Shown here in pieces: positions 1 through 64,000 of a DNA stretch of 64,000 bases. The notes below the pieces were generated by a model. The model did not search any database, was not told the origin of the DNA, and worked only from the letters and a program-made list of their open reading frames with translations. The translations under genes were made by a program, and so were the position numbers. Position 1 is the first letter of the stretch, and each line of letters opens with the position of its first letter. Source of the DNA: Torpedo marmorata (lineage: Eukaryota); the NCBI GenBank assembly GCA_977017645.1, contig OZ360219.1, positions 1,984,001 to 2,048,000 of the forward strand. The letters are read 5' to 3'.

Positions 1-422
1 TTTTTTAACCACTTTGTTGGAACTCAGGTAGGCCTGAGGACAATATTAAAGTCACAAGAGGGAAATGGTGTTAAAGGATCAATGCAATTAAGCATTAGGA
101 TTAGGACAGCGGATAGGTAGTCAGAAAGTGAATCAAATTTATTTCCCTCAAGCTGGGGCCTCTGGAAGAAAGCCAAGATCAATCATCCACTCAGCACTTA
201 GAGCTGAAAATAATTCCAAATGCATCAAGCGTGGCTGGCTTTTTGTAACGGTAGAGTGAGCTGATACAGATTGCAGTGGAATATACTTTCTTTTGATGCT
301 GATGGCCCACAGTGCCTCAGTGCTGCTGCCAGATCTGCTCCACATCCATTCCTTTCAGCATGTTATTGGTTCCTTACATGGCAACGAGGCAATCCGCAAT
401 GTGAAGATGAGACTTTGTTCAT

Positions 423-555
423 GAGGTCTTCCGGTCCAGGTCTTCTGAAATGTCTGAGGTCTTCCAGTCCAGATCTTCTGAAATGTCTGAGGTCTTCCAG
501 TCCAGATCTTCTGTAATGTCTGAGGTCTTCCAGTCCAGATCTTCTGAAATGTCTG
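423..555 (+). repeat. 33-bp tandem repeat, ~4 copies, near the 5' end of the PLE fragment
   Basis: Unit tgaggtcttccagtccagatcttctgaaatgtc is repeated directly. Confidence 0.9.
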
Positions 556-1476
556 CCTTCTTCCACAAACGTGGCTTCCCCTCCACCACCATCAACTCAG
601 CCCTCACCCGCATCTCCTCCATTTCCCGCTCATCTGCCCTGGCCCCCTCTGCCCCCAGACGCAACAAACATAGAATCCCCCTCATCCTCACCTCCCACTC
701 CACCAGCCTTCTCATCCAACACATTATCCGCCAGAATTTCCGGCACTTATTACAGGATCCCACCACCAGACACATTTTTCCTTCTCCTCCCCTCTCGGCC
801 TTCCGTAGGGATCGCTCCCTCCGCGATTCCCTCGTGCACTCATCCCTCCCCACCCATCGCACCCCGGCACCTTCCCCTGTGCCCGCAGGAGGTGCAACAC
901 CTGCGCCCATACCTCCCCCCTCACCACGGTCCGGGGCCCCAAACAGGCCTTCTAAGTGAAACTACACTTCACTTGTACATCCAGAGAACTTATTTACTGC
1001 ATCCGGTGCTCCCTTTGTGGCTTTCTCTACATCGGAGAGACCGGTCGTAGATTGGGAGATCGCTTTGCTGAGCATCTCCTCTCCGGCCGCAACAACAGCG
1101 ACCTCCCAGTAGCCAGCCATTTCAATTCCGAGTGACACTCCCACACTCACATGTCTGTCCATGGCCTTATGTACTATCCCACCCAGACTACCCGCAAATT
1201 GGAGGAACAACATCTCATTTTCCATCTGGGCACTCTCCAGCCAGATGGAATTAACGTTGAGTTTTCTGCTTTCCACTAAACCTGCTTGTCGTTCCCTTCC
1301 CCTCCCCCCTCACCTGTCCTTCCAGTTCTTCCACCCACCCAGCCATCCCTCCTCCCCCTCATTGCTGCTGTCCCCTCCCTCCTTTCTCCACCTATCATCT
1401 CCTGCCTTTGCCACCCACCCCCCCCTTCCCCCCCCTCACTCTTTTGTTCGGACGCCTGCCGGCATTTTCTCTTACT

Positions 1477-1504
1477 TTGATGAAGGGCTCAAGCCTGAAA
1501 CGTC
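1477..1504 (+). ncRNA. Minimal hammerhead ribozyme motif in PLE terminal repeat
   Basis: UUGAUGA-A-GGGC-UCAA-GCCU-GAAAC-GUC resembles the CUGANGA/stem II/GAAA/GUC core, with C3 replaced by U. PLEs are known to carry minimal hammerheads. Confidence 0.6.
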
Positions 1505-1677
1505 GGTTATGTATTTCTACCTTTGCTACATAAAAGACACTGTTTGACCTGCTGAGCTTCTCCAGCATTTGTGTTTTTTACTTCAACCACGGTGTCCACA
1601 GATTTTCGTGTTTTACTTTGTCTCCTGTATTGTGTTCACTCCTACCAAAACTGATATGGACAGATGCATCTGCGACA

Positions 1678-2220
1678 GGTAAGAACATATGAAACAGGAG
1701 CAGGCCATTTGGCCCATCGAGCTTGCTCCGCCATTTAATAAGATCATGGCTGATCTGGCTACGGGCTCAGCTCCATCCATCTGTCTTTTGCCCATATCCT
1801 TAATTCCCCTACTTTGCAAAAATATATCTATCTGCATTTAAAATATATTGAATTAGTGGCCTCCACTGATTCCCTGGGCAGAGAATTCCACAGATTCACA
1901 ACTCTCTGTGTAAAGCAGTTCCTTCCTCATCTCTCTGCTAAATCCCTTGAATTGAGGCCATGTTGCCTAGTTCTAGTCTCACTCACCAGTGAAAACAACT
2001 TTCCTGCCTCTATCTTGTCTATCCCTTTCATAATTTTATGTTACTAGAAAATTCCCTCTCATTGTTTTGAATTCCATTGAGCACAGTCCAGGCATTTCAA
2101 TCTCTCCTCAAAGATTAACCCTCTCATCTCTGCAATCAACCTGGTGAACCTTCTCTGCACTGCCTCCAAAGCTAGTATACTTTTTCTCAAGTAAGGAACC
2201 ACAACTGCACACAGTACACT
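1678..2220 (-). mobile_element. CR1 LINE 3' fragment (degenerate)
   Basis: Reverse complement of a typical CR1 3' end (ggccatttggcccatcgag...gatcatggctgatc) and ORF2 C-terminal remnant. Confidence 0.7.
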
Positions 2221-3170
2221 GAATGCAGTAGATTAGTTTGGATGATGTGGATGTAAAGCTCTGCCTCTCCTGGAAGGTCAATGTGTGCCCCGGATGGAGG
2301 TGAGGGGGAAGATGTAGGGATAAGTTTTGCATTTAATATGATTACAAAAGGAAGTGCCTGGTGGAAGGGTGGGTGGGGAGGGAAGGGCAGACCAGGAAGT
2401 CTCAGAGAGACTGATCCCTGTGAAATGCAGAAAGGGATGGCAAGGGGAAGATGTGGCTGGTGGTGGGATCATGGTGAAGTTGGCAGAAGTGTCAGAGGAT
2501 AATTTGTCAGATGAGGAGGCTGGTGGGGTGTATGTTCTGCTTAGAGAGAGATAGATGAGGGCAGGAGTACACAAAATAGGAAGAAACAGGTATGTGCTTT
2601 ATCATTGACAGGAGGGGGTCATCCATGTTTATTAAAGAAAGAATACATTTGGATATCCTGGAGATGAAGGCCTCATCTGGGAACAGATGGGGCAGACGTG
2701 AAGGAATTGGGTGGAAAGGATTCAGTCCTTTCAAGAGACAGCGTAGGAAGAATATAATTTAGGTAGCTGAGAGGGCCAATAGGTTTGTGATAGATAGTTT
2801 GTCTTCTGAGATGGAGACAGAGGTGCAGGCAGGGGAGAGAAGTGTCAGGAACAGCTCAGGTAAATTTAAAGGCGGGTAGAAGTTGCCAGTGAAGTTAATG
2901 AAATTGTCAAGTACAGCACAGGTGCAAGAGGTAGCACCAATACAGTCATCAACATATTGGAGGAAGAGTTGGGGCCTGGTACCTGAGTAGGAGTGGAACA
3001 GGCACTGTTCCAATAACCCAACAAGAATGAAGACATAGCTGGGGCTCATGGGGCCCATGTGGGTACCCATGGCTACTCCCTGGATCTGGAGGACATGGGA
3101 GGTCCCAATGGAGAAGTTGCTAAGGGCAAGGACAAGTTCTGCTAAGCGGAGGAAAGTGTTAGGACACGTT
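2221..3170 (-). mobile_element. PLE fragment (RT to GIY-YIG), degenerate
   Basis: ORF 2759-3271 has QIQGVAMGTHMGP and QYVDDCIG RT motifs; downstream LIYCIQC. Confidence 0.8.
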
Positions 3171-3271
3171 CTTAACTGAACTGAGTTCTTGTAATAACTG
3201 TTTGAAATCATAAGCAGTATGAATTTAACATGATACTTGTAATGCAATAGACAAGCATGAGTTGATAGCAA

Positions 3272-3734
3272 ACAAAAGGTTGGGGTAAGCGGGTCTTTTT
3301 CAGGATGGCAGTATGTGACGAGTGGAGTGCCGCAGGGATCGGTGTTGGGTCCTCAGTTGTTTGTCATTTATGTAAATGATTTGGATGAAGGGATTATTAA
3401 TAACTGAGCAAATTTGCAGATGACACTAAACTGGGTGGCGGTGTAAAGTGTGAGGAGGATGTCAGGAAAATGCAGAGGGACTTGGACAGGTTGGGGGAGT
3501 GGGCTGAAGAATGGAAGATGAAGTTTAATGTGAGCAAATGTGAGGTTATCCATTTTGGGGGCAGTAATAGGAAAGCTGAGTATTATTTAAATGGAGACAA
3601 GCTAGGGAGTGGGGAAGTGCAAATGGATCTGGGTGTACACTGAAGGCTAACATGCAGGTTCAGAAAGCTGTGAAGAAGGCAAATGGCATGTTGGCTTTCA
3701 TAAAGAGGGGATTGGAGTATAGGAGCAGAGACGC
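3272..3734 (+). mobile_element. CR1 LINE RT fragment, left half (interrupted by BEL element)
   Basis: [11 protein letters not shown] and KFADDTKLGG motifs; sequence resumes at 9640. Confidence 0.85.
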
Positions 3735-4339
3735 TATAAGTAACGGTGACTTCGCTCCACCAATAGTCACCTGGAGGCTAAGTGTGGTCCTTGTCTTTGA
3801 CGCGTTTTAATCAATTTACTAACAAAGTCCAATATGTTCAAAAACCTTTATTTTCACACATGATTTGCAGTAATCTTCAATGACTTTAATATAAACAGTT
3901 CTTGTAAACGATGTATGATAAGTTCCTTTAAATAATTCTTTAAACAATTCCAAAATGATATGAAAACACTGTAGAACGATGTAAAAGTTATAAAACGATA
4001 TAAAACGGTCAATAAAGATGTGGAGACCAGACTCACCCTCCATACATCTTTTCCTTTCTTTGTTCTCTCTCTCTCCAATGGCTCTGCGCATGCTCCAACG
4101 CGCATACTACAATTCCCAGCCTCCCACGCGCACAATGACGTCACTCTATACTGCGCATGCGCCCGTCGGCACTCCAGCGCATGCGCAGAGCACAAAACGG
4201 GCTGATAGCAGCCCGCAGACAATGCAAGCACTCCGAACGGGCCGAAGACGGCCCAGCAACAACTACGCGGCGCTCCAAGGTCCGACAAGACATCGGAGCG
4301 CCGCAACAACGGTAAGTAAACGAGCCTACGGCTCTTACA
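3735..4339 (-). repeat. 3' LTR of BEL element
   Basis: Direct repeat of 9035-9639; minus-strand ends TGTAAG...CTTATA. Confidence 0.95.
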
Positions 4340-4554
4340 CCGGCCCCTAATTATTATAATTAGACGTAATGTCTTGAATAATAATTACACTATAAATTAT
4401 AAATAACAATAACCATAATATTCAAAACAATACAAATCTTCTTTCTTCCTTCTTCATAAATCTAGAGTTTACCATAACTCTGATTCAACAAAAGTCTGTA
4501 ACCTGTGAAATATACAACAACAAATAAAGTCAGTTTATATTTATCAAAGTTCCT

Positions 4555-4730
4555 CTGTCTCCAACAAAAGACAGACCTGGTTAATAGGTCTGTTTAGAAA
4601 ACCAGTCTTAGCTTTAATTCGCACTTGACGCACAAGTCCTCTTTGCCTTGAAAAGTCTCAATAATCTTTTCCAAGTAACCAGGAATTTCTTGAAGTTGAA
4701 CCATCCATAACAATCACAATGTCTCTTTAA
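4555..4730 (-). pseudogene. Frameshifted relic of BEL integrase C-terminal (DUF5641-like) region
   Basis: Minus strand reads DIVIVMDGSTSRNSWLLGK / GLVRQVRIKAKTGFLNRPINQVCLLL, the typical BEL pol C-terminus. Confidence 0.75.
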
Positions 4731-4763
4731 AGTTCTTCCATCTTCACAATCCGAGTCAAAACG

Positions 4764-7700
4764 TCAACCAGTAAACCTCAAATCCTCCTCAGACAAAATA
4801 GATACAGTTTTTCTTTTGAATTTAACACAAGGCACTTCTTCAGCACGTCGTTTCACTTTATTCCTTTCTTCAGTGTTCCACTTCTCATGTGAAGAATTTA
4901 AACTCTTAGAATTAGAATTTGAATATTTATCTGATTCTTTCGATTTTAAACAGGTCTGTTTAACCACTCTGGTTTCTATTGCTCTTTCCTGCAATTCTAA
5001 ATCCAATTTCGCAACTTTCAATTCAGTCTCAGTTCTTTCCGAGAAATTAATAATTTGATCTGAAGTCAAAATATCATTTGATACATTGATATTTCCATTG
5101 TCAATCCTGTTGCGACAAACTTGAAATTTTTTAATTTCTTCATCTTGTTTGTTACATTTCTGCAATGCAATATCACATTCTTTCTGTATTGTTAATTGTT
5201 GAACATTCAATTTACATTCTTGATTGGTTTTTAAAGTCAACTGTTTTGTGTTATTAACCAATAACTTGTTCTCTTTCAAAACATTAATCTCTTCCTCCAA
5301 CCTTTTACATTTTGATAATGCTGAATCTCTTTCCTCAATAACTGTATTCATTTCTTCAGCAGTTATTCTTTTCTTCCGCTTTCTGACTTTGCGAGTTTTA
5401 CTTACAATTAAATCTTTCTGTTTACTGTTTTCTTGCTTATTTAATATTTCCAATTCTCCTTTCAACATTTTGTTCTCTGAATCATTATTCTTTATTCCAT
5501 CAGCACAATTTTCTGTGTTCTCCATTTTTACATCACATTGCAATAATTCTTCATTAGCTTTGTCAATTGTAATCTCTGAACTACAAAATCTACATTCAGA
5601 TTTGTTTTCAGTCACTTGTTTTATTCCTGTATTTGATTCAATTACACATGAATGATCAACAGTATTATTTGCAACATCTTCTAATACTTCACTTTCATCC
5701 ATTTCTGACGAAATTAATTTCTTCAATGTTGTTTTAAATACCACTGATTTATTTTTACATTGATCTGTTTTCTTTTCTTCATAAGTGATTTTCTTATTCA
5801 CGGTTTTTTGCTCTTCTCTTAACTCTTCAAATTTCTCAACTGAAATTTTATTAACATTTATCGCTACCTGTTCCTGAGCAATATCATTATTTCTTTCCAT
5901 TGGTCCATTGATTGCCCAACCAAGTATGGTTCTAATAGCGTAAGGTCCATTCCTTTTACTTTCTATTACTTCTTTTGGTACCAAAACCTTTGGCACATCT
6001 GAACCAATCAGCATTTCTATCTCAGAATTAATTTCAGGTAAATAAACCTTCCACAGATAAGCTAAATGATGTATATCACTTTGATGAGGAATATTTCCTT
6101 CGTTCACAGGCATAGTCTTCTGAGTATATACACTTGGAAGATCACAAAATTTTTTGTCATCCAATCCAGCAACCTCTAAGCCTGAAACAATGTTAGTTTC
6201 AACAACCTTTTCTTGTCCCATAGTTTTTAACATAATTCTTGATTTTCTTCCTTGAATATTAAGTTTATTCATTAGTCCTTCCGTGCAAAAAGATGCAGTG
6301 CTGCCTGGGTCTAGAAATGCATATGTTTTTACTATTGCATCTCCTTTCTTGGCTTTGACTTGTACAGGCACTATTGAAAGTTTGCAGTTATCCACACCGG
6401 CCCCAGTAAGACCACTTGTCTGAACCGAGGTTATAACATTATTTTCTGTTGTTTCCTTTGTTTCTGTTTGCTCCTTTTCCAATTCCTTGTTTCTGTTATG
6501 GATATGCAAAATTCTAGGATGTTTAAAATTGCATATGTCACAATTAATTTGCTTCTCGCAGTTTTTACTGATGTGCCCTTTACACAGACAGTTAAAACAT
6601 ATTCCATTTTCCTTTAAGAAAGCGATCTTTTCCTTATGTTCCTTCTTTTCCAATCGTAAACACATTTCTAAAGTATGTCCACCTTTACAGAACAAACAAC
6701 TCTTTTCATTAGGCAAACTTTTCTTTTCCTTATTTATTTTGTCCTTTTCTTTACTTATAACTTGCACATTAGTAGCAAAAGTACTCCTTTTCACTTTCGG
6801 ACTAGACTGTGAATTAGACTTCCTTACATCTTTGCTCATTGAATTATCTCTGGTATTTCCATATAGTGGATCTGTTTCAACATACACTTGTCGTTCAAGA
6901 AAATTTACCAAATCCTTTAAAGTAATTGTTCGACCATAATTTACTTGTAAATCACAAGCCAAATTTCTCCATCTATCCCATACCTTGTAAGGTAATTTTT
7001 CTAAAATGATTCGCATATTACTATGCACATCAAGCTCACGAATACCATCGATTTCTTCCATAGCATTACAACATCCTCTTAAAAACAAAGTATATTCTTG
7101 CAAAGCCTTTACATCATTTTGTTTTATTGATGTCCATTTAAGAGCTTTATCCATATAAGCTAAAGCAATTCGATGTTTGTTGCCAAAATATTGTTCCAAT
7201 AAATCCTTAGCTTTGTCTAATCCTCTTCCTGAAGACATTTGTTTACAACTTTTAACCAGTTCTTTTGGATGTCCCTTTGTGAACATTTCCAAATAATAAA
7301 GACATTCATCTCGATCTTGGCATTTATCTTCAATATTGCGTTTGAAAGATCTCATAAACGATTGATATTGAAGTGGATCACCATCAAAAGTTTGTATCTC
7401 TTTCTTGGGTAAAGAAGAGAGAGACTGTAACTGAAACAATGATGCAGCAATTTCATTTTGTCTTTCCTTGGATGACAATACATTGCTCTGTTCACTGTCT
7501 CGTGTTGTATGCAATGTATCTGGAAACCTTACTGGTGTAGTTTCTTCCATATTTCTGATGCTTGACTTATATAACAAAGAAGCTACTTCGTTCGACCGAA
7601 CCCAAGCCGCAGCTTTGCTTTCAGATGTTATTATTGGTACATGTGACTCGATACCAATATGCTCTTGAAAGGTTTGTCCTTGTATATGTAAGTTTTGTAT

Positions 7701-8588
7701 CCTTGGTTCTAAAATATCTATTCTTTTGGTTGGTTTCTTTTCCTGTGACTCCTTTTTTGAATATGACCTTTTATTATCAGATAATTTAGATAATTTACTG
7801 CTAGCACCAGATACCATTGAGCCTTCTATTGCTTTCTTTTCTGCCTTGGCAATAGCAATGTTTGCTTCCAGCTCCTGCTGTTCTTTTCTCTGCCTTAGCT
7901 GCTCCTTCTCTTGTCTTAGCTGCTCCTTTAGCTGCTCCTCCTTTTGTCTTAGCTGCTCCTTTAGCTGCTTCTCATTTTGTCTTAGCTGCTCCTCCTTTTG
8001 TCTTAGCTGCTCCTTTAGCTGCTCCTCCTCTTGTCTTAGCTGCTCCTTTAGCTGCTTCTCATTTTGTCTTAGCTGCTCCTCCTCTTGTTCTAATATAAAT
8101 TTATCCTTAAGCGTTTTTTGTTGTGCAAGAAGAGTGGCCAATTTAACATCAATCTTTGTACGTGACGACGCAGAACTTGAAGTACGAGAAACTCTGGAGC
8201 TCGAACCAGAACTTCTTTTGCTTCTCCTGCTTTCAGCATTTGAGACACTGTCACTTGCTTGTATTTCGTCCTGCAGTTCATATGTTGTCTTCATACTTAC
8301 CTCTTTATCCAATTCAAATTGTTCATCATTTGTTGATACAATTTCAGCCATTTCCAAGTTATCTTCTTGTTCCACTAATAAAGCTGCCTCTTCATCCTTT
8401 GCCTGCTTCAATCTTTCAATAAGAACCTTTTTATTTCCACTTATGTCCTTTTTCAGTCGCTTCAATTCTTCTTTAATATCCGCAACCTTCATGTCTTCAA
8501 TACGTTGGTCCTCAACAGCAACATCAGCGGTTGCTGCGTCAGCTGCTGATAAATCAGTAGCTGCTGTATCAGTGGCTGCTGCGGCCAT
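4764..8588 (-). CDS. Chimeric SAP - coiled coil - BEL Gag (3 Cys/His knuckles) - aspartic protease - MIPOL1-like coiled-coil polyprotein
   Basis: Uninterrupted ORF (track 4764-8630; good-context ATG at 8588, MAAAATD). SAP-like IEDMKVADIKEELKRLKKDISGNKKVLIERLKQA; Gag TFDGDPLQYQSF; knuckles CLFC..H..C, CFNC..GH..C, CDIC..H..LH; protease AFLDPGS; GPYAIRTILGW. Confidence 0.88.
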   Translation of the reverse strand: MAAAATDTAATDLSAADAATADVAVEDQRIEDMKVADIKEELKRLKKDISGNKKVLIERLKQAKDEEAALLVEQEDNLEMAEIVSTNDEQFELDKEVSMKTTYELQDEIQASDSVSNAESRRSKRSSGSSSRVSRTSSSASSRTKIDVKLATLLAQQKTLKDKFILEQEEEQLRQNEKQLKEQLRQEEEQLKEQLRQKEEQLRQNEKQLKEQLRQKEEQLKEQLRQEKEQLRQRKEQQELEANIAIAKAEKKAIEGSMVSGASSKLSKLSDNKRSYSKKESQEKKPTKRIDILEPRIQNLHIQGQTFQEHIGIESHVPIITSESKAAAWVRSNEVASLLYKSSIRNMEETTPVRFPDTLHTTRDSEQSNVLSSKERQNEIAASLFQLQSLSSLPKKEIQTFDGDPLQYQSFMRSFKRNIEDKCQDRDECLYYLEMFTKGHPKELVKSCKQMSSGRGLDKAKDLLEQYFGNKHRIALAYMDKALKWTSIKQNDVKALQEYTLFLRGCCNAMEEIDGIRELDVHSNMRIILEKLPYKVWDRWRNLACDLQVNYGRTITLKDLVNFLERQVYVETDPLYGNTRDNSMSKDVRKSNSQSSPKVKRSTFATNVQVISKEKDKINKEKKSLPNEKSCLFCKGGHTLEMCLRLEKKEHKEKIAFLKENGICFNCLCKGHISKNCEKQINCDICNFKHPRILHIHNRNKELEKEQTETKETTENNVITSVQTSGLTGAGVDNCKLSIVPVQVKAKKGDAIVKTYAFLDPGSTASFCTEGLMNKLNIQGRKSRIMLKTMGQEKVVETNIVSGLEVAGLDDKKFCDLPSVYTQKTMPVNEGNIPHQSDIHHLAYLWKVYLPEINSEIEMLIGSDVPKVLVPKEVIESKRNGPYAIRTILGWAINGPMERNNDIAQEQVAINVNKISVEKFEELREEQKTVNKKITYEEKKTDQCKNKSVVFKTTLKKLISSEMDESEVLEDVANNTVDHSCVIESNTGIKQVTENKSECRFCSSEITIDKANEELLQCDVKMENTENCADGIKNNDSENKMLKGELEILNKQENSKQKDLIVSKTRKVRKRKKRITAEEMNTVIEERDSALSKCKRLEEEINVLKENKLLVNNTKQLTLKTNQECKLNVQQLTIQKECDIALQKCNKQDEEIKKFQVCRNRIDNGNINVSNDILTSDQIINFSERTETELKVAKLDLELQERAIETRVVKQTCLKSKESDKYSNSNSKSLNSSHEKWNTEERNKVKRRAEEVPCVKFKRKTVSILSEEDLRFTG
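7870..8090 (-). repeat. In-frame tandem repeats encoding E/Q/K/L coiled coil (EEQLRQ/KEQLRQ)
   Basis: Repeated ttagctgctcc units. Confidence 0.85.
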
Positions 8589-9034
8589 TTTACTCGTTTT
8601 GTTCCTCTTTCCTTCAAGCATACACAACACTAGTCAAACAACAGTCCCCAATGGACCAGCGGCAGCAATTCCAATCTGTGTTCTTACTTGCTAAAGATAC
8701 ACAGAAGGAGTCCACAGACTTATGCCTACCACTTCTAATGACTGTAATGTGCTGCAATCCTTAAACGAGTTTCAACCACAACATCCGTCACTAATATCAC
8801 TGATTTTCCAAAAATAGTTTCTCCAACGTATTTATAGGACACTTTATTATAAGATTTGAAGCTTTAAATCCCTCTCTGTCTGTTATTCATGGCAGATGGA
8901 TGTGGATTACAAACTGCCCCCAACTCGAGGCATCTCCAAAATGGCCACCAATTTATATCAGTCCAAAGCACAGAGAGTTTTTTCTATCTTCTTTCCTTCA
9001 AACTTCTGTTCCAAACAGCCAGCTCTTTATTGAC

Positions 9035-9639
9035 TATAAGTAACGGTGACTTCGCTCCACCAATAGTCACCTGGAGGCTAAGTGTGGTCCTTGTCTTTGA
9101 CGCGTTTTAATCAATTTACTAACAAAGTCCAATATGTTCAAAAACCTTTATTTTCACACATGATTTGCAGTAATCTTCAATGACTTTAATATAAACAGTT
9201 CTTGTAAACGATGTATGATAAGTTCCTTTAAATAATTCTTTAAACAATTCCAAAATGATATGAAAACACTGTAGAACGATGTAAAAGTTATAAAACGATA
9301 TAAAACGGTCAATAAAGATGTGGAGACCAGACTCACCCTCCATACATCTTTTCCTTTCTTTGTTCTCTCTCTCTCCAATGGCTCTGCGCATGCTCCAACG
9401 CGCATACTACAATTGCCAGCCTCCCACGCGCACAATGACGTCACTCTATACTGCGCATGCGCCCGTCGGCACTCCAGCGCATGCGCAGAGCACAAAACGG
9501 GCTGATAGCAGCCCGCAGACAATGCAAGCGCTCCGAACGGGCCGAAGACGGCCCAGCAACAACTACGCGGCGCTCCAAGGTCCGACAAGACATCGGAGCG
9601 CCGCAACAACGGTAAGTAAACGAGCCTACGGCTCTTACA
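9035..9639 (-). repeat. 5' LTR of BEL element
   Basis: Direct repeat of 3735-4339; CpG-rich with NRF1-like and CRE motifs. Confidence 0.95.
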
Positions 9640-10238
9640 GACGCCCTTCTGCAGTTGTACTGGGCCCTGGTGAGACCTCACCTGGAGTATTGTGTCCAGT
9701 TCTGGTCTCCAAATTTGAGGAAGGACATACTAGCTATAGAGGGTGTGCAACGCAGATTTACAAGGTTAGTTCCAGGGATGGCAGGGTTGACATATGCTGA
9801 AAGGTTAGAAAAACTGGACTTATATCCGATGGAGTTTAGAAGGATGAGGGGGAACATGATTGAGGTATACAAGATTATCAAGGGGATAGACAGGGTGAAT
9901 TCGGATTACTTGTTCCCAATGATGGGAGAGACGAGGACTAGAGGGCATAGTTTAAGAATACAGGGAAGGTCCTTTAGGATGGAGATGAGGAAAAATATTT
10001 TTATCCAGAGAAGTGTGAATCTGTGGAATGCTCTACCACAGAGGGTGGTAGAGGCAGATTCGCTGATTATGTTCAAAAGAGAGTTAGATAAGACTCTAGT
10101 GGGCAGAGGAGTTAAGGGTTATGGGGATAAGGCTGGAAAGGGGTACTGATAGTAGTGATCAGCTATGATCTGTAAAATGGCGGTGCTGGCTCGACGGGCC
10201 GAAGGGCCTACTCCAGCTCCTATTGTCTATTGTCTATT
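9640..10238 (+). mobile_element. CR1 LINE right half with 3' tail
   Basis: ORF 9655-10149 (LVRPHLEYCVQFWSP..TRTRGH..NLWNALP); terminal (ctattgt)n repeat. Confidence 0.9.
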
Positions 10239-10559
10239 TGGATCACTCTCCATATTTTTGCAGTTAATGATAAAGATAACAAGTTTATTGCCATATGCAA
10301 TGTACAATGAACCAATATTCTTACTTGCTGTAGCCAAGTGTATTTCATGGAAAAGGAGTACAAAATAAAATACCACAATACAATATATACCGTAAATTAA
10401 ATTGAAAAGAGACAACAAATACAAAAGATCAGTAATAAATATTCTCTGTGATCTCAATGTAAGAAATAAAGGATATTGCAACAGTACAGACCATCCTTTT
10501 GTGGTGTTGGAGAAGTTCCTGAATCATGTAACAACATGACGTTCATGTGCTTGATAGTA

Positions 10560-11240
10560 GTTCTTGAAGAGATTGTGAGTAGGGTGATGGACGTCCTTTA
10601 TGATGTTGTCTGCCTTCTTGAGGTCAGCACCTCACATAAATATCTTCAATGGTAGGGAGGTCAGAGCCTGTGATAGACCTCGCCACGTTTGCTACTTTCT
10701 GTATTCTTTTGCTTTCCTGCCATTCAAACTCCTAAACCAGGCTGTGATGGAACCAGTCAGTAAACTTTCCACAGTGCACCTGTCGAAGTTTGATAGAGTG
10801 TTTGATGACATACCAAATCTCCTCAGACTTAGAAACTAGAGGCATTGGTGTGTCTTCTTCATGGTTGCCTCGATGTGCTGGCTCTAGGAGATGTCTTCTG
10901 AAATATGAACTGCCAGGAACTTGAAGGTTAGAACCCTCTCCACCTCTGCCCCATCAATGCGGACGGCTGCATGGTCCTTCAGTCTCCCCTTCTTAAAGTC
11001 AAAAATAAGCTCCTTGGTCGGTGATGTTCTTCTGGTACCATCCAACCAGAGATTCGATCTCCATCCAGTATTCTGACTCATAATTTCTAGTTATTTGGCC
11101 AACAACGGTGGTGTCCTCAGCGAATTTGTAGTTTGAGGGAGCTGAACTTGGCTATGCAGTCATGAGTGTACAGGGAATAGAGCAGGGGACTAAGCACGCA
11201 GCCTTGAGTGCCCGTGTGTTGATGGTCAGTGTGGAGGTTA
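10560..11240 (-). mobile_element. Old Rex1/Babar-type LINE fragment
   Basis: TKELIFDFKK..VERVLTFKFL motif; homologous to other Rex1-type copies in the window. Confidence 0.7.
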
Positions 11241-11609
11241 ACCAATTTCTTCCCTATAATTTTAATTCCTTAAGAAATCACATAATTTTGTTTCCTTTCT
11301 CGCAATGTAATGTTTTTATATCTTTATTTATTTGAAGATGTTTGCTCTAAATGATTGCCATGTACATTTCCTATTCCAAATCATTACAGTTGTAGACACA
11401 GCAACTGCATTTGTAAAGTGGCATTTGATTGCAAAGACTGCCTATTGAAAATCTCATAAATATAATTCAATTTATGTATTTTTTTCAACTAAGTAAAAAA
11501 ATCGATGTGGTTTGTAAGGTAGATTGAAGACATGATGAGTGAGGCAGTAGAATTGTAAATCTTATGGATAGTATTGATTTTGCATTCCTCTATACTTCAT
11601 TCTTTTGAG

Positions 11610-14063
11610 AATAACACTATAGACGGCTGTGATGCTTCACTACCCGATGAGCTGAACACCTTCTATGCCCGCTTTGAGAAGAAGAACCAAGAAGTGCCTA
11701 CTAGAATCCCTGAAAAGGCTGAGGACCCTGTGATATCTGTCTCTGAGGGCGACGTCAGAACATCATTCAAGAGGGTGAACCCTTGCAAGGCGTTAGGCCC
11801 TGACGGCGTACCTGGCAGGGGACTGAAAATCTGCGCCAACCAACTAGCCGGAGTGTTCACGGACATTTTCAACCTCTCATTGCGGCAGTCAGAGGTTCCC
11901 ACCTGCTTCAAAATGGCATCAATCATCCCGGTACCCAAGAAGAGAAGTGTGGACTGCCTCAACGACTACCGCCCAGTAGCACTAACTTCTACTGTGATGA
12001 AATGCTTTGAGAAGCTGGTCATGGCCGTACCTAAGCAAAGATCTGGACTCACTACAATTCGCCTATCGTCACAATTGCTCCTCAGCAGATGCAATATCGC
12101 TGGCTCTCCACTCAGCTCTGGATCACCTCGAAAACAGCAATTCATACATACGACTGCTCTTCATCGACTACAGCTCGGCCTTCAATACCATTATTCCCTC
12201 AGTGCTGGTCAAGAAGCAACAAACTCTAGGCCTCTGTACACCCCTCTGCAACTGGATCCTTGACTCTCTCATCGGAAGACCACAGTCAGTATGAATTGGA
12301 AACAACGTCTCCTCCTCACTGATTATCAACACAGGCACACCCCAAGGATGTGTGCTTAGCCCACTGCTCTACTCGTTATACACCCATGACTGTGTGGCCA
12401 GGCACAATTCCAATGCCATATACAAGTTTGCCGATGACACCACAGTTGTCGGCAGAATCACCAACGGCAATGAGGAAGCGTACAGGAGGGAGATAGATCA
12501 GCTCGTTGAATGGTGTAACGACAACAACCTTGCGCTCAACGTCAGCAAAACCAAGGAGATGATTGTGGACTGCAGGAGGAAGTCAGGGGAACATGACCCA
12601 GTCCTCATCGAGGGCTCAGTAGTGGAGAGGGTCAAGAACTTCAAATTCCTGGGTGTCAACATCTCCGAGGATCTATCCTGGAGCCTCCACGTTGGTGCAA
12701 TCACAAAGAAGGCTCGTCAGCGGCTATACTTTGTGAGGTGTCTGAGGAGATTCGGTATGTCACCGAAGACTCTCGTAAACTTCTACAGGTGTACCATGGA
12801 AAGTATTCTGGCTGGTTTCATCACTGCCTGGTTTGGAGGCGCCAACTTTCAGGACAAGAATAAACTAAAAGAATCAACCTGGTTATGCTCCAAGGTTAAA
12901 TTCTTTTGAATGGAATTAGGGAATTTGTTAAAACAAATTATGGGTGTTACATTTCCACAAAACCATGATTTATTCTTATTAGTGAATGTGGAAGGAACTA
13001 GTCCAAAATTGAAGTTATCAACATATCAATTGAAATTTGTAAAAATCACTTTAGCAGTAGCAAGGAAGTGTATAGCAGTAACTTGGAAATCAGATATAAA
13101 TTTAGGTATGGAAAGATGGAATATAGAGATGCAGAGTTTTTCATTGGAAAAAATAACATATAATATAGAAAATAAATATGGGGCATTTTTGTAAATTTGG
13201 TGTCCATTTATCCAATCATTAGGTATGAATATGTAAATGTGTTGCGCCACATCCTTGACCCTACTGACTCTCTCAAATTTAAATAATAAAAATATTGTTG
13301 AAAACCTTGCGTCGAACTGTGAATGCCTGAGCAATCCGTACAGATGTTTCTTATAAGTAATATTATATTACTTTCTTTTTTTCCTTCCTTCTTTTCAGTT
13401 TTTAGGAAGGGGAGGGAATTTAAGGGGAGGGAATGGGTGGAGGGTGGGATTAGAAATATTAAATATTAAGTAATAATTTTAAATTGAAATATTTGAAAAT
13501 TTTATAAGGGATTGGGGGGTTAAGGGAAGGGGTAGATACACTATGTAATACAAATATAATTATAAAAGATTTTTCTGAAATTAACAATGTATATTATTCA
13601 CGTATGTATTACTGTGTGAAAATTTAAAATTTAAAATAAAATATTCCAAAAAAAAAGAATAAACTCCAGAGGGTTGTTAACTCGGCCTGTGACATCACAG
13701 GCACCAAACTTCACTCCATCGAGGACATCTACATGAGGCGGTGTCTTAAAAAAGCAGCCTCTATCCTCAAAGACCCCCACCACCCAGGCCATGCCCTCTT
13801 CACTCTGCTTCCATCGGGAAAAAGGTACAGGAGCCTAAAGACGAGCACTCAACGGCACAAGGACAGCTTCTTCCCCGCTGCCATCAGATTCCTGAATAAT
13901 CAATGAACCAAAGACACTGCCTTACTTTTCGTGCACTATTATTTATACTTTTTTATAGTAATGTCGTAAGATGGTTATAATATGAATGTTTGCACTATGA
14001 TGCTGCCGCAAAAACACCGAATTTCATGACTTGTTCATGAAAATAAGTTCTGATTCTGATTCT
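11610..14063 (+). mobile_element. Rex1/Babar-type LINE (RT plus DUF1891-like C-terminus), frameshifted and split by an L1 insertion
   Basis: ORFs 11574-12909 ([32 protein letters not shown]). Resumes at 13666; (ttctga)n tail. Confidence 0.9.
12867..13654 (+). mobile_element. 5'-truncated L1-clade LINE with poly(A)
   Basis: ORF2 C-terminus homologous to 41250-41765. 11-bp TSD AAGAATAAACT (12856-12866, 13655-13665). Confidence 0.9.
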
Positions 14064-16074
14064 ATTATTTCCCTGCTCATATTTTACATTCACAAATTCA
14101 AATATTATTTGAAATTTATTCAATCATTTCACAGAATGAAATATGATGAAATCAATGTATGAAGAAGTTGTATTTATATTGAGCTCTATCAAGTCATTTA
14201 AATGTCCCAATGCAGTTTTAAAGCCAATCACTGTTACAAAATCAACCAAGGTATATAATTTGCACAAAATAGCAGCCCAGAATATTCAATATAATGGAAG
14301 GAGTCCATAGATTGGTAGCCCACAGTAGTCCATAGATTAGTAGGAAGAAATCAGTTGTTTTGTACATCAGAGAGGTGGCAGATTGCACAGCGGTGAAGAG
14401 AAAAGACAAGTCAAGTCAAATTTATTGTCATCTGATTGCACAAGCACAATCCAACAACCCAAGAGTGGCTCCCTTCTCTTAGCCCCTCAAATAAAGAAGT
14501 AAATAGATTTGGAGCCCTCTGTGGAAATTTGGTGCCAAATTGTATTGATATAAATGGTGTAAATGCGAAATTTTGATCAGGACGCTGTTTCTATTTACAT
14601 CTGCGTAAATAGAGAGACAGAATCAGATGAGTGTTGTTTCTTAGAAATGCACCTCAGCAACAGCAAAGATGAAAATAAGTGGGTAAAGTATGAGCTGTAG
14701 GGGCTGTTTCCATGCCATATCTATCAATGACTATATAACTAGAGAAGAGTGTAACCATTCAACATCTTCAGGGCAGAAAACAACACAAGAATTAGTGAGG
14801 CATATTTAGATCAATATGGATACTAAAAGAAAGAATTATAAAGAGGAGCAGTTCAGGAGTTGTGTGTCATTGAGTATACTGTGAAGGTTGTTCACTTGGA
14901 GTCAGGTGCTGAGGTAAAGCGAAGAGTTGCCCTTTGTTGTTCCAGGTATACAGCAAAGATTTATAATGACCTTGTGATTAGCTCACAAGTGCATGTGTCA
15001 GTGGAGAATCAACAAGCACTGAGACTCAAGCTCAAATACCAAGATCAATATGAATCAGAGAAACATAATACCCCACGATTGTACGATATGGGAACTCTTC
15101 CTAATTTCAGAAACGTGCTGAGTGCTAAACTAAACCAACCAAGAATGAGTGGAATTAGTAGCCATGGACTGAAATAGGAGGAAGCAACGTCAAACTTAGT
15201 TGACCATGTACCAATACAGACGTAGTCCAGTGGAAAATAGTGTCAATAGAAAGCGACAGGTACAATGAAGTGAGCAGGAATGAGAAACATTCAGAAGAGG
15301 ATTATACAAAGGAGATTTGTATCTGTGAATAGCAGAAAGGTGCGATGCCACAATCACCAAGCTAAACAGTCAGGAAGTGGAGTTGAGATGGAACATACCA
15401 GCAGAGTAGTGGCATTGGAATGGAACGGTAGAACTGTCTCCCATAGAACAGTGCAGGCCTAATGATGAAGGAGCAAAGGAATGCTTCACCTATTGAAATA
15501 ATGAGTATGGCAAGAAATCCAATCTATTAGTAATGTACCACTGAATCAGTCAAAATGAACATTTATCTCTGTGAAAGGTTTTAATACACCCTCCAATGTA
15601 AAAGTAAATTCATATCTGCACTATATTTTCTTATTCATGAGAAATCAAGCTGATGAAAACATTTGGGGTTAAATATTAATGAAAACTATTAATGAAACAA
15701 TTTGATAAGCAGCAGAAGTGAAAGACAGATGGTGTACAGCTGAACACTTTTCGAGCAGACCCAAACTCAAGTCACAGTTTGGAATACCATATGGTGAATT
15801 TTATTGGTTTTAACTGTGAAACTGAGAAAACTGACAGAAGTGCACAACTCTTTCTACTCTTGTTAACGTGCACACAGACTGACTTTATTGGTACCAGTGT
15901 AGCTGCATCTTCGAATATCTTTGCATCATTTGAACTTTGAACATGCTGCAAGAGGGGCCATTTTTCACCCATTGACCACAGCTCCATTGTTAGTAAACTG
16001 TTAATATATAATTATACACAATGAATTAAATGTCTGTGTATATTTAGACTTGCGAGATGAATAAAAAGATATAG

Positions 16075-16274
16075 TAAAAAAGGTAAAAGTTCCATTATTG
16101 TCACGTAATACTACATTTTTAGAATGTAACATACATGAAATTCTTTAATTTTTGTCTACTGTAAGGCAGACAGAGGGTCGCTACTTTGTCCAGCGCCCCT
16201 CACAGAAACCTACAGCACCTGGTGTTCCTAGGGGGTCTCCCCTCCAAGTACTGACCAGTCCTGTGCCTGCTTAG
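16075..16274 (-). mobile_element. 5S rRNA-derived SINE (SINE3-like), 5'-truncated
   Basis: 16206-16274 on the minus strand resembles the 3' half of vertebrate 5S rRNA (ctaagcag..tggtcagtacttgga..gggagacc..accaggtgctgtagg), followed by a body and a LINE-like tail (gaatttcatg..tgacaataa). Confidence 0.75.
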
Positions 16275-16339
16275 TTGTGTCAAAGCTGTGTTAGATAAAA
16301 ATTACATTGGAGCTAATGTGTATAATATCTGAATGTTTC

Positions 16340-16777
16340 ATTGTAAAGATACAATTTAAATGCAGTATATATATAGAAGTGTCTGGGCATGCACTTTGGT
16401 AGAAGGAATAAAGTAGTGGACAATTTTATAAATGGGGAGAAAATTCAGAAAGCAGAGGTCCAAAGGGGCTTGGGAGTTCAAGTGCAGGATTCCCTAATGA
16501 CTAAATTGCAGGTTGAGTCAGTAGTAAGGAAGGCAAGTGCCTTAAGAATGAGAATATAAAAGCAAATATGCAATGCTGAGGCCTTTTAGGCATTGGTCAG
16601 ACCATATTTGGTGTATTGTGAGCAGATTTGGACCCCATATCTAAAGAACGATGTGCTGGTAATGGAAAGAGTCAGAGGAGGTTTATCAGATTGATCCCAG
16701 GGATGAGAGGTTTAACATATGAGGAGTGTTTAATTGGCTCTGGGCCTGTACTTACTAAAGTTTAGAAGGAAGAGGGG
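16340..16777 (+). mobile_element. CR1 fragment, left half (interrupted by Gypsy)
   Basis: Degenerate CR1 ORF2 that continues at 21476. Confidence 0.75.
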
Positions 16778-17054
16778 TGTGGTAAACCACTGTGCTTGTA
16801 TTGGTGGTACGTATAGGTACTGCGGGCCGGACTGATGCTACTCCCTCCCCTCCCTTGGGTGTCCAGGTAATCCCTCCCCTTTCCTCACCTGAATAAAGGC
16901 CACTGTATCTCGGCCATCCCCCTTCAGTCCGGACCTGATCGAGGAGGAAGCTCAGCTCCATTCTTAGCCAATAAAAGCCTATGATTCACTCGCTCTCACA
17001 GTCTTCGAGTTGTTATTGATAGGCCTATCAATTTTATTGGCTAAAGAACTTCTG

Positions 17055-17972
17055 ATGGAAGGAGCACTACGACCAGCTATCCTAGACCTCGACCACCTAG
17101 CCCCCGAGGCTGGTAACATCTTTGAACACTGGCTGGCCTGCCTCGAATCGTTCATGTTCACAGTGAAAGCCGAAAGTGAAGAGGAACAACTGAGAGTCCT
17201 TACCTCCAGGGTGAGCCATCGGGTGTACACGACGGTAAGAGAACACCGAACCTACACGGGAGCCATCGGGGCCCTGAAAGGAATCTACCTAGCGCCCGTC
17301 AACGCGGTCTACGCGCGATACCGGCTCTACTCACGGAGGCAGCGAACCGGGGAATCGACTGTGGAATATGTCAGGGCCATCCAGTCACTTGCACGGGCGT
17401 GCGACTGTAAAGCCCAGACTGCGGAGGAACACTTGCGAGTGGTGGAGCGAGATGCGTTCATCATGGGGCTCAGGTCGGTAGACGTGCGCCAGAGACTATT
17501 AGAGCACGCCGACCTGGACTTTGCGGGGGCGGTAGCGATGGTCAACACGCTGGAGACCGCGCAGCAGAACGCTGGTGCCATGCAGGCCCAGCCCGCAGCG
17601 TGGTCGGCCCCATCCCCTAGCCCGGTGAACGAACTGACCGCCGCCGCCGCCATCCGTGCCGACCCGATCGCGACCGCCGCCATCTGTGCCGACCCCATCG
17701 CGACCGCGATCCTCACCGCCGCTGCCGCCAGCCGCGAGCCCGAGAAGTGTTACTTCTGCGGGCTTGAAAAACACCCGCGGAAGCGCTGCCCGGCCCGCGA
17801 TGCGACTTGTTCCGGATGCGGCAGGAAAGGCCATTACATGAAGGCCTGCCGCTCCAAGTCGCGCCCGGGCCCGAGTAGCGCCGCGTGCGAGCTGCGGGGG
17901 CAGCCATCCTACCTGAATCTGCAGCAGCTTCCAGCGCCGACCTCGTGCGAGCCGCGGGGCGGCCATCTTTGA
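17055..17972 (+). CDS. gag: Gag with two zinc knuckles
   Basis: ATG at 17055; CYFCGLEKHPRKRC and CSGCGRKGHYMKAC. Confidence 0.88.
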   Translation: MEGALRPAILDLDHLAPEAGNIFEHWLACLESFMFTVKAESEEEQLRVLTSRVSHRVYTTVREHRTYTGAIGALKGIYLAPVNAVYARYRLYSRRQRTGESTVEYVRAIQSLARACDCKAQTAEEHLRVVERDAFIMGLRSVDVRQRLLEHADLDFAGAVAMVNTLETAQQNAGAMQAQPAAWSAPSPSPVNELTAAAAIRADPIATAAICADPIATAILTAAAASREPEKCYFCGLEKHPRKRCPARDATCSGCGRKGHYMKACRSKSRPGPSSAACELRGQPSYLNLQQLPAPTSCEPRGGHL

Positions 17973-20900
17973 CGCTGGCACTTCCGGAACCGGCCTCGTG
18001 TAAACCGCGGGGGCGGCCATCTTTGATGCTGGCACTTCCGGAACCGGCCTTGTGTGAGCCGCGGAGGCGGCCATCTTTGATGCTGGCACTTCCTGCACCT
18101 CCAGCATCTGTACTTCCAGCGATCCTACCGCCGCCATTTTACAGCAGCGACACGTGCGAGCCGCGGGGGCGGCCATCTTTGTCGGAGGTGGAAGAAGAAG
18201 AAGAAGAAGAAGACGATGCATACTTGTCGGCGGTGGAAGAAGAAGACGATGAATACATCGCAACTCTGGCGTCAGTCACCCTTGACCAGAGCATCCCTCA
18301 CCAGTTAGCAAGATCCATGATGGACATTCTGGTGGAGGGACACAAGACCACCTGTCTCTTCGATACGGGCAGTACGGAGAGCTTCATCCACCCGGACACT
18401 GTCCAGCGCTGTGGCCTCACGATTATACCGGTAAGCCAGAAGGTGGCCATGGCGTCTGGGGCACACACAACAGACATCCGGGGGGCTTGTGTGGCTGATA
18501 TTGTGGTACAGGGGACTAAGTACAAACATTTTTCCTTGTTAATAATGAATCGGTTATGTGCACCTGTATTGTTGGGGCTTGATTTTCAGAGTCACTTGCG
18601 CAGTGTCACGATGCGGTATGATGGTCCCCACCCTGCGATCACTGTAGTCAACCCCCAGTTCCTTAATAATGAGCCCCAGACTACCTGTGGCCTCTCCACT
18701 CTTAAGATCTCGCCTCCGTCGCTATTCGCCAACCTGACCCCGGACTGTAAGCCTGTTGCAACCATGAGCAGGCGATACAGTTCGGAGGACAGGGCGTTTA
18801 TCAGGGCGGAGGTTCAGAGGTTACTACAAGAGGGGATTATTGAAAAGAGCAATAGTCCCTGGAGGGCCCAGGTGGTCGTGGTAAAAGGGGCCAAGAGGAG
18901 GATGGTGGTGGACTACAGTCAGACGATTAACCGGTTCACCTTGTTGGACGCATACCCGCTACCAAGGATAGCGGACATGGTTAATCAGATCGCCCAGTAC
19001 AAGGTCTTTTCCACGATTGACCTGAAGTCCGCGTACCATCAGCTCCCGATCCGTCGGGAGGACCGCCAGTACACTGCGTTTGAGGCTGACGGGAAACTGT
19101 TCCACTTCCTGCGGGTCCCGTTCGGGGTTACTAACGGTGTTTCTGTGTTCCAGCGGGAGATGAATAACATTGTGGACGTGTATAAACTTAAAGCCACCTT
19201 CCCGTACCTGGACGATATCACCATCTGTGGGCTGGATCGCCAGGATCACGACACCAACCTCCGGAAGTTCCTGCAGGCGGCTAAAGCACTTAACCTAACA
19301 TATAATAAAGATAAATGTGTGTTCGGTACCACGCGCCTCGCTATTTTGGGGTACGTGGTAGAGAACGGGGTGATTGGACCAGACCCCGATCGCATGCGCC
19401 CCCTACTGGAACTTCCACTACCCTCCACCCCCAAAGCACTCAAGCGATGCCTCGGGTTCTTTTCATATTATGCACAGTGGGTACCGAATTATGCAGATAA
19501 GGCCCGACCCCTGGTGAAATCCACCGTATTCCCCCTTGGCTCGGAGGCACGTAAGGCCTTTGACCTTATAAAGGGGGACATTGCGCGAGCAACAATGCAC
19601 GCGGTGGACGAGGAGATACCTTTCCAGGTAGAGAGTGACGCATCGGACTTCGCGCTGGCTGCTACCCTCAACCAGGCGGGAAGGCCGGTGGCGTTTTTCT
19701 CGCGCACCCTTCAAGGCCCCGAAATTCGGCACTCCGCGGTGGAGAAAGAAGCCCAGGCCATCGTGGAAGCAATCAGGCACTGGAGGCACTATCTCGCCGG
19801 CAAGCATTTTACCCTGCTGACCGACCAACGCTCGGTAGCATTTATGTTCAGCAACCAGCAGCGGGGTAAGATCAAAAACGATAAGATCATGAGGTGGAGA
19901 ATAGAACTCTCCACCTACAACTACGACATCCTCTACCGGCCCGGGAAGCTCAATGAGCCCTCAGACGCTCTATCCCGGGGATCGTGCGCCAGCGCGCAGA
20001 TCGACCGATTAACTGCCCTACATGACCTCCTCTGTCACCCAGGAGTTACCAGGCTTTTTCACTTCGTGAAGGCACAGAACCTGCCATACTCCCTGGAAGA
20101 GGTCAGGGCTTTGACCAGAGACTGTCGTGTTTGCGCAGAGTGCAAACCTCAGTTCTACCGCCCGGACAGGGCACAGCTGATCAAAGCCACACGCCCCTTT
20201 GAACGTCTTAGTATTGACTTCAAGGGGCCCCTCCCCTCCACAAACCGCAACGTGTACTTCCTAAACATTGTTGACGAGTACTCGCGGTTCCCTTTTGCCA
20301 TCCCCTGCCCCGACACCTCAGTTACCTCAACCATAAAAGCTCTCCACCAGGTATTCACGCTGTTTGGGTTCCCAAACTACATACATAGCGACCGGGGAGC
20401 AGCTTTTATGAGTGAGGAGCTGCGCCGGTACCTGCAGGACCGAGGCATCGCCACTAGCAGGACAACAGCATACAACCCCCGAGGAAACGGTCAGGTGGAA
20501 AGGGAGAACGCCACGGTGTGGAAGGCCGCGCTCCTAGCCCTTAAGTCAAAGGGCTGGCCGGTCTCCCGCTGGCAGGATGTTCTCCCCGAAGCCCTCCACT
20601 CTATCCGGTCCCTTTTGTGCACTTCCACCAACGCAACTCCTCATGAACGATTTCTTTCTTTCCCTAGGAAATCGACCACCGGGACCTCCCTTCCTGCCTG
20701 GCTGATGTCCCCGGGACCAGTGCTGCTCCGGAACCACCTTCGGAGCAGCAAATATGAACCGACGGTTCAGAGGGTGCAGTTGGCGCACGCCAACCCCCAG
20801 TATGCGTACGTGGTCTTCCCGGATGGACGAGAAGACACCGTCTCCATCAGAGACCTGGCGCCTGATGGGGCGCCAGTTGGGCATTCCGACGGGCAAGTCC

Positions 20901-21127
20901 ACGTACCACAGAACACGCAGCAACCTCTTCCTAACGCCCCACCCGATGTGCTAGACCCCGCCCCCTCAACGGCATCGCAGTTGTCCCGAGAGGCCAGGCA
21001 GGAGGCGACGGCACAGACGACCCTACCACCTCCCCCGTCACTCATATCTTCCCCAGCACCACAGCCCGACCCGCCATTACGCAGGTCACAGCGAAAAATT
21101 CGGCCGCCGGATCGCCTCGATCTGTGA
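17885..21127 (+). CDS. pol: Pol polyprotein (protease, RT, RNase H, integrase)
   Basis: LFDTGS; YLDD; VESDASD; H..HPG..C..C; IDFKGP / HSDRG / GQVEREN (DDE). Confidence 0.93.
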   Translation: MRAAGAAILPESAAASSADLVRAAGRPSLTLALPEPASCKPRGRPSLMLALPEPALCEPRRRPSLMLALPAPPASVLPAILPPPFYSSDTCEPRGRPSLSEVEEEEEEEDDAYLSAVEEEDDEYIATLASVTLDQSIPHQLARSMMDILVEGHKTTCLFDTGSTESFIHPDTVQRCGLTIIPVSQKVAMASGAHTTDIRGACVADIVVQGTKYKHFSLLIMNRLCAPVLLGLDFQSHLRSVTMRYDGPHPAITVVNPQFLNNEPQTTCGLSTLKISPPSLFANLTPDCKPVATMSRRYSSEDRAFIRAEVQRLLQEGIIEKSNSPWRAQVVVVKGAKRRMVVDYSQTINRFTLLDAYPLPRIADMVNQIAQYKVFSTIDLKSAYHQLPIRREDRQYTAFEADGKLFHFLRVPFGVTNGVSVFQREMNNIVDVYKLKATFPYLDDITICGLDRQDHDTNLRKFLQAAKALNLTYNKDKCVFGTTRLAILGYVVENGVIGPDPDRMRPLLELPLPSTPKALKRCLGFFSYYAQWVPNYADKARPLVKSTVFPLGSEARKAFDLIKGDIARATMHAVDEEIPFQVESDASDFALAATLNQAGRPVAFFSRTLQGPEIRHSAVEKEAQAIVEAIRHWRHYLAGKHFTLLTDQRSVAFMFSNQQRGKIKNDKIMRWRIELSTYNYDILYRPGKLNEPSDALSRGSCASAQIDRLTALHDLLCHPGVTRLFHFVKAQNLPYSLEEVRALTRDCRVCAECKPQFYRPDRAQLIKATRPFERLSIDFKGPLPSTNRNVYFLNIVDEYSRFPFAIPCPDTSVTSTIKALHQVFTLFGFPNYIHSDRGAAFMSEELRRYLQDRGIATSRTTAYNPRGNGQVERENATVWKAALLALKSKGWPVSRWQDVLPEALHSIRSLLCTSTNATPHERFLSFPRKSTTGTSLPAWLMSPGPVLLRNHLRSSKYEPTVQRVQLAHANPQYAYVVFPDGREDTVSIRDLAPDGAPVGHSDGQVHVPQNTQQPLPNAPPDVLDPAPSTASQLSREARQEATAQTTLPPPPSLISSPAPQPDPPLRRSQRKIRPPDRLDL
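17943..18185 (+). repeat. 54-bp in-frame tandem repeat in Gag-PR linker
   Basis: Unit encodes SC(E/K)PRGRPSLMLALPEPA; the first unit is 53 bp. Confidence 0.85.
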
Positions 21128-21475
21128 GAGGAGGGTCTGTATGTATATATGTATATATTTTTTTTGTGTACATGGAGTGGTCACGTCACCCCGCTGGACT
21201 CTTTTTAAAAAGGAGGGGTGAATGTGGTAAACCACTGTGCTTGTATTGGTGGTACGTATAGGTACTGCGGGCCGGACTGATGCTACTCCCTCCCCTCCCT
21301 TGGGTGTCCAGGTAATCCCTCCCCTTTCCTCACCTGAATAAAGGCCACTGTATCTCGGCCATCCCCCTTCAGTCCGGACCTGATCGAGGAGGAAGCTCAG
21401 CTCCATTCTTAGCCAATAAAAGCCTATGATTCACTCGCTCTCACAGTCTTCGAGTTGTTATTGATAGGCCTATCA

Positions 21476-22080
21476 AGGGGGATCTCATTGAAACCTCTTG
21501 AATATTGAAAGCGCTGGAAACAGTGAAAGTGCAGAGGATGTTTCCAGTAGTCGGAGAGTCTAGGACCAGAGGGCACAGCCTTAGAATAAAAGAATGTCCC
21601 TTTGGAACAGCGATTCTCAACGGGGGCCACAGAACATTTCAGGGGAGGGCACAGACTGAAATCATAAAATATTTTAATGTTTTTTATGTAGTCGATAGGA
21701 GAAAAGTACAGAAGAAACCAACCAATTGACTGCTTGACAGGAAAGGGGGCCATTAAACTTTGAACAGAATCCTAAGGGGGCCTTAGCCAAAAAAAAAAGG
21801 ATTGAGATTGGGTGCTTTGGAATAGAGATTAGGAGAAAGTTCTTCAGCCAGAGGATGGTGAATTTGTGGAATTCGTTCCTACAGACATCTATGGTGGCCA
21901 GGTCATTGGATAGATTTAAAGCGGTGATTGATAGATTTGTGATTAGTATGGGTGTCAAAGGTTGTGGGGAGAAGGCAGGAAAATAGGGTTGAAAGGAAGA
22001 ACATATCACCCATGATTCAAATGGCAAAGCAGATTCAGGGGGCTGAACGGCCCAATTCTGCTTCTATTCTCATGTTATGT
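21476..22080 (+). mobile_element. CR1 right half with 3' end (contains hAT MITE)
   Basis: RMFPVVGESRTRGHSL motif; CR1 3' UTR. Confidence 0.8.
21608..21814. mobile_element. hAT (Charlie-like) MITE, ~207 bp
   Basis: 8-bp TSD CTTTGGAA; left TIR CAGCGATTCTCAAC (right TIR degenerate); homologous to 58500-58705. Confidence 0.75.
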
Positions 22081-22669
22081 TCTAATACATTTGATGGAAG
22101 ACAGATTGTTTGGTTATAAAACAGTTTTGAGCATTTTTTTAAAAGTCACAATGAATAAGAAGTCTCTAGTGTTTCTCAACCTTTTCCCCAGTTATACTAC
22201 AAGCATACCAGTTTATGATCAAGTATACTTGGGGAAAAAACTGTCAGCCTTCCACCAATATTTCAGACAGATCATGTGCTTTAGGTGGGAGGAAGGAAAA
22301 CATTTGCATTCAAACCCACCAAAACTTTTATTTTCTTATTAAAATGTTCTCTTCTGTTATCAATTGTTAATGATGAGGCAAAATATTAATTTTTACCCCC
22401 ATCTGGAATAAGAAGAAACATTTTTACCCAGAAAGTACTTGGAATGTGAAACCCACTTCCAGAGGGGATTGAGATGAGTAGGAAACTTGCAATTAAAAAG
22501 AAGTTAAATAGTAAAGGATGAAAAAGTAATATTGATTCTATTTAATTCTGCAATATTCAAATTTTGTATGCACATCTTGTAAAAAGAATATTATTTATTT
22601 TAACCAGAAACCACAAAAAATAGACCTATTTATAAATTGTTCTCTGTGTATAACATGTTAGAAGTAAGA

Positions 22670-23375
22670 TTTCAGATTTTCAGATTCAGATTGCAGATTT
22701 AGATTTATTGTCAGAGTACATACATGAGATCACATACAACCCTGAGATTCCTTTTTCCTGCGGGCACAGCAGAATTACCACTTATTGGTAGAGCAAAAAA
22801 TAAACTGTACATAGCGTAAAACATGTAAACAAACAAAGAACTGTAAACAGATAACGCATGTAAACAAACTGACTGTGCCATACAGAGAGAACAAAAAGAA
22901 AATCAATAAAGTGCACAAGTAAGAGTCCTTAAATGAGTCTCTTATTGAATTTGTCGTTGAGCAGTCTGATGGTGGAGGGGTAGCAGCTGTTCCTGAACCT
23001 GGTGGTGTGAGTCTTGTGGCAACTATACCTCTTTCCTGATGGCAGCAGCGAGAACAGAGCGTGTGCTGGGTGGTGAGGGTCTTTGATGGTTGCTGCTGCT
23101 CTCCAACGGCAGCGTTCCCTGTAGATGTACTCAATAGTGGAGAGGGTTTTGCCTGTGATGTCCTGGGCTGTGTCCACTACCTTTTGCAGGGCTTTACGCT
23201 CAGGGGTATTGGTGTTCCCATACCAGACCGTAATGCAGCATACTTTCCACCACACCTCTGTAGAAATTTGCCAGGGTTTCTGGTGTCATACCAAACCTCC
23301 GCAAACTCCTGAGGAAGTAGAGGCGCTGATGTGCTTTCTTCACGATGCCATTGGTGTGTTGGGTCCAGGAAAGAC
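22670..23375 (-). mobile_element. Rex1/Babar-type LINE 3' fragment
   Basis: ORF 22929-23255 ([23 protein letters not shown]); (tctgaa)n tail. Confidence 0.85.
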
Positions 23376-23382
23376 TTAGAGG

Positions 23383-24020
23383 TCAAGTCAAGTCAAGTCA
23401 CCTTTATTTGTCGTTCATTACCATATACACAGTAAGACGAGATAGCGTTTCTCCAGGACCATGGGCAGATGTACATAAATATCATAATACAATAGAAAAA
23501 CTATAACATGCTAATACACATATATATCTAGGAATTGAGGAGCCTGATGGCTTGGGGGAAAAAACTGTTGCACAGTCTGGACGTGCGAGCCTGAGTGCTT
23601 CGGTACCTCCTTCCAGATGGCAAAGGGGAAAACAGTTTACCAAAGGGGTGTGAGAAGTCCTTCACAATGTTTTTAGCCTTCCTCATGCATCGTGTGTTGT
23701 AGATGTCTGTCATGGTGGGGAGAGAGACTCCAATAATTTTCTCCGCTGCCCTCACTATCCTCTGCAGGGTCTTTTGGTCCGAGATGGTACAGTTACCAAA
23801 CCAAGCGGTGATGCAATTGCTCAGAATACTCTCAATACATCCCCTGTAGAATGTAGTAAGGATAGGGGGTGGGAGATGAACTTTCCTTAGTCTTCGCAGG
23901 AAGTAAAGACGCTGCTGGGCTTTCTTGACTATGGAACTGGTGTTGAGGGACCAGGTGAGACTCTCTGCCAAGTGCCCTCCAAGAAACTTGGTACTCTTTA
24001 CGACCTCAACGGTAGAGCCG
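23383..24020 (-). mobile_element. Second Rex1/Babar-type subfamily 3' fragment
   Basis: ORF 23528-24088 (KKAQQRLYFLRRL..FYRGCIESIL); (ttgac)n tail. Confidence 0.85.
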
Positions 24021-24472
24021 TAATTGTGGTGCCACTGTGATAATTTCTGGTGCATTTTATTGTTTACTGCCTCATTCAATAAATGCAATAAAAATTTTGT
24101 ACCATCAACCGAGAACGCAGCTTTACATCATTGTTGCTAAGGATCACAATGTCAGAGCCTTGACATACACTTGCTGTGGCAGTCAAATAACTGCACAAAA
24201 GCTATCATGGAAAGAAGGAAATCACAGAGGAAGGGGGTTATGCGTTTTCATTGTATTTGTCCACACCTCTCCACCTCCATAATCACATTCATGCAACCAT
24301 TCCCTTCTCCTAAGTGGCTTCAAGACCTTGTGAGACACTTATTTATAAATTACGCAGTGCTGAGAGAGATCTGCCAGGCACTCACTCTGACAGCACACCT
24401 TGCTGCACAAACATGCCAGTGGTTAGTCAGGCAGGCACAGTGAGGAAGCTTAACATTGATGACCCAGCAGTA

Positions 24473-24675
24473 CAGTACAACCCCAGGTATCCGACACCTA
24501 TGGGGATTGGCAGATGCCGGATAAGTGAATTTGCCAGTCGCTTGAGATTGCATATTGCATGGATTGGCGAACTGACTGTTAGGGGTGCCAATTTTAAACT
24601 TTTGTATTTTTTACCTATTTATTTTCCAATGTTTTTTTCCGGATGCTTGAATTACAGATAACGGGGATTTTACTG
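24473..24675. mobile_element. Tigger/pogo-like MITE
   Basis: Imperfect TIRs CAGTACAACCCC / GGGGATTTTACTG with TA at the left flank. Confidence 0.65.
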
Positions 24676-24704
24676 TTTTTAATATGCACATTTCATATTT
24701 TCTC

Positions 24705-25020
24705 ACGATGAAGAATGAGGCCATTCAACCCACCAGGTCTATTTCCTGTCCTGAGAGCATTCCCATCAATCCCATTCCCCCACTTATTTCCGGTAACCTA
24801 TTCTCTCTTTCTCATGCCCATCGACTCCTTCCAGATTCCCCTGCCACCTACCTACATGCAAGGCAATTTATGGGAGACAGTGAAGTCTATCAGCATGTCA
24901 GTAGGATGTTGGAGGTCAGTTGAGCACCTGATGGATATCCATGAGGTCACAGGGAGAATGCAAACCCCACACAGAGAGTACGTGAGGCAGCAGCCACAAT
25001 TCCAGTATTACTGTGCCACA
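24705..25020 (-). mobile_element. Old tRNA/V-SINE-like element
   Basis: Degenerate similarity to the SINEs at 43684 and 59636. Confidence 0.45.
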
Positions 25021-26084
25021 CATGGTTGGTTACTTGCACAAGATTTGTCATTAATGAACGAAAATGCAGGTGGCATGATGCAAATTTTGGCACCAATTTT
25101 CAGTGTTAATGAAAAGATAACATGCAGAAAGAACAGCCAGAAGATAACAACCATGCTGAGGGGAATCATGACCATGTGTGCCCATTTGAAATTTCCTGTG
25201 GACAAAACTCCAATTGGAAATAAGCATAGCCATATAAGTACACAACAAAATGATTTTATGGCATTTCACTTATAAACAGGAATGTGAATTACCATTATTT
25301 TTAGTACCATACAGTGCAAAGTTAATTTAAAGTGGTTAATCATGATCATTTCCAGGCAAAGTTGCACAATAGATTAAAGGATTCAGATCTGAAACATTTC
25401 TACCCATAGAAGCTGCCTGACCTGCTGAGTTCTCCAGCAATTCTTTGTTTGCACAAAAGTTAAACTAGACCAGACATTTCCACTCAGGGTTAATATTCCA
25501 AAATTTCATGTTATCCCAACATCAGAGATAAAGTTAATGCCGTTGGTTGTTATGGAATACATGTTTAAAATCTTTCCAATATAAAGTGGTTCTCCCAGGT
25601 CCAAAAAACAACTCATGATTGACAGTCAGACTCTATGCGAAGCTCCCTCATGACAAGTGGTTAATAAAAGGGCAAAGGAAACACCTCAAGGATGTTTCTT
25701 AAAGCTTCATTGATAAAATGTAACATCTTCCACAACCTGTACAAATACCTTGCCCATGAATTATCAAAATGTAGAAGGAGCATTCAGGATGGGTCAGAGA
25801 AACCTGTTTCCTTGTTGAAAGCATCCAAAAGCTCAGCGAGAACAGCAGAATGAACACTTTGCCTCTCTTACTGCCCATCTACCCATCCTATTCTAGATCT
25901 CTTACAGTGGAGTCTGCAGATCCTGCACAGATACCGTTCTCTGATTGTTGCATTTCAAATGGTTGTAGCTATGATAAATTGGGGGTGTTTCCATCGAGAC
26001 CCACATATCTTTTCTGGGTGGAAACCAGCTGACACGAGGCTGCATAGTTTGCAATAAATTCTGTGATAATTTTGGAGGGCAAGA

Positions 26085-26615
26085 AACAAATGTGCTGGAG
26101 TAACTCAGCACGTCATGCAGCATCTATAAGAAGTAAAGGGGAATCAACGTTCAGGCCTGAGCCCTTCATCGAAGTACGAGCAAAAAGCAGGTAGGCACCT
26201 GAATTAAAATGTGGGGGGAGGAGAGGAGGGAGGGAGGTTCAGGGGTGGAGTACAGGCTAACAGGTAAAAGCTCATAGGTGGATATGGGTGGGAGGGTAGA
26301 AGAGAAAAAACCTGAGAAGTGATAGGGGGAGGGGATAGGTCTGAATGGAGAGGGGAAAGGGGTGGGGAGCTGGCGGAAAGGAGATAGAGCGATAGGGAAA
26401 GAGAGAGACCCGGGGGAGGGAGTTCACGGAAACTGGAGAAGTTGATGTTAATGCCATCTGGTTGGAGAGTGCCCAGACCGAATATGAGGGGTTGTTCCTC
26501 CAATTTGGGGGTAGCCTGGGTTTAGCAGTGCATGAGGCCATAGTCAGACATGTCCGTGTGGGAATGGTGTGTGGTATTAAAATGACTGACCACTGGCAGG
26601 TGATGGTGTGTGGAA
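26085..26615 (-). mobile_element. PLE 3' fragment with degenerate hammerhead
   Basis: EEQPLIFGLGTLQPDGINI C-terminus; hammerhead-like motif at ~26145-26172. Confidence 0.8.
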
Positions 26616-26659
26616 TTAAAGCCCTGGAATACCTGGACAGTAAAGATGCATACATCAGG

Positions 26660-29600
26660 TGTTGTAATGTGAGCTGTTTTGAAAGTGAGGCTGGTTCCGG
26701 AGTAAGGGAGGGGTTTTACTTCCTGTTTTTATTTACTTCTGGTGTGCCTTGTATATTGCTTAGAGACCATGCCGTGTGGTCCAGAGGGAAAAAACAGAGG
26801 AAGAAAATAAGCCTCTGTATATGTATGGTTTTGCTGTTCCAGATAAAGTTGTTCTTTTGAGCTTGAAGTTGTTGAGTGGTCCTTTTTCAAAGTAGAAGTT
26901 ACCACATTTTTGGCGACGAGGTGAACTGGTTTTGTGGAAGTGTCGACCTGTTTTTTAATCGGAGCTGTGCGTTTGGATGGCTACGTTCGGGATTATCGGT
27001 GAATTTGTGGAAGGAAATGAGGATTGGTTGGAGTATGAGGAAAGGTTGGGACAATTTTTCTGTGATAATGGAATTACGAAGGAGGCTAAGAAGCGCTCTA
27101 TTCTCCTGAGTGTGTGTGGGGCACAGACTTACAAGTTGATAAGGAACTTAGCCACACCGTGGAAACCGGGGGAAATTCTATTTGACTAACTGGTCAAGCT
27201 TGTGGTGAACTACCACAATCCGAACCCTTCTGTGATAGGCCAACGGTTTAAGTTTCACAGCCTTTTCAGGAAGCCAGGTCAGTCTGTGGCCAATTTTGTG
27301 GCCGAGCTTCGGCAGCTATCGGAGCATTGTGATTTCGAGGCAGTATTGGATGATATACTCCATGATAGATTGGAATGTGGCATTAATAATGACGCCATAC
27401 AACGCCGCATGTTGGGGGAAACCCCATCGCTGACTTTCAAGAAAGCCCTAGAGATTGCCCAAGGCATGGAGATGGCTGCTAATAATGCCAAGGATATCCA
27501 GAAAGGACATGGGGGGTCGCAGTCAGCGGCAGTGTACCAAGTCAGGAGGGAGACTGGTATACAGGCAAAGCGGGTGGAATGTTTTCGGTGTGGAGGGACG
27601 CACTATGCAAATGATTGCAAATTCAAAGACACTGTCTGCTATGGTTGTGGCAAAAAGGGACATTTAGCTAAGAAGTGCAGGAGTTCAAAGGGTAAGGTTA
27701 AGTCTGGGCAGGGGAAAGCTCAACGGGCTCCGGCAGCCACACACTACCTAGAAGAAACAGATGAAGAGACAGCGTGTACTTACAATATGTTTGGAGTGGA
27801 AACAGATGAGGAACCACCTGAACCATATTCTGCCACAATCACTGTCAGGGGAAAGGATATTAAGTTTGAGGTTGATTCAGGGGCCACAGCATCGGTCATC
27901 AGTGAGGAGACCTACAGGAGGACATGGGGGTCCAACCTGCCTCCCATCAGACCGTCAAAGCTCAAACTCAGGACCTATACGGGGCAGCCCATAGGGGTGT
28001 TATATGTGAATATTTTAGCTGGGGGTCAGAAGGCGGAAGCCAGGCTGGTGATAGCTCAGGGTAGCGGGCCCAGTCTTTTGGGCCACGATTGGCTTCGCAA
28101 AATCCGGCTCAACTGGCATGAAATTAAGTATGCACACAGGGCGGAGGACATTCTGCAGCGCTACAGTGACGTTTTCAGGGATGAGCTGGGCACACTGAAG
28201 GGCGTGACAGTGAAACTCAATGTTGACCCTGAGGCCACACCATGTTTTTTTAAGCCCAGGGTGGTGCCCTACACCATGAAAGACAAGGTCGAGGAGGAGC
28301 TGAAACCTTTACAGCGGTTCGGCATCATTGAGTCCGTCTAGTTTTCAAGGTGGGCCGCTCCCGTTGTTCCAGTTTTGAAGGCAGACAAAATGGTGAGGAT
28401 ATGTGGGGACTATAAGCTTGCGGTGAATCAGGTCTCTAAGCTGGAGGAGTACCCATTGCCATGGGTGGGTGACCTGTTTGCGACCCTGTCAGGGGGTAAG
28501 CTATTCACAAAGCTGGACATGAGCCACGCTTACCAACAGCTGCTGCTCGACGAGGATTCTAAGGAGTACGTCACAATTAACACACATAAGGGATTATTTA
28601 AATACAATCGCCTGGTGTTTGGAGTGGCGTCCAGCCTCGCCATTTTCCAAAGGACAATGGACACCTTGCTGCAGGGGATTCCGCACGAAGTGGTGTATCT
28701 GGATGATATTTTGATCACGGGGGCCACGGAGGTGGAGTATCTGGCTAACTTGGAACAGGTGTTGAAGAGGCTCTCAGATGCAGGGCTGCGATTGAAACGC
28801 AGCAACTGTGTGTTCCTGGCACCGAGTGTGACCTACCTGGGACACAAGATCACAGCTGAGGGGCTCTGCCCAGTGGAGGACAAAGTGAGAGCTATCAAGG
28901 AGGCCCCAAGCCCAAAGAGCGTCACGGAACTTAGATCATTTTTGGGCATGGTGAATTATTATGGCAAGTTTCTTCCTGACCTCTCAAGGGTTTTGGCCCC
29001 ACTGTACAAGCTGTTTCACAATAACACCAAGTGGCAGTGGAGTGAAGAGCAGGAGGAAGCTTTCAAGGACGCGAAAGAACTCCTCCACTCAGCGAAGCTG
29101 CTGGTTCACTATGACCCAGATAAGGAGATCACCCTTTCATGTGACACCTCGTCCTATGGAGTAGGGGCAGTTCTCTCACATGTAATGGAGGACCGTTCAG
29201 AGAAGCCTATTGGTTTTGCTTCACGTACCCTGACGGCTGCTAAATGGGATATTCACAGCTAGACAAAGAAGGTCTGGCCATTGTTTTTGCGCTCAAACAT
29301 TTTCATCAGTACCTCTATGGAAGTGCATTCACAATTTATACAGATCATAAACCACTGATGAGCCTGTTCAGTGAGACCAGATGTGTCCCACCGCTAGCCT
29401 CAGCTAGGATACAGCGTTGGGCTCTCAAATTGTCAGCTTACCAGTACACTATTGTGTATAGAGGAGGTGGGATAATGCAAATGCCGATGCGCTGAGTCGT
29501 CTACCTTTACCTGAGACACCGGATACTACATATGTGCCTCCAGAGACGGTGTTTTCATTGGAGAGGCTGTCAGACACACCTGTAAAGGTGACTCAGATAA

Positions 29601-31364
29601 AGCAGTGGACAGAGAGGGACCCAGTCCTGTCTCAAGTCAAGACTTTCCTTTTACAAGGATGGCCCAGTATCGTGGAAGGAGAGGAACTGAAGCCTTATGC
29701 CAAACGTAAGACAGAATTGAGTCTGCAGGATGACTGCATTTTGTTGGGGGCGAGGGTCATCGTGCCTCCCCCTGGCCATTCAAAGATTGTGGAGGAAGTT
29801 TATGAGACTCATCCAGGGGTGTCTCGAATGAAAAGCCTTGCAAGATCCTACGTCTGGTGGCCAACAATGGATCAGGATCTGGAGAACAAGGTAAAATCAT
29901 GCACACAACATCAGATCAATCAGAAAATGCCACCAGCAGCTCCTTTGCACCCATGGGAGTGGCCAGACCACCCCTGGTCTAGGCTACATTTGGACTTTGC
30001 TGGCCCTTTTATGGGGCAGATGTTTGTAGTAATGGTGGATGCGCATTCCAAATGGATAGAAGCTCACATCATGGGCAACATTACAGCCCACTCAACCATA
30101 GACAAACTCAGGCAAGTGTTTGCAGTCCAGGGGTTGCCTGACACTCTGGTCACTGATAATGGCCCGACGTTTACCAGTGAGCTGTTCAGTGAGTTCATGC
30201 AGCAGAATGGCATTCATCACATTCGGACGGCCCCTTTCCACCCAGCCTCAAATGATTTGGCTGAGCGGGCTGTTCAGACAGTGAAGGAAGGCCTGAAGAG
30301 GATGACAGGGGACTCTCTTAGCATCAGGCTTTCACGTTTCTTGTTTAAATACCGCCTTACGCCGCAGACTACAACTGCACGCACTCCAGCGGAGATGCTG
30401 ATAGGGCGTAGGCCCAAGTCAAGATTGGACCTGCTGTGCCTGGACATGAAGGCCAGAGTGGAGAGGAAGCAGGAAAAGCAGATGGAGGGACATGATCAAC
30501 ATGAGCGAGAAAGACAGTTAAAACCAGATGACAATGTCTATGTGAGAAACAATCAGTAATGGCTACCCGGGGTTATTCTTAAGCAGAGTGGGCCTGTCTC
30601 CTATGTTGTTAAGCTGACTGACGGACATGTTTTCCGCAGACAACAGGACCGTGTGTGCTTGCGTCATGATACATACGCAGAGGCAGACAGTTCCATGGAG
30701 TTTCCAATGGTGAAACAGACTACTGTGGAAGTGTGTTCCTCAGTGACTTTGCCAGAGGGAGAGACGCTGGCAGAGGGGTCTGGGTCCCCTGAGGAGGATG
30801 GACATTCCCACACGGACACACAGACCCTTCTTATGTCCCCAGCACCAGATCCGCCCAAAACACCTTCGTCAGCGGTGCCAGCTGCGTCATCGGGGGTAGT
30901 GCGCAGATCACAGCACACTCGCAAACCTCCTGATAGACTGAATCTTTGATTGGACAGTTTTTTAGTGGACTGAATGTGGAATCTGCCACGTTTTTCAGAT
31001 GTTTTAGTATTGTTAAATTGTTGCTGAGACGTTATTATAAGTTTTAGGAGAACGCAAGCTAATGACACCATTGTTCTTTTATACTTGGGGCATGTTGGAT
31101 TTTAAAGGGGGAGAAGTGTTGTAATGTGAGGTGTTTTGAAAGTGAGGCTGGTTCCGGAGTAAGGGGGTGATTTTACTTCCTGTTTTCTTTTACTTCCGGT
31201 GTGCCTTGTATATAGCTTCGAGACCATGCCGTGTGATCCAGAGGCAAAAAAACAGAGGAAGAAAATAAGCCTCTGTATATGTATGGTTTTGCTGTTCCAG
31301 ATAAAGTTGTTCTTTCGAGCTTGAAGTTGTCAAGTGGTCCTTGTTCAAAGTAGACGTTACTACA
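26660..31364 (+). mobile_element. Older Ty3/Gypsy LTR retrotransposon (K02A2.6/Mag-like) with tRNA-Ser PBS
   Basis: Diverged LTRs 26660-26906 and 31117-31364; TSD TCAGG; PBS TGGCGACGAGG (26911-26921) complementary to the tRNA-Ser(GCU) 3' end; PPT AAAGGGGGAGAAG. Confidence 0.92.
26977..30949 (+). pseudogene. pol: Disrupted gag-pol
   Basis: Pieces with CCHC knuckles, VDSGA, YLDD, LSCDTS, HPG and LVTDNG..AER, separated by stops and frameshifts. Confidence 0.88.
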
Positions 31365-32551
31365 TCAGGATGCTCGTTATCAATTGCAGTTCAGCATTTA
31401 ACACCAACATCCCCTCAAAACTGATCAGCAAATTCCAAGACCTGGGAGTTAACACCCCACTGTGTAATTGGATCCTGGATTTCCTCACCTCCAGACCACA
31501 ATCAGCGAAGATTGGTAAGAACTTCTCATCCACAATTTCCATCAGTACCAGAGCACCACAGGGCCGCGTTCTTAGCCCCCTGATCTACTCACTTTTCACC
31601 TATGACTGTGCAGCTCGGTATGACAACACCACCATCTACAAATTCACTGATGATACCATGGTAGTGGGTTGTATAAAATGGGGCGATGAGTCATCATACA
31701 GGAGGGAGATTGAAAACTTGGCTGAATTGTGCACCAACAACAACCTTGCACTCAATGTCACCAAAACCAAGGAGCTGATTGTTGACTTCAGGAAAGGAAA
31801 ACCAGAGGTATACAATCCAGTGATCATTGGGGGAATCAGAGGTGGAGAGGGTGAGCAAATTTAAGTTCTTGGGAGTCACTATCTCGGAGGATCTTTCCTG
31901 GATCCAATGCACTAATGGCATCGTGAAGAAAGCACGTCAATGCCTCAACTTCCTCAGGAGTTTGCGGAGGTTTGGTATGACATCAGAAACCCTGGCAAAT
32001 TTCTACAGATGTGTGGTGGAAAGTGTGTTGACCAGCTGCATCACGGTCTGGTATGGGGACACCAATGCCCCTGAGAGAAAAGCCCTGCAAAAGGTAGTGG
32101 ACACAGCCCAGGACATCATGGGTAAAATGCACCCCACCATCAAGAACATCTATGGGGAACGCTGCCATCGGAGAGCAGCAGCAATCATCAAGGATCCACA
32201 CCACCCAGCACACGCTCTGATCTCACTGCTACCATCAAGAAAGAGGTATAGGTGCCACAAGACTCGCACCACCAGGTTCAGGAACAGCTGCTACCCCTCC
32301 ACCATCAGACCCCTCAACGACAAACTCAATCAGGGACTCATTTAAGGACTCTTACTTTTGCACTTTATTATTTTTTTCCCTCTCTGCATTGCACACTCAG
32401 TTTGTTTACATTTCTTTATTTGTTTACATGTGTACAATGTGTACTTTTTTTTTTGCACGACAAATAATTGGTAATTCTGCCTCGCCCGCACGAAACAGAA
32501 TCTCAGGGTTGTATGTGATGTCATGTATGTACTCTGACAATAAATCTGAAT
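31365..32551 (+). mobile_element. Rex1/Babar-type LINE (left stub at 26618-26659), target of the Gypsy insertion
   Basis: ORFs 31334-31864 and 31827-32345; tail tgacaataaatctgaa. Confidence 0.88.
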
Positions 32552-32621
32552 TAAAATGTTGGCCAATATTCCATCTGGATACTCTCCGGTCACACAGCAT
32601 CCATAGTCATTAAAAGGCTAT

Positions 32622-32651
32622 CAACCTTTCAGGCCTGAGCCCTTCATCAGG
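32622..32651 (-). ncRNA. Hammerhead-like motif in PLE terminal-repeat fragment
   Basis: Minus strand CUGAUGA-A-GGGCUCAGGCCU-GAAAG. Confidence 0.45.
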
Positions 32652-32896
32652 AATCTGGAAAAGGCCATTTGGCTTCTCGTACGTTCTCCAACATTCATTA
32701 AGATTATATACGATCCGTTATAGCATTATATTCTTCCTCCTTTCCTTTAGATTCTCTGACTATCTAAAAATCTTTCAATCCCTCTCATGGATTTACTTTG
32801 TGACTGAGTGTCCTACCCTCTTCGGAACTGGAATTCCAAGGATTCACCACACTCTTGGTCAAGAAATTTCATCTTATTTCAGTCTTGATAAAAATA

Positions 32897-33697
32897 TGGC
32901 AGTGCTGCCACTGGTGCGGACCCGCGGTGAGTGAGGAGACAAGACACAGTGATCCTCCACAGGATTCTACTGCCCTGTCCAACTACCGATGAATCTGTAC
33001 AGGCTTTAAACAGCCTGTTAAAGGAGTTGACGGTGGTTTATTTTAAAATCCTGCGACCACGGGGTCTGGGCTCAAGATGGCAGCACCTATGTTCGGCAGC
33101 ACCCTCGAGGGGTTGCAGACTCCGGGGAAGCAGAGGACTGGCGCAGGGCACCAGAAAAGAGGGAGACCACCCCCTGTTTGAGAAGGAGACGCAGAGGAGA
33201 GGACCCACAGGACGGTGACCGTGGTGGCGGACCAGTGAGGGGCAACGGACTGTTGGTGACTTGAGGCAAGGAACCTGTGCAGGCTGTGGGCTGCTGGTAG
33301 CTGCGGCCAAAGGAATCATACCATTTTGTGGATTGCCGGAGACTGGCTTGAGGCTCACTGAAGGGTTGCCACGTATTGGAGCCGGGATGTAAGAGGTTGC
33401 CAAGGGTGCTGGGGTCTTCCTGATTGTGTCGGTGGTTTGAATCTGGAGCTCGGGTTGCTGATGGCTTGATCTGGAGTCTGTATGGCTGTGGAGGCTGCGT
33501 GAGCGCTGGAGGTGAATCCACTGACACTCGGTGACTCTGGGGGAACTCTCTTTTGTTTCTCTTTCTCTGACTTTTAGAGGTGCCCGGCAATTTCTGCTGA
33601 TGGCAAATCTGTCGGTCTAATGGAAGACTGAAGCAAATTTTGTGTAACATTACACCAGTTTTATTACATGACAATAAAGGAATCTTGAATCTTGAAT
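32897..33697 (+). mobile_element. Non-coding ~800-bp non-autonomous retroposon with Rex1-like tail
   Basis: Homologous to 56031-56812 and to the L1-split copy at 39081-39234/42111-42490; ends tgacaataaagga(atcttga)2. Confidence 0.65.
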
Positions 33698-34329
33698 TGC
33701 TGATTTCTTACCGTGAGACTGCAAAGAGCTGCTGCAAGTTTATTTTTCTTAAGGTTGAGAAAATAGATCCGTACATAATGTTCCAGATGAGGTCTCAAAG
33801 AATTACAACACATATGTCAAACTTAATTTCACTTCCATAAATTCATGTTGAGTCTACCCAAACCTATTATATTCCAAGCATTGTGTTACCACTTCTTTAG
33901 TAATAGATTCCAGCAATTTTCCCAGTGATCGATGTCAGGCTAAGTTTTGTCATGATTATTATATTATTCTTGCACTCTAGTTTCCTGCTTTAAATTATAT
34001 GTTGTATTAGTAATACTGTTTTGGGCCAACTTACAATTTTAACCAATGCATTCTCCTCCTCAATGTCTCTTAGCTCCACCTGAACTGATACTACTTTTTG
34101 ATTTTCTGGTTAAGGTATTTCCTCTCAGTTTCCTTTCTGCTACACTTTAAAACAAGGGTTAAACCACCTCACTATTCAATTTGCTTACCTTGTCTAAAAG
34201 TTAAGTATTCGGCAGTAGATAATTACTGATATTGGTCACTCTCTCAGAGATATAAAACCCAAGTCATTTATTTCTAATTGTTTCATTAATTCACCCACCT
34301 TGCACTGAAAATTTCTTGCCTTCCATTAC

Positions 34330-37300
34330 TGATGAGCCCATCAATAACTTCAAAAGACTAGAAGTTACACAAGAACTGAAAGGCTTTTATTGGCAAAAGA
34401 GTGGAGCTACATTTGTGCTGGTGATCTGTCCCGGACTGGGGGAGGAGTGGTGACACAATGGCCTTTATTCAGGGGGTCTGTGGGAGGAGCCACCGGGACA
34501 GTCAGCAGAGGGCATGTCCAGACCTATCACCCAGCCCACAACCTATACATAGTGGTTTACCACATTCACCCCTCCTTTTTAAGAGTCCAACGGGGTGAAG
34601 GGTATAACAATATTTACAAAGAATTCAAATTACAAATCGAGTCGATCAGGCGGTCGAGTCCGCCGCTGTGATCGGCGCAGTACTTGTGGTGATGGGGCAG
34701 GCGGCGGTGCTGCCTCCTGCCTGATTTGGGGTACCAGCACATCTGGCATTCGCAAAACCTCGGGTGAACATGCCGGTACGTTTGGTGTCATGTTTGAATT
34801 GGGTGGTGCCTCTTGTGTGTCCTTAATGGTAGGTACGTGGGTAACAGTATCTATGGAGTGTTCGAGGGAGGCGGCGGGTCCCAGTGCTCCTGCGGGCGCC
34901 AGGTCCTGGATGGAGACCGTGTCTTCCCGCCCATCAGGAAAGACCACGTAGGCGTACTGGGGGTTCGCGTGTAATAATTGAACTCTCTCGACCATTTATT
35001 GCTCCTGACATGTTTCCGGAGCAGCACTGGCCCTGAGGACATCAGCCATGCTGGTAGGGTAGTCCCGGTGGTTGACTTCCTGGGGAAGGAAAAGAGCCTC
35101 TCATGAGGTGTAGCATTGGTGTATGTGCATAGCAGAGATCGGATAGAGTGGAGTGCCTCGGGAAGGACTTCTTGCCAGCGGGAGACTGGTAATACCTTAG
35201 ACCTGAGGGCTAAGAGTGTGGCCTTCCAGACCGTGGCATTCTCCCTCTCCACTTGTCCATTGCCCCGTGGGTTATAGCTCATGGTCCTGCTAGTCGCGAT
35301 ACCCCTGGCCAGCAGGTATTGGCGCAGCTCGTCACTCATAAATGAGGACACTCGGTCACTATGGATATAGCAGGGGTATCCAAACAATGTGAAGAGTTTG
35401 CGGAGGGCTTTTATGACTGAGGTGGTAGTGGTATCGGGGCAGGGAATGGCGAAAGGGAACCGCGAGTACTTGTCAATGACATTGAGGAAGTATACATTGT
35501 GGTTGGTGGAGGGAAGGGGGCCCTTAAAGTCGACGCATAGTCACTCAAATGGGCAGGTTGCTTTTATCAACTGTGCCTTGTCAGGTTGGTAGAAGTGTGG
35601 TTTGCATTCTGCGCAGACTTGGCAGCTGCCAGTCATCGTCCCGACCTCTTCCAGGGAGTACGGCAGGTTACGGGCTTTCACAAAGTGGAAAAGCCGGGTG
35701 ACTCCGGGGTGGCAGAGGTCGCAGTGGAGGGCACATAACCAGTCGATCTGTGCGCTAGCGCACGTCCCCCGGGATAGAGCATCGGATGGCTCATTGAGCT
35801 TCTCGGGCCGGTACATTATATCATAGTTGTAGGTGGAGAGTTAAATTCTCCACCTCAGGATTTTATCATTTTTGATTTTACCCCGCTGCTGGCTGCTGAA
35901 CATGAATGCGACTGAGCGTTGGTCAGTCAGCAGGGTAAACCTTTTGCCGGCCAGATAGTGCCTCCAGTGCCTGATAGCTTCCACTATGGCTTGGGCCTCG
36001 TTCTCCACCGCTGAGTGCCGAATTTCTGGGCCTTGAAGGGTACGGGAGAAGAACGCCACTGGTCTTCCCGCCTGGTTGAGGGTAGCAACCAGTGCGAAGT
36101 CGGACGCGTCGCTCTCTACTTGAAAGGGAGTGGACTCGTCCACCGCATGCATTTCTGCTCTGGCAATGTTCCCTTTTATGAGGCTGAAAGCCTCACGTGC
36201 CTCCGCTGCAAGGGGAAAAGTGGTGGACTTGACTAGGGGTCTGGCCTTGTCCGCATAATTAGGGACCCATTGAGCATAGTAAGAAAAGAAGCCCAAGCAC
36301 CTTTTGAGGGCTCTGAGGGTGTGTGGAAGCGGTAGTTCCAACAGGGGGCGCATGCGGTCGGGGTCGGGGCCGATGACCCCGTTCTCCACAACACACCCCA
36401 GGATAGCGAGTCGGGTGGTTCCGAACACGCACTTACCCTTGTTATAGGTGAGGTTAAGTGCTTTGGCCGCCTGGAGGAACTTCCGAAGATTGTTATCGTG
36501 GTCCTGCCAGTCGTGACCGCAGATAGTGATGTTGTCTAGGTATGGAAAAGTGGCCTTTAATTTGTATTGGTCCACCATCTTATCCATCTCCCTCTGGAAG
36601 ACAGATACCCCATTTGTGACCCCAAAGGGGACGCGCAGGAAATTATAGAGTCTGCCGTCCGCCTCGAAGGTGGTGTAGGGGACGTCCTCCCGGCGAATGG
36701 GGAGCTGGTGGAAGGCAGATTTGAGGTCTATGGTGGAGAATAGCTTATATTGGGCTATCTGGTTCAACATATCTGCGATGCGTGGTAGAGGGTATGCGTC
36801 AAGCTGTGTGAACCTATTGATGGTCTGGCTATAATCTACCACCATCCTGTTTTTCTCCCCGTTCTTGACGACCACCACCTGGGCCCTGCAGGGACTCGTG
36901 CTCGCCTCGATGATCCCTTCCCCAAGTAATCGCTGCAACTCTGACTTTTTAAAAAAAATATTTTATTTAAAATTTTTAAATCACACAATACACTGTATAA
37001 AATGCAAAATTATCAAAATACATGTGATACCTCTGACTTAATGAATGCCCTGTCCCCTGTGCTGTATCTCCTGCTTTTGGTTGCCACGGCTTTACAATCA
37101 GGGGTCAGATTGGCGAATGGTGTTGGGGGCGGGATCTTGAGTGAGGATAGACCGCAAGTAGTGTGGTGTGACGAAATATTTCTGCCGTTTTTAAGAAATT
37201 GGTGATTACCGACCGTAATTGGTGGGAGGGGACTGTCATACTCCATGGTCACACTTTGGAGGTGACTCTGGAAGTCAAGCCCCAGTAGTACAGGTGCACA

Positions 37301-38765
37301 CAGTCGGGGCATGACCAATAGCGTGAAGTCCCGGTATTTAGTGTCCTGGACCACTAGCGTCGCTACACAACCCCCCCGGATGTCTGTTGTGTGCAACCCT
37401 CTTGCTTACCGGCTGTGTCTTGAGGCAGCATCGCTGTACTGTGTCAGGGTGGATGAAGCTCTCTGTGTTGCCCGTGTCGAACGGGCAGTTTTTTCTGTGT
37501 CCCTCGACCAGGATGTCCATCATCGACCTCGCGAGTTGATGGGGTGCACTCTGATCGAGTGTAACTGACGCCAACGTTGAGTCGCTGTCTTGATCCGACG
37601 CAATGGAGTGCCTGCTGTCCCGCGATGGCGGCACCCTGTGTCGGCGTGATGGCATGTAACAAAATGGCCGCTCCCATGCCTCGCACGTGTTGGCCGCGGG
37701 TAAGTAAGATGACGGCGATGGAAGTGATGACACACAAGATGGCCGCCCCCAAACCTCGCACGCGGCGCTGCTCGATCCCGCACGTGGTTTAGATCTACAG
37801 ACCTTAGCGAAATAGCCTTTCATCCCGCAGCTGGAGCAGGTCGCTTCTCGGGCCGGGCAACATTTCCGGGGGTGCTTTTCAAGTCCGCAGAAGTAGCATT
37901 TCTCGGACTCGCGGATGACGGCTGCTGTGGTCAATTCACCGGCATGGTGTGGGGTCTACGGTATCCACGGAGTCTGCGGGAGATCGCGCACCGGTATAGC
38001 ATCAGAGTTTTGTAGCGCGGCCTCCGGTGTATCGGCCAGATCGATCGCGGAACGGAAGGTGAGGTCAGCTTGTTCCAGCAGCCGCTGGCGCACATACACT
38101 GACCTGGTCCCCGTAACAAAAACGTCTCTTACTAGGAGCTCTGCATGTTGTTCGGCCGTCAGTCCCTGGCAGTCGCAGGCCCGCACGAGTGTTTGTAGGG
38201 CCTGTACGAACTCCACGCTCGACTCCCCGGGCCACTGCTGCCGCGTCGCTAGCCAGTGTCACGCATACACAGTATTAACAGGCCGTATATACTGCCTTTT
38301 AAGGGCATTCATAGCGTCTTCATAAGTCTGAAGATCTCGGATCATGGAGTAGACTCGTGGGCTTACCCTAGAGAGGAGAACCTTGCATTTTGCAGTGTCT
38401 TCCTGTACTTTGATCTCCTCCAGGAACGACTCAAAACAGGCTAGACAGAGTTCGAAAGCATTGCCAGCCTCTGGTGTTTGTGGATCGAGGTCCAGTTTTT
38501 CTGGTCTCAAGACATGCTCCATGCTTACAATTTTGCCAATAAAATTAACTTCAAAAGACTAGAAGTTACACAAGAACTGAAAGGCTTTTATTGGCAAAAG
38601 AATGGAGCTACATTCGTGCTGGTGATCTGTCCCGGACTGGGGGAGGAGTGGTGGCACAATCGCCTTTATTCAGGGGGTCTGTGGGAGGAGCCACCGGGAC
38701 AGTCAGCAGAGGGCATGTCCAGACATATCACCCAGCCCACAACCCATACATAGTGATTTACCACA
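34330..38765 (-). mobile_element. Degenerate Ty3/Gypsy element related to 16778-21475
   Basis: LTRs 34330-34564 and 38546-38765; TSD ATTAC; same PPT; fragmented gag/pol ORFs highly similar to the young copy (YLDN instead of YLDD). Confidence 0.92.
36948..37030 (-). mobile_element. ~83-bp L1-type 3' tail inserted into Gypsy pol
   Basis: 9-bp TSD CTCTGACTT; AATAAAATATT/A-rich end like the other L1s here. Confidence 0.7.
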
Positions 38766-39234
38766 ATTACCAATCCCTGAGGGTAGAAGTTTGGAGCAGT
38801 GAACAGAATTAGCTGAGGTAAGTTATAACACAGCAAAGGATTGATCGATTTGGACATTAAGAGGACAGTTCACAAAGAAATGGTTATCATATTTTAATGG
38901 GAAAAAAGTGGGGAGAAGGGGGGAGGTAAGAGGTTGCCTGTCATTTAGAGCAAGGTACAAGAATGTGAAAATGAATGGGAGAGGGAAATGGATTAAAGAT
39001 AACTGAAGTGGTGGTGAACATCAACGAAAATATGGGAACTAGGTATGAAATCTATCAGCGAACCAAGTCACTTAGTTATTCAAGATTCAAGGTTCATTTT
39101 ATTATATATAAAATACACAAAATTTGTTAACTTTTGCTTGCCATGAAGGCACACGAAGTGGCACCACTCGCCCGGCACCCCTGCCAATAAGAGAAAGAGA
39201 AGCAAAAGGGAGTCTCTTCAGAAACATCAGGTGT

Positions 39235-42110
39235 AATCAGAATCTTTACAAGATGATAGTAAAATTGATAATTATTTATCTCAGATAAATTTGCCAACAT
39301 TAAATGTACAAGAGCGATTAGAATTAAGCACACAGATTACACAAAGGGAAGTAAAGGACGCAATTAGCTCATTACAAAGTAATAAAGCGCTGGGAGAGGA
39401 TGGTTTCCCACCAGAGTTTTATAAAGAATTCAAGGAATTATTGACTCCCGTTTTTATGGATATGTTACAACAAGCATCAGTGACCCATACACTTCCAGAG
39501 TCTTTCTCAACTGCAATAATTACAGTAATACCAAAAAAGGATAGAGATCCATTGAAACCCTCTTCATATAGACCAATTTCATTACTGAATACAGATTATA
39601 AGATTGTAGCAAAAATTCTGGCAAATAGAATAACAAAATTTCTGCCAAAGTTAGTAAATATGGATCAAACAGGCTTCATAAAAAAAAGACAAGCAGCAGA
39701 CAATGTAGCAAGATTACTTTGCATTATGTATTTAGCCCAAAAAAGGAAAGTACGAAGTGTAGCAGTGGCTTTGGATGCAGAAAAAGCTTTTGATAGGTTG
39801 GAATGGGACTTTTTATTTAAAGTTTTGGAAAAATTTGGGTTTGGGAAGACTTATATAGATTGGATTAAAGTGTTATATGACGCTCCAAAAGCCAAAGTAG
39901 TGACAAATGGACAAATATCAACCCCCTTTTATTTAACAAGATCTAGTCGGCAAGGGTGCCCATTGTCACCAGCTCTATTTGTATTAGCTATAGAACCGTT
40001 AGCAGAAGCGATTAGAAGTGATGTGGCAATTAAAGGATTTACAGTTGGTCAAGAGCAACATAAAATAAGTCTATTTGCGGATGATGTGTTAATATATTTG
40101 ACAGAACCTGAGACTTCTTTGCAAAGGTTACATTTTAAATTGGAGGAATATGGAAAAGTTTCTGGATATAAGATAAATTGGGATAAAAGTGAAGTTATGC
40201 CTCTTACAGAAGGAGACTACGCTCTATGTAAAAGAATTACCCAGTTTAAATGGCCACATAATGGAATAAAATATCTAGGGGTTCGGACAGATAATAAACT
40301 AAAGAATTTATACAAGTGGAACTATGTACCATTGCTTAATAAGATTAAGGAGGATCTAGAGAAATGGATGAATCTACCAATCACATTGATAGGAAGAGTT
40401 AATTGTATTAAAATGAATATATTTCCAAGGATACAGTATCTATATCAGACTATACCTATTTCATTACCACAGGTATTTTTTCAAGACTTAAATAAACAGG
40501 TGCGAAAATTTTTATGGAAAGGAAAAATGTCAAGAGTATCGATGGAACGTTTAACATGGAAGTATGAAATGGGAGGTTTACAACTCCCTAATTTTAAGAA
40601 CTATTATAGAGCGGCACAGATGCGTTTTATTGCTTCTTTTTTTGAAACTGAAGAAAGACCTGCGTGGGTTGGAATAGAACTTGGAGAAATAGGAGAGAAG
40701 ACACCACAAGAATTTATATATAGATGGAATTCAAAACTGTTGACAGGTGTTAAAGAAACACCGTTATTAAAACATTTGATTAATGCTTGGAATAAGGTTA
40801 ATGACGATATAGGATTGAAAGGAAGTATATCACCTAAAGTGCCATTGATACAGAATAATTTGATACCATTTACAAAGGATAACCCTTTTTTAAATACATG
40901 GTCATTAAAAGGAATAAAGAAGATAGAAGATTGTTATGAAGGAAATCAAACGATGTCATTTATACAATTACAGAATAAATACGGAATACCTAGAAATACA
41001 TTTTTTTGCTATCTTCAACTAATAGCTTATTTAAGAGAAAAATTAGGTCCAGACATGGTGTTACAAGATTGTAGTGAGGTAGAAACTATTATTAGGAAAG
41101 GAAATACTAAGAAATTTACTTCTATAGTATATTCTTTGTTACAGAGGGGAGCTTTAAAATGAGGACTTCATAAGTCTAGACAAAGATGGGAACAAGATCT
41201 TAATATTACAATTGATGAAAAAAGATGGTCGGATCTATGTTTAGATAGTATGACTAATACTGTTAATGTAAGATATAGACTGGTACAGTACAACTTTTTA
41301 CATCAATTATATCTCACACCACAAAAATTGAACAAGATGAACTCTGCAATATCAAATAGATGTTTTAGATGTGGTGAAGAAGAAGGAACTTTTTTACATT
41401 CAACGTGGTCATGTTCAAAAGTTAAAGATTTTTGGACAGAGTTAGGAAATCGGTTAAAACAAGTTACAGGTGTTACATTTCCTCAAAATCCTGACTTGTT
41501 CTTATTGGGAAATGTAGAAGGAGCTAGACCAAAATTGAAATTATCTATATGGCAATTAAAGTTCGTAAAAATTGCATTAGCAGTAGCTAGGAAATGTATA
41601 GCAGTAACTTGGAAATCGGATACAAATTTGAGTATGAGTAGATGGAATTCAGAGATGCAGAGTTGTATTCCATTGGAAAAAATAACGTACAATATGAGGA
41701 ATAAATATGGATTCTTTTTGCAAATTTGGCGTCCATTTATCCAATTATTAGGAATGAATATTTAAATATGTTGCCCTACATCCCAGACCCTGCTGACTCT
41801 CTTAAGTTTAAATTTGAAGAATGAACATTGTTGAATTTCTTGCATCGAGCCATAGATCTGTACAGATATATTTTCAGTTTTTCTTTTCCTTTCTCTATTC
41901 TTTGCTAGTTCTAGTATGGGGAGGGGATAAGGGATGGGAAGGGTGGAGGGTGGGTTGTTTTAGTAAGGGTGGGTTTGGATGGGGTTAGATTCATGGTAAT
42001 ACGAAATTCCTTTGTATCGAACTTAACCAATGTTTACTATGTATTTTATGTTATTTTGTATTATTGTGAAAAATTTGAAAAATTTAAAATAAAATATTAA
42101 AAAAAAAAAA
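39235..42110 (+). mobile_element. 5'-truncated L1-clade LINE
   Basis: 15-bp TSD AGAAACATCAGGTGT (39220-39234, 42111-42125); poly(A) tail. Confidence 0.93.
39237..41765 (+). pseudogene. L1 ORF2 (RT plus C-terminal zinc finger) with a single in-frame stop at 41160-41162
   Basis: YRPISLLN, LDAEKAFD, RQGCPLSP, LFADD, CFRC..H..WSC; ORFs 39291-41162 and 41250-41765 share a frame. Confidence 0.88.
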
Positions 42111-43683
42111 AGAAACATCAGGTGTCCGTAGATTCACCTCCAGCTCTCCCGCAGCCTCTGCAGCCACACAGTCTCCTGTGTGTTCCAGCAGTGAACCCGA
42201 GCTCCTGGTTCCAAACCAATATGATTCAGGAAACTGCTAACACCCGAGGTACTTTGGGAGCTCTGTTTGCCATCGGCACTTTTACGACTTACGATCCTGA
42301 TCCCTGGTTCCCACGAGCCAGTCTCCAGCAGCCCACAGCCTGGTGTGAGTCATTCACTCGCCGAGCCCTTCACTGGTCTGCTGCTGGGGTCACGTTCCCT
42401 GTAGGGTCGTCTCCTAGGCTTCTCCCACCCACTGCACCGGTCCGGTTGGCTGATCCCTTGAAGCCTGCAACCCTTGCGGTCTGCTCGTAATAGAATCTGG
42501 TGGCAGTTGATGGAAATGTGGGGAGAACAGATTACAGAGAAAATTATTGAGGAACGGGATCCCTCTGTGAATCAATGGGTCAAAATGTCCTCCTTCTATA
42601 AGGAAATATGAAATATGGAATAACAATAAAAATAACTTCCAACAGAAGATACACAAACTATTAAAAAGCATTCAGTTTACCTCCAAACATTGTTATTTTT
42701 CATTGTTATTATGCAGTAAAGTCAACTGTTAGGAAGCCTTTCTCTCTCAGAAATCTCACATGTTTGTTGACTGTTTTTTTTAATTCATTGACCAATCATA
42801 TATGACTGTGGATCTTTTCAAATTAGTTGTAAGAAAAGCTTCACCATTGCTTAATAGTTATATTTATAATCATGTCTTCCAACTTTTGATTTATCTCAAG
42901 AGCTTAAATAATTTAGGCACATTATTTCCAGATGTATAGATCTCAAAAAAAAGCTTTTAAGTATTCAATACAAAAAACATTAAATGGTCCATTGGCCAAG
43001 TTAAAGGTAGATTGTAAATATATTAAAAATATTCATTTATTGAAAACATTGTGATTATATGAGAGAGCATATGCAAAAATATTCAGAAGATTTTTCCTCT
43101 GTTTAATATTCAGCATGAATTAGGAAATTATGATTAGATATGGACTGTTCTATTCATAAATTTATTCTTTTCTGCAAGTTTGCTCTCATCAGTGTGTTAC
43201 AAAAGATCATTTCCAGAAAATATAGATTGAATTAATTTTGTTTTAAGGACAAAAATAGGAGTAACCCGCTCCCACCATTTTATTCTGGCCTCCATTATTT
43301 CAATGTCATTTTTCCACTTGACATTACAAGTTGGATGGTTCAAGTCTCAGATGAGAAACTTCAGCACAAGTATCTAAAGTGATTTTTCCAGAGCTGCATT
43401 GAGCAAGTGTAACAATATTGGATGTGTTGCCTCACAGACATTAAATTGAGACTCCATCTGTTATGTCAGGTGGACATAAAGATCCCGTGTCACTGTTTAG
43501 AAGTGTGTGTGAAATATTCAGTGTTCTGGCCAAAATTTATCCTTCTAGCTTAGCATCATTACGAAGATTGGAATAAACTGAACTGTGGTGGCTTGGGCTG
43601 TGCTTCTGAAGGAAACCACTGGTATTCTACCAATTTATATTTGGGATAGAATGAATGACTAATACCAACATATTTTGCAACAG

Positions 43684-43890
43684 GGTAGCATGGTTAGTGT
43701 AGAGGTTAGCACAACACTGTTACAGCACCAGCGACCTGGGTTCGAATCCGGCGCTGTCTGTAAGGAGTTTGTACATTCTCCCCGTGTCTGCGTGGGTTTT
43801 CTCCCACCCTTCAAAAATGTACGATTGTAGGTTAATTGGGTGTAATTGGGCCAGAAGGGCCTGTTCCCGTGCTGTATGTCTAAATTTAAA
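43684..43890 (+). mobile_element. tRNA-derived V-SINE (HE1-like)
   Basis: A/B boxes (GGTTAGTGTAG.., GGTTCGAATCC) and core TTCTCCCCGTGTCTGCGTGGGTTT. Confidence 0.8.
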
Positions 43891-43999
43891 AATTTAGATG
43901 CAGTTGCAATCATCATTGGTTTACCAAAAAATAAATAAACCTTTCAAGACTATTAATCCAACATCAATTGAATTATTTATTTGACTGAATAAAACTATT

Positions 44000-46900
44000 A
44001 GATAATGCATTTTGGGCTGTGAAATGTCAACAGGACATATACACTAAATGGCAGGGATCTCAGGTGTGTTGAGGTAGAGAGGAACCTTGGGGTGTAAGTT
44101 AATAGCTCCCTGTAAATGGTGATGCAGCTTGATAAGGTCATGAAGAAGACAATTGACATGTTTTTCTTCATAGGCCGAGGCACTGAGTATAAAAGTTGGG
44201 ATGTCACGTTACAGCTTTACAAATCATTTGGAATCATTTGGTTGCATTTGGAATATTTTATATTGTTCTGGTCACTATACCACAGCAAAGATGTGGCGGC
44301 ATTAGAAAGAGGGAAGATGATATTCACCAGGATGTTACCTGGGATGGAGGGCTGTAGTCAATTGGAGAGATGGGATAGGTTGGGGTTATTCTCACTGGAA
44401 TGTAGAAGGATGAGGGGTGACTTTATAGAGGTTAGAAAATGTTGGTGTCGATTATGATAGAGAAGATAGTTACAATTTTTGTCATGGGGTGTGGAAGTGT
44501 AAAACTAAAGGGCATAGGTTTAAGGCAAGAGGAGAAAAATTCGAGGGGCAAGTTTTTCACACAAAGTGTGGTGGTTATATGGAACGAACTACCAGCGGAA
44601 GTAGTAGAGGCAGATACATTTACAATGTTTAAAATGCATTTGTTATTTTAATAGGTAAATTATATAATAAACTGGTGGTATTGGCGAATGTTTATACTCC
44701 AAACATTGATGATCCAGCATTTTTTGAAAAGTTTTTTTCCTTTTTACCTGATTTAAATCAGTATTCATTGATTTTTGGAGGTGATTTTAATTGCTGTTTG
44801 AATACGATTTTAGACCGTTCTTCATTAAAATTAGCAACTCTCTCGAAATCTGCAGTTTTATTACATTCCTTAATGTCGAATTATGGTATTATAGATGTTT
44901 GCCGTTTTTTAAATCCCACTAGTAGAGAATATTCTTTTTTGTCCAATTTTGGTGCATCGTTCTTATATGAGGATAGATTACTTTTTAATTGATAATCAAT
45001 TAACCTCTATGACTAAATCATGTGAATATCAAGCAATAGTGATTTCTGATCATGCTCCAGTTATTTTATCTATGAACTTCTATGATATCCCATTTACAAA
45101 AAGACATTAGTGATTTAATACGACTCTCCTTGAAAATCAAGATTTTTTAAACTTTATGGAGAAGCAAACACAGTTCTTTTTTGCTACTAACTCTTCTCCG
45201 ACGATGTCTAATTTGATAGTTTGGGACACTATGAAAGCTTATTTGAGAGAACAAATTATTTAATATACTGCTAATATTAAGAAGAAATCTAATAAGGAAA
45301 GATCTGATTTAATTAACCAGGTTAAACAAATTGACATTCAATTTTCTCAAAATAAAAATCCGGATTTGTCTAAGAGAAGAGTAGAGCTTAAAGCAAAATT
45401 TGATCTTCTATCTACTTATCCCATTGAACAACAATTGTTAAGAAGTAGAAGTTTCTTTTATATTCATGGAGAAAAAACTAGTAAGTTACTAGCTGGACAA
45501 TTGAAAGGAATTTCTGCTAAAAAACAAATAAATAAAATTAGGATGAAAGATGGAAAAATGACAACAGATTATATTAAAATTAATGAGACTTTTAAGGAAT
45601 TTTATTTTAACCTCTAAATCAGAATTTGATAATAATCATGACTTGATGTCGGAATTTTTGGATCGATTGAATTTTCCAGTACTACCTCACGATGAACGTG
45701 CAAGCTTGGAGAAACCTATTTCTAAAGAGGATATAGCTCTCACTATTTCCTCAGTACAGTCTGGTAAATCTCCAGGGCCAGTCGGATTTCCTGCGGAATT
45801 TTATAAATCTTTCTCCAAACAGCTTGTACCTCATCTGAGTGTGGTATTGGGTGACTCATTTAATGAGCGTAAGCTTCCCGCATCTTTTAATGAGGCCAGT
45901 ATTTCCTTAATTCTTAAAAAGGGTAAAGAATCGACTGAATGCACATCTTATAGACCCATTTCTTTACTTAATGTGGATATGAAGATTTTTTCTAAAGTAT
46001 TAGCACATAAATTAGAAAAGATTTTACCTTTAATTATCAATTCAGATCAGACTGGATTTATTAAAAATCGTTATTCATATTATAGCATTAATAGATTGTT
46101 GAATATTTTATATTTGCCTTCTACTCCGGCGACGGAATGTGTCCTTTCACTATATGCTGAAAAAGCATTCGATCGGGTGGAGTGGGAATATTTATTTGCT
46201 ATTTTAGATAAATTTAATTTTGGTTCTGATGTTATTAAATGGATTAAGTTACTATATTCTTGTCCTATGGCCTCAGTTCGATCTAATTTACAAAAATCAG
46301 ATATATTTCGGCTTTATAGAGGAACCCGACAAGGTTGCCCGTTAAGTCCTTTGCTTTTTGATATAGTATTAGAACCTTTAGCTGTTGCTCTTCGACATTG
46401 TAGAGAATTTAAAGGTATAACTAGAAACGGAATTGAACACAAAGTATCTCTCTATGTGGACAATTTATTGTTATTTATTTCAAACCCTGAAGTTTCTATG
46501 CTAAATATATTAACTCTATTTACTCAATTTAGTCAATTTTCAGGGAATAAATTAAACCTACAAAAGAGTGAACTATTGCTCTTAAAAGGACCTCTTATTG
46601 GTTATTCCAATTTTCCATTTAAAATAGTGAACGATCAATTCCAATACTTAGGAATAACAATTACAAAAAACCATAAAAATTTACTGAAATAAAATTTTGG
46701 GTATAAGGTTAAATTACAATTAACGGGTTGGTCACCCTTATCAATTACAATGATGGGCCGTATTAATTTGATTAAAATGAATATTTTGCCTAAATTTTTA
46801 TATATTTTCCAATCTTTACCAATTTTTATTCCTAAAACCTTTTTTATTTCATTGGATTCAATTCTTTCTTCATATATATGGCAGGGAAAACATCCACGTA

Positions 46901-48550
46901 TAAATAAATCCCATCTTCAAAAAATCAAAAGGAATGGAGGGTTATCATCGCCCATCCTGGGTGGAAATGGAATTGAAGTTTTCCAAAAAAAATCTATGTT
47001 AGCAATTTTAGGATCCTTTTTACCATTTTCATTTGTTAAATTAACTCATAATCCGGTATTGAGGAATATATGTTTAGAATATTTTTTGGATTTAATAGTT
47101 TTTATTTGGCTAGTCCTATGAAAGATAATCACCTTTTCCAGCCATCTGTGATGGATGTTGGATTTAGGGAATGGTATAGATTGGGAATTCATAGTTTTAA
47201 TGATCTTTTTATTCGAGATAGTTTTGCCACTTTCGAACAATTGGTAAATAAATTTAATCTTACTAACAGACATTTTTTTAGATACTTACAAATTAGACAT
47301 TTTGTTCAGTCTAAGATTTCAGATTTTCCTCGAATTTTAAGTTCTAATTTTCTCGATTTACTTTTTAATATACGGTTCTTTTTTCAACGTGGATTACCAT
47401 CATGTATATATAATAATTTATTGGAAATCAGAGTAGCTTCTATGACGGGGATCAAGAATGAATGGGAACGTGATTTGAATGTTACATTTTCAGATCAAGA
47501 TTGGTACAATGCTCTTGATCTAATTAACGCCTCATCTTTTTGTGCTAGACACTGTTTATTACAATTTAAAGTGGTGCATAGAATTCATATGTCTAAACTT
47601 AAACTATCACGTTTTTACTCTGATATAGATCCATTGTGTGAGAGATGTAACATTTTTGAAGCTTCACTGATACATATGTTTTGGGAATGCCCCAATTTGG
47701 AGATATTTTAGAAGGATATTTTTAAATCTTTATCATTAATTTTTAAGATTAATATTGAACCATGTCCTATAATTGCTCTGTTTGGTTTTTCATATGAATT
47801 TAACAAACCTTTGTCTGCATCACAGGAAAAAGTTTTAGCTTTTTCCACATTGATTGTCAGACGAGCAATTTTATTGAAATGGAAAGATGAGTTATCACCG
47901 ACACATAAACAGTGGTTACTAGATGTAATGTCCTTTCTGAGTTTGGAGAAAATTAGATATAATATTAAAGATAGAAAGTTTCAATTTTTAAAGATCTGGG
48001 GGCCATTCATTGAATACTATCATGTTTGGAAGAATTAACAAAACTGACTATCCCGGGGACTCTCTGTCTGATGCTTGGAGGTTGCTACCGGATCCATATA
48101 CTTTTTTACAATATCAAGGTAACCTTGCTTAGAGGGAGGGGTTAGAATAGATTAGTTATTAGTGTTTTGTTTTTTTTTTGTCTTTTTTTTTCTTTCTTTT
48201 TATTTTATTTTCAAGTTTTTTTTTTAAAGATAATTATAAGGAACTAAAGTTTTAACCTATATTAAGAATTTAGTTAAGACAATTTACTTAGGTTTTTTTT
48301 ATATACATTTATGAATACCAGCTGATTTTTTGAATGTTTTTCTTAATCTTGATACTCTGTATACATGTTTATTATTGAAACTCAATAAAAATATTTTAAA
48401 AAGAAAATGCATTTGTACAGATACTTGGATAGGAAAGGGGTAGAGTGAAGAAAAATTAATGTGGGCAAATGGGGTTCAGGTGAAGAGGTATTATAGCCAG
48501 TGTGGACAAGGGACTGTTCTTACTCTGTACAACTCAACGACTCTCCATGA
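44000..48550 (+). mobile_element. CR1 fragment split by L1 insertion
   Basis: ORF 44116-44457 is CR1-like; sequence resumes after 48404. Confidence 0.75.
44644..48403 (+). mobile_element. Second L1-clade family, 5'-truncated and degenerate (partial EN, RT, Zn finger)
   Basis: NVYTPN, GGDFN, SDH, RQGCPLSP; 13-bp TSD AAAATGCATTTGT (44631-44643, 48404-48416). Confidence 0.9.
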
Positions 48551-49869
48551 TGCTAACAACTGTTTTAATCATATGCAGTTGAACCTGGCAAATTAGATAA
48601 AAAGAAGAGCCAAAAACAATAATGCAACTATTGCACCAGAATAAACCAAGTCCCATCTCCTGCTGTGACATAAAGGTAATTTTTCAGTATGATTGTCCTC
48701 AGTTGAAAATCTTCAGAGTTCACATCTCTCTTGTATCATTAAGGAATAATAATGATAAATCTCTTTCCAATATCTTAATTTTTGGACCTGTTGATGGTTT
48801 TTGCTTTAATAAAGTTGTTATCTCATATAGAGGAATATATAAGTGTATGAAAGGTGAGTTTATGCTTTTGCTTTTATAGCTCTTTCCTATGCTTTGGGAT
48901 GAATTTTCCTCTCCGAGGGAGAAATGAGATCATGTTGGGAAATGTGCATTGGAATTAAGATATGTAAATGATATGTAAATGATATGTACCAGCTTGAACT
49001 CTGTTGAGACGTTAACTACAAAATGTGCTTTCAACTTATTATCGTGACTGGAACATCAAGCTCGTACCAACTGTGCTGGTATTCACATTAGCACATATCC
49101 ACAGATGCAATTTTGAGGATCACGAGCACAGGCTGAAATTAACTGGTGCTAATTGATTCCATGGCTATAGCTCTTAATGGAAACAGATCAGACATGGAAC
49201 AGAGCAGACACTAAGATTTTTGGAAGAAGTTCTGGAACTTAAGTCGACTCCTCAATCTCGGAAAATATCCTCCCTGTTTTTTGTCTGTCAAACACTTTAA
49301 GAAATTTGTAAAGTTTCAATGAGATATCCTCTCATTCTTCTGAATTCCAAAGAACAGTTTTGTACTGTTCAATCTTGCCTCGTCCATCAAACCTGTCATC
49401 ATGGGAAGCAGTCCTGTAAATCTTTCCTGCACTCTCTCCATGGTAAGTACATGGTTCTTTAGGTATGGGGACAAAAGCCATTGTCACATGTTTGTACATA
49501 TTTGTCCTTTGCTGTGGCAAAAGTCACAGAATTAGAAGGAGTTGACAAAATAATGTTGCCAGTGGCAGTCATGACAGAATGAAAATCAAAACAAAACTGC
49601 AAATGTTTGAAATCTGAAATGAAAAAGGAACAAAAAATGTTGGAGATGCTCAGCAGGTCAAGCAGCATCTGTGAACATCGAAACAGTTCATGTTAGAGAT
49701 TGAAGAACCCTTATCAGACTTCAGCCAGAACACTGCATCATGGCAGAGGTGTGAAAAAAGAGTCCAATGGCTGGCTCGATGATAAATCCAGTCACTTTGA
49801 CTTGCATTATGTTCAGAATTGGAAGTCATATTGTTGCCAAGCCCATCAAGGTGAACACCGAGTATTCCA

Positions 49870-50682
49870 CTTAAATAAATAAAGAAAATTTAAAATAAAT
49901 AAGAATAAAGAAAGTTTTAAATAAGAGTTTAAAATTGTAAAAGTAAATGTTCTCTGAAGCAAAACACAACCCCATTGGGAACAAACATTCAGCCAGCGGA
50001 GCGCCCCGGTCGCAACCCGCCCGCAGCAGCTGTTTGAATAACGTTTCAATAAAGTTATGTTTAAATAAAATGGCGGCGCCCAGGATGAAGAGCCGGCTGA
50101 TGCCGCTCACCGCTGGGGCGACTCTCCCAAAGTGTCTCCCTATCCCTGCCTGGTAAGAGTCTTTATATTTATTAGTATATTATTAAGTGTATTAGTAAGG
50201 CTTTATCATAAAACTTGGGGGAGGTGGGTTAACTATGACGTTGGCACGGTTAGCATAGTGGCTGCTGTTACAGCACTTGCGATTGGGGTTCAAATATAAA
50301 GGAAGGTGTGCCAAGGGCCTGATTGGGACACTTGCGTGGAGGTGAGTCAGGTTGTCAGTGCGAGGGGAGGGTTAATTATGACGGCGGCAAGGTTAGCATA
50401 GTGGCTAGCACACCACTGTTACAGCGCCAGGGACTGGGGTTCGAAGTTAAATTTTGTAAGTTATGGTAATTACCTGATTAAAGCGAACTTTTACATAATT
50501 AAAGACTAAAGTACTGATTTTTTAAAAAAAAACATTTTGCCTGTTTTTTTGTCTTTTAAACCGTGTATTCTTAATGCAGGTGCATTAGATAGGCATTGTA
50601 AGATTGAGTCTCAGTCAACCGGAAAATTTGCATATCTGACATCCGCGATCCTCGTAGGTGTTGGATAATAGGGATTTTACTG
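49870..50682. mobile_element. Non-autonomous Tigger/pogo-like DNA transposon remnant (right end only)
   Basis: Right end GGATAATAGGGATTTTACTG|TA is related to the 24473 MITE; left boundary uncertain. Confidence 0.5.
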
Positions 50683-50849
50683 TATCAATAATGAGATCAT
50701 GAACAGGGATGGTATTTTTGCCTTTAATACTGCTGTTTGAAATTCAAGTACAGGCGTATATGGGACAAATCCGTATTCTGTCCTGGAAAGTTCCCTTGGA
50801 ATCTTTAAAATCCCTTTGAAAAACCAGAAAACTTTCTTGTTATGCCCAA

Positions 50850-52880
50850 ACCAATACTTACCCTGCAGCAACAGGTCCAAGGCAGATGCCATCCCAATGG
50901 CTCCACACAAAGCCCTGGAACACCTGGACAGTAAAGATGCATTCATCAGGATGCTCTTTATCGACTACACTTCAGCATTCATCACCATCATCACCTCAAA
51001 ACTGATCAGCAAACTCCAAGATCTCGGCCTCAATAACCTACCGTGTAATTGGATCCTGGATTTCCTCAACTCCAGACCCCAATCAGTGCAGATCGGCAAG
51101 AACATCTCTTCTACAATCACCATCAGTACCGGAGCACCACAAGGCTGCATACTTAGCCCCCTGCTCTACTCACTTTACACGTATGATTGTGTTGCCTGGT
51201 CCGACAACAACACCATTTACAAATGTGCTGACGATACGACAGTAGTGGGCTCTATAAAAAGAGGCGATGAGTCACCATAGAGGAGGGAGATTGAAAACTT
51301 GGCTAAATGATGTACTAACAACATCCTCACACTCAATGTCACCAAAACCAAGGAGCGATATTATAGACATTAAGAAGGGAAAACCAGAGGTGTAAGATCC
51401 AGTGATTATTGGCAGATCAGGGATGGACAGGGTGATCAAATTTAAATTCCTTGGAGTCACTATCTTGGTGGAGCATTCCTGGACCCAACATACTAATGTC
51501 ATCATGAGTTGAAGGGCCTGTACTGTGCTGTAATGTTCTAAGAAAGCATGTCAGCACCTCTACTTCCTCAGGTGTTTGCATAAGTTTGGTATGATATTGG
51601 AAACATTGGCAAATTTCTACAGATGTGTAGTGGAAAGTGTGCTGACCGGCTGCATCATGGCCTAGTATGGGGGCACCAACACCTCCGAGCAGAAAGCCAT
51701 GCAAAAGGTAGTGGACACAGCCCAGGACATCAGAGGCAAATCTCTCCCCACCATTGACAACATCAAAATGGAACACTGCCGTCAGAGAGCAGCAGCAATC
51801 ATCAAGGATCCACACCACCCAGGACATGCTCTTTTCTCACTGTTGCCATCAGGAAAGAAGTACTGTACGTTTCCCATTATCCAAAATGCTTGGGACCGGA
51901 CCTATCTCAGTTAAGCGGATTTTTCAGATATTTGGGAATTTTCTCTAAAGCTCAGTAGCATCAGGAGAATACTTGTATCGGTTGTTGCCGATCCCCGACA
52001 CCTCCCCACGCAGTGGCCGATCCCCGACACCTCCCTACCGCTGTCGCCAATCCTGCCCGGGAGCCCGAGGTCCCCGCTCCTGCCCGGGAGCCCGAGGTCT
52101 CACCTCACCTCTAAGTGGTAGAAGATTGCACAGGGATTGTCCTCCAGCAGAATTTCAGCGACCCCGCTGAAAGGGTATTTGACAGAGGGAGCTGCTTGGG
52201 TGAGCGAGCGCGGCTTGAGCAGGCGGGGAGAGAGCGCGGCTCGGGCGGGCGAGCGGGGAGAGTTCGTGGTATTCAATTCATATTCTGAGAATGCCACAAT
52301 GCAATTTATCACAAAGTTGCTGTAACTCATGGCAAAAAATGACAATTTATAAATAAATAATCAGTGCTATTCTTTCCTTCGATGTGTAACCTATGGACAA
52401 ATGTCTCCTTTGTAAAACTGATTCCCTGCAGCCCCACTTGAGCACAGTGGGTAAATTTTTTTCAACTTTTTTTCAAATTGTTACATCATGTCTCACCCGA
52501 AAAAACTTTTGGATATTCGGAATTTTGGTTGATCGGTTTTCAGTTAATCGGAAACGTACTGTGTAGGTGCCACAAGACTCGTACCACCAGATTCAGGAAC
52601 AGTTGCTACCCCTCTACCATCAGACTTCTAAACAACACTCAGAGACTCATTTAAGGACTCTTACTTTGCACATTATTTCTCACTGAATATTTATTTTTTC
52701 TGTATTTACACATTCAGTTTGTTTACATTTCGTTCTTTGTTTATATTTCTCTCTTTTGTATACATTTTTTTTTTTTAGTACAGTTTACACTACCAATAAG
52801 TAGAAATTGTGCATGGTCCACAGGAAAAATAATCTCAGGGTTATATGTGATATCGTGTATGTACTCTTAACTTTGAAATT
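50850..52880 (+). mobile_element. Rex1/Babar-type LINE split by DNA transposon
   Basis: ORFs 50816-51280 and 51699-51914; resumes at 52562. Confidence 0.85.
51863..52561. mobile_element. Non-autonomous Tc1/pogo-type DNA transposon
   Basis: TIRs CTGTACGTTTCC / GGAAACGTACTG, inserted at a TA in Rex1. Confidence 0.7.
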
Positions 52881-53429
52881 TGATCAAAAGTGCAGTATTT
52901 TTGTGTGATTGCAATAAAGTTCCAGAGGGCCTGAACTCAGTCTTCCAATGCAGAGACCAAAGTTAACACATGTGATGTGCCTGGTTAAGTTTATCTTGGT
53001 TATCAGGAAGTTGACGGTGGGGAATTTGGTGATGGCAACAGAAATGAATATTAGAGGCGCCATATTTATGACTTCCCATGTTCTTGGTAATTGTTTTCTG
53101 TGTCCGTTACATTTGGGTAGCTGCCAGACTGTTTGTATTTGACCTGACCTTGCATTAGTTTCATTATAGGATATTATCCCTCACTAGCCTGGGATTGCTT
53201 GACACATGCAGTACAGACTTGATTCTCGTCCCATTGATTTTTGTGGAATGAAAGTAATCGGTTTCTTCCACATTTAAATGACCACTTTCACTAGAATGTT
53301 GCCTCCCTGGAGATGAAATTTAATTTGTGTATTATTTCTCTTATTTGTTGCTCTAGTACAATTAACTGAAACAGGACCCTTTTTATAATCATTGAAGAAA
53401 AAGGTGAATGATCAGTGTGAATCAAAGTA

Positions 53430-54515
53430 CCGTATATTTCGGCGTATAAGTCGACCCTTGAAACCCTCAAAAATGTCTCAAAAAACGGGGGTCGACTTAT
53501 ACGCCGGATATACTTTTGAGACCTTAAAATCAGCTCAAAATCGAGTTCACGCCGATTCGGCGTATAGGTCGACCCCTGAAAACACGATTCGGCGTATAGG
53601 TCGACCCCTGAAAACACGATTCGGCGTATAGGTCGACCCTGGAAGCGCCTCCCCACTGCCGGCGCCGCCGCTCCCCGACACCTCCCCACCGCCGGGCGCC
53701 GCCATAAACCACCCAGACATTCTACAATTGTAGAGCCCGAGGTCCCCGCTCCTGCCTGGGAGAACGAGCTCCCCGCTACTGCCTGGGAGAACGAGCTCCC
53801 CGCTACTGCTCGGGAGATCGAGCACCCCGCTACTGCCTGGGAGAACGAGCTCCCCGCTCCTGCTCGGGAGAACGAGCTCCCCGCTACTGCCTGGGAGAAC
53901 GAGCTCCCCGCTCCTGCCTGGGAGAACGAGCTCCCCGCTACTGCTCGGGAGAACGAGCTCCCCGCTCCTGCTCGGGAGAACGAGCTCCCCGCTCCTGCTC
54001 GGGAGAACGAGCTCCCCGCTACTGCTCGGGAGAACGAGCTCCCCGCTACTGCCTGGGAGAACGAGCTCCCCGCTACTGCTCGGGAGAACGAGCTCCCCGC
54101 TCCTGCCTGGGAGAACGAGCTCCCCGCTACTGCTCGGGAGAACGAGCTCCCCGCTCCTGCTCGGGAGAACGAGCTCCCCGCTCCTGCTCGGGAGAACGAG
54201 CTCCCCGCTCCTGCTCGGGAGAACGAGCTCCCCGCTACTGCTCGGGAGAATGAGTCCCCGCTCCTGCTCGGGAGAAAGACGTCGCCGCACCTGCATCTTC
54301 CCGGCCAGAAGCAAAGGTTTATTTTACTGTTTTTTTTACTTACCGGTACTTGCTTAATTTACAGTCGACTTATACGCCGGTCAATGCGCAACATCTCAGG
54401 CATCGAGATTTTTGGGGTCGACTTATACGCCGGATATACCATAAAACCATTAAAATGAGGCTGAAAAAGGGGGGTCGACTTATACGCCGGTCGACTTATA
54501 CGCCGAAATATACGG
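53430..54515. mobile_element. Non-autonomous Tc1/mariner-superfamily (Tc2/pogo-like) DNA transposon
   Basis: Perfect 27-bp TIRs CCGTATATTTCGGCGTATAAGTCGACC; TA TSD; several internal GTCGAC(T/C)TATACGCCG copies. Confidence 0.9.
53740..54275. repeat. 27-bp GC-rich minisatellite, ~20 copies
   Basis: Unit gggagaacgagctccccgct(c/a)ctgc(tc/ct). Confidence 0.95.
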
Positions 54516-56030
54516 TAATTCTGCGGATAAAATGGAAGTGAAATTTAAATGGATTTCACCAAATTAGAATTTTTCATTTTATTGACAATGGTCCTTGGTT
54601 CTAAAGTCTGTCATTCATATTAAAAGTGAACTAATCAAATTAATTAGTTTTGAAGTTCAATCCAATGTTGTAGTGGAGAAACAAGACGCACAATGCCAGA
54701 TCACTTCTGAGTAATCTGTACGTGAATATGGGCTGGGTCTTCACTGGTTAAAGTGTTCAGTTTTAAAATCAAGTTACCGGTACTTACGGGCAGAGCTTGT
54801 GGAACGTTACCTCCACCCATTTTACAGTCAAAAGTAACTGTTAAAAAGCATTGTTAAAATTATGGAATATTTGCTTCTCTGCAGTTGGGATTAGCAGAAC
54901 TTTATATGTAAAAACAGACTACATTTTACTGCCTACATGGGCTCACTCTCTCAGGGTTCCTACGACCAATTGCCACTCTGTGATCAACCCAAGGTCCATT
55001 GGCAACAGCTTATCAGGCTCAGGTTCCTACAGATGGAACCATTATCTGTGGTTCATTCTGGTCCGGTCCCCAGCTCTTAAATGTTCTCTGAGATGTGCTT
55101 CAACACTAAAATGATCATATATGAAACACCAAGGCTTAACCTCATGCAGAAATGGATTGACATTAATTGTGAAAAAAACCCTTCGGCCTAATGAAAGACT
55201 TTTTGATGAAAGCTATTCCATTAGTTAATACTTTTTTCCATCTGAGAGTTCAGAAATGAAATATGGATTGTTATATACCAGAAATAATTGCATAAGGGGT
55301 TAGATTCCTGGTTGCAAAATGATAAATAATCGTTCTTTAAATTTTCACAGAACAGCAGTTCAATAAACTCGTTTACATAAGAACATTTACTTGAAATTTA
55401 AAAAAAATGATTGTTCATATATGTTTTAACCATTGGACATTCCGAATAATGGCACCAATAAAAAGTGAAAGGAGCAGATGGCAGAAGACTGTAGGAATAG
55501 CCGAACCAGTCAGACTAGATCTTCAAAGGGGGCAGATGAAACTTGCGTTCGTATTTTTCCTGTTCATAAATTCTGCGTGAGCAGCTTCCTTCTTGTTTTC
55601 AGAATTTTGCATGTTTTAAGTATGGACAGTTTGCCTGTTTGATGAAAAGCTATTACTTCATTCCTTATTTTCTAATTTCCCACTAGTTAGTTCAAATAAT
55701 ACCTGAAGAATTGAAAAAAATGTCAAATATACCTTCACAATCAGCATTCACAAGGCAAACAATATCAATAAACAATATGAAAAAAATAAAGTAACATCCG
55801 TCCCTAAAAATTCTGATCAACTTGCATTTCCCAATAAACTGACCTATTCATTACAATGAATTTACAATACAGAGACCCAAGAATAATCTAATGCTTTTTA
55901 AAAAATTTAACTAGAAATTCACAATTGCCTGTAAATTTGTTCTTTATTTTTAATTGATCGTTACCATTCAAGACAGAGGAGGAAGATGTTTAAGTGTTTG
56001 CCACCTTTTGATGCATTGTTAAAAAAATAT

Positions 56031-56812
56031 AGCGGCACTGCCGGAACTGCTGTAACGGCAGCGCTGCTGCTGGTGCAGACCCAAGGGAGTGGAGACACAG
56101 AGCTCCAAAGGGTTCAACCTCCCAGTCCTAATGCCGACAGCTCCGTACAGGCTTTAAGTGGCCTGTTAAAGGAGCCCATGGTGTTTGAAAGTAAAATCCT
56201 GAAACCATGAAGGTCTGTGACCAAGATGGTGGTGCCTGTGCTCGGCAGGGGCCACGAGGAGTTGCATACTCCTGGGTGCAGTGGAGCGGCGCAGGGCACG
56301 AGAACTGGGAAGTAATCCCACCATTGAGGAGAAGCAGAGGAGATGATGTTTCATGATGGTGACTATGGCAGCATATCAGCAAGAGGCTTAGTGGCTGAGG
56401 GACCCTCACAAGCTGCGGGTGACTTGCGATTGGGCGACCAGAACGGGCTGCGAGCTGTTGGCGATTAGCGGTCAAGGGACCTGCATGGGCTGTGGGCTGC
56501 TGGAGACTGGCTCATGGGAACCAGGTATCAGGGGGCGCTGAGGGCAGGAAGGGCTCCCGAAGGGCCTCGGGTGCTGAAGGGTTCCTGATCGTGTCGGAGT
56601 TTTGGATCCGGAGCTTGGGTTGCTGATGAATAGAACAGGAGTCTGTGCGGCTGCAGAGAATGCGGGAGTGCTGGAGGCAAATCCACAGAAACACAGTGAC
56701 TCTGAAGGGACTCTCTTGTGCTTCTCTTTCTCTCTTAATGTAAGGGGATGAAGGCAGTTTTGTGTAAACATTACATGTTCTGTCGATCACATGGCAGTAA
56801 CAGCTAGCATGA
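56031..56812 (+). mobile_element. Non-coding retroposon, same family as 32897-33697
   Basis: Shares blocks such as gtacaggctttaa..gcctgttaaaggag and caagatgg. Confidence 0.6.
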
Positions 56813-57369
56813 AAATGTCTTTTCACCAATGTTTATTCACACCATGCAGATTGAACAAGGAATAAAAGGAGCAAAATATTCAGTCACTCAGCTGTAAAAG
56901 CAATATTAGTTTGATTGAGAAGCATTCACCTCAGAGAGAGTTTTAGTCTCTGACAATACATTTGGCCATTATTCCAGATGAATTGTTCCGAAATGACACA
57001 TTGTTGTTCTTCATAGCTAAAATGGAAGTCCTTCATCTCCAGAGTTTGAAAGGTTAAAGAGCAAAGTGTTTTCCAGGAGTGTAGTCCAATATTCATCACT
57101 GCAGCAATGCCACCAAAAATTACTTTGTTAAGAAGTCCTCCTTTTTTGAATATGAAAGTTTTCAGCAAATGAAAAGTGTGCTGGGTTTACCGATGTAATT
57201 ACATTTCACTGTCTGTTGAATGTTTGGAACAATGTTAATGAGATATTTTAAGGCACAACCATTTATTTGTCCAGGATTTCTAAAGATTGGAAAGCTTGAT
57301 TAAACTGTCATCTGACCAAGTAGCTCCCCTGCCTTGGAACTGATGTCAAACAAAAGGGTCGGCAGGACT

Positions 57370-57760
57370 TACAAGCCTCCAACCAGACGGCATCAATATT
57401 GACTTCTCCAATTTCTGTTAACCCCCTGCCCCCAGTCTCTCTCATTCCCTTTCCCCTCCCTCCAGCTCCACACCCCCTTCCGTTTCTTCTCCTATCAGAG
57501 AACTATCTTTCTTAACCCTCTGCCCTCTCCCCCTGTCACTTTTCAGTTTCTTTCTCTGCTATCCTCCCACCTGTATAGACCCATTACCTCTTACCTGCGT
57601 TTCTTCCATTTCCCCTTCACCCACCCTCTCCTTACCTTTTTATTCAGGCATCTGCCTGAATTTTGACATTCTTGATGAAGGGCTCAGGCCAAAAACGTCG
57701 ACTGCCTTTTACTTTCTATAGATGTTGCGTGACCTGCTGAGTTTCTCCAGCACTTTTGTG
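57370..57760 (+). mobile_element. PLE 3' fragment with hammerhead-like motif (57672-57699)
   Basis: LQPDGINIDF tail, pyrimidine-rich 3' UTR, ttgatgaagggctcaggccaaaaacgtc. Confidence 0.75.
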
Positions 57761-58499
57761 TAATGCAAGGTACTGGGCTCCCCCTGAATCAAACAGTCAT
57801 ATTACAGAGCCACGACATCATCAGACCATAATGCACAAAGGGGTCTCTCTGCATTTAACCATAGCCTCTCCCTGGATCATCGTTGGAAATGCCAGGGGCA
57901 TTGCAGGATTGAGTACAAACCAATCCCTGCCCCTTGGGTAGGAACCCAGGGAGCGTAAAACAAACTTCTGGAGGTACACAGTAGGTTGAGCAGCATCTGT
58001 GGGTGAAAAGGAGTCACTAATGCCTCAAGTTGAGACCCTGTATCAGGGAGCATAGTCTGCTTCACTTTTGTACAATTACACAAATTTCTCAGCACCTGAA
58101 ACCCAGCATTCTGAAGGGCATTGAAACCTTCTGATGATAAAATTTAAAATAATGCAAACCAAATGAGCTGAAGGACAATTGCGACTGTAGGACAAAACTC
58201 CCAAAATTGAATGAGAAATAACTTTGCTTGAGATATATTGCAAAAAGTCTTCACTGGCAATCCAGAGAGCATTCAAACATTTTTCATGATTGACCAGGGC
58301 ATTAAATATACACCACAGATCCTATCTAGTGAAGTAGCATAAAAGAGATTAGTTTTGTTTGAGGGTAAAATCAGATATTGGAAAGATAGCTGTTGAACAA
58401 CTGAGCAAATTTGCCCTGAGAATAGAATAAAAAAATATATAAAATAGAAATCTGAAATATAATCAGAAAATTATTTCCAATATTTCCAATGCATTAGAC

Positions 58500-58705
58500 C
58501 AGCCATTTTCAACCAATGGTCCTATGACCCCCTGGGGGCCGCTGTGCATTTAAGTAAAAGTATTTTTCTTTTCACCTCACGTTACATAAATATTTTTCAT
58601 GATTTTATGTAGTCGGTAAGAGATATGTACGGAAGAAACCAAAACTTGACTGCTTCACAGGGAAGGTACTTTGAGCAGAATCCAAGTGGGGCTTAAGAAT
58701 GGCTG
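58500..58705. mobile_element. hAT MITE, ~206 bp
   Basis: 8-bp TSD CATTAGAC; TIRs CAGCCATTTTCAA / TTAAGAATGGCTG. Confidence 0.8.
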
Positions 58706-59197
58706 CATTAGACAGACGAACAAGGTCCTTCACAGCACATTATTTCACCCCTTCAGAGAAATTCCCTTTGCTTCAGCCAACTCCATCTCCTGCCTCCTGT
58801 GTTACCTAAACCCAATTGTTCCTTTTTTTCTCAATTCAGATAAAGAGTTCAGGCCTGTAACATTAACTCTTTGCCTTGCCATCTCTACTGCCTGACCTGC
58901 TGAGTTTTTGCAGCATTCTCTTTCATTCCCCCAAGTGTAAATTTTAGATTGATGGATTAAAGAGTGATCTTTTACAATTGGTCCTGACAAGGTGAAGCAT
59001 TTAACTCTGAGCAAACAACTCTCACATGGAAGAATAAGATAAAAAAATACTGCTCATGATGGGAAAATAGATTAGAATTTGATTAATTGAAAAAGGTATT
59101 AATCAGAAGGTATGCAGAGTCATTGATAACTACTTGGAAACTAAAATGCCATTATGGGTCCCTCATCATAGTTCTCTCAACTCACTGCAATGTACCA

Positions 59198-59341
59198 ATG
59201 TGCTGGAGAAACTTAGCAGTTCATACAGCATCCACAGAAAGTAAAGGATGACCAAACTTCTAAGAGCCCAGGCCCAAAACATTGGTTACCCTTTACTTCC
59301 TATGGATGCTGCATGACCTGCTGAGTTTCTCCGGCACATTT
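59198..59341. repeat. Fold-back of two inverted PLE terminal-repeat fragments
   Basis: aatgtgctggagaaacttagcag... and ...ctgctgagtttctccggcacatt form imperfect inverted arms. Confidence 0.65.
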
Positions 59342-59635
59342 GTATGTTGCACTCAACCCCAGCATCTGCAGACTTTCTTATTTAACTCTCTCAACTCACT
59401 TCTTTCTTCTCCCTCACCTCTTATCAAGAGTGTAACAAATACTCTTTGTTTTCTCTTCTCCCTTCAGTTCAATTTCGTTCACTGAAGAGATGAAACATTC
59501 CAGCCCGAGGAGAAGGAAGAAGAAAGGCAAGATGAACTGGCACAGATAATCAGTCACGCTCAGCATCCAATTCACACGGTCCAGGCTTTGCAAGGAGACT
59601 GAAAAGTATATACAAATAAATGCCTTGTTTTTTTT

Positions 59636-60847
59636 TTTAAGACATACAGTACGGTAACAGGCCATTTCGGCCCACGAGTCTGTGCCACCCAATTTACACC
59701 CAATTAACCTACACCCCCGGTACGTTTCAAATGGTGGGAGGAAACCAGAGCCCCCGGGTGTTGTAAGTGAGGAAACAGGTTTGGTCGGTCTCAAAGGCAA
59801 GGACTCTGGACACACAGTTTTGGTAGTAAAGGATTTTATTTACAGAAGGCAAACGTGGGAAAATGGCAACAGATGCAACACACACACACACAATTTACAG
59901 CAGCTGTGGGAAAATAGTAGTGGCAACAAAACAATGTGCACAATTTATTAGTGAGCGTGGGAAAAAGTCGGGTTGGCAATAAACAACACGTACAGTTTAA
60001 CCGCGATCGTGGGAAAAAGTCGGGTAGGCAATAAAACATACACAGACAATAACGAACGTGGGAAAATCGCATGGGAACAAAGTATACACACACATACAAC
60101 GAAATGGGTACATAGAATAACCAAGGAAAAAATCAATACGATGCCCCAACACCCCTTGACTCAGTGCAGGCACGGCTCTATGCTACTAGGGACACTAATT
60201 AAATGCTCCCAACCCTTTTAAACAGTACACGTCTTACCAACAATTTCTCCAGTGCCCTTCCATGATTCTAGGCCTGGAGTGAAGCAGGGTGGTCCCAAAC
60301 TGGCAAAGAGTGAGACAAAGCACACGCGACACCTTTTATAATGCTGGAGGGCTGGGGGGTCCAGTCCAGGTCGTTAACAGGGGGCTAATGGCTCGGTACC
60401 ATCAAGGTTAATTTGATTACAACAGCCAATGGCCCAAGGCCAAGTACAGGCAGGCTAGAGAGTCCAGCCCAGGTACTTTACAGGGGGTCAATGGCTCGGT
60501 GCCAGTAAGTCTAAGCTGATTACAAAGGAATTTAAATTGGCCAACGGCAAGGTGTGCACTAATGGGTGGGGTGGGGTGGGGTGGGGTGGGGTGGGGTGGG
60601 GCGGGGCGGGGCAGGGCAGGGTCAAACCAAACCAAACCTTGATTGGCAGGTGGTGTGTCTTCCGGCTAGGTAGGGGGCAGTGCTGTCACGTGACAGCCAC
60701 AACCCTTCACAATACACCGGGGAAAACCCACGCAGACACGGGGAGAAGATACAATCTCCTTACAGACAGCGCGGGATTCGAACTTCGGTCCCGATCACTG
60801 TCGCTGTAAAGGCGTTGCGCTAAACGCTACGCCAACCATGCCACCAT
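59636..60847 (-). mobile_element. V-SINE split by solo LTR
   Basis: tRNA head at ~60770-60847; core and tail continue at 59636-59758. Confidence 0.8.
59759..60716 (-). mobile_element. Solo LTR (~958 bp)
   Basis: TGT..ACA ends; 5-bp TSD CCGGG; minus-strand TATAAAA (~60335) and AATAAA (~59836); CCAAT motifs upstream of the TATA. Confidence 0.82.
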
Positions 60848-61084
60848 TTTTTCAGGAAAGGTGGCATAACCTTTGAGAAAGTTTGTGTTCATTGTCCTGA
60901 AAAATGGAAGGGCACAGCACCAAAGGAACTTTGTGTTTGCAATTTGTTGAATGCCATTCTTTCTAAGTGAATGATCTGGTCACCTCAACCTACACAGCTG
61001 GACAGGTCAACATTCTGAAAGTGGAACTAAAATAATTGCAAAACAAATAGATTCCAGCACAGCACAAGCAGCTTCTAATAAAAA

Positions 61085-61880
61085 TAAACTGCTGGAAGTA
61101 TTCAGCAGATCAAAAGGAAGAAGAGGAAAGCTGGGTGTATATCGAAGTGTGTGGGAGGGAGGACAGGAGCTGGTAGATGATAGGTGGAACCTGGTAAGGA
61201 GGAGAATGATGGGCAGATGGAGCCAGGTGGGGGAGGGCAGAGGGATGATAAAGATGAACAAGTGGAGACAGAACCTTGCACAAGTGGGAATTGGAAAATT
61301 CAATGATCATACCATTGGATCACAGAACACCCAAGGAGTATATGAGATGTTGTTCTTTTAGGTTGCATTTGGCCTCCCCAAGGCAAAGAACAGAAATGTT
61401 GGTATGAGAATGGGAACGAGAGTTGCAATGACATGCAATGGAAGTTCAAGATGGTCATTGTGGACAGAGTGCAGGTGCTCTGCAAAACAGTCACCTGGTG
61501 TACATTTAGTCTCACGGAAGTAAAGGGGGCCACATTGTGAACATTAAGTGCAACAGACCAGGTTGGAGGAGGTGGATGAGAATCACTGCCTCACCTGAAA
61601 GGGCTGTTTAGGTCCCTGAACGGGACTGCTGTTGCTGCTCCGATAGTTGCAGGGGAAAGTGCCAGAGGACAGAGAGGGGTGGGTGGGAAAGGATGAGCAG
61701 ACAGGAAGTCATGGTGAGAGTGGTCCTTGCAGAATGTAAAAAGGTGCAGAGAGGGTAAGATGTGAATGGTGATGATATCCTGATAAGCTGGCGGAAATGG
61801 CGAAGGATGATATGTTGAATGCAGGTGCTAGTGGTATGAATGGTGAGTACAAAAGGAACTCTATTACTGTTCTAATAAAG
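61085..61880 (-). mobile_element. Old PLE fragment
   Basis: Degenerate GIY-YIG and 3' region. Confidence 0.65.
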
Positions 61881-61883
61881 AAG

Positions 61884-62020
61884 TAAAACACGAAAATCTG
61901 TAGACACCGTGGTTGAAGTAAAAAACACAAATGCTGGAGAAACTCAGCAGGTCAAACAGTGTCTTTTATGTAGCAAAGGTAGAAATACATAACCGACGTT
62001 TCGGGCTTGAGCCCTTTATC
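61884..62020 (-). mobile_element. Young PLE terminal repeat with truncated hammerhead
   Basis: Near-identical to 1479-1616; perfect stem II GGGC-UCAA-GCCC followed by GAAACGUC. Confidence 0.8.
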
Positions 62021-62069
62021 TTCTATCTGTGGAGAGGAGTGGAGAGTGATAGTTGGTTACAAAAGTGAT

Positions 62070-62420
62070 AAAATTCCACACTTTCTCTGACAATTTTCTT
62101 CCTTTTCTGGATCATCTCTATCTTAGGAGTCAACTTATCCATATCTCCAATAATCCCACCAACTGCCACAGATACCTTGACTACACTTCCTTTCATTCTG
62201 CCTCCGGTAAGGGCACCATCCCTTCCTCTCAGTTTCTCTCTATCATCTGCATCTGTTCTTAAGATGAGGCTTTCTGCTCAAGGTCCTCTTCCCTCCGTGG
62301 CTTCTCCTCTGTGGTAGTTGATGGAATGCACACACACATTTCCTCCATTCTCCCAAGGTCTGCTTTCAATCCCCCACTCCCCAGACACAAGAGATCAAAT
62401 ATCCATTTTGCCTCCATCAA
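62070..62420 (+). mobile_element. Old PLE RT C-terminal fragment
   Basis: LPFLD..PTNCHRYLDYTSFH..IPSSQF motifs. Confidence 0.65.
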
Positions 62421-62749
62421 TTTATTTTTTGCACCTGACCATAGAAGAGCGCATACAAAACTCGTTAGATATATCAAAGAATCAAGGAACTAACCAGAAT
62501 AAAGAACTGAAGGAAATGCTGGTCAAAAAATTGTCCTGGAGAAATTAGCAACCTAGAACATTAATAAATCCCAAGGGCTTATTGAATTTTGAAAGAATTG
62601 GTTTTCGAGATAGTGAATGCTCTGATCATCATCTTCCAGGGTTCTACATAGTCTGGAGTAAAACATGAGAGTCTGCAGATTGTAGTAAACACACAGAAAT
62701 GCTGGATGAACTCAGCAGGTATTGCAGTGTCCATAGGAGGACAAAATAT

Positions 62750-64000
62750 ATCAGAATCAGAATTTATTGTCATGAACAAGTCATGAAATTCGGTGTTTTG
62801 CGGCAGCATCATAGTGCAATTAAAATTCATATTAACCATCTAACGACATTACTATAAAAAATTATAAACAATAGTGCACGAAAAGTAAGGCAGTGTCTTT
62901 GGTTCATTGATTATTCAGGAATCTGATGGCAGCGGGTAAGAAGCTGTCCTTGTGCCATTGAGTGCTCGTCTTTAGGCTCCTGTACCTTTTTCCTGATGGA
63001 AGCAGGGTGAAGAGGGCATGGCCTGGGTGGTGGGGGTCCTTGAGGATAGAGGCTGCTTTTTTAAGACACCGCCTCATGTAGATGTCCTCGATGGAGTGAA
63101 GTTTTGTGCCTGTGATGTCACAGGCCAAGTTAACAACCTTCTGGAGTTTACTCTTGTCCTGGGAGTTGGCGCCTCCATACCAGGCAGTGTCGCAACCAGC
63201 CAGAATGCTCTCCACGGTACACCTGTAGAAGTTTACGAGAGTCTTTGGTGACAAACCGAATCTCCGCAAACACCTCACAAAATATAGCCGCTGACGAGCC
63301 TTCTTTGTGATTGCATCCACGTGGATGCTCCAGGACAGATCCTCGGAGATGTTGACACCCAGGAATTTGAAGTTATTGACCCTCTCCACGACTGAGCCCT
63401 CGATGAGGACTGGGTCGTGTTCCCCTGACTTCCTCCTGAAGTCCACAATCATCTCCTTGGTTTTGCTGACGTTGAGCTCAAGGTTGTTGCCATTACACCA
63501 TTCAATGAGCTGATCTATCTCCCTCCTGTACGCTTCCTCATTGCCATTTGTGATTCTGCCGACAACTGTGGTGTCATCGGCAAACTTGTATATGGCATTG
63601 GAATTGTGCCTGGCCACACAGTCATGGGTGTATAACGAGTAGAGCAGTGGACTAAGCACGCATCCTTGGGGTGCACCTGTGTTGATAATCAGTGAGGAGG
63701 AGATGTTGTTTCCAATTCGTACTGACTGTGGTCTTCCGATGAGAAAGTCAAGGATCCAGTTGCAGAGGGGGGTACAGAGGCCTAGAGTTTGTAGCTTCTT
63801 GACCAGCACTGAGGGAATAATGGTGTTGAAGGCCGAGCTGTAGTCGATGAAGAGCAGCCGTATGTATGAATTGCTGTTTTCGAGGTGGTCCAGAGCTGAG
63901 TGGAGAGCCAGCGATATTGCATCTGCTGTGGAGCGATTGTGACGATAGGCGAATTGCAGTGGGTCCAGATCTTTGCTTAGGTATGTGTTAATTCTGGCCA
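62750..64000 (-). mobile_element. Young Rex1/Babar-type LINE extending beyond the window
   Basis: Open RT/DUF1891-like ORF 62904-63809; highly similar to the copy at 11610-14063; (ttctga) tail. Confidence 0.92.

Follow-up and report, generated by a model that had tools for sequence, protein, structure and literature searches.

A multiplied, non-autonomous BEL/Pao element with an in-frame cassette of BRCA1, MIPOL1 and Elongin A exons in place of pol, including an apparent back-splice junction

The window analysed here, a stretch of 64,000 nucleotides (G000:C1:1984001-2048000) within a 6.22-Gb assembly, contains a minus-strand LTR element of 5905 bp (~5.9 kb) that is a non-autonomous derivative of BEL/Pao and not an autonomous member of this group. 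In place of ~3.2 kb of pol, it carries an in-frame cassette of 1.1 kb made up of three intronless host pieces, derived from BRCA1, MIPOL1 and Elongin A, and the MIPOL1 exons are joined out of order at exact host splice sites, which is, judged from the genomic sequence, the signature of a back-spliced circular RNA. We assign a probability of roughly 60% to the reading that a non-autonomous BEL/Pao element exchanged its pol for BRCA1, back-spliced MIPOL1 and Elongin A, likely by template switching, and that the cassette likely serves as an open-frame stuffer. The original prediction made on this DNA overlooked the most informative features, namely the back-splice junction and the pieces derived from BRCA1 and Elongin A.

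Results

Architecture of the element

The two LTRs of the element differ at 2 of 605 positions, are flanked by the 5-bp target site duplication (TSD) GACGC and enclose a single ORF (Table 1), in agreement with the original prediction of a young BEL/Pao element with near-identical LTRs and a stop-free reading frame. The insertion interrupts a LINE RT remnant, which we take to be CR1-like. The LTRs terminate in TG...TA and not TG...CA, both in the window and in the helpers described below as well as in most of the close copies; a few of the sampled copies end in CA. A BEL-type Gag (DUF1759) and a protease are present in one ORF, and the protease of the older copy L077 gave a DUF1758 match below the cut-off. 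Within gag, positions 7858-8097 consist of variable repeat units of 33, 21 and 12 bp encoding an EEQL(R/K)Q coiled coil. Comparison with an intact helper of 2018 aa limited the matches to helper residues 1-189, 213-895 and 1960-2010, the last of which is untranslated in the window, and neither this comparison nor a domain search found any RT, RNase H or integrase core left in the window element. The predicted loss of the pol core, with survival of an integrase tail only, was hence confirmed, and the helper comparison together with the young LTR pairs likewise upheld the claim of a non-autonomous, recently mobile element that keeps Gag and protease.

Table 1. Coordinates of the features of the window element (positions in the window)
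Feature	Position	Strand	Remarks
5' LTR, 605 bp	9035..9639	-	begins TGTA, ends TATA rather than CA
3' LTR	3735..4339	-	
TSD GACGC	3730..3734	+	second copy at 9640-9644
Single ORF, 1274 aa (8588->4767)	4764..8588	-	Gag, protease, RT start and BRCA1/MIPOL1/Elongin A cassette; stop at 4766-4764
SAP domain, Gag N-terminus	8400..8501	-	also present in the helper
BEL/Pao Gag core	6966..7388	-	PF03564 DUF1759, E 1.4e-6
Aspartic protease region	5898..6386	-	DPGS motif; under purifying selection
Start of RT region, last helper-like stretch	5808..5897	-	helper homology stops at 5808
BRCA1-derived piece	5416..5807	-	two spliced exons, 79-83% to host
MIPOL1 exons E (part), F and G, spliced	5110..5415	-	end is the host splice donor
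Apparent back-splice junction	5109..5110	-	exon G donor and upstream NAGNAG acceptor of exon A; eroded in the window, exact in 249 older copies
MIPOL1 exons A and B, which precede E-G in the host	4966..5109	-	81-nt in-frame deletion
Elongin A-derived piece	4735..4965	-	contains the ORF stop; PF06881 part of older copies missing
Integrase C-terminus remnant, untranslated	4571..4723	-	helper aa 1960-2010, DUF5641 region
Polypurine-tract region	4340..4364	-	same sequence as in the helper

Other repeats were observed in the window. Two related LTR elements of 4.4-4.7 kb, at 16778-21476 (+) and 34345-38776 (-), are 78% alike and presumably Gypsy-like, as named from their ORFs; the former has 100% identical LTR seeds and a pol ORF of 1082 aa. 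A further Gypsy-like LTR element at 26659-31365 (+) has LTRs that are 92-95% alike and a pol broken by stops, and a 27-bp tandem repeat array of ~20 units, with three frames open, is located at 53700-54330.

The MIPOL1 piece and the out-of-order join

The last 381 aa of the ORF gave 189 protein matches at E<=0.001 (3252 candidates), the best being MIPOL1 from sawfish (E 2e-29) and Narcine (E 4e-29); among the 120 matches listed, nearly all named proteins were MIPOL1 and all carried the same two Pfam accessions. These matches suggest that the host is a ray-like cartilaginous fish. The MIPOL1 identity proposed for the tail therefore extends far beyond generic coiled-coil similarity, but its borders needed to be redrawn: of the span 5110..5565 originally assigned to MIPOL1, positions 5110-5415 are MIPOL1 and positions 5416-5565 are derived from BRCA1. 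Further MIPOL1 sequence, from exons located upstream in the host gene, occupies 5109-4966 and is followed by the Elongin A piece.

The MIPOL1 residues do not follow the order of the host protein. In a BLASTP alignment with Narcine MIPOL1, the match to residues 295-375 lies after the match to residues ~440-550, and dozens of less eroded genomic copies read residues 437-553 and then directly 295-385 (68 of 57,441 candidates scored). The matches of the element all fall within aa ~290-565 of P0004, corresponding to the circle exons, with edges due to alignment overrun. The host MIPOL1 gene is located on G000:C40, where 270 kb were read and each exon was found once. Host exon G ends with TACTACAG/gtaag (slashes denote splice positions), and exon A, 206 kb upstream of the exon G donor, begins at a NAGNAG acceptor, taatag/cag/GGCTGAA. 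The join in the element uses the upstream AG of this acceptor and reads TACTACAG-CAGGGCTG; in the window it is eroded yet in place at 5110/5109, and older copies read TACTACAG-CAGGGCTGAA. Both the donor context TACTACAG/gt and the acceptor context taatag/CAG/GGCTG, the latter even with one mismatch allowed, have a single match in 6.2 Gb, and the joined back-splice 19-mer has 249 exact matches in the genome (reversed control 0). An acceptor pattern built on a guessed pyrimidine tract had no genomic match, because the real intron end differs.

Older copies are 93-97% identical to MIPOL1 exons E, F, G, A and B and devoid of introns, and six MIPOL1 exons are joined at host splice sites in such copies. 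Together with the spliced BRCA1 and Elongin A exons described below, this supports the captured host cDNA of the original prediction. Since the host introns at both ends of the join are phase 2, the back-splice join keeps the reading frame. Only circle exons (A-C and E-G) were found among the scored matches and the older copies read, which represent a sample of the copies. A non-colinear exon junction at a back-splice site is described as the defining mark of circRNA-derived sequence (PMC4897178), and exonic circles from the MIPOL1 gene have been catalogued in both mouse and human (PMC9888537, PMC8783515), a correspondence at the level of the gene. The term 'circMIPOL1' was absent from the literature searched.

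We considered whether the join could have come from a linear RNA, either by trans-splicing or from a tandem duplication of exons A-G that was later lost, or from a chance template jump, instead of from a circle. As Dong et al. point out, a non-colinear join may also have other origins (PMC4897178), and only ~600 of the ~780 nt of the circle were captured, so that no rolling-circle repeat is seen; the parent circle is deduced from DNA. However, donor and acceptor splice sites are both hit exactly by the join, which employs the upstream AG of the NAGNAG acceptor, unlike what a template jump would leave, and the donor and acceptor being single-copy in the assembly, with each exon present once in the region read, also argues against a non-circular origin, which we regard as improbable. 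A back-spliced circle thus continues to be the preferred source of the MIPOL1 piece.

Tandem MIPOL1 pieces at G000:C42:9563886-9564965 were considered as a rolling-circle product and rejected, as their period is 405 nt and not that of the ~780-nt circle; this period and the 100% identity of the units indicate a recent local duplication. Three copies of the cassette family were observed inside host MIPOL1 introns (G000:C40:64487500-64487814, 64408215-64408529 and ~64495020-64495400; L055-L057 and L065).

The BRCA1 and Elongin A pieces

The segment preceding MIPOL1 in the older copy L074 matched skate BRCA1 with E 4e-55 (HMMER; 5 matches among 1.84 billion proteins), and the corresponding segment of the window itself aligns to BRCA1 at E 1e-27. 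Host BRCA1 is a single-copy gene on G000:C61, four exons of which are joined at splice sites in older copies with 87-100% identity to the host. A word-index search using the segment before MIPOL1 yielded nothing among proteins of 326-1040 aa, and host BRCA1 was not among the loci recovered with the BRCT family. Downstream of MIPOL1, older copies contain PF06881 of Elongin A in the form of five spliced exons that are 92-97% identical to the host gene on G000:C41. A second Elongin A-like gene with introns was observed at G000:C25:175318134-175337565; it was rejected as the donor, given an identity of 69-78% as compared to 92-97% for the gene on C41.

The natural copy L076 carries the three host pieces within a single frame of 594 aa, every piece being read as in its gene of origin, and in copy L069 the RT start runs into BRCA1 in frame. 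The microhomology at the switch point between BRCA1 and MIPOL1 is 2 nt, as read in the copies and helpers sampled. In most older copies a 19-nt spacer lies between MIPOL1 and Elongin A (L069:6190-6210); it matched neither the three host regions nor the fetched helpers and may originate from a fourth RNA.

Copy number, age and helper

A 20-mer of the cassette has 17,177 exact matches in the genome, host exon included, compared to 22,889 for a protease 20-mer and 932 for an RT 20-mer of the helper family (reversed control 0 in each case). The cassette copies thereby outnumber the helper ~18 to 1, and the possibility of a single-copy segment, raised along with the original prediction, is dismissed. 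Twenty protease matches were chosen for having no adjacent cassette 20-mer, leaving out one helper row; the cassette was still present in 16 of these, the other 4 had no cassette, tail or pol within 3.7 kb, and in none of the 20 was the protease joined straight to the tail. The cassette hence appears to be near-universal in the family, and since 16/20 of the chosen matches carry it, the true number of cassette copies is probably near 20,000. If most copies are full length, the family is estimated to occupy ~100-125 Mb, or ~2% of the assembly.

Of the 30 nearest copies to the window, 27 had measurable LTR pairs, which were 98.2-100% identical (ten at 100%), and 21 had a complete ORF with the same end as that of the window, the ORF length across these close copies being 1242-1348 aa. 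Distinct TSDs among the copies demonstrate secondary retroposition of the chimera. A less biased sample was taken from the first 53 rows of the cassette-match list, omitting the window itself together with a near neighbour, a copy of the old type and five units in tandem; three segmental duplicates were later dropped from the resulting 45 copies, and the final 42 are 84-97% identical to the window, with a complete ORF in 8 of them.

The LTRs of the window and of copies L100-L129 differ by 4-19% between copies with 98-99% identical cassettes, and the two LTRs of each of the latter copies are mostly 99-100% alike; LTR turnover between copies seems to be very fast. A tandem array with five cassette matches at an exact spacing of 4964 bp was observed at G000:C1:1498298-1518173, and L072 (G000:C59:41763000-41772999) is a young copy inserted in an older copy of the same family.

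To survey the helper, 15 PF05380 loci were fetched out of 150 scored, and intact ORFs of 2018-2134 aa, with LTR pairs of 97-100%, were found in 5 of them. The intact helpers have the same LTR start and polypurine tract as the window element and a gag-PR that is 91-94% identical (89-94% for the helpers in general), and helper L138 encodes RNase H (PF05380), RT and integrase (rve, DUF5641) after the protease. In the protease tree helpers and cassette copies interleave, and dS relative to older copies is 0.64-0.73 for gag-PR compared to 0.25-0.30 for the cassette, suggesting that cassette copies have repeatedly exchanged their backbone with the helper. For four public runs, which represent four organisms and studies, contigs covered 30/30 (X2), 29/30 (X6), 27/30 (X4) and 25/30 (X8) bins along the element, indicating that relatives carry it too.

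Selection on the reading frame

Based on host-to-window substitution rates, 10.1 stops would be expected over the 331 codons of the cassette and none is present (P 1.8e-5). All eight deletions identified by comparison with five older copies, each of which has private frameshifts, keep the frame (24, 24, 120, 81, 195, 3, 3 and 111 nt). On a tree of 40 copies, 20 stops were placed on terminal branches versus 1 on an internal branch (p 0.012), and shared indels were 3 in-frame and 0 out-of-frame in the cassette as compared to 0 and 11 after the stop, although the latter include probable recurrent homopolymer slips. The reading frame of the cassette is under selection. The cassette has at the same time been reduced from ~2.0 to 1.1 kb, diverged to ~80% identity to the host exons, and increased in A content from 36.6% to 44.0%. 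A recurrent premature stop, ~120 codons before the end and located at a T/A run, was seen in 4-5 of the 42 sampled copies.

The open frame could be secondary if the cassette were kept for reasons at the RNA or host level, such as packaging length, A-rich RNA, or camouflage, where small RNAs directed against the cassette would also strike BRCA1 or Elongin A mRNA. The cassette has been retained at a lower dS than gag-PR, and helpers interleave with cassette copies, both of which would fit this idea; furthermore, LTR-borne retrocopies of the diamondback moth are reported to give rise to small RNAs that silence their parent gene (PMC9674220). On the other hand, the shrinkage and the drift away from the host exons speak against a held length or camouflage, neither of which accounts for eight out of eight deletions being in frame, and we find this explanation very unlikely.

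Selection on the residues

ML estimates of omega between the host exons and the window cassette were 1.00 overall and 0.70, 1.41 and 0.56 for the BRCA1, MIPOL1 and Elongin A pieces, respectively, none of which differs from 1. MIPOL1 residues conserved in amniotes were kept at 31 of 44 positions, similar to variable residues (35 of 51; p 1.0). For gag-PR, omega was 0.35 against older copies, 0.40 against helper L139, and 0.99 against the close helper L138, where changes are few. Using shared variants and correcting for the mutation spectrum, omega was 0.51 for gag, 0.38 for protease and a non-significant 0.76 for the cassette (p 0.14; 0.83 without CpG sites). Amino-acid constraint on the captured parts was consequently not detected by the host-exon omega or at the conserved sites, although weaker signals to the contrary exist: the uncorrected relative omega of shared versus singleton variants in the cassette was 0.44 (p 0.0016), the uncorrected tree-based omega 0.57 (p 0.002), mostly due to MIPOL1, and NG86 omega against older copies 0.46-0.75. 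The raw difference between singleton and shared variants was rejected as a sign of purifying selection, since this deficit arises largely because shared variants have a higher transition share (0.73 vs 0.53), and it is not significant after correction. The residues of the cassette are at most weakly selected. The segment, for which dN/dS had been proposed as a check, is accordingly selected in its frame, whereas its residues show omega ~1 relative to the host exons, and the latter, including the value for the MIPOL1 part and the conserved residues not being spared, lends no support to the adaptor or decoy role suggested for the MIPOL1 coiled coil.

A different protein role of the chimeric tail would nevertheless be consistent with the conserved frame; for instance, dimerisation through the MIPOL1 coiled coil, in place of RT, could activate the protease, or its basic stretches could serve as an NLS, and the tail would thereby help the element to outnumber its helper. 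The MIPOL1 part has a mild, mostly non-significant amino-acid deficit (omega 0.63-0.73, p 0.08-0.29), ~100 aa of its coiled coil outlasted all deletions whereas the Elongin A PF06881 part was lost, and the cassette is near-universal, being carried even by most of the chosen protease matches without the exact 20-mer. By analogy, HIV-1 protease is activated more strongly when it is followed by a leucine zipper (PMC3291649). The omega values against the host exons and the unspared conserved residues of MIPOL1 point in the opposite direction, and no annotated fusion protein of 700-2230 aa was found with the cassette region as query, making a protein role unlikely in our opinion. The homodimer fold prediction for the MIPOL1 part, with a score of 0.20 compared to a mark of 0.32, was given no weight for or against. 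A fuller version of the protein role, in which the element made a protein module de novo from BRCA1, circular MIPOL1 and Elongin A and uses it as protease activator or nuclear-import tail, seems slightly more doubtful still; if true, a protein module would allow a parasite of a parasite to outnumber its helper ~18 to 1 and to reach ~2% of a 6-Gb genome. As the frame is selected and the residues are at most weakly so, an open-frame stuffer, and not an adaptor or decoy, is the most likely interpretation of the cassette.

Discussion

The probable route of capture follows the template-switch model of Tan et al. (PMC5131818): in one round or more, reverse transcriptase would have switched from the element RNA onto co-packaged mRNAs of Elongin A and BRCA1 and onto a MIPOL1 circle. 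The resulting element would make Gag and protease and would likely be moved by RT and integrase borrowed from the helper. Translation would proceed across the cassette and terminate at a distance of ~430 nt, and not 1.5 kb, from the 3' LTR, and the unspliced element RNA would thereby escape the nonsense-mediated decay (NMD) that acts on long 3'UTRs, while the cassette would continue to shrink through in-frame deletions and to drift towards A-rich sequence. Survival of the RNA by avoiding NMD would then be the most likely reason for the open frame, by analogy with unspliced retroviral RNA, which is destabilised by premature stops via Upf1, as observed for such stops in the gag gene of RSV (PMC2925335).

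These findings suggest that circular RNAs can be captured by retrotransposons and multiplied on a huge scale. The presence of a back-spliced junction and a helper in one LTR system offers a concrete route for circRNA retrotransposition, through co-packaging and template switching. Thousands of datable copies moreover provide a natural experiment that sets frame selection against protein selection and in which the NMD idea can be tested without engineering, and in these fishes the decayed BRCA1, MIPOL1 and Elongin A sequence carried by the family has to be taken into account in annotation and read mapping and may give rise to small-RNA cross-talk.

Acutely transforming, replication-defective retroviruses encode gag-onc fusions, depend on a helper, and have host cDNA replacing pol in frame with gag. 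The present element resembles them in its probable helper dependence and in the in-frame replacement of pol by host cDNA. Unlike in these viruses, where the host protein is functional and selected, the residues captured here evolve at omega ~1, and there is no env.

In the literature searched, the scope of which excluded subscription papers, supplements, Repbase and Dfam, we found no description of this element or of circRNA capture by LTR elements. The known kinds with which we compared it, namely maize Bs1, LTR-mediated retrocopies and circRNA pseudogenes, are described with 1-40 copies, and the multi-gene capture reported here is amplified three to four orders of magnitude beyond these published cases. 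Maize Bs1 (Jin and Bennetzen, 1994; Elrouby and Bureau, 2001, 2010; as presented in PMC5131818 and PMC13317346) is likewise an LTR element with secondary retroposition, and its internal region combines spliced sequence from three host genes, unlinked to one another, into a single chimeric ORF. In contrast to Bs1, which is a plant element described with 1-5 copies per genome (PMC5131818), the element studied here is present in a vertebrate in at least 17,000 copies and combines a BEL/Pao backbone with an intact young helper and measured selection on the frame only; it also contains a back-splice, of which the accounts of Bs1 in PMC5131818 and PMC13317346 make no mention.

The LTR-mediated retrocopies of Tan et al. 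(2016, PMC5131818) are similar in that partial mRNAs replace part of the ORFs with both LTRs kept, and they include multi-gene chimeras, such as a four-gene case in mouse, as well as non-autonomous re-transposition. The cases described there are single or low-copy, unlike the present one, and typically have microsimilarity with a median of 6 bp, for which the copies sampled here show 2 nt at BRCA1/MIPOL1 and the 19-nt spacer at MIPOL1/Elongin A. The words 'circular' and 'circRNA' do not occur in the main text of that paper (PMC5131818). The circRNA-derived pseudogenes of Dong et al. (2016, PMC4897178) share with our element a non-colinear junction at the back-splice site; the 33 high-confidence copies of mouse circRFWD2 are enriched for flanking LTRs, and the authors leave the mechanism of retrocopying 'mysterious' (PMC4897178). 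Unlike the copies described in that paper, the circle-derived piece reported here lies in frame, flanked on either side by mRNA-derived sequence, within a complete LTR-gag-PR-LTR unit that has an identified helper and several hundred times more copies. In conclusion, this element is unusual for the circRNA junction that its complete LTR unit encloses, for its cargo of BRCA1 sequence and for the scale of its multiplication.

Follow-up and report, generated by a model that had tools for sequence, protein, structure and literature searches.

In the retrotransposon Tf1, RNase H cleavage is said to free the primer, which is reportedly retained, and a U5 stem is likewise reported. Self-priming is known for the Tf1/sushi and Tcn1 lineages of Gypsy and for the TAR/Houba/Osr-1 lineages of Copia, and the available part of the paper that reviews them gives as its diagnostic a complement of at least 10 nt starting 0–5 nt after the 5' LTR (PMC6317226). 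In Tj1, according to the accessible portion of its description, the sequence adjoining the 5' LTR can pair with a 10–12-nt stretch of the LTR, no tRNA site is present and a predicted cut frees the primer (PMC4600332). For the Belpaoviridae, the ICTV gives an 18-nt priming site for tRNA-Arg or tRNA-Gly, and names tRNA only (PMC8742986). The available sections of five Sinbad or survey papers (PMC3118150, PMC554778, PMC2774666, PMC6238403 and PMC8556966) make no mention of a primer binding site. No description of self-priming or of a spliced primer in BEL/Pao was found in the openly accessible literature, a scope that leaves aside subscription papers, Repbase and GyDB.

The window analysed here, a 64,000-nt stretch of Torpedo marmorata DNA, carries on its minus strand a BEL/Pao element flanked on both sides by the 5-bp target site duplication GCGTC (Table 1). 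Its two LTRs, 99.67% identical, start with TG and end in TA rather than CA, and the element has a polypurine tract, a BEL-type Gag with a triple Cys-His box and a protease. The RT-RNase H-integrase pol is missing from this copy and from most of its sisters, while a full pol is found in relatives that share the LTR. A local Pfam scan of the 1,289-codon frame returned SAP and a weak protease as its sole matches, and neither RT nor RNase H; the enzymes for priming must therefore come in trans. Homologues of the protein are BEL/Pao polyproteins with PF03564, PF05380 and PF18701, those with names coming from fish. The third zinc knuckle, CX2CX3HX4H, is common to this element and Sinbad (Belpaoviridae, Semotivirus), as described in the accessible part of PMC554778, and the families that share the RT motif of the clade are all classed as Sinbad (6/6) in the available supplements of PMC3118150, by motif look-up rather than tree placement. 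Knuckle pattern and motif look-up both point to the Sinbad superfamily. With 9,823 exact matches to a pattern of LTR end, site and leader in the 6.2-Gb genome, the focal element belongs to a high-copy family of Sinbad-type BEL/Pao LTR retrotransposons and is itself non-autonomous.

Table 1 Features of the focal element and of its predicted priming apparatus, in window positions
Feature	Position	Strand	Remark
3' LTR	3735..4339	-	carries second copy of the primer segment
Polypurine tract	4340..4352	-	adjoins 3' LTR on its upstream side
Integrase C-terminus, broken remnant	4535..4700	-	read in three frames, X at stops
1,289-codon open frame	4764..8633	-	BEL Gag (three zinc knuckles) with SAP domain, protease and a long coiled tail
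Primer binding site, conserved 10-nt core	9025..9034	-	directly after 5' LTR; 9024 pairs in about one third of copies
5' LTR	9035..9639	-	605 nt, TG...TA
Predicted U5 hairpin	9045..9071	-	just inside LTR end
Possible second helix, partner arm	9103..9109	-	rearranged copies often switch here
AATAAA, candidate poly(A) signal	9147..9152	-	downstream of primer segment
Possible second helix, first arm	9301..9307	-	just past predicted cut
Predicted cut AC/C, end point of minus-strand strong-stop DNA	9307..9308	-	from junctions in rearranged copies
Predicted self-primer	9308..9317	-	3' end at 9308; rarer forms extend back to about 9321
Initiator-like CCACATC	9317..9323	-	at primer 5' end
Two GCGCATGCGC and one TGACGTCA	9436..9486	-	GCGCATGCGC at 9486-9477 and 9462-9453; TGACGTCA at 9443-9436
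Target site duplication	9640..9644; second copy 3730-3734	-	flank sequence

The Gag-protease frame, with SAP at its N-terminus, ends in a tail of about 350 residues that has no Pfam match and is a feature of the non-autonomous family. A single frame of 1,285–1,342 codons was found in 9 of 20 sister loci; that so long a Gag-protease frame is kept in non-autonomous copies suggests selection on Gag in cis. Several 10-kb loci (within L031–L050) hold at least two family members, in tandem or inverted, and self-targeting or clustering is possible. The position of the LTR end also varies among subfamilies (L065, L067, L073 and L074, compared with window position 9035): the LTR of the window type abuts the site and other subfamilies have a 2–7-nt spacer, so that integrase end processing may vary.

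The sequence immediately 3' of the 5' LTR, GTCAATAAAGA (9034–9024), is the exact complement of TCTTTATTGAC (9318–9308) within the LTR, as the first-pass annotation had claimed. Only one of the 4,684 internal 11-mers, namely this site, has a complement in the LTR, which argues that the match is not due to chance; among the 4,685 internal 10-mers there are two, the site and its neighbour. The annotated length of 11 nt holds for this copy, whereas the conserved pair is shorter. In 29 sister copies, bases 1–9 of the site are invariant and base 10 is nearly so, and base 11 is A in 11, G in 15 and T in 3; counted by hand in the first 100 listed of the 9,823 pattern matches, it is A in 30. Because base 11 varies among copies, the conserved pair has 10 nt (9034–9025 with 9317–9308), and a reading of 11 nt as in Tf1 was dropped. 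The CCACATC and the promoter-cluster motifs noted in that annotation are all present in the sequence; we take GCGCATGCGC to be NRF1-type, TGACGTCA to be CRE-type and CCACATC to be initiator-like, as putative labels. GGTGAGT at 9337–9331 was considered as a splice donor, with no acceptor found before the primer, and no intron is claimed for the focal family.

We consider it very likely that this 10-nt LTR segment, probably the start of the capped transcript, pairs back onto the site, is cleaved between 9308 and 9307, and takes the role of a tRNA as primer of the minus DNA strand. Complementarity, covariation, intron-spanning matches and the positions of junctions form the basis of this reading. 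A site at the 5' LTR complementary to the element's own LTR, the lack of a tRNA site and a predicted cut are shared with Tf1, Tf2 and Tj1 of the Tf1/sushi group, as far as the available parts of their descriptions go. Unlike that group, the focal element is BEL/Pao, no chromodomain was found in it, and it does not have a Ty3/Gypsy chromovirus pol. It very likely self-primes and works like Tf1, but it is not a member of the Tf1/sushi group.

The reported absence of a TGG-type tRNA site was confirmed, as no TGG occurs within the first 8 nt after the 5' LTR. Comparison with tRNA ends, proposed in the same annotation, gave no tRNA match, the best reaching 7 nt among 28 host tRNAs of 9 anticodons. 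The element thus differs from the description of its family in that it has no 18-nt site for tRNA-Arg or tRNA-Gly. As a control, a Gypsy-type element of the window with a TGG-type site (26659–31365, plus strand) has an LTR complement of only 5 nt at that site. The pairing might instead be a structural helix serving packaging, dimerisation or translation, with priming left to some host RNA that has gone unrecognised, for instance a tRNA half. In favour of this are the ICTV statement for the family (PMC8742986), the priming of some Copia lineages by tRNA halves reported in the available part of PMC6317226, and the span of our tRNA comparison, which was only 9 anticodons. We nevertheless regard it as very unlikely, since over 22 families the site varies in sequence and yet always fits its own LTR, 0–5 nt past the LTR end, and since the junctions at 9308 and 9307 described below would be left unexplained. 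Moreover, fold-back or copying of the primer requires a plus-strand end within the 10-nt match, which the copy of an 18-nt tRNA stretch would not give.

Covariation was first visible within the genome, among 119 copies in four groups, one of which has an otherwise unrelated LTR. The pair occurs in three states, with three T, with four T, or with three T plus C. Site and LTR are in the same state in 95 copies, crossed in 6 and otherwise in 18; because the four groups are related, the agreement in these copies reflects not 95 but two or more compensated changes. Pairing of at least 10 nt is present in 90 of the 119 copies, and the 29 that fall below this mostly do so by single substitutions. In three of the four groups the base just past the pair is the most variable, at 0.49–0.63 compared with 0–0.32 inside the pair; the variation in the fourth fits CpG decay. 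The identical pair is present in autonomous relatives, which have this LTR together with a complete pol. A loss of the pairing in related elements, which the first-pass annotation had named as one outcome that would speak against it, was looked for, and the pairing was found to be kept with different letters, in subfamilies as well as in families.

The comparison across families is based on a metagenome scan that yielded 80 loci of the Sinbad-type clade, 21 of which entered the main test and make 22 families with the focal one; a scan of viral contigs found no relative. LTR ends were set by target duplication, second LTR or terminal repeat: two LTR copies fixed the end in 11 families, a terminal repeat in 2, and the match itself contributed in 9. 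All 22 families have an own pair of 10–15 nt, with a site that starts 0–5 nt past the LTR end and whose sequence differs between families, and so do all 11 families with ends fixed by two LTRs. Among the controls, 10 nt were reached by 12 of 462 cross pairs, mostly between relatives with similar sites, by 2 of 660 shuffles and by 1 of 105 downstream windows. TGG lies within the first 8 nt of the site in only 1 of the 22 families. In 18 of 25 elements the last two bases on the primer side are AC, and a C comes next. Of the other 59 loci, 10 are without a 5' region, a match was seen in 16 and, by eye, in 2 more, and 31 yielded no call; 13 of the latter were read by eye, and each is without one partner in its contig. 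This second pass added nine families, seven intron-split and two contiguous, and by eye a fit was also seen in L134, whose intron would be about 465 nt long, and in L141 together with its twin. A few second-pass matches of 10–12 nt without the usual end motif were taken as chance.

These counts bear on the reading of the match as chance or as the relic of a local DNA inversion, with the rearranged copies described below arising by post-integration microhomology recombination between copies. With about 10,000 copies in the family and an AT-rich match, chance has some room, but the uniqueness of the site and the covariation in the genome and across families leave this reading extremely improbable, the cross-family covariation largely refuting it. 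A relic at the DNA level is further unable to yield matches that exist only across canonical splice junctions, as found in 16 families.

Nine of the 22 families reach their longest match only when a segment of 74–186 nt is removed. These segments begin with GTAAGT (7 families), GTACGT or GTTCGT and end in a pyrimidine run followed by YAG, and their predicted removal lengthens the match from 5–11 to 10–15 nt. The seven intron-split families of the second pass have introns of up to 351 nt, so that matches existing only across a GT-AG intron of the LTR number 16 families in all; in L128 there is one mismatch, in the exon-2 part. Since such a match exists only across the predicted splice junction, the pairing would act at the level of processed RNA, and splicing would build the primer in the intron-type families. 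If the transcript starts where the match starts, the first exons of these families would be only 4–10 nt long, which counts against this reading. A quick RT tree, rooted at its midpoint and hence silent on intron gain versus loss, joins the contiguous type to the fish proteins that have names and to L112 and L131; the intron type sits on several other branches. The pattern used as diagnostic for the plant Tcn1 and TAR/Houba/Osr-1 elements in the available part of their description is present in all 22 families, in 7 only after predicted splicing; those elements differ in superfamily and host, and neither an intron nor genomic relics of priming appear in that part. The spacer of 0–5 nt between LTR and site and the intron-split primer of many relatives likewise set the clade apart from Tf1/sushi, and no Tf1 counterpart of the latter was found in the accessible portions of the literature.

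A further line of evidence comes from rearranged copies. A search that admitted any of nine two-base combinations behind base 11, with both bases unlike those of the usual leader, returned 135 matches with an extended site, and in 96 of the 100 listed the added letters are those templated by the LTR, in two forms that derive from LTR variants. When 30 of the extension loci were fetched, 22 were found to continue into an inverted LTR from the primer 3' end (LTR position 332, window 9308), and the same continuation was seen in 7 of 30 loci from other subfamilies. The inverted stretch ranges from 19 nt to all of U3 and sometimes goes beyond. In 10 of 19 loci examined, the LTR runs to the predicted cut, is followed by an inverted piece of U5 and then resumes from 9307. 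A strong-stop DNA with its end at 9307, joined to LTR RNA with its end at 9308, would leave such a structure by folding back or by switching. Eight of these ten resumption junctions have 4–7 nt of microhomology, which could steer a switch alone, while L363 and L364 have at most 1–2 nt; several share descent, which leaves about five events. The survey covered inversions at the site and the predicted cut only. The inverted-LTR junctions are the products expected from priming by an LTR RNA that would be cut between 9308 and 9307, and the LTR-templated extensions of the site in genomic copies are what retention of the primer and its copying by the plus strand would leave. With the covariation, the junctions at 9308 and 9307 support the self-priming that had been proposed for this BEL/Pao element, and make it very likely.

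In L322/L323 and L332/L333, rearranged LTRs with an inverted U5 piece stand at both ends of one element, so that such LTRs were replicated further. Three loci (L312, L315 and L368) consist of the LTR, then 16–29 nt of primer-side complement, then unrelated DNA, as if an end bearing the copied primer had been integrated.

Alternatively, the element's own LTR RNA could still be the primer but normally originate elsewhere than at the 5' end of the same molecule: in the 3' LTR copy, in read-through RNA or, acting in trans, in short transcripts made by other copies. The inverted extensions often cover all of U3 and in six loci (L323, L326, L331, L333, L336 and L337) reach the 3' internal region, and the site of six copies matches the LTR state of another subfamily. 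Such long extensions mean that the site is open as well to long RNAs, from the 3' LTR or from read-through, or to DNA fold-back, and copies with a full inverted U3 would derive from these and not from a short 5' piece. On the other hand, the ordinary copies (9,823) match over 10–11 nt only, as against 135 with extension. In the intron types, the 3' LTR must stay unspliced for the intron to be inherited and therefore would be unable to supply the full match. As the general source of the primer, LTR RNA from elsewhere is thus unlikely, and the 5' end of the same transcript is preferred.

Starting from that 5' end, the steps may be pictured as follows. Transcription would begin at about 9317–9321, and the RNA 5' end would fold back onto the site. 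If Tf1 is a guide, RNase H supplied in trans by an autonomous partner may then cut between 9308 and 9307, and the freed primer would be extended through U5 and R. It would stay on the minus strand, where the plus strand would copy it; this copying would rewrite the site in each cycle, which would account for the covariation as well as for the variability of the base next to the pair. In the intron types, the host would splice only the LTR copy at the 5' end, and the one at the 3' end would remain unspliced and pass the intron on. When folded from 9319, the RNA is predicted to place the primer on the site, next to the second helix and the U5 hairpin. This region is no more stable than shuffled sequences (z -0.26), and a second helix of at least 5 bp is found in 10 of 25 own pairs compared with 87 of 600 cross pairs, a modest enrichment.

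It is probable, though less firmly so than self-priming of the focal element, that the whole Sinbad clade is tRNA-independent and that the primer is, in a large part of the clade, a product of the host spliceosome. The split would leave priming to the spliced 5' copy alone and keep the unspliced 3' LTR and the DNA from mispriming and fold-back, and the intronless lineages, the focal one among them, would self-prime and leave inverted-LTR records of the cut site at single-nucleotide precision. The putative splice-built primer of the relatives is the newest part, self-priming itself being known from other superfamilies. If true, self-primed reverse transcription would extend to a third LTR superfamily, the description of all Belpaoviridae as tRNA-using would need correction, and a primer made by splicing would link the onset of reverse transcription to the RNA processing of the host. 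Such elements would presumably be independent of tRNA supply and of silencing by tRNA fragments, and annotation tools that demand a tRNA site would miss the Sinbad-type clade. The rearranged copies offer a route from sequence alone to primer ends and cut sites.

The window holds two further, related Gypsy-type elements, at 16778–21476 on the plus strand and 34345–38776 on the minus strand, whose sites are complementary to their own LTRs over 13 and 14 nt, respectively. The letters of the two pairs differ, and the LTR segment includes AATAAA. No chromodomain was found in the 1,082-aa frame of the element at 16778–21476. The two are a candidate second self-priming family. Tandem arrays of 27-nt and 33-nt units lie at 53625–54367 and 422–586.
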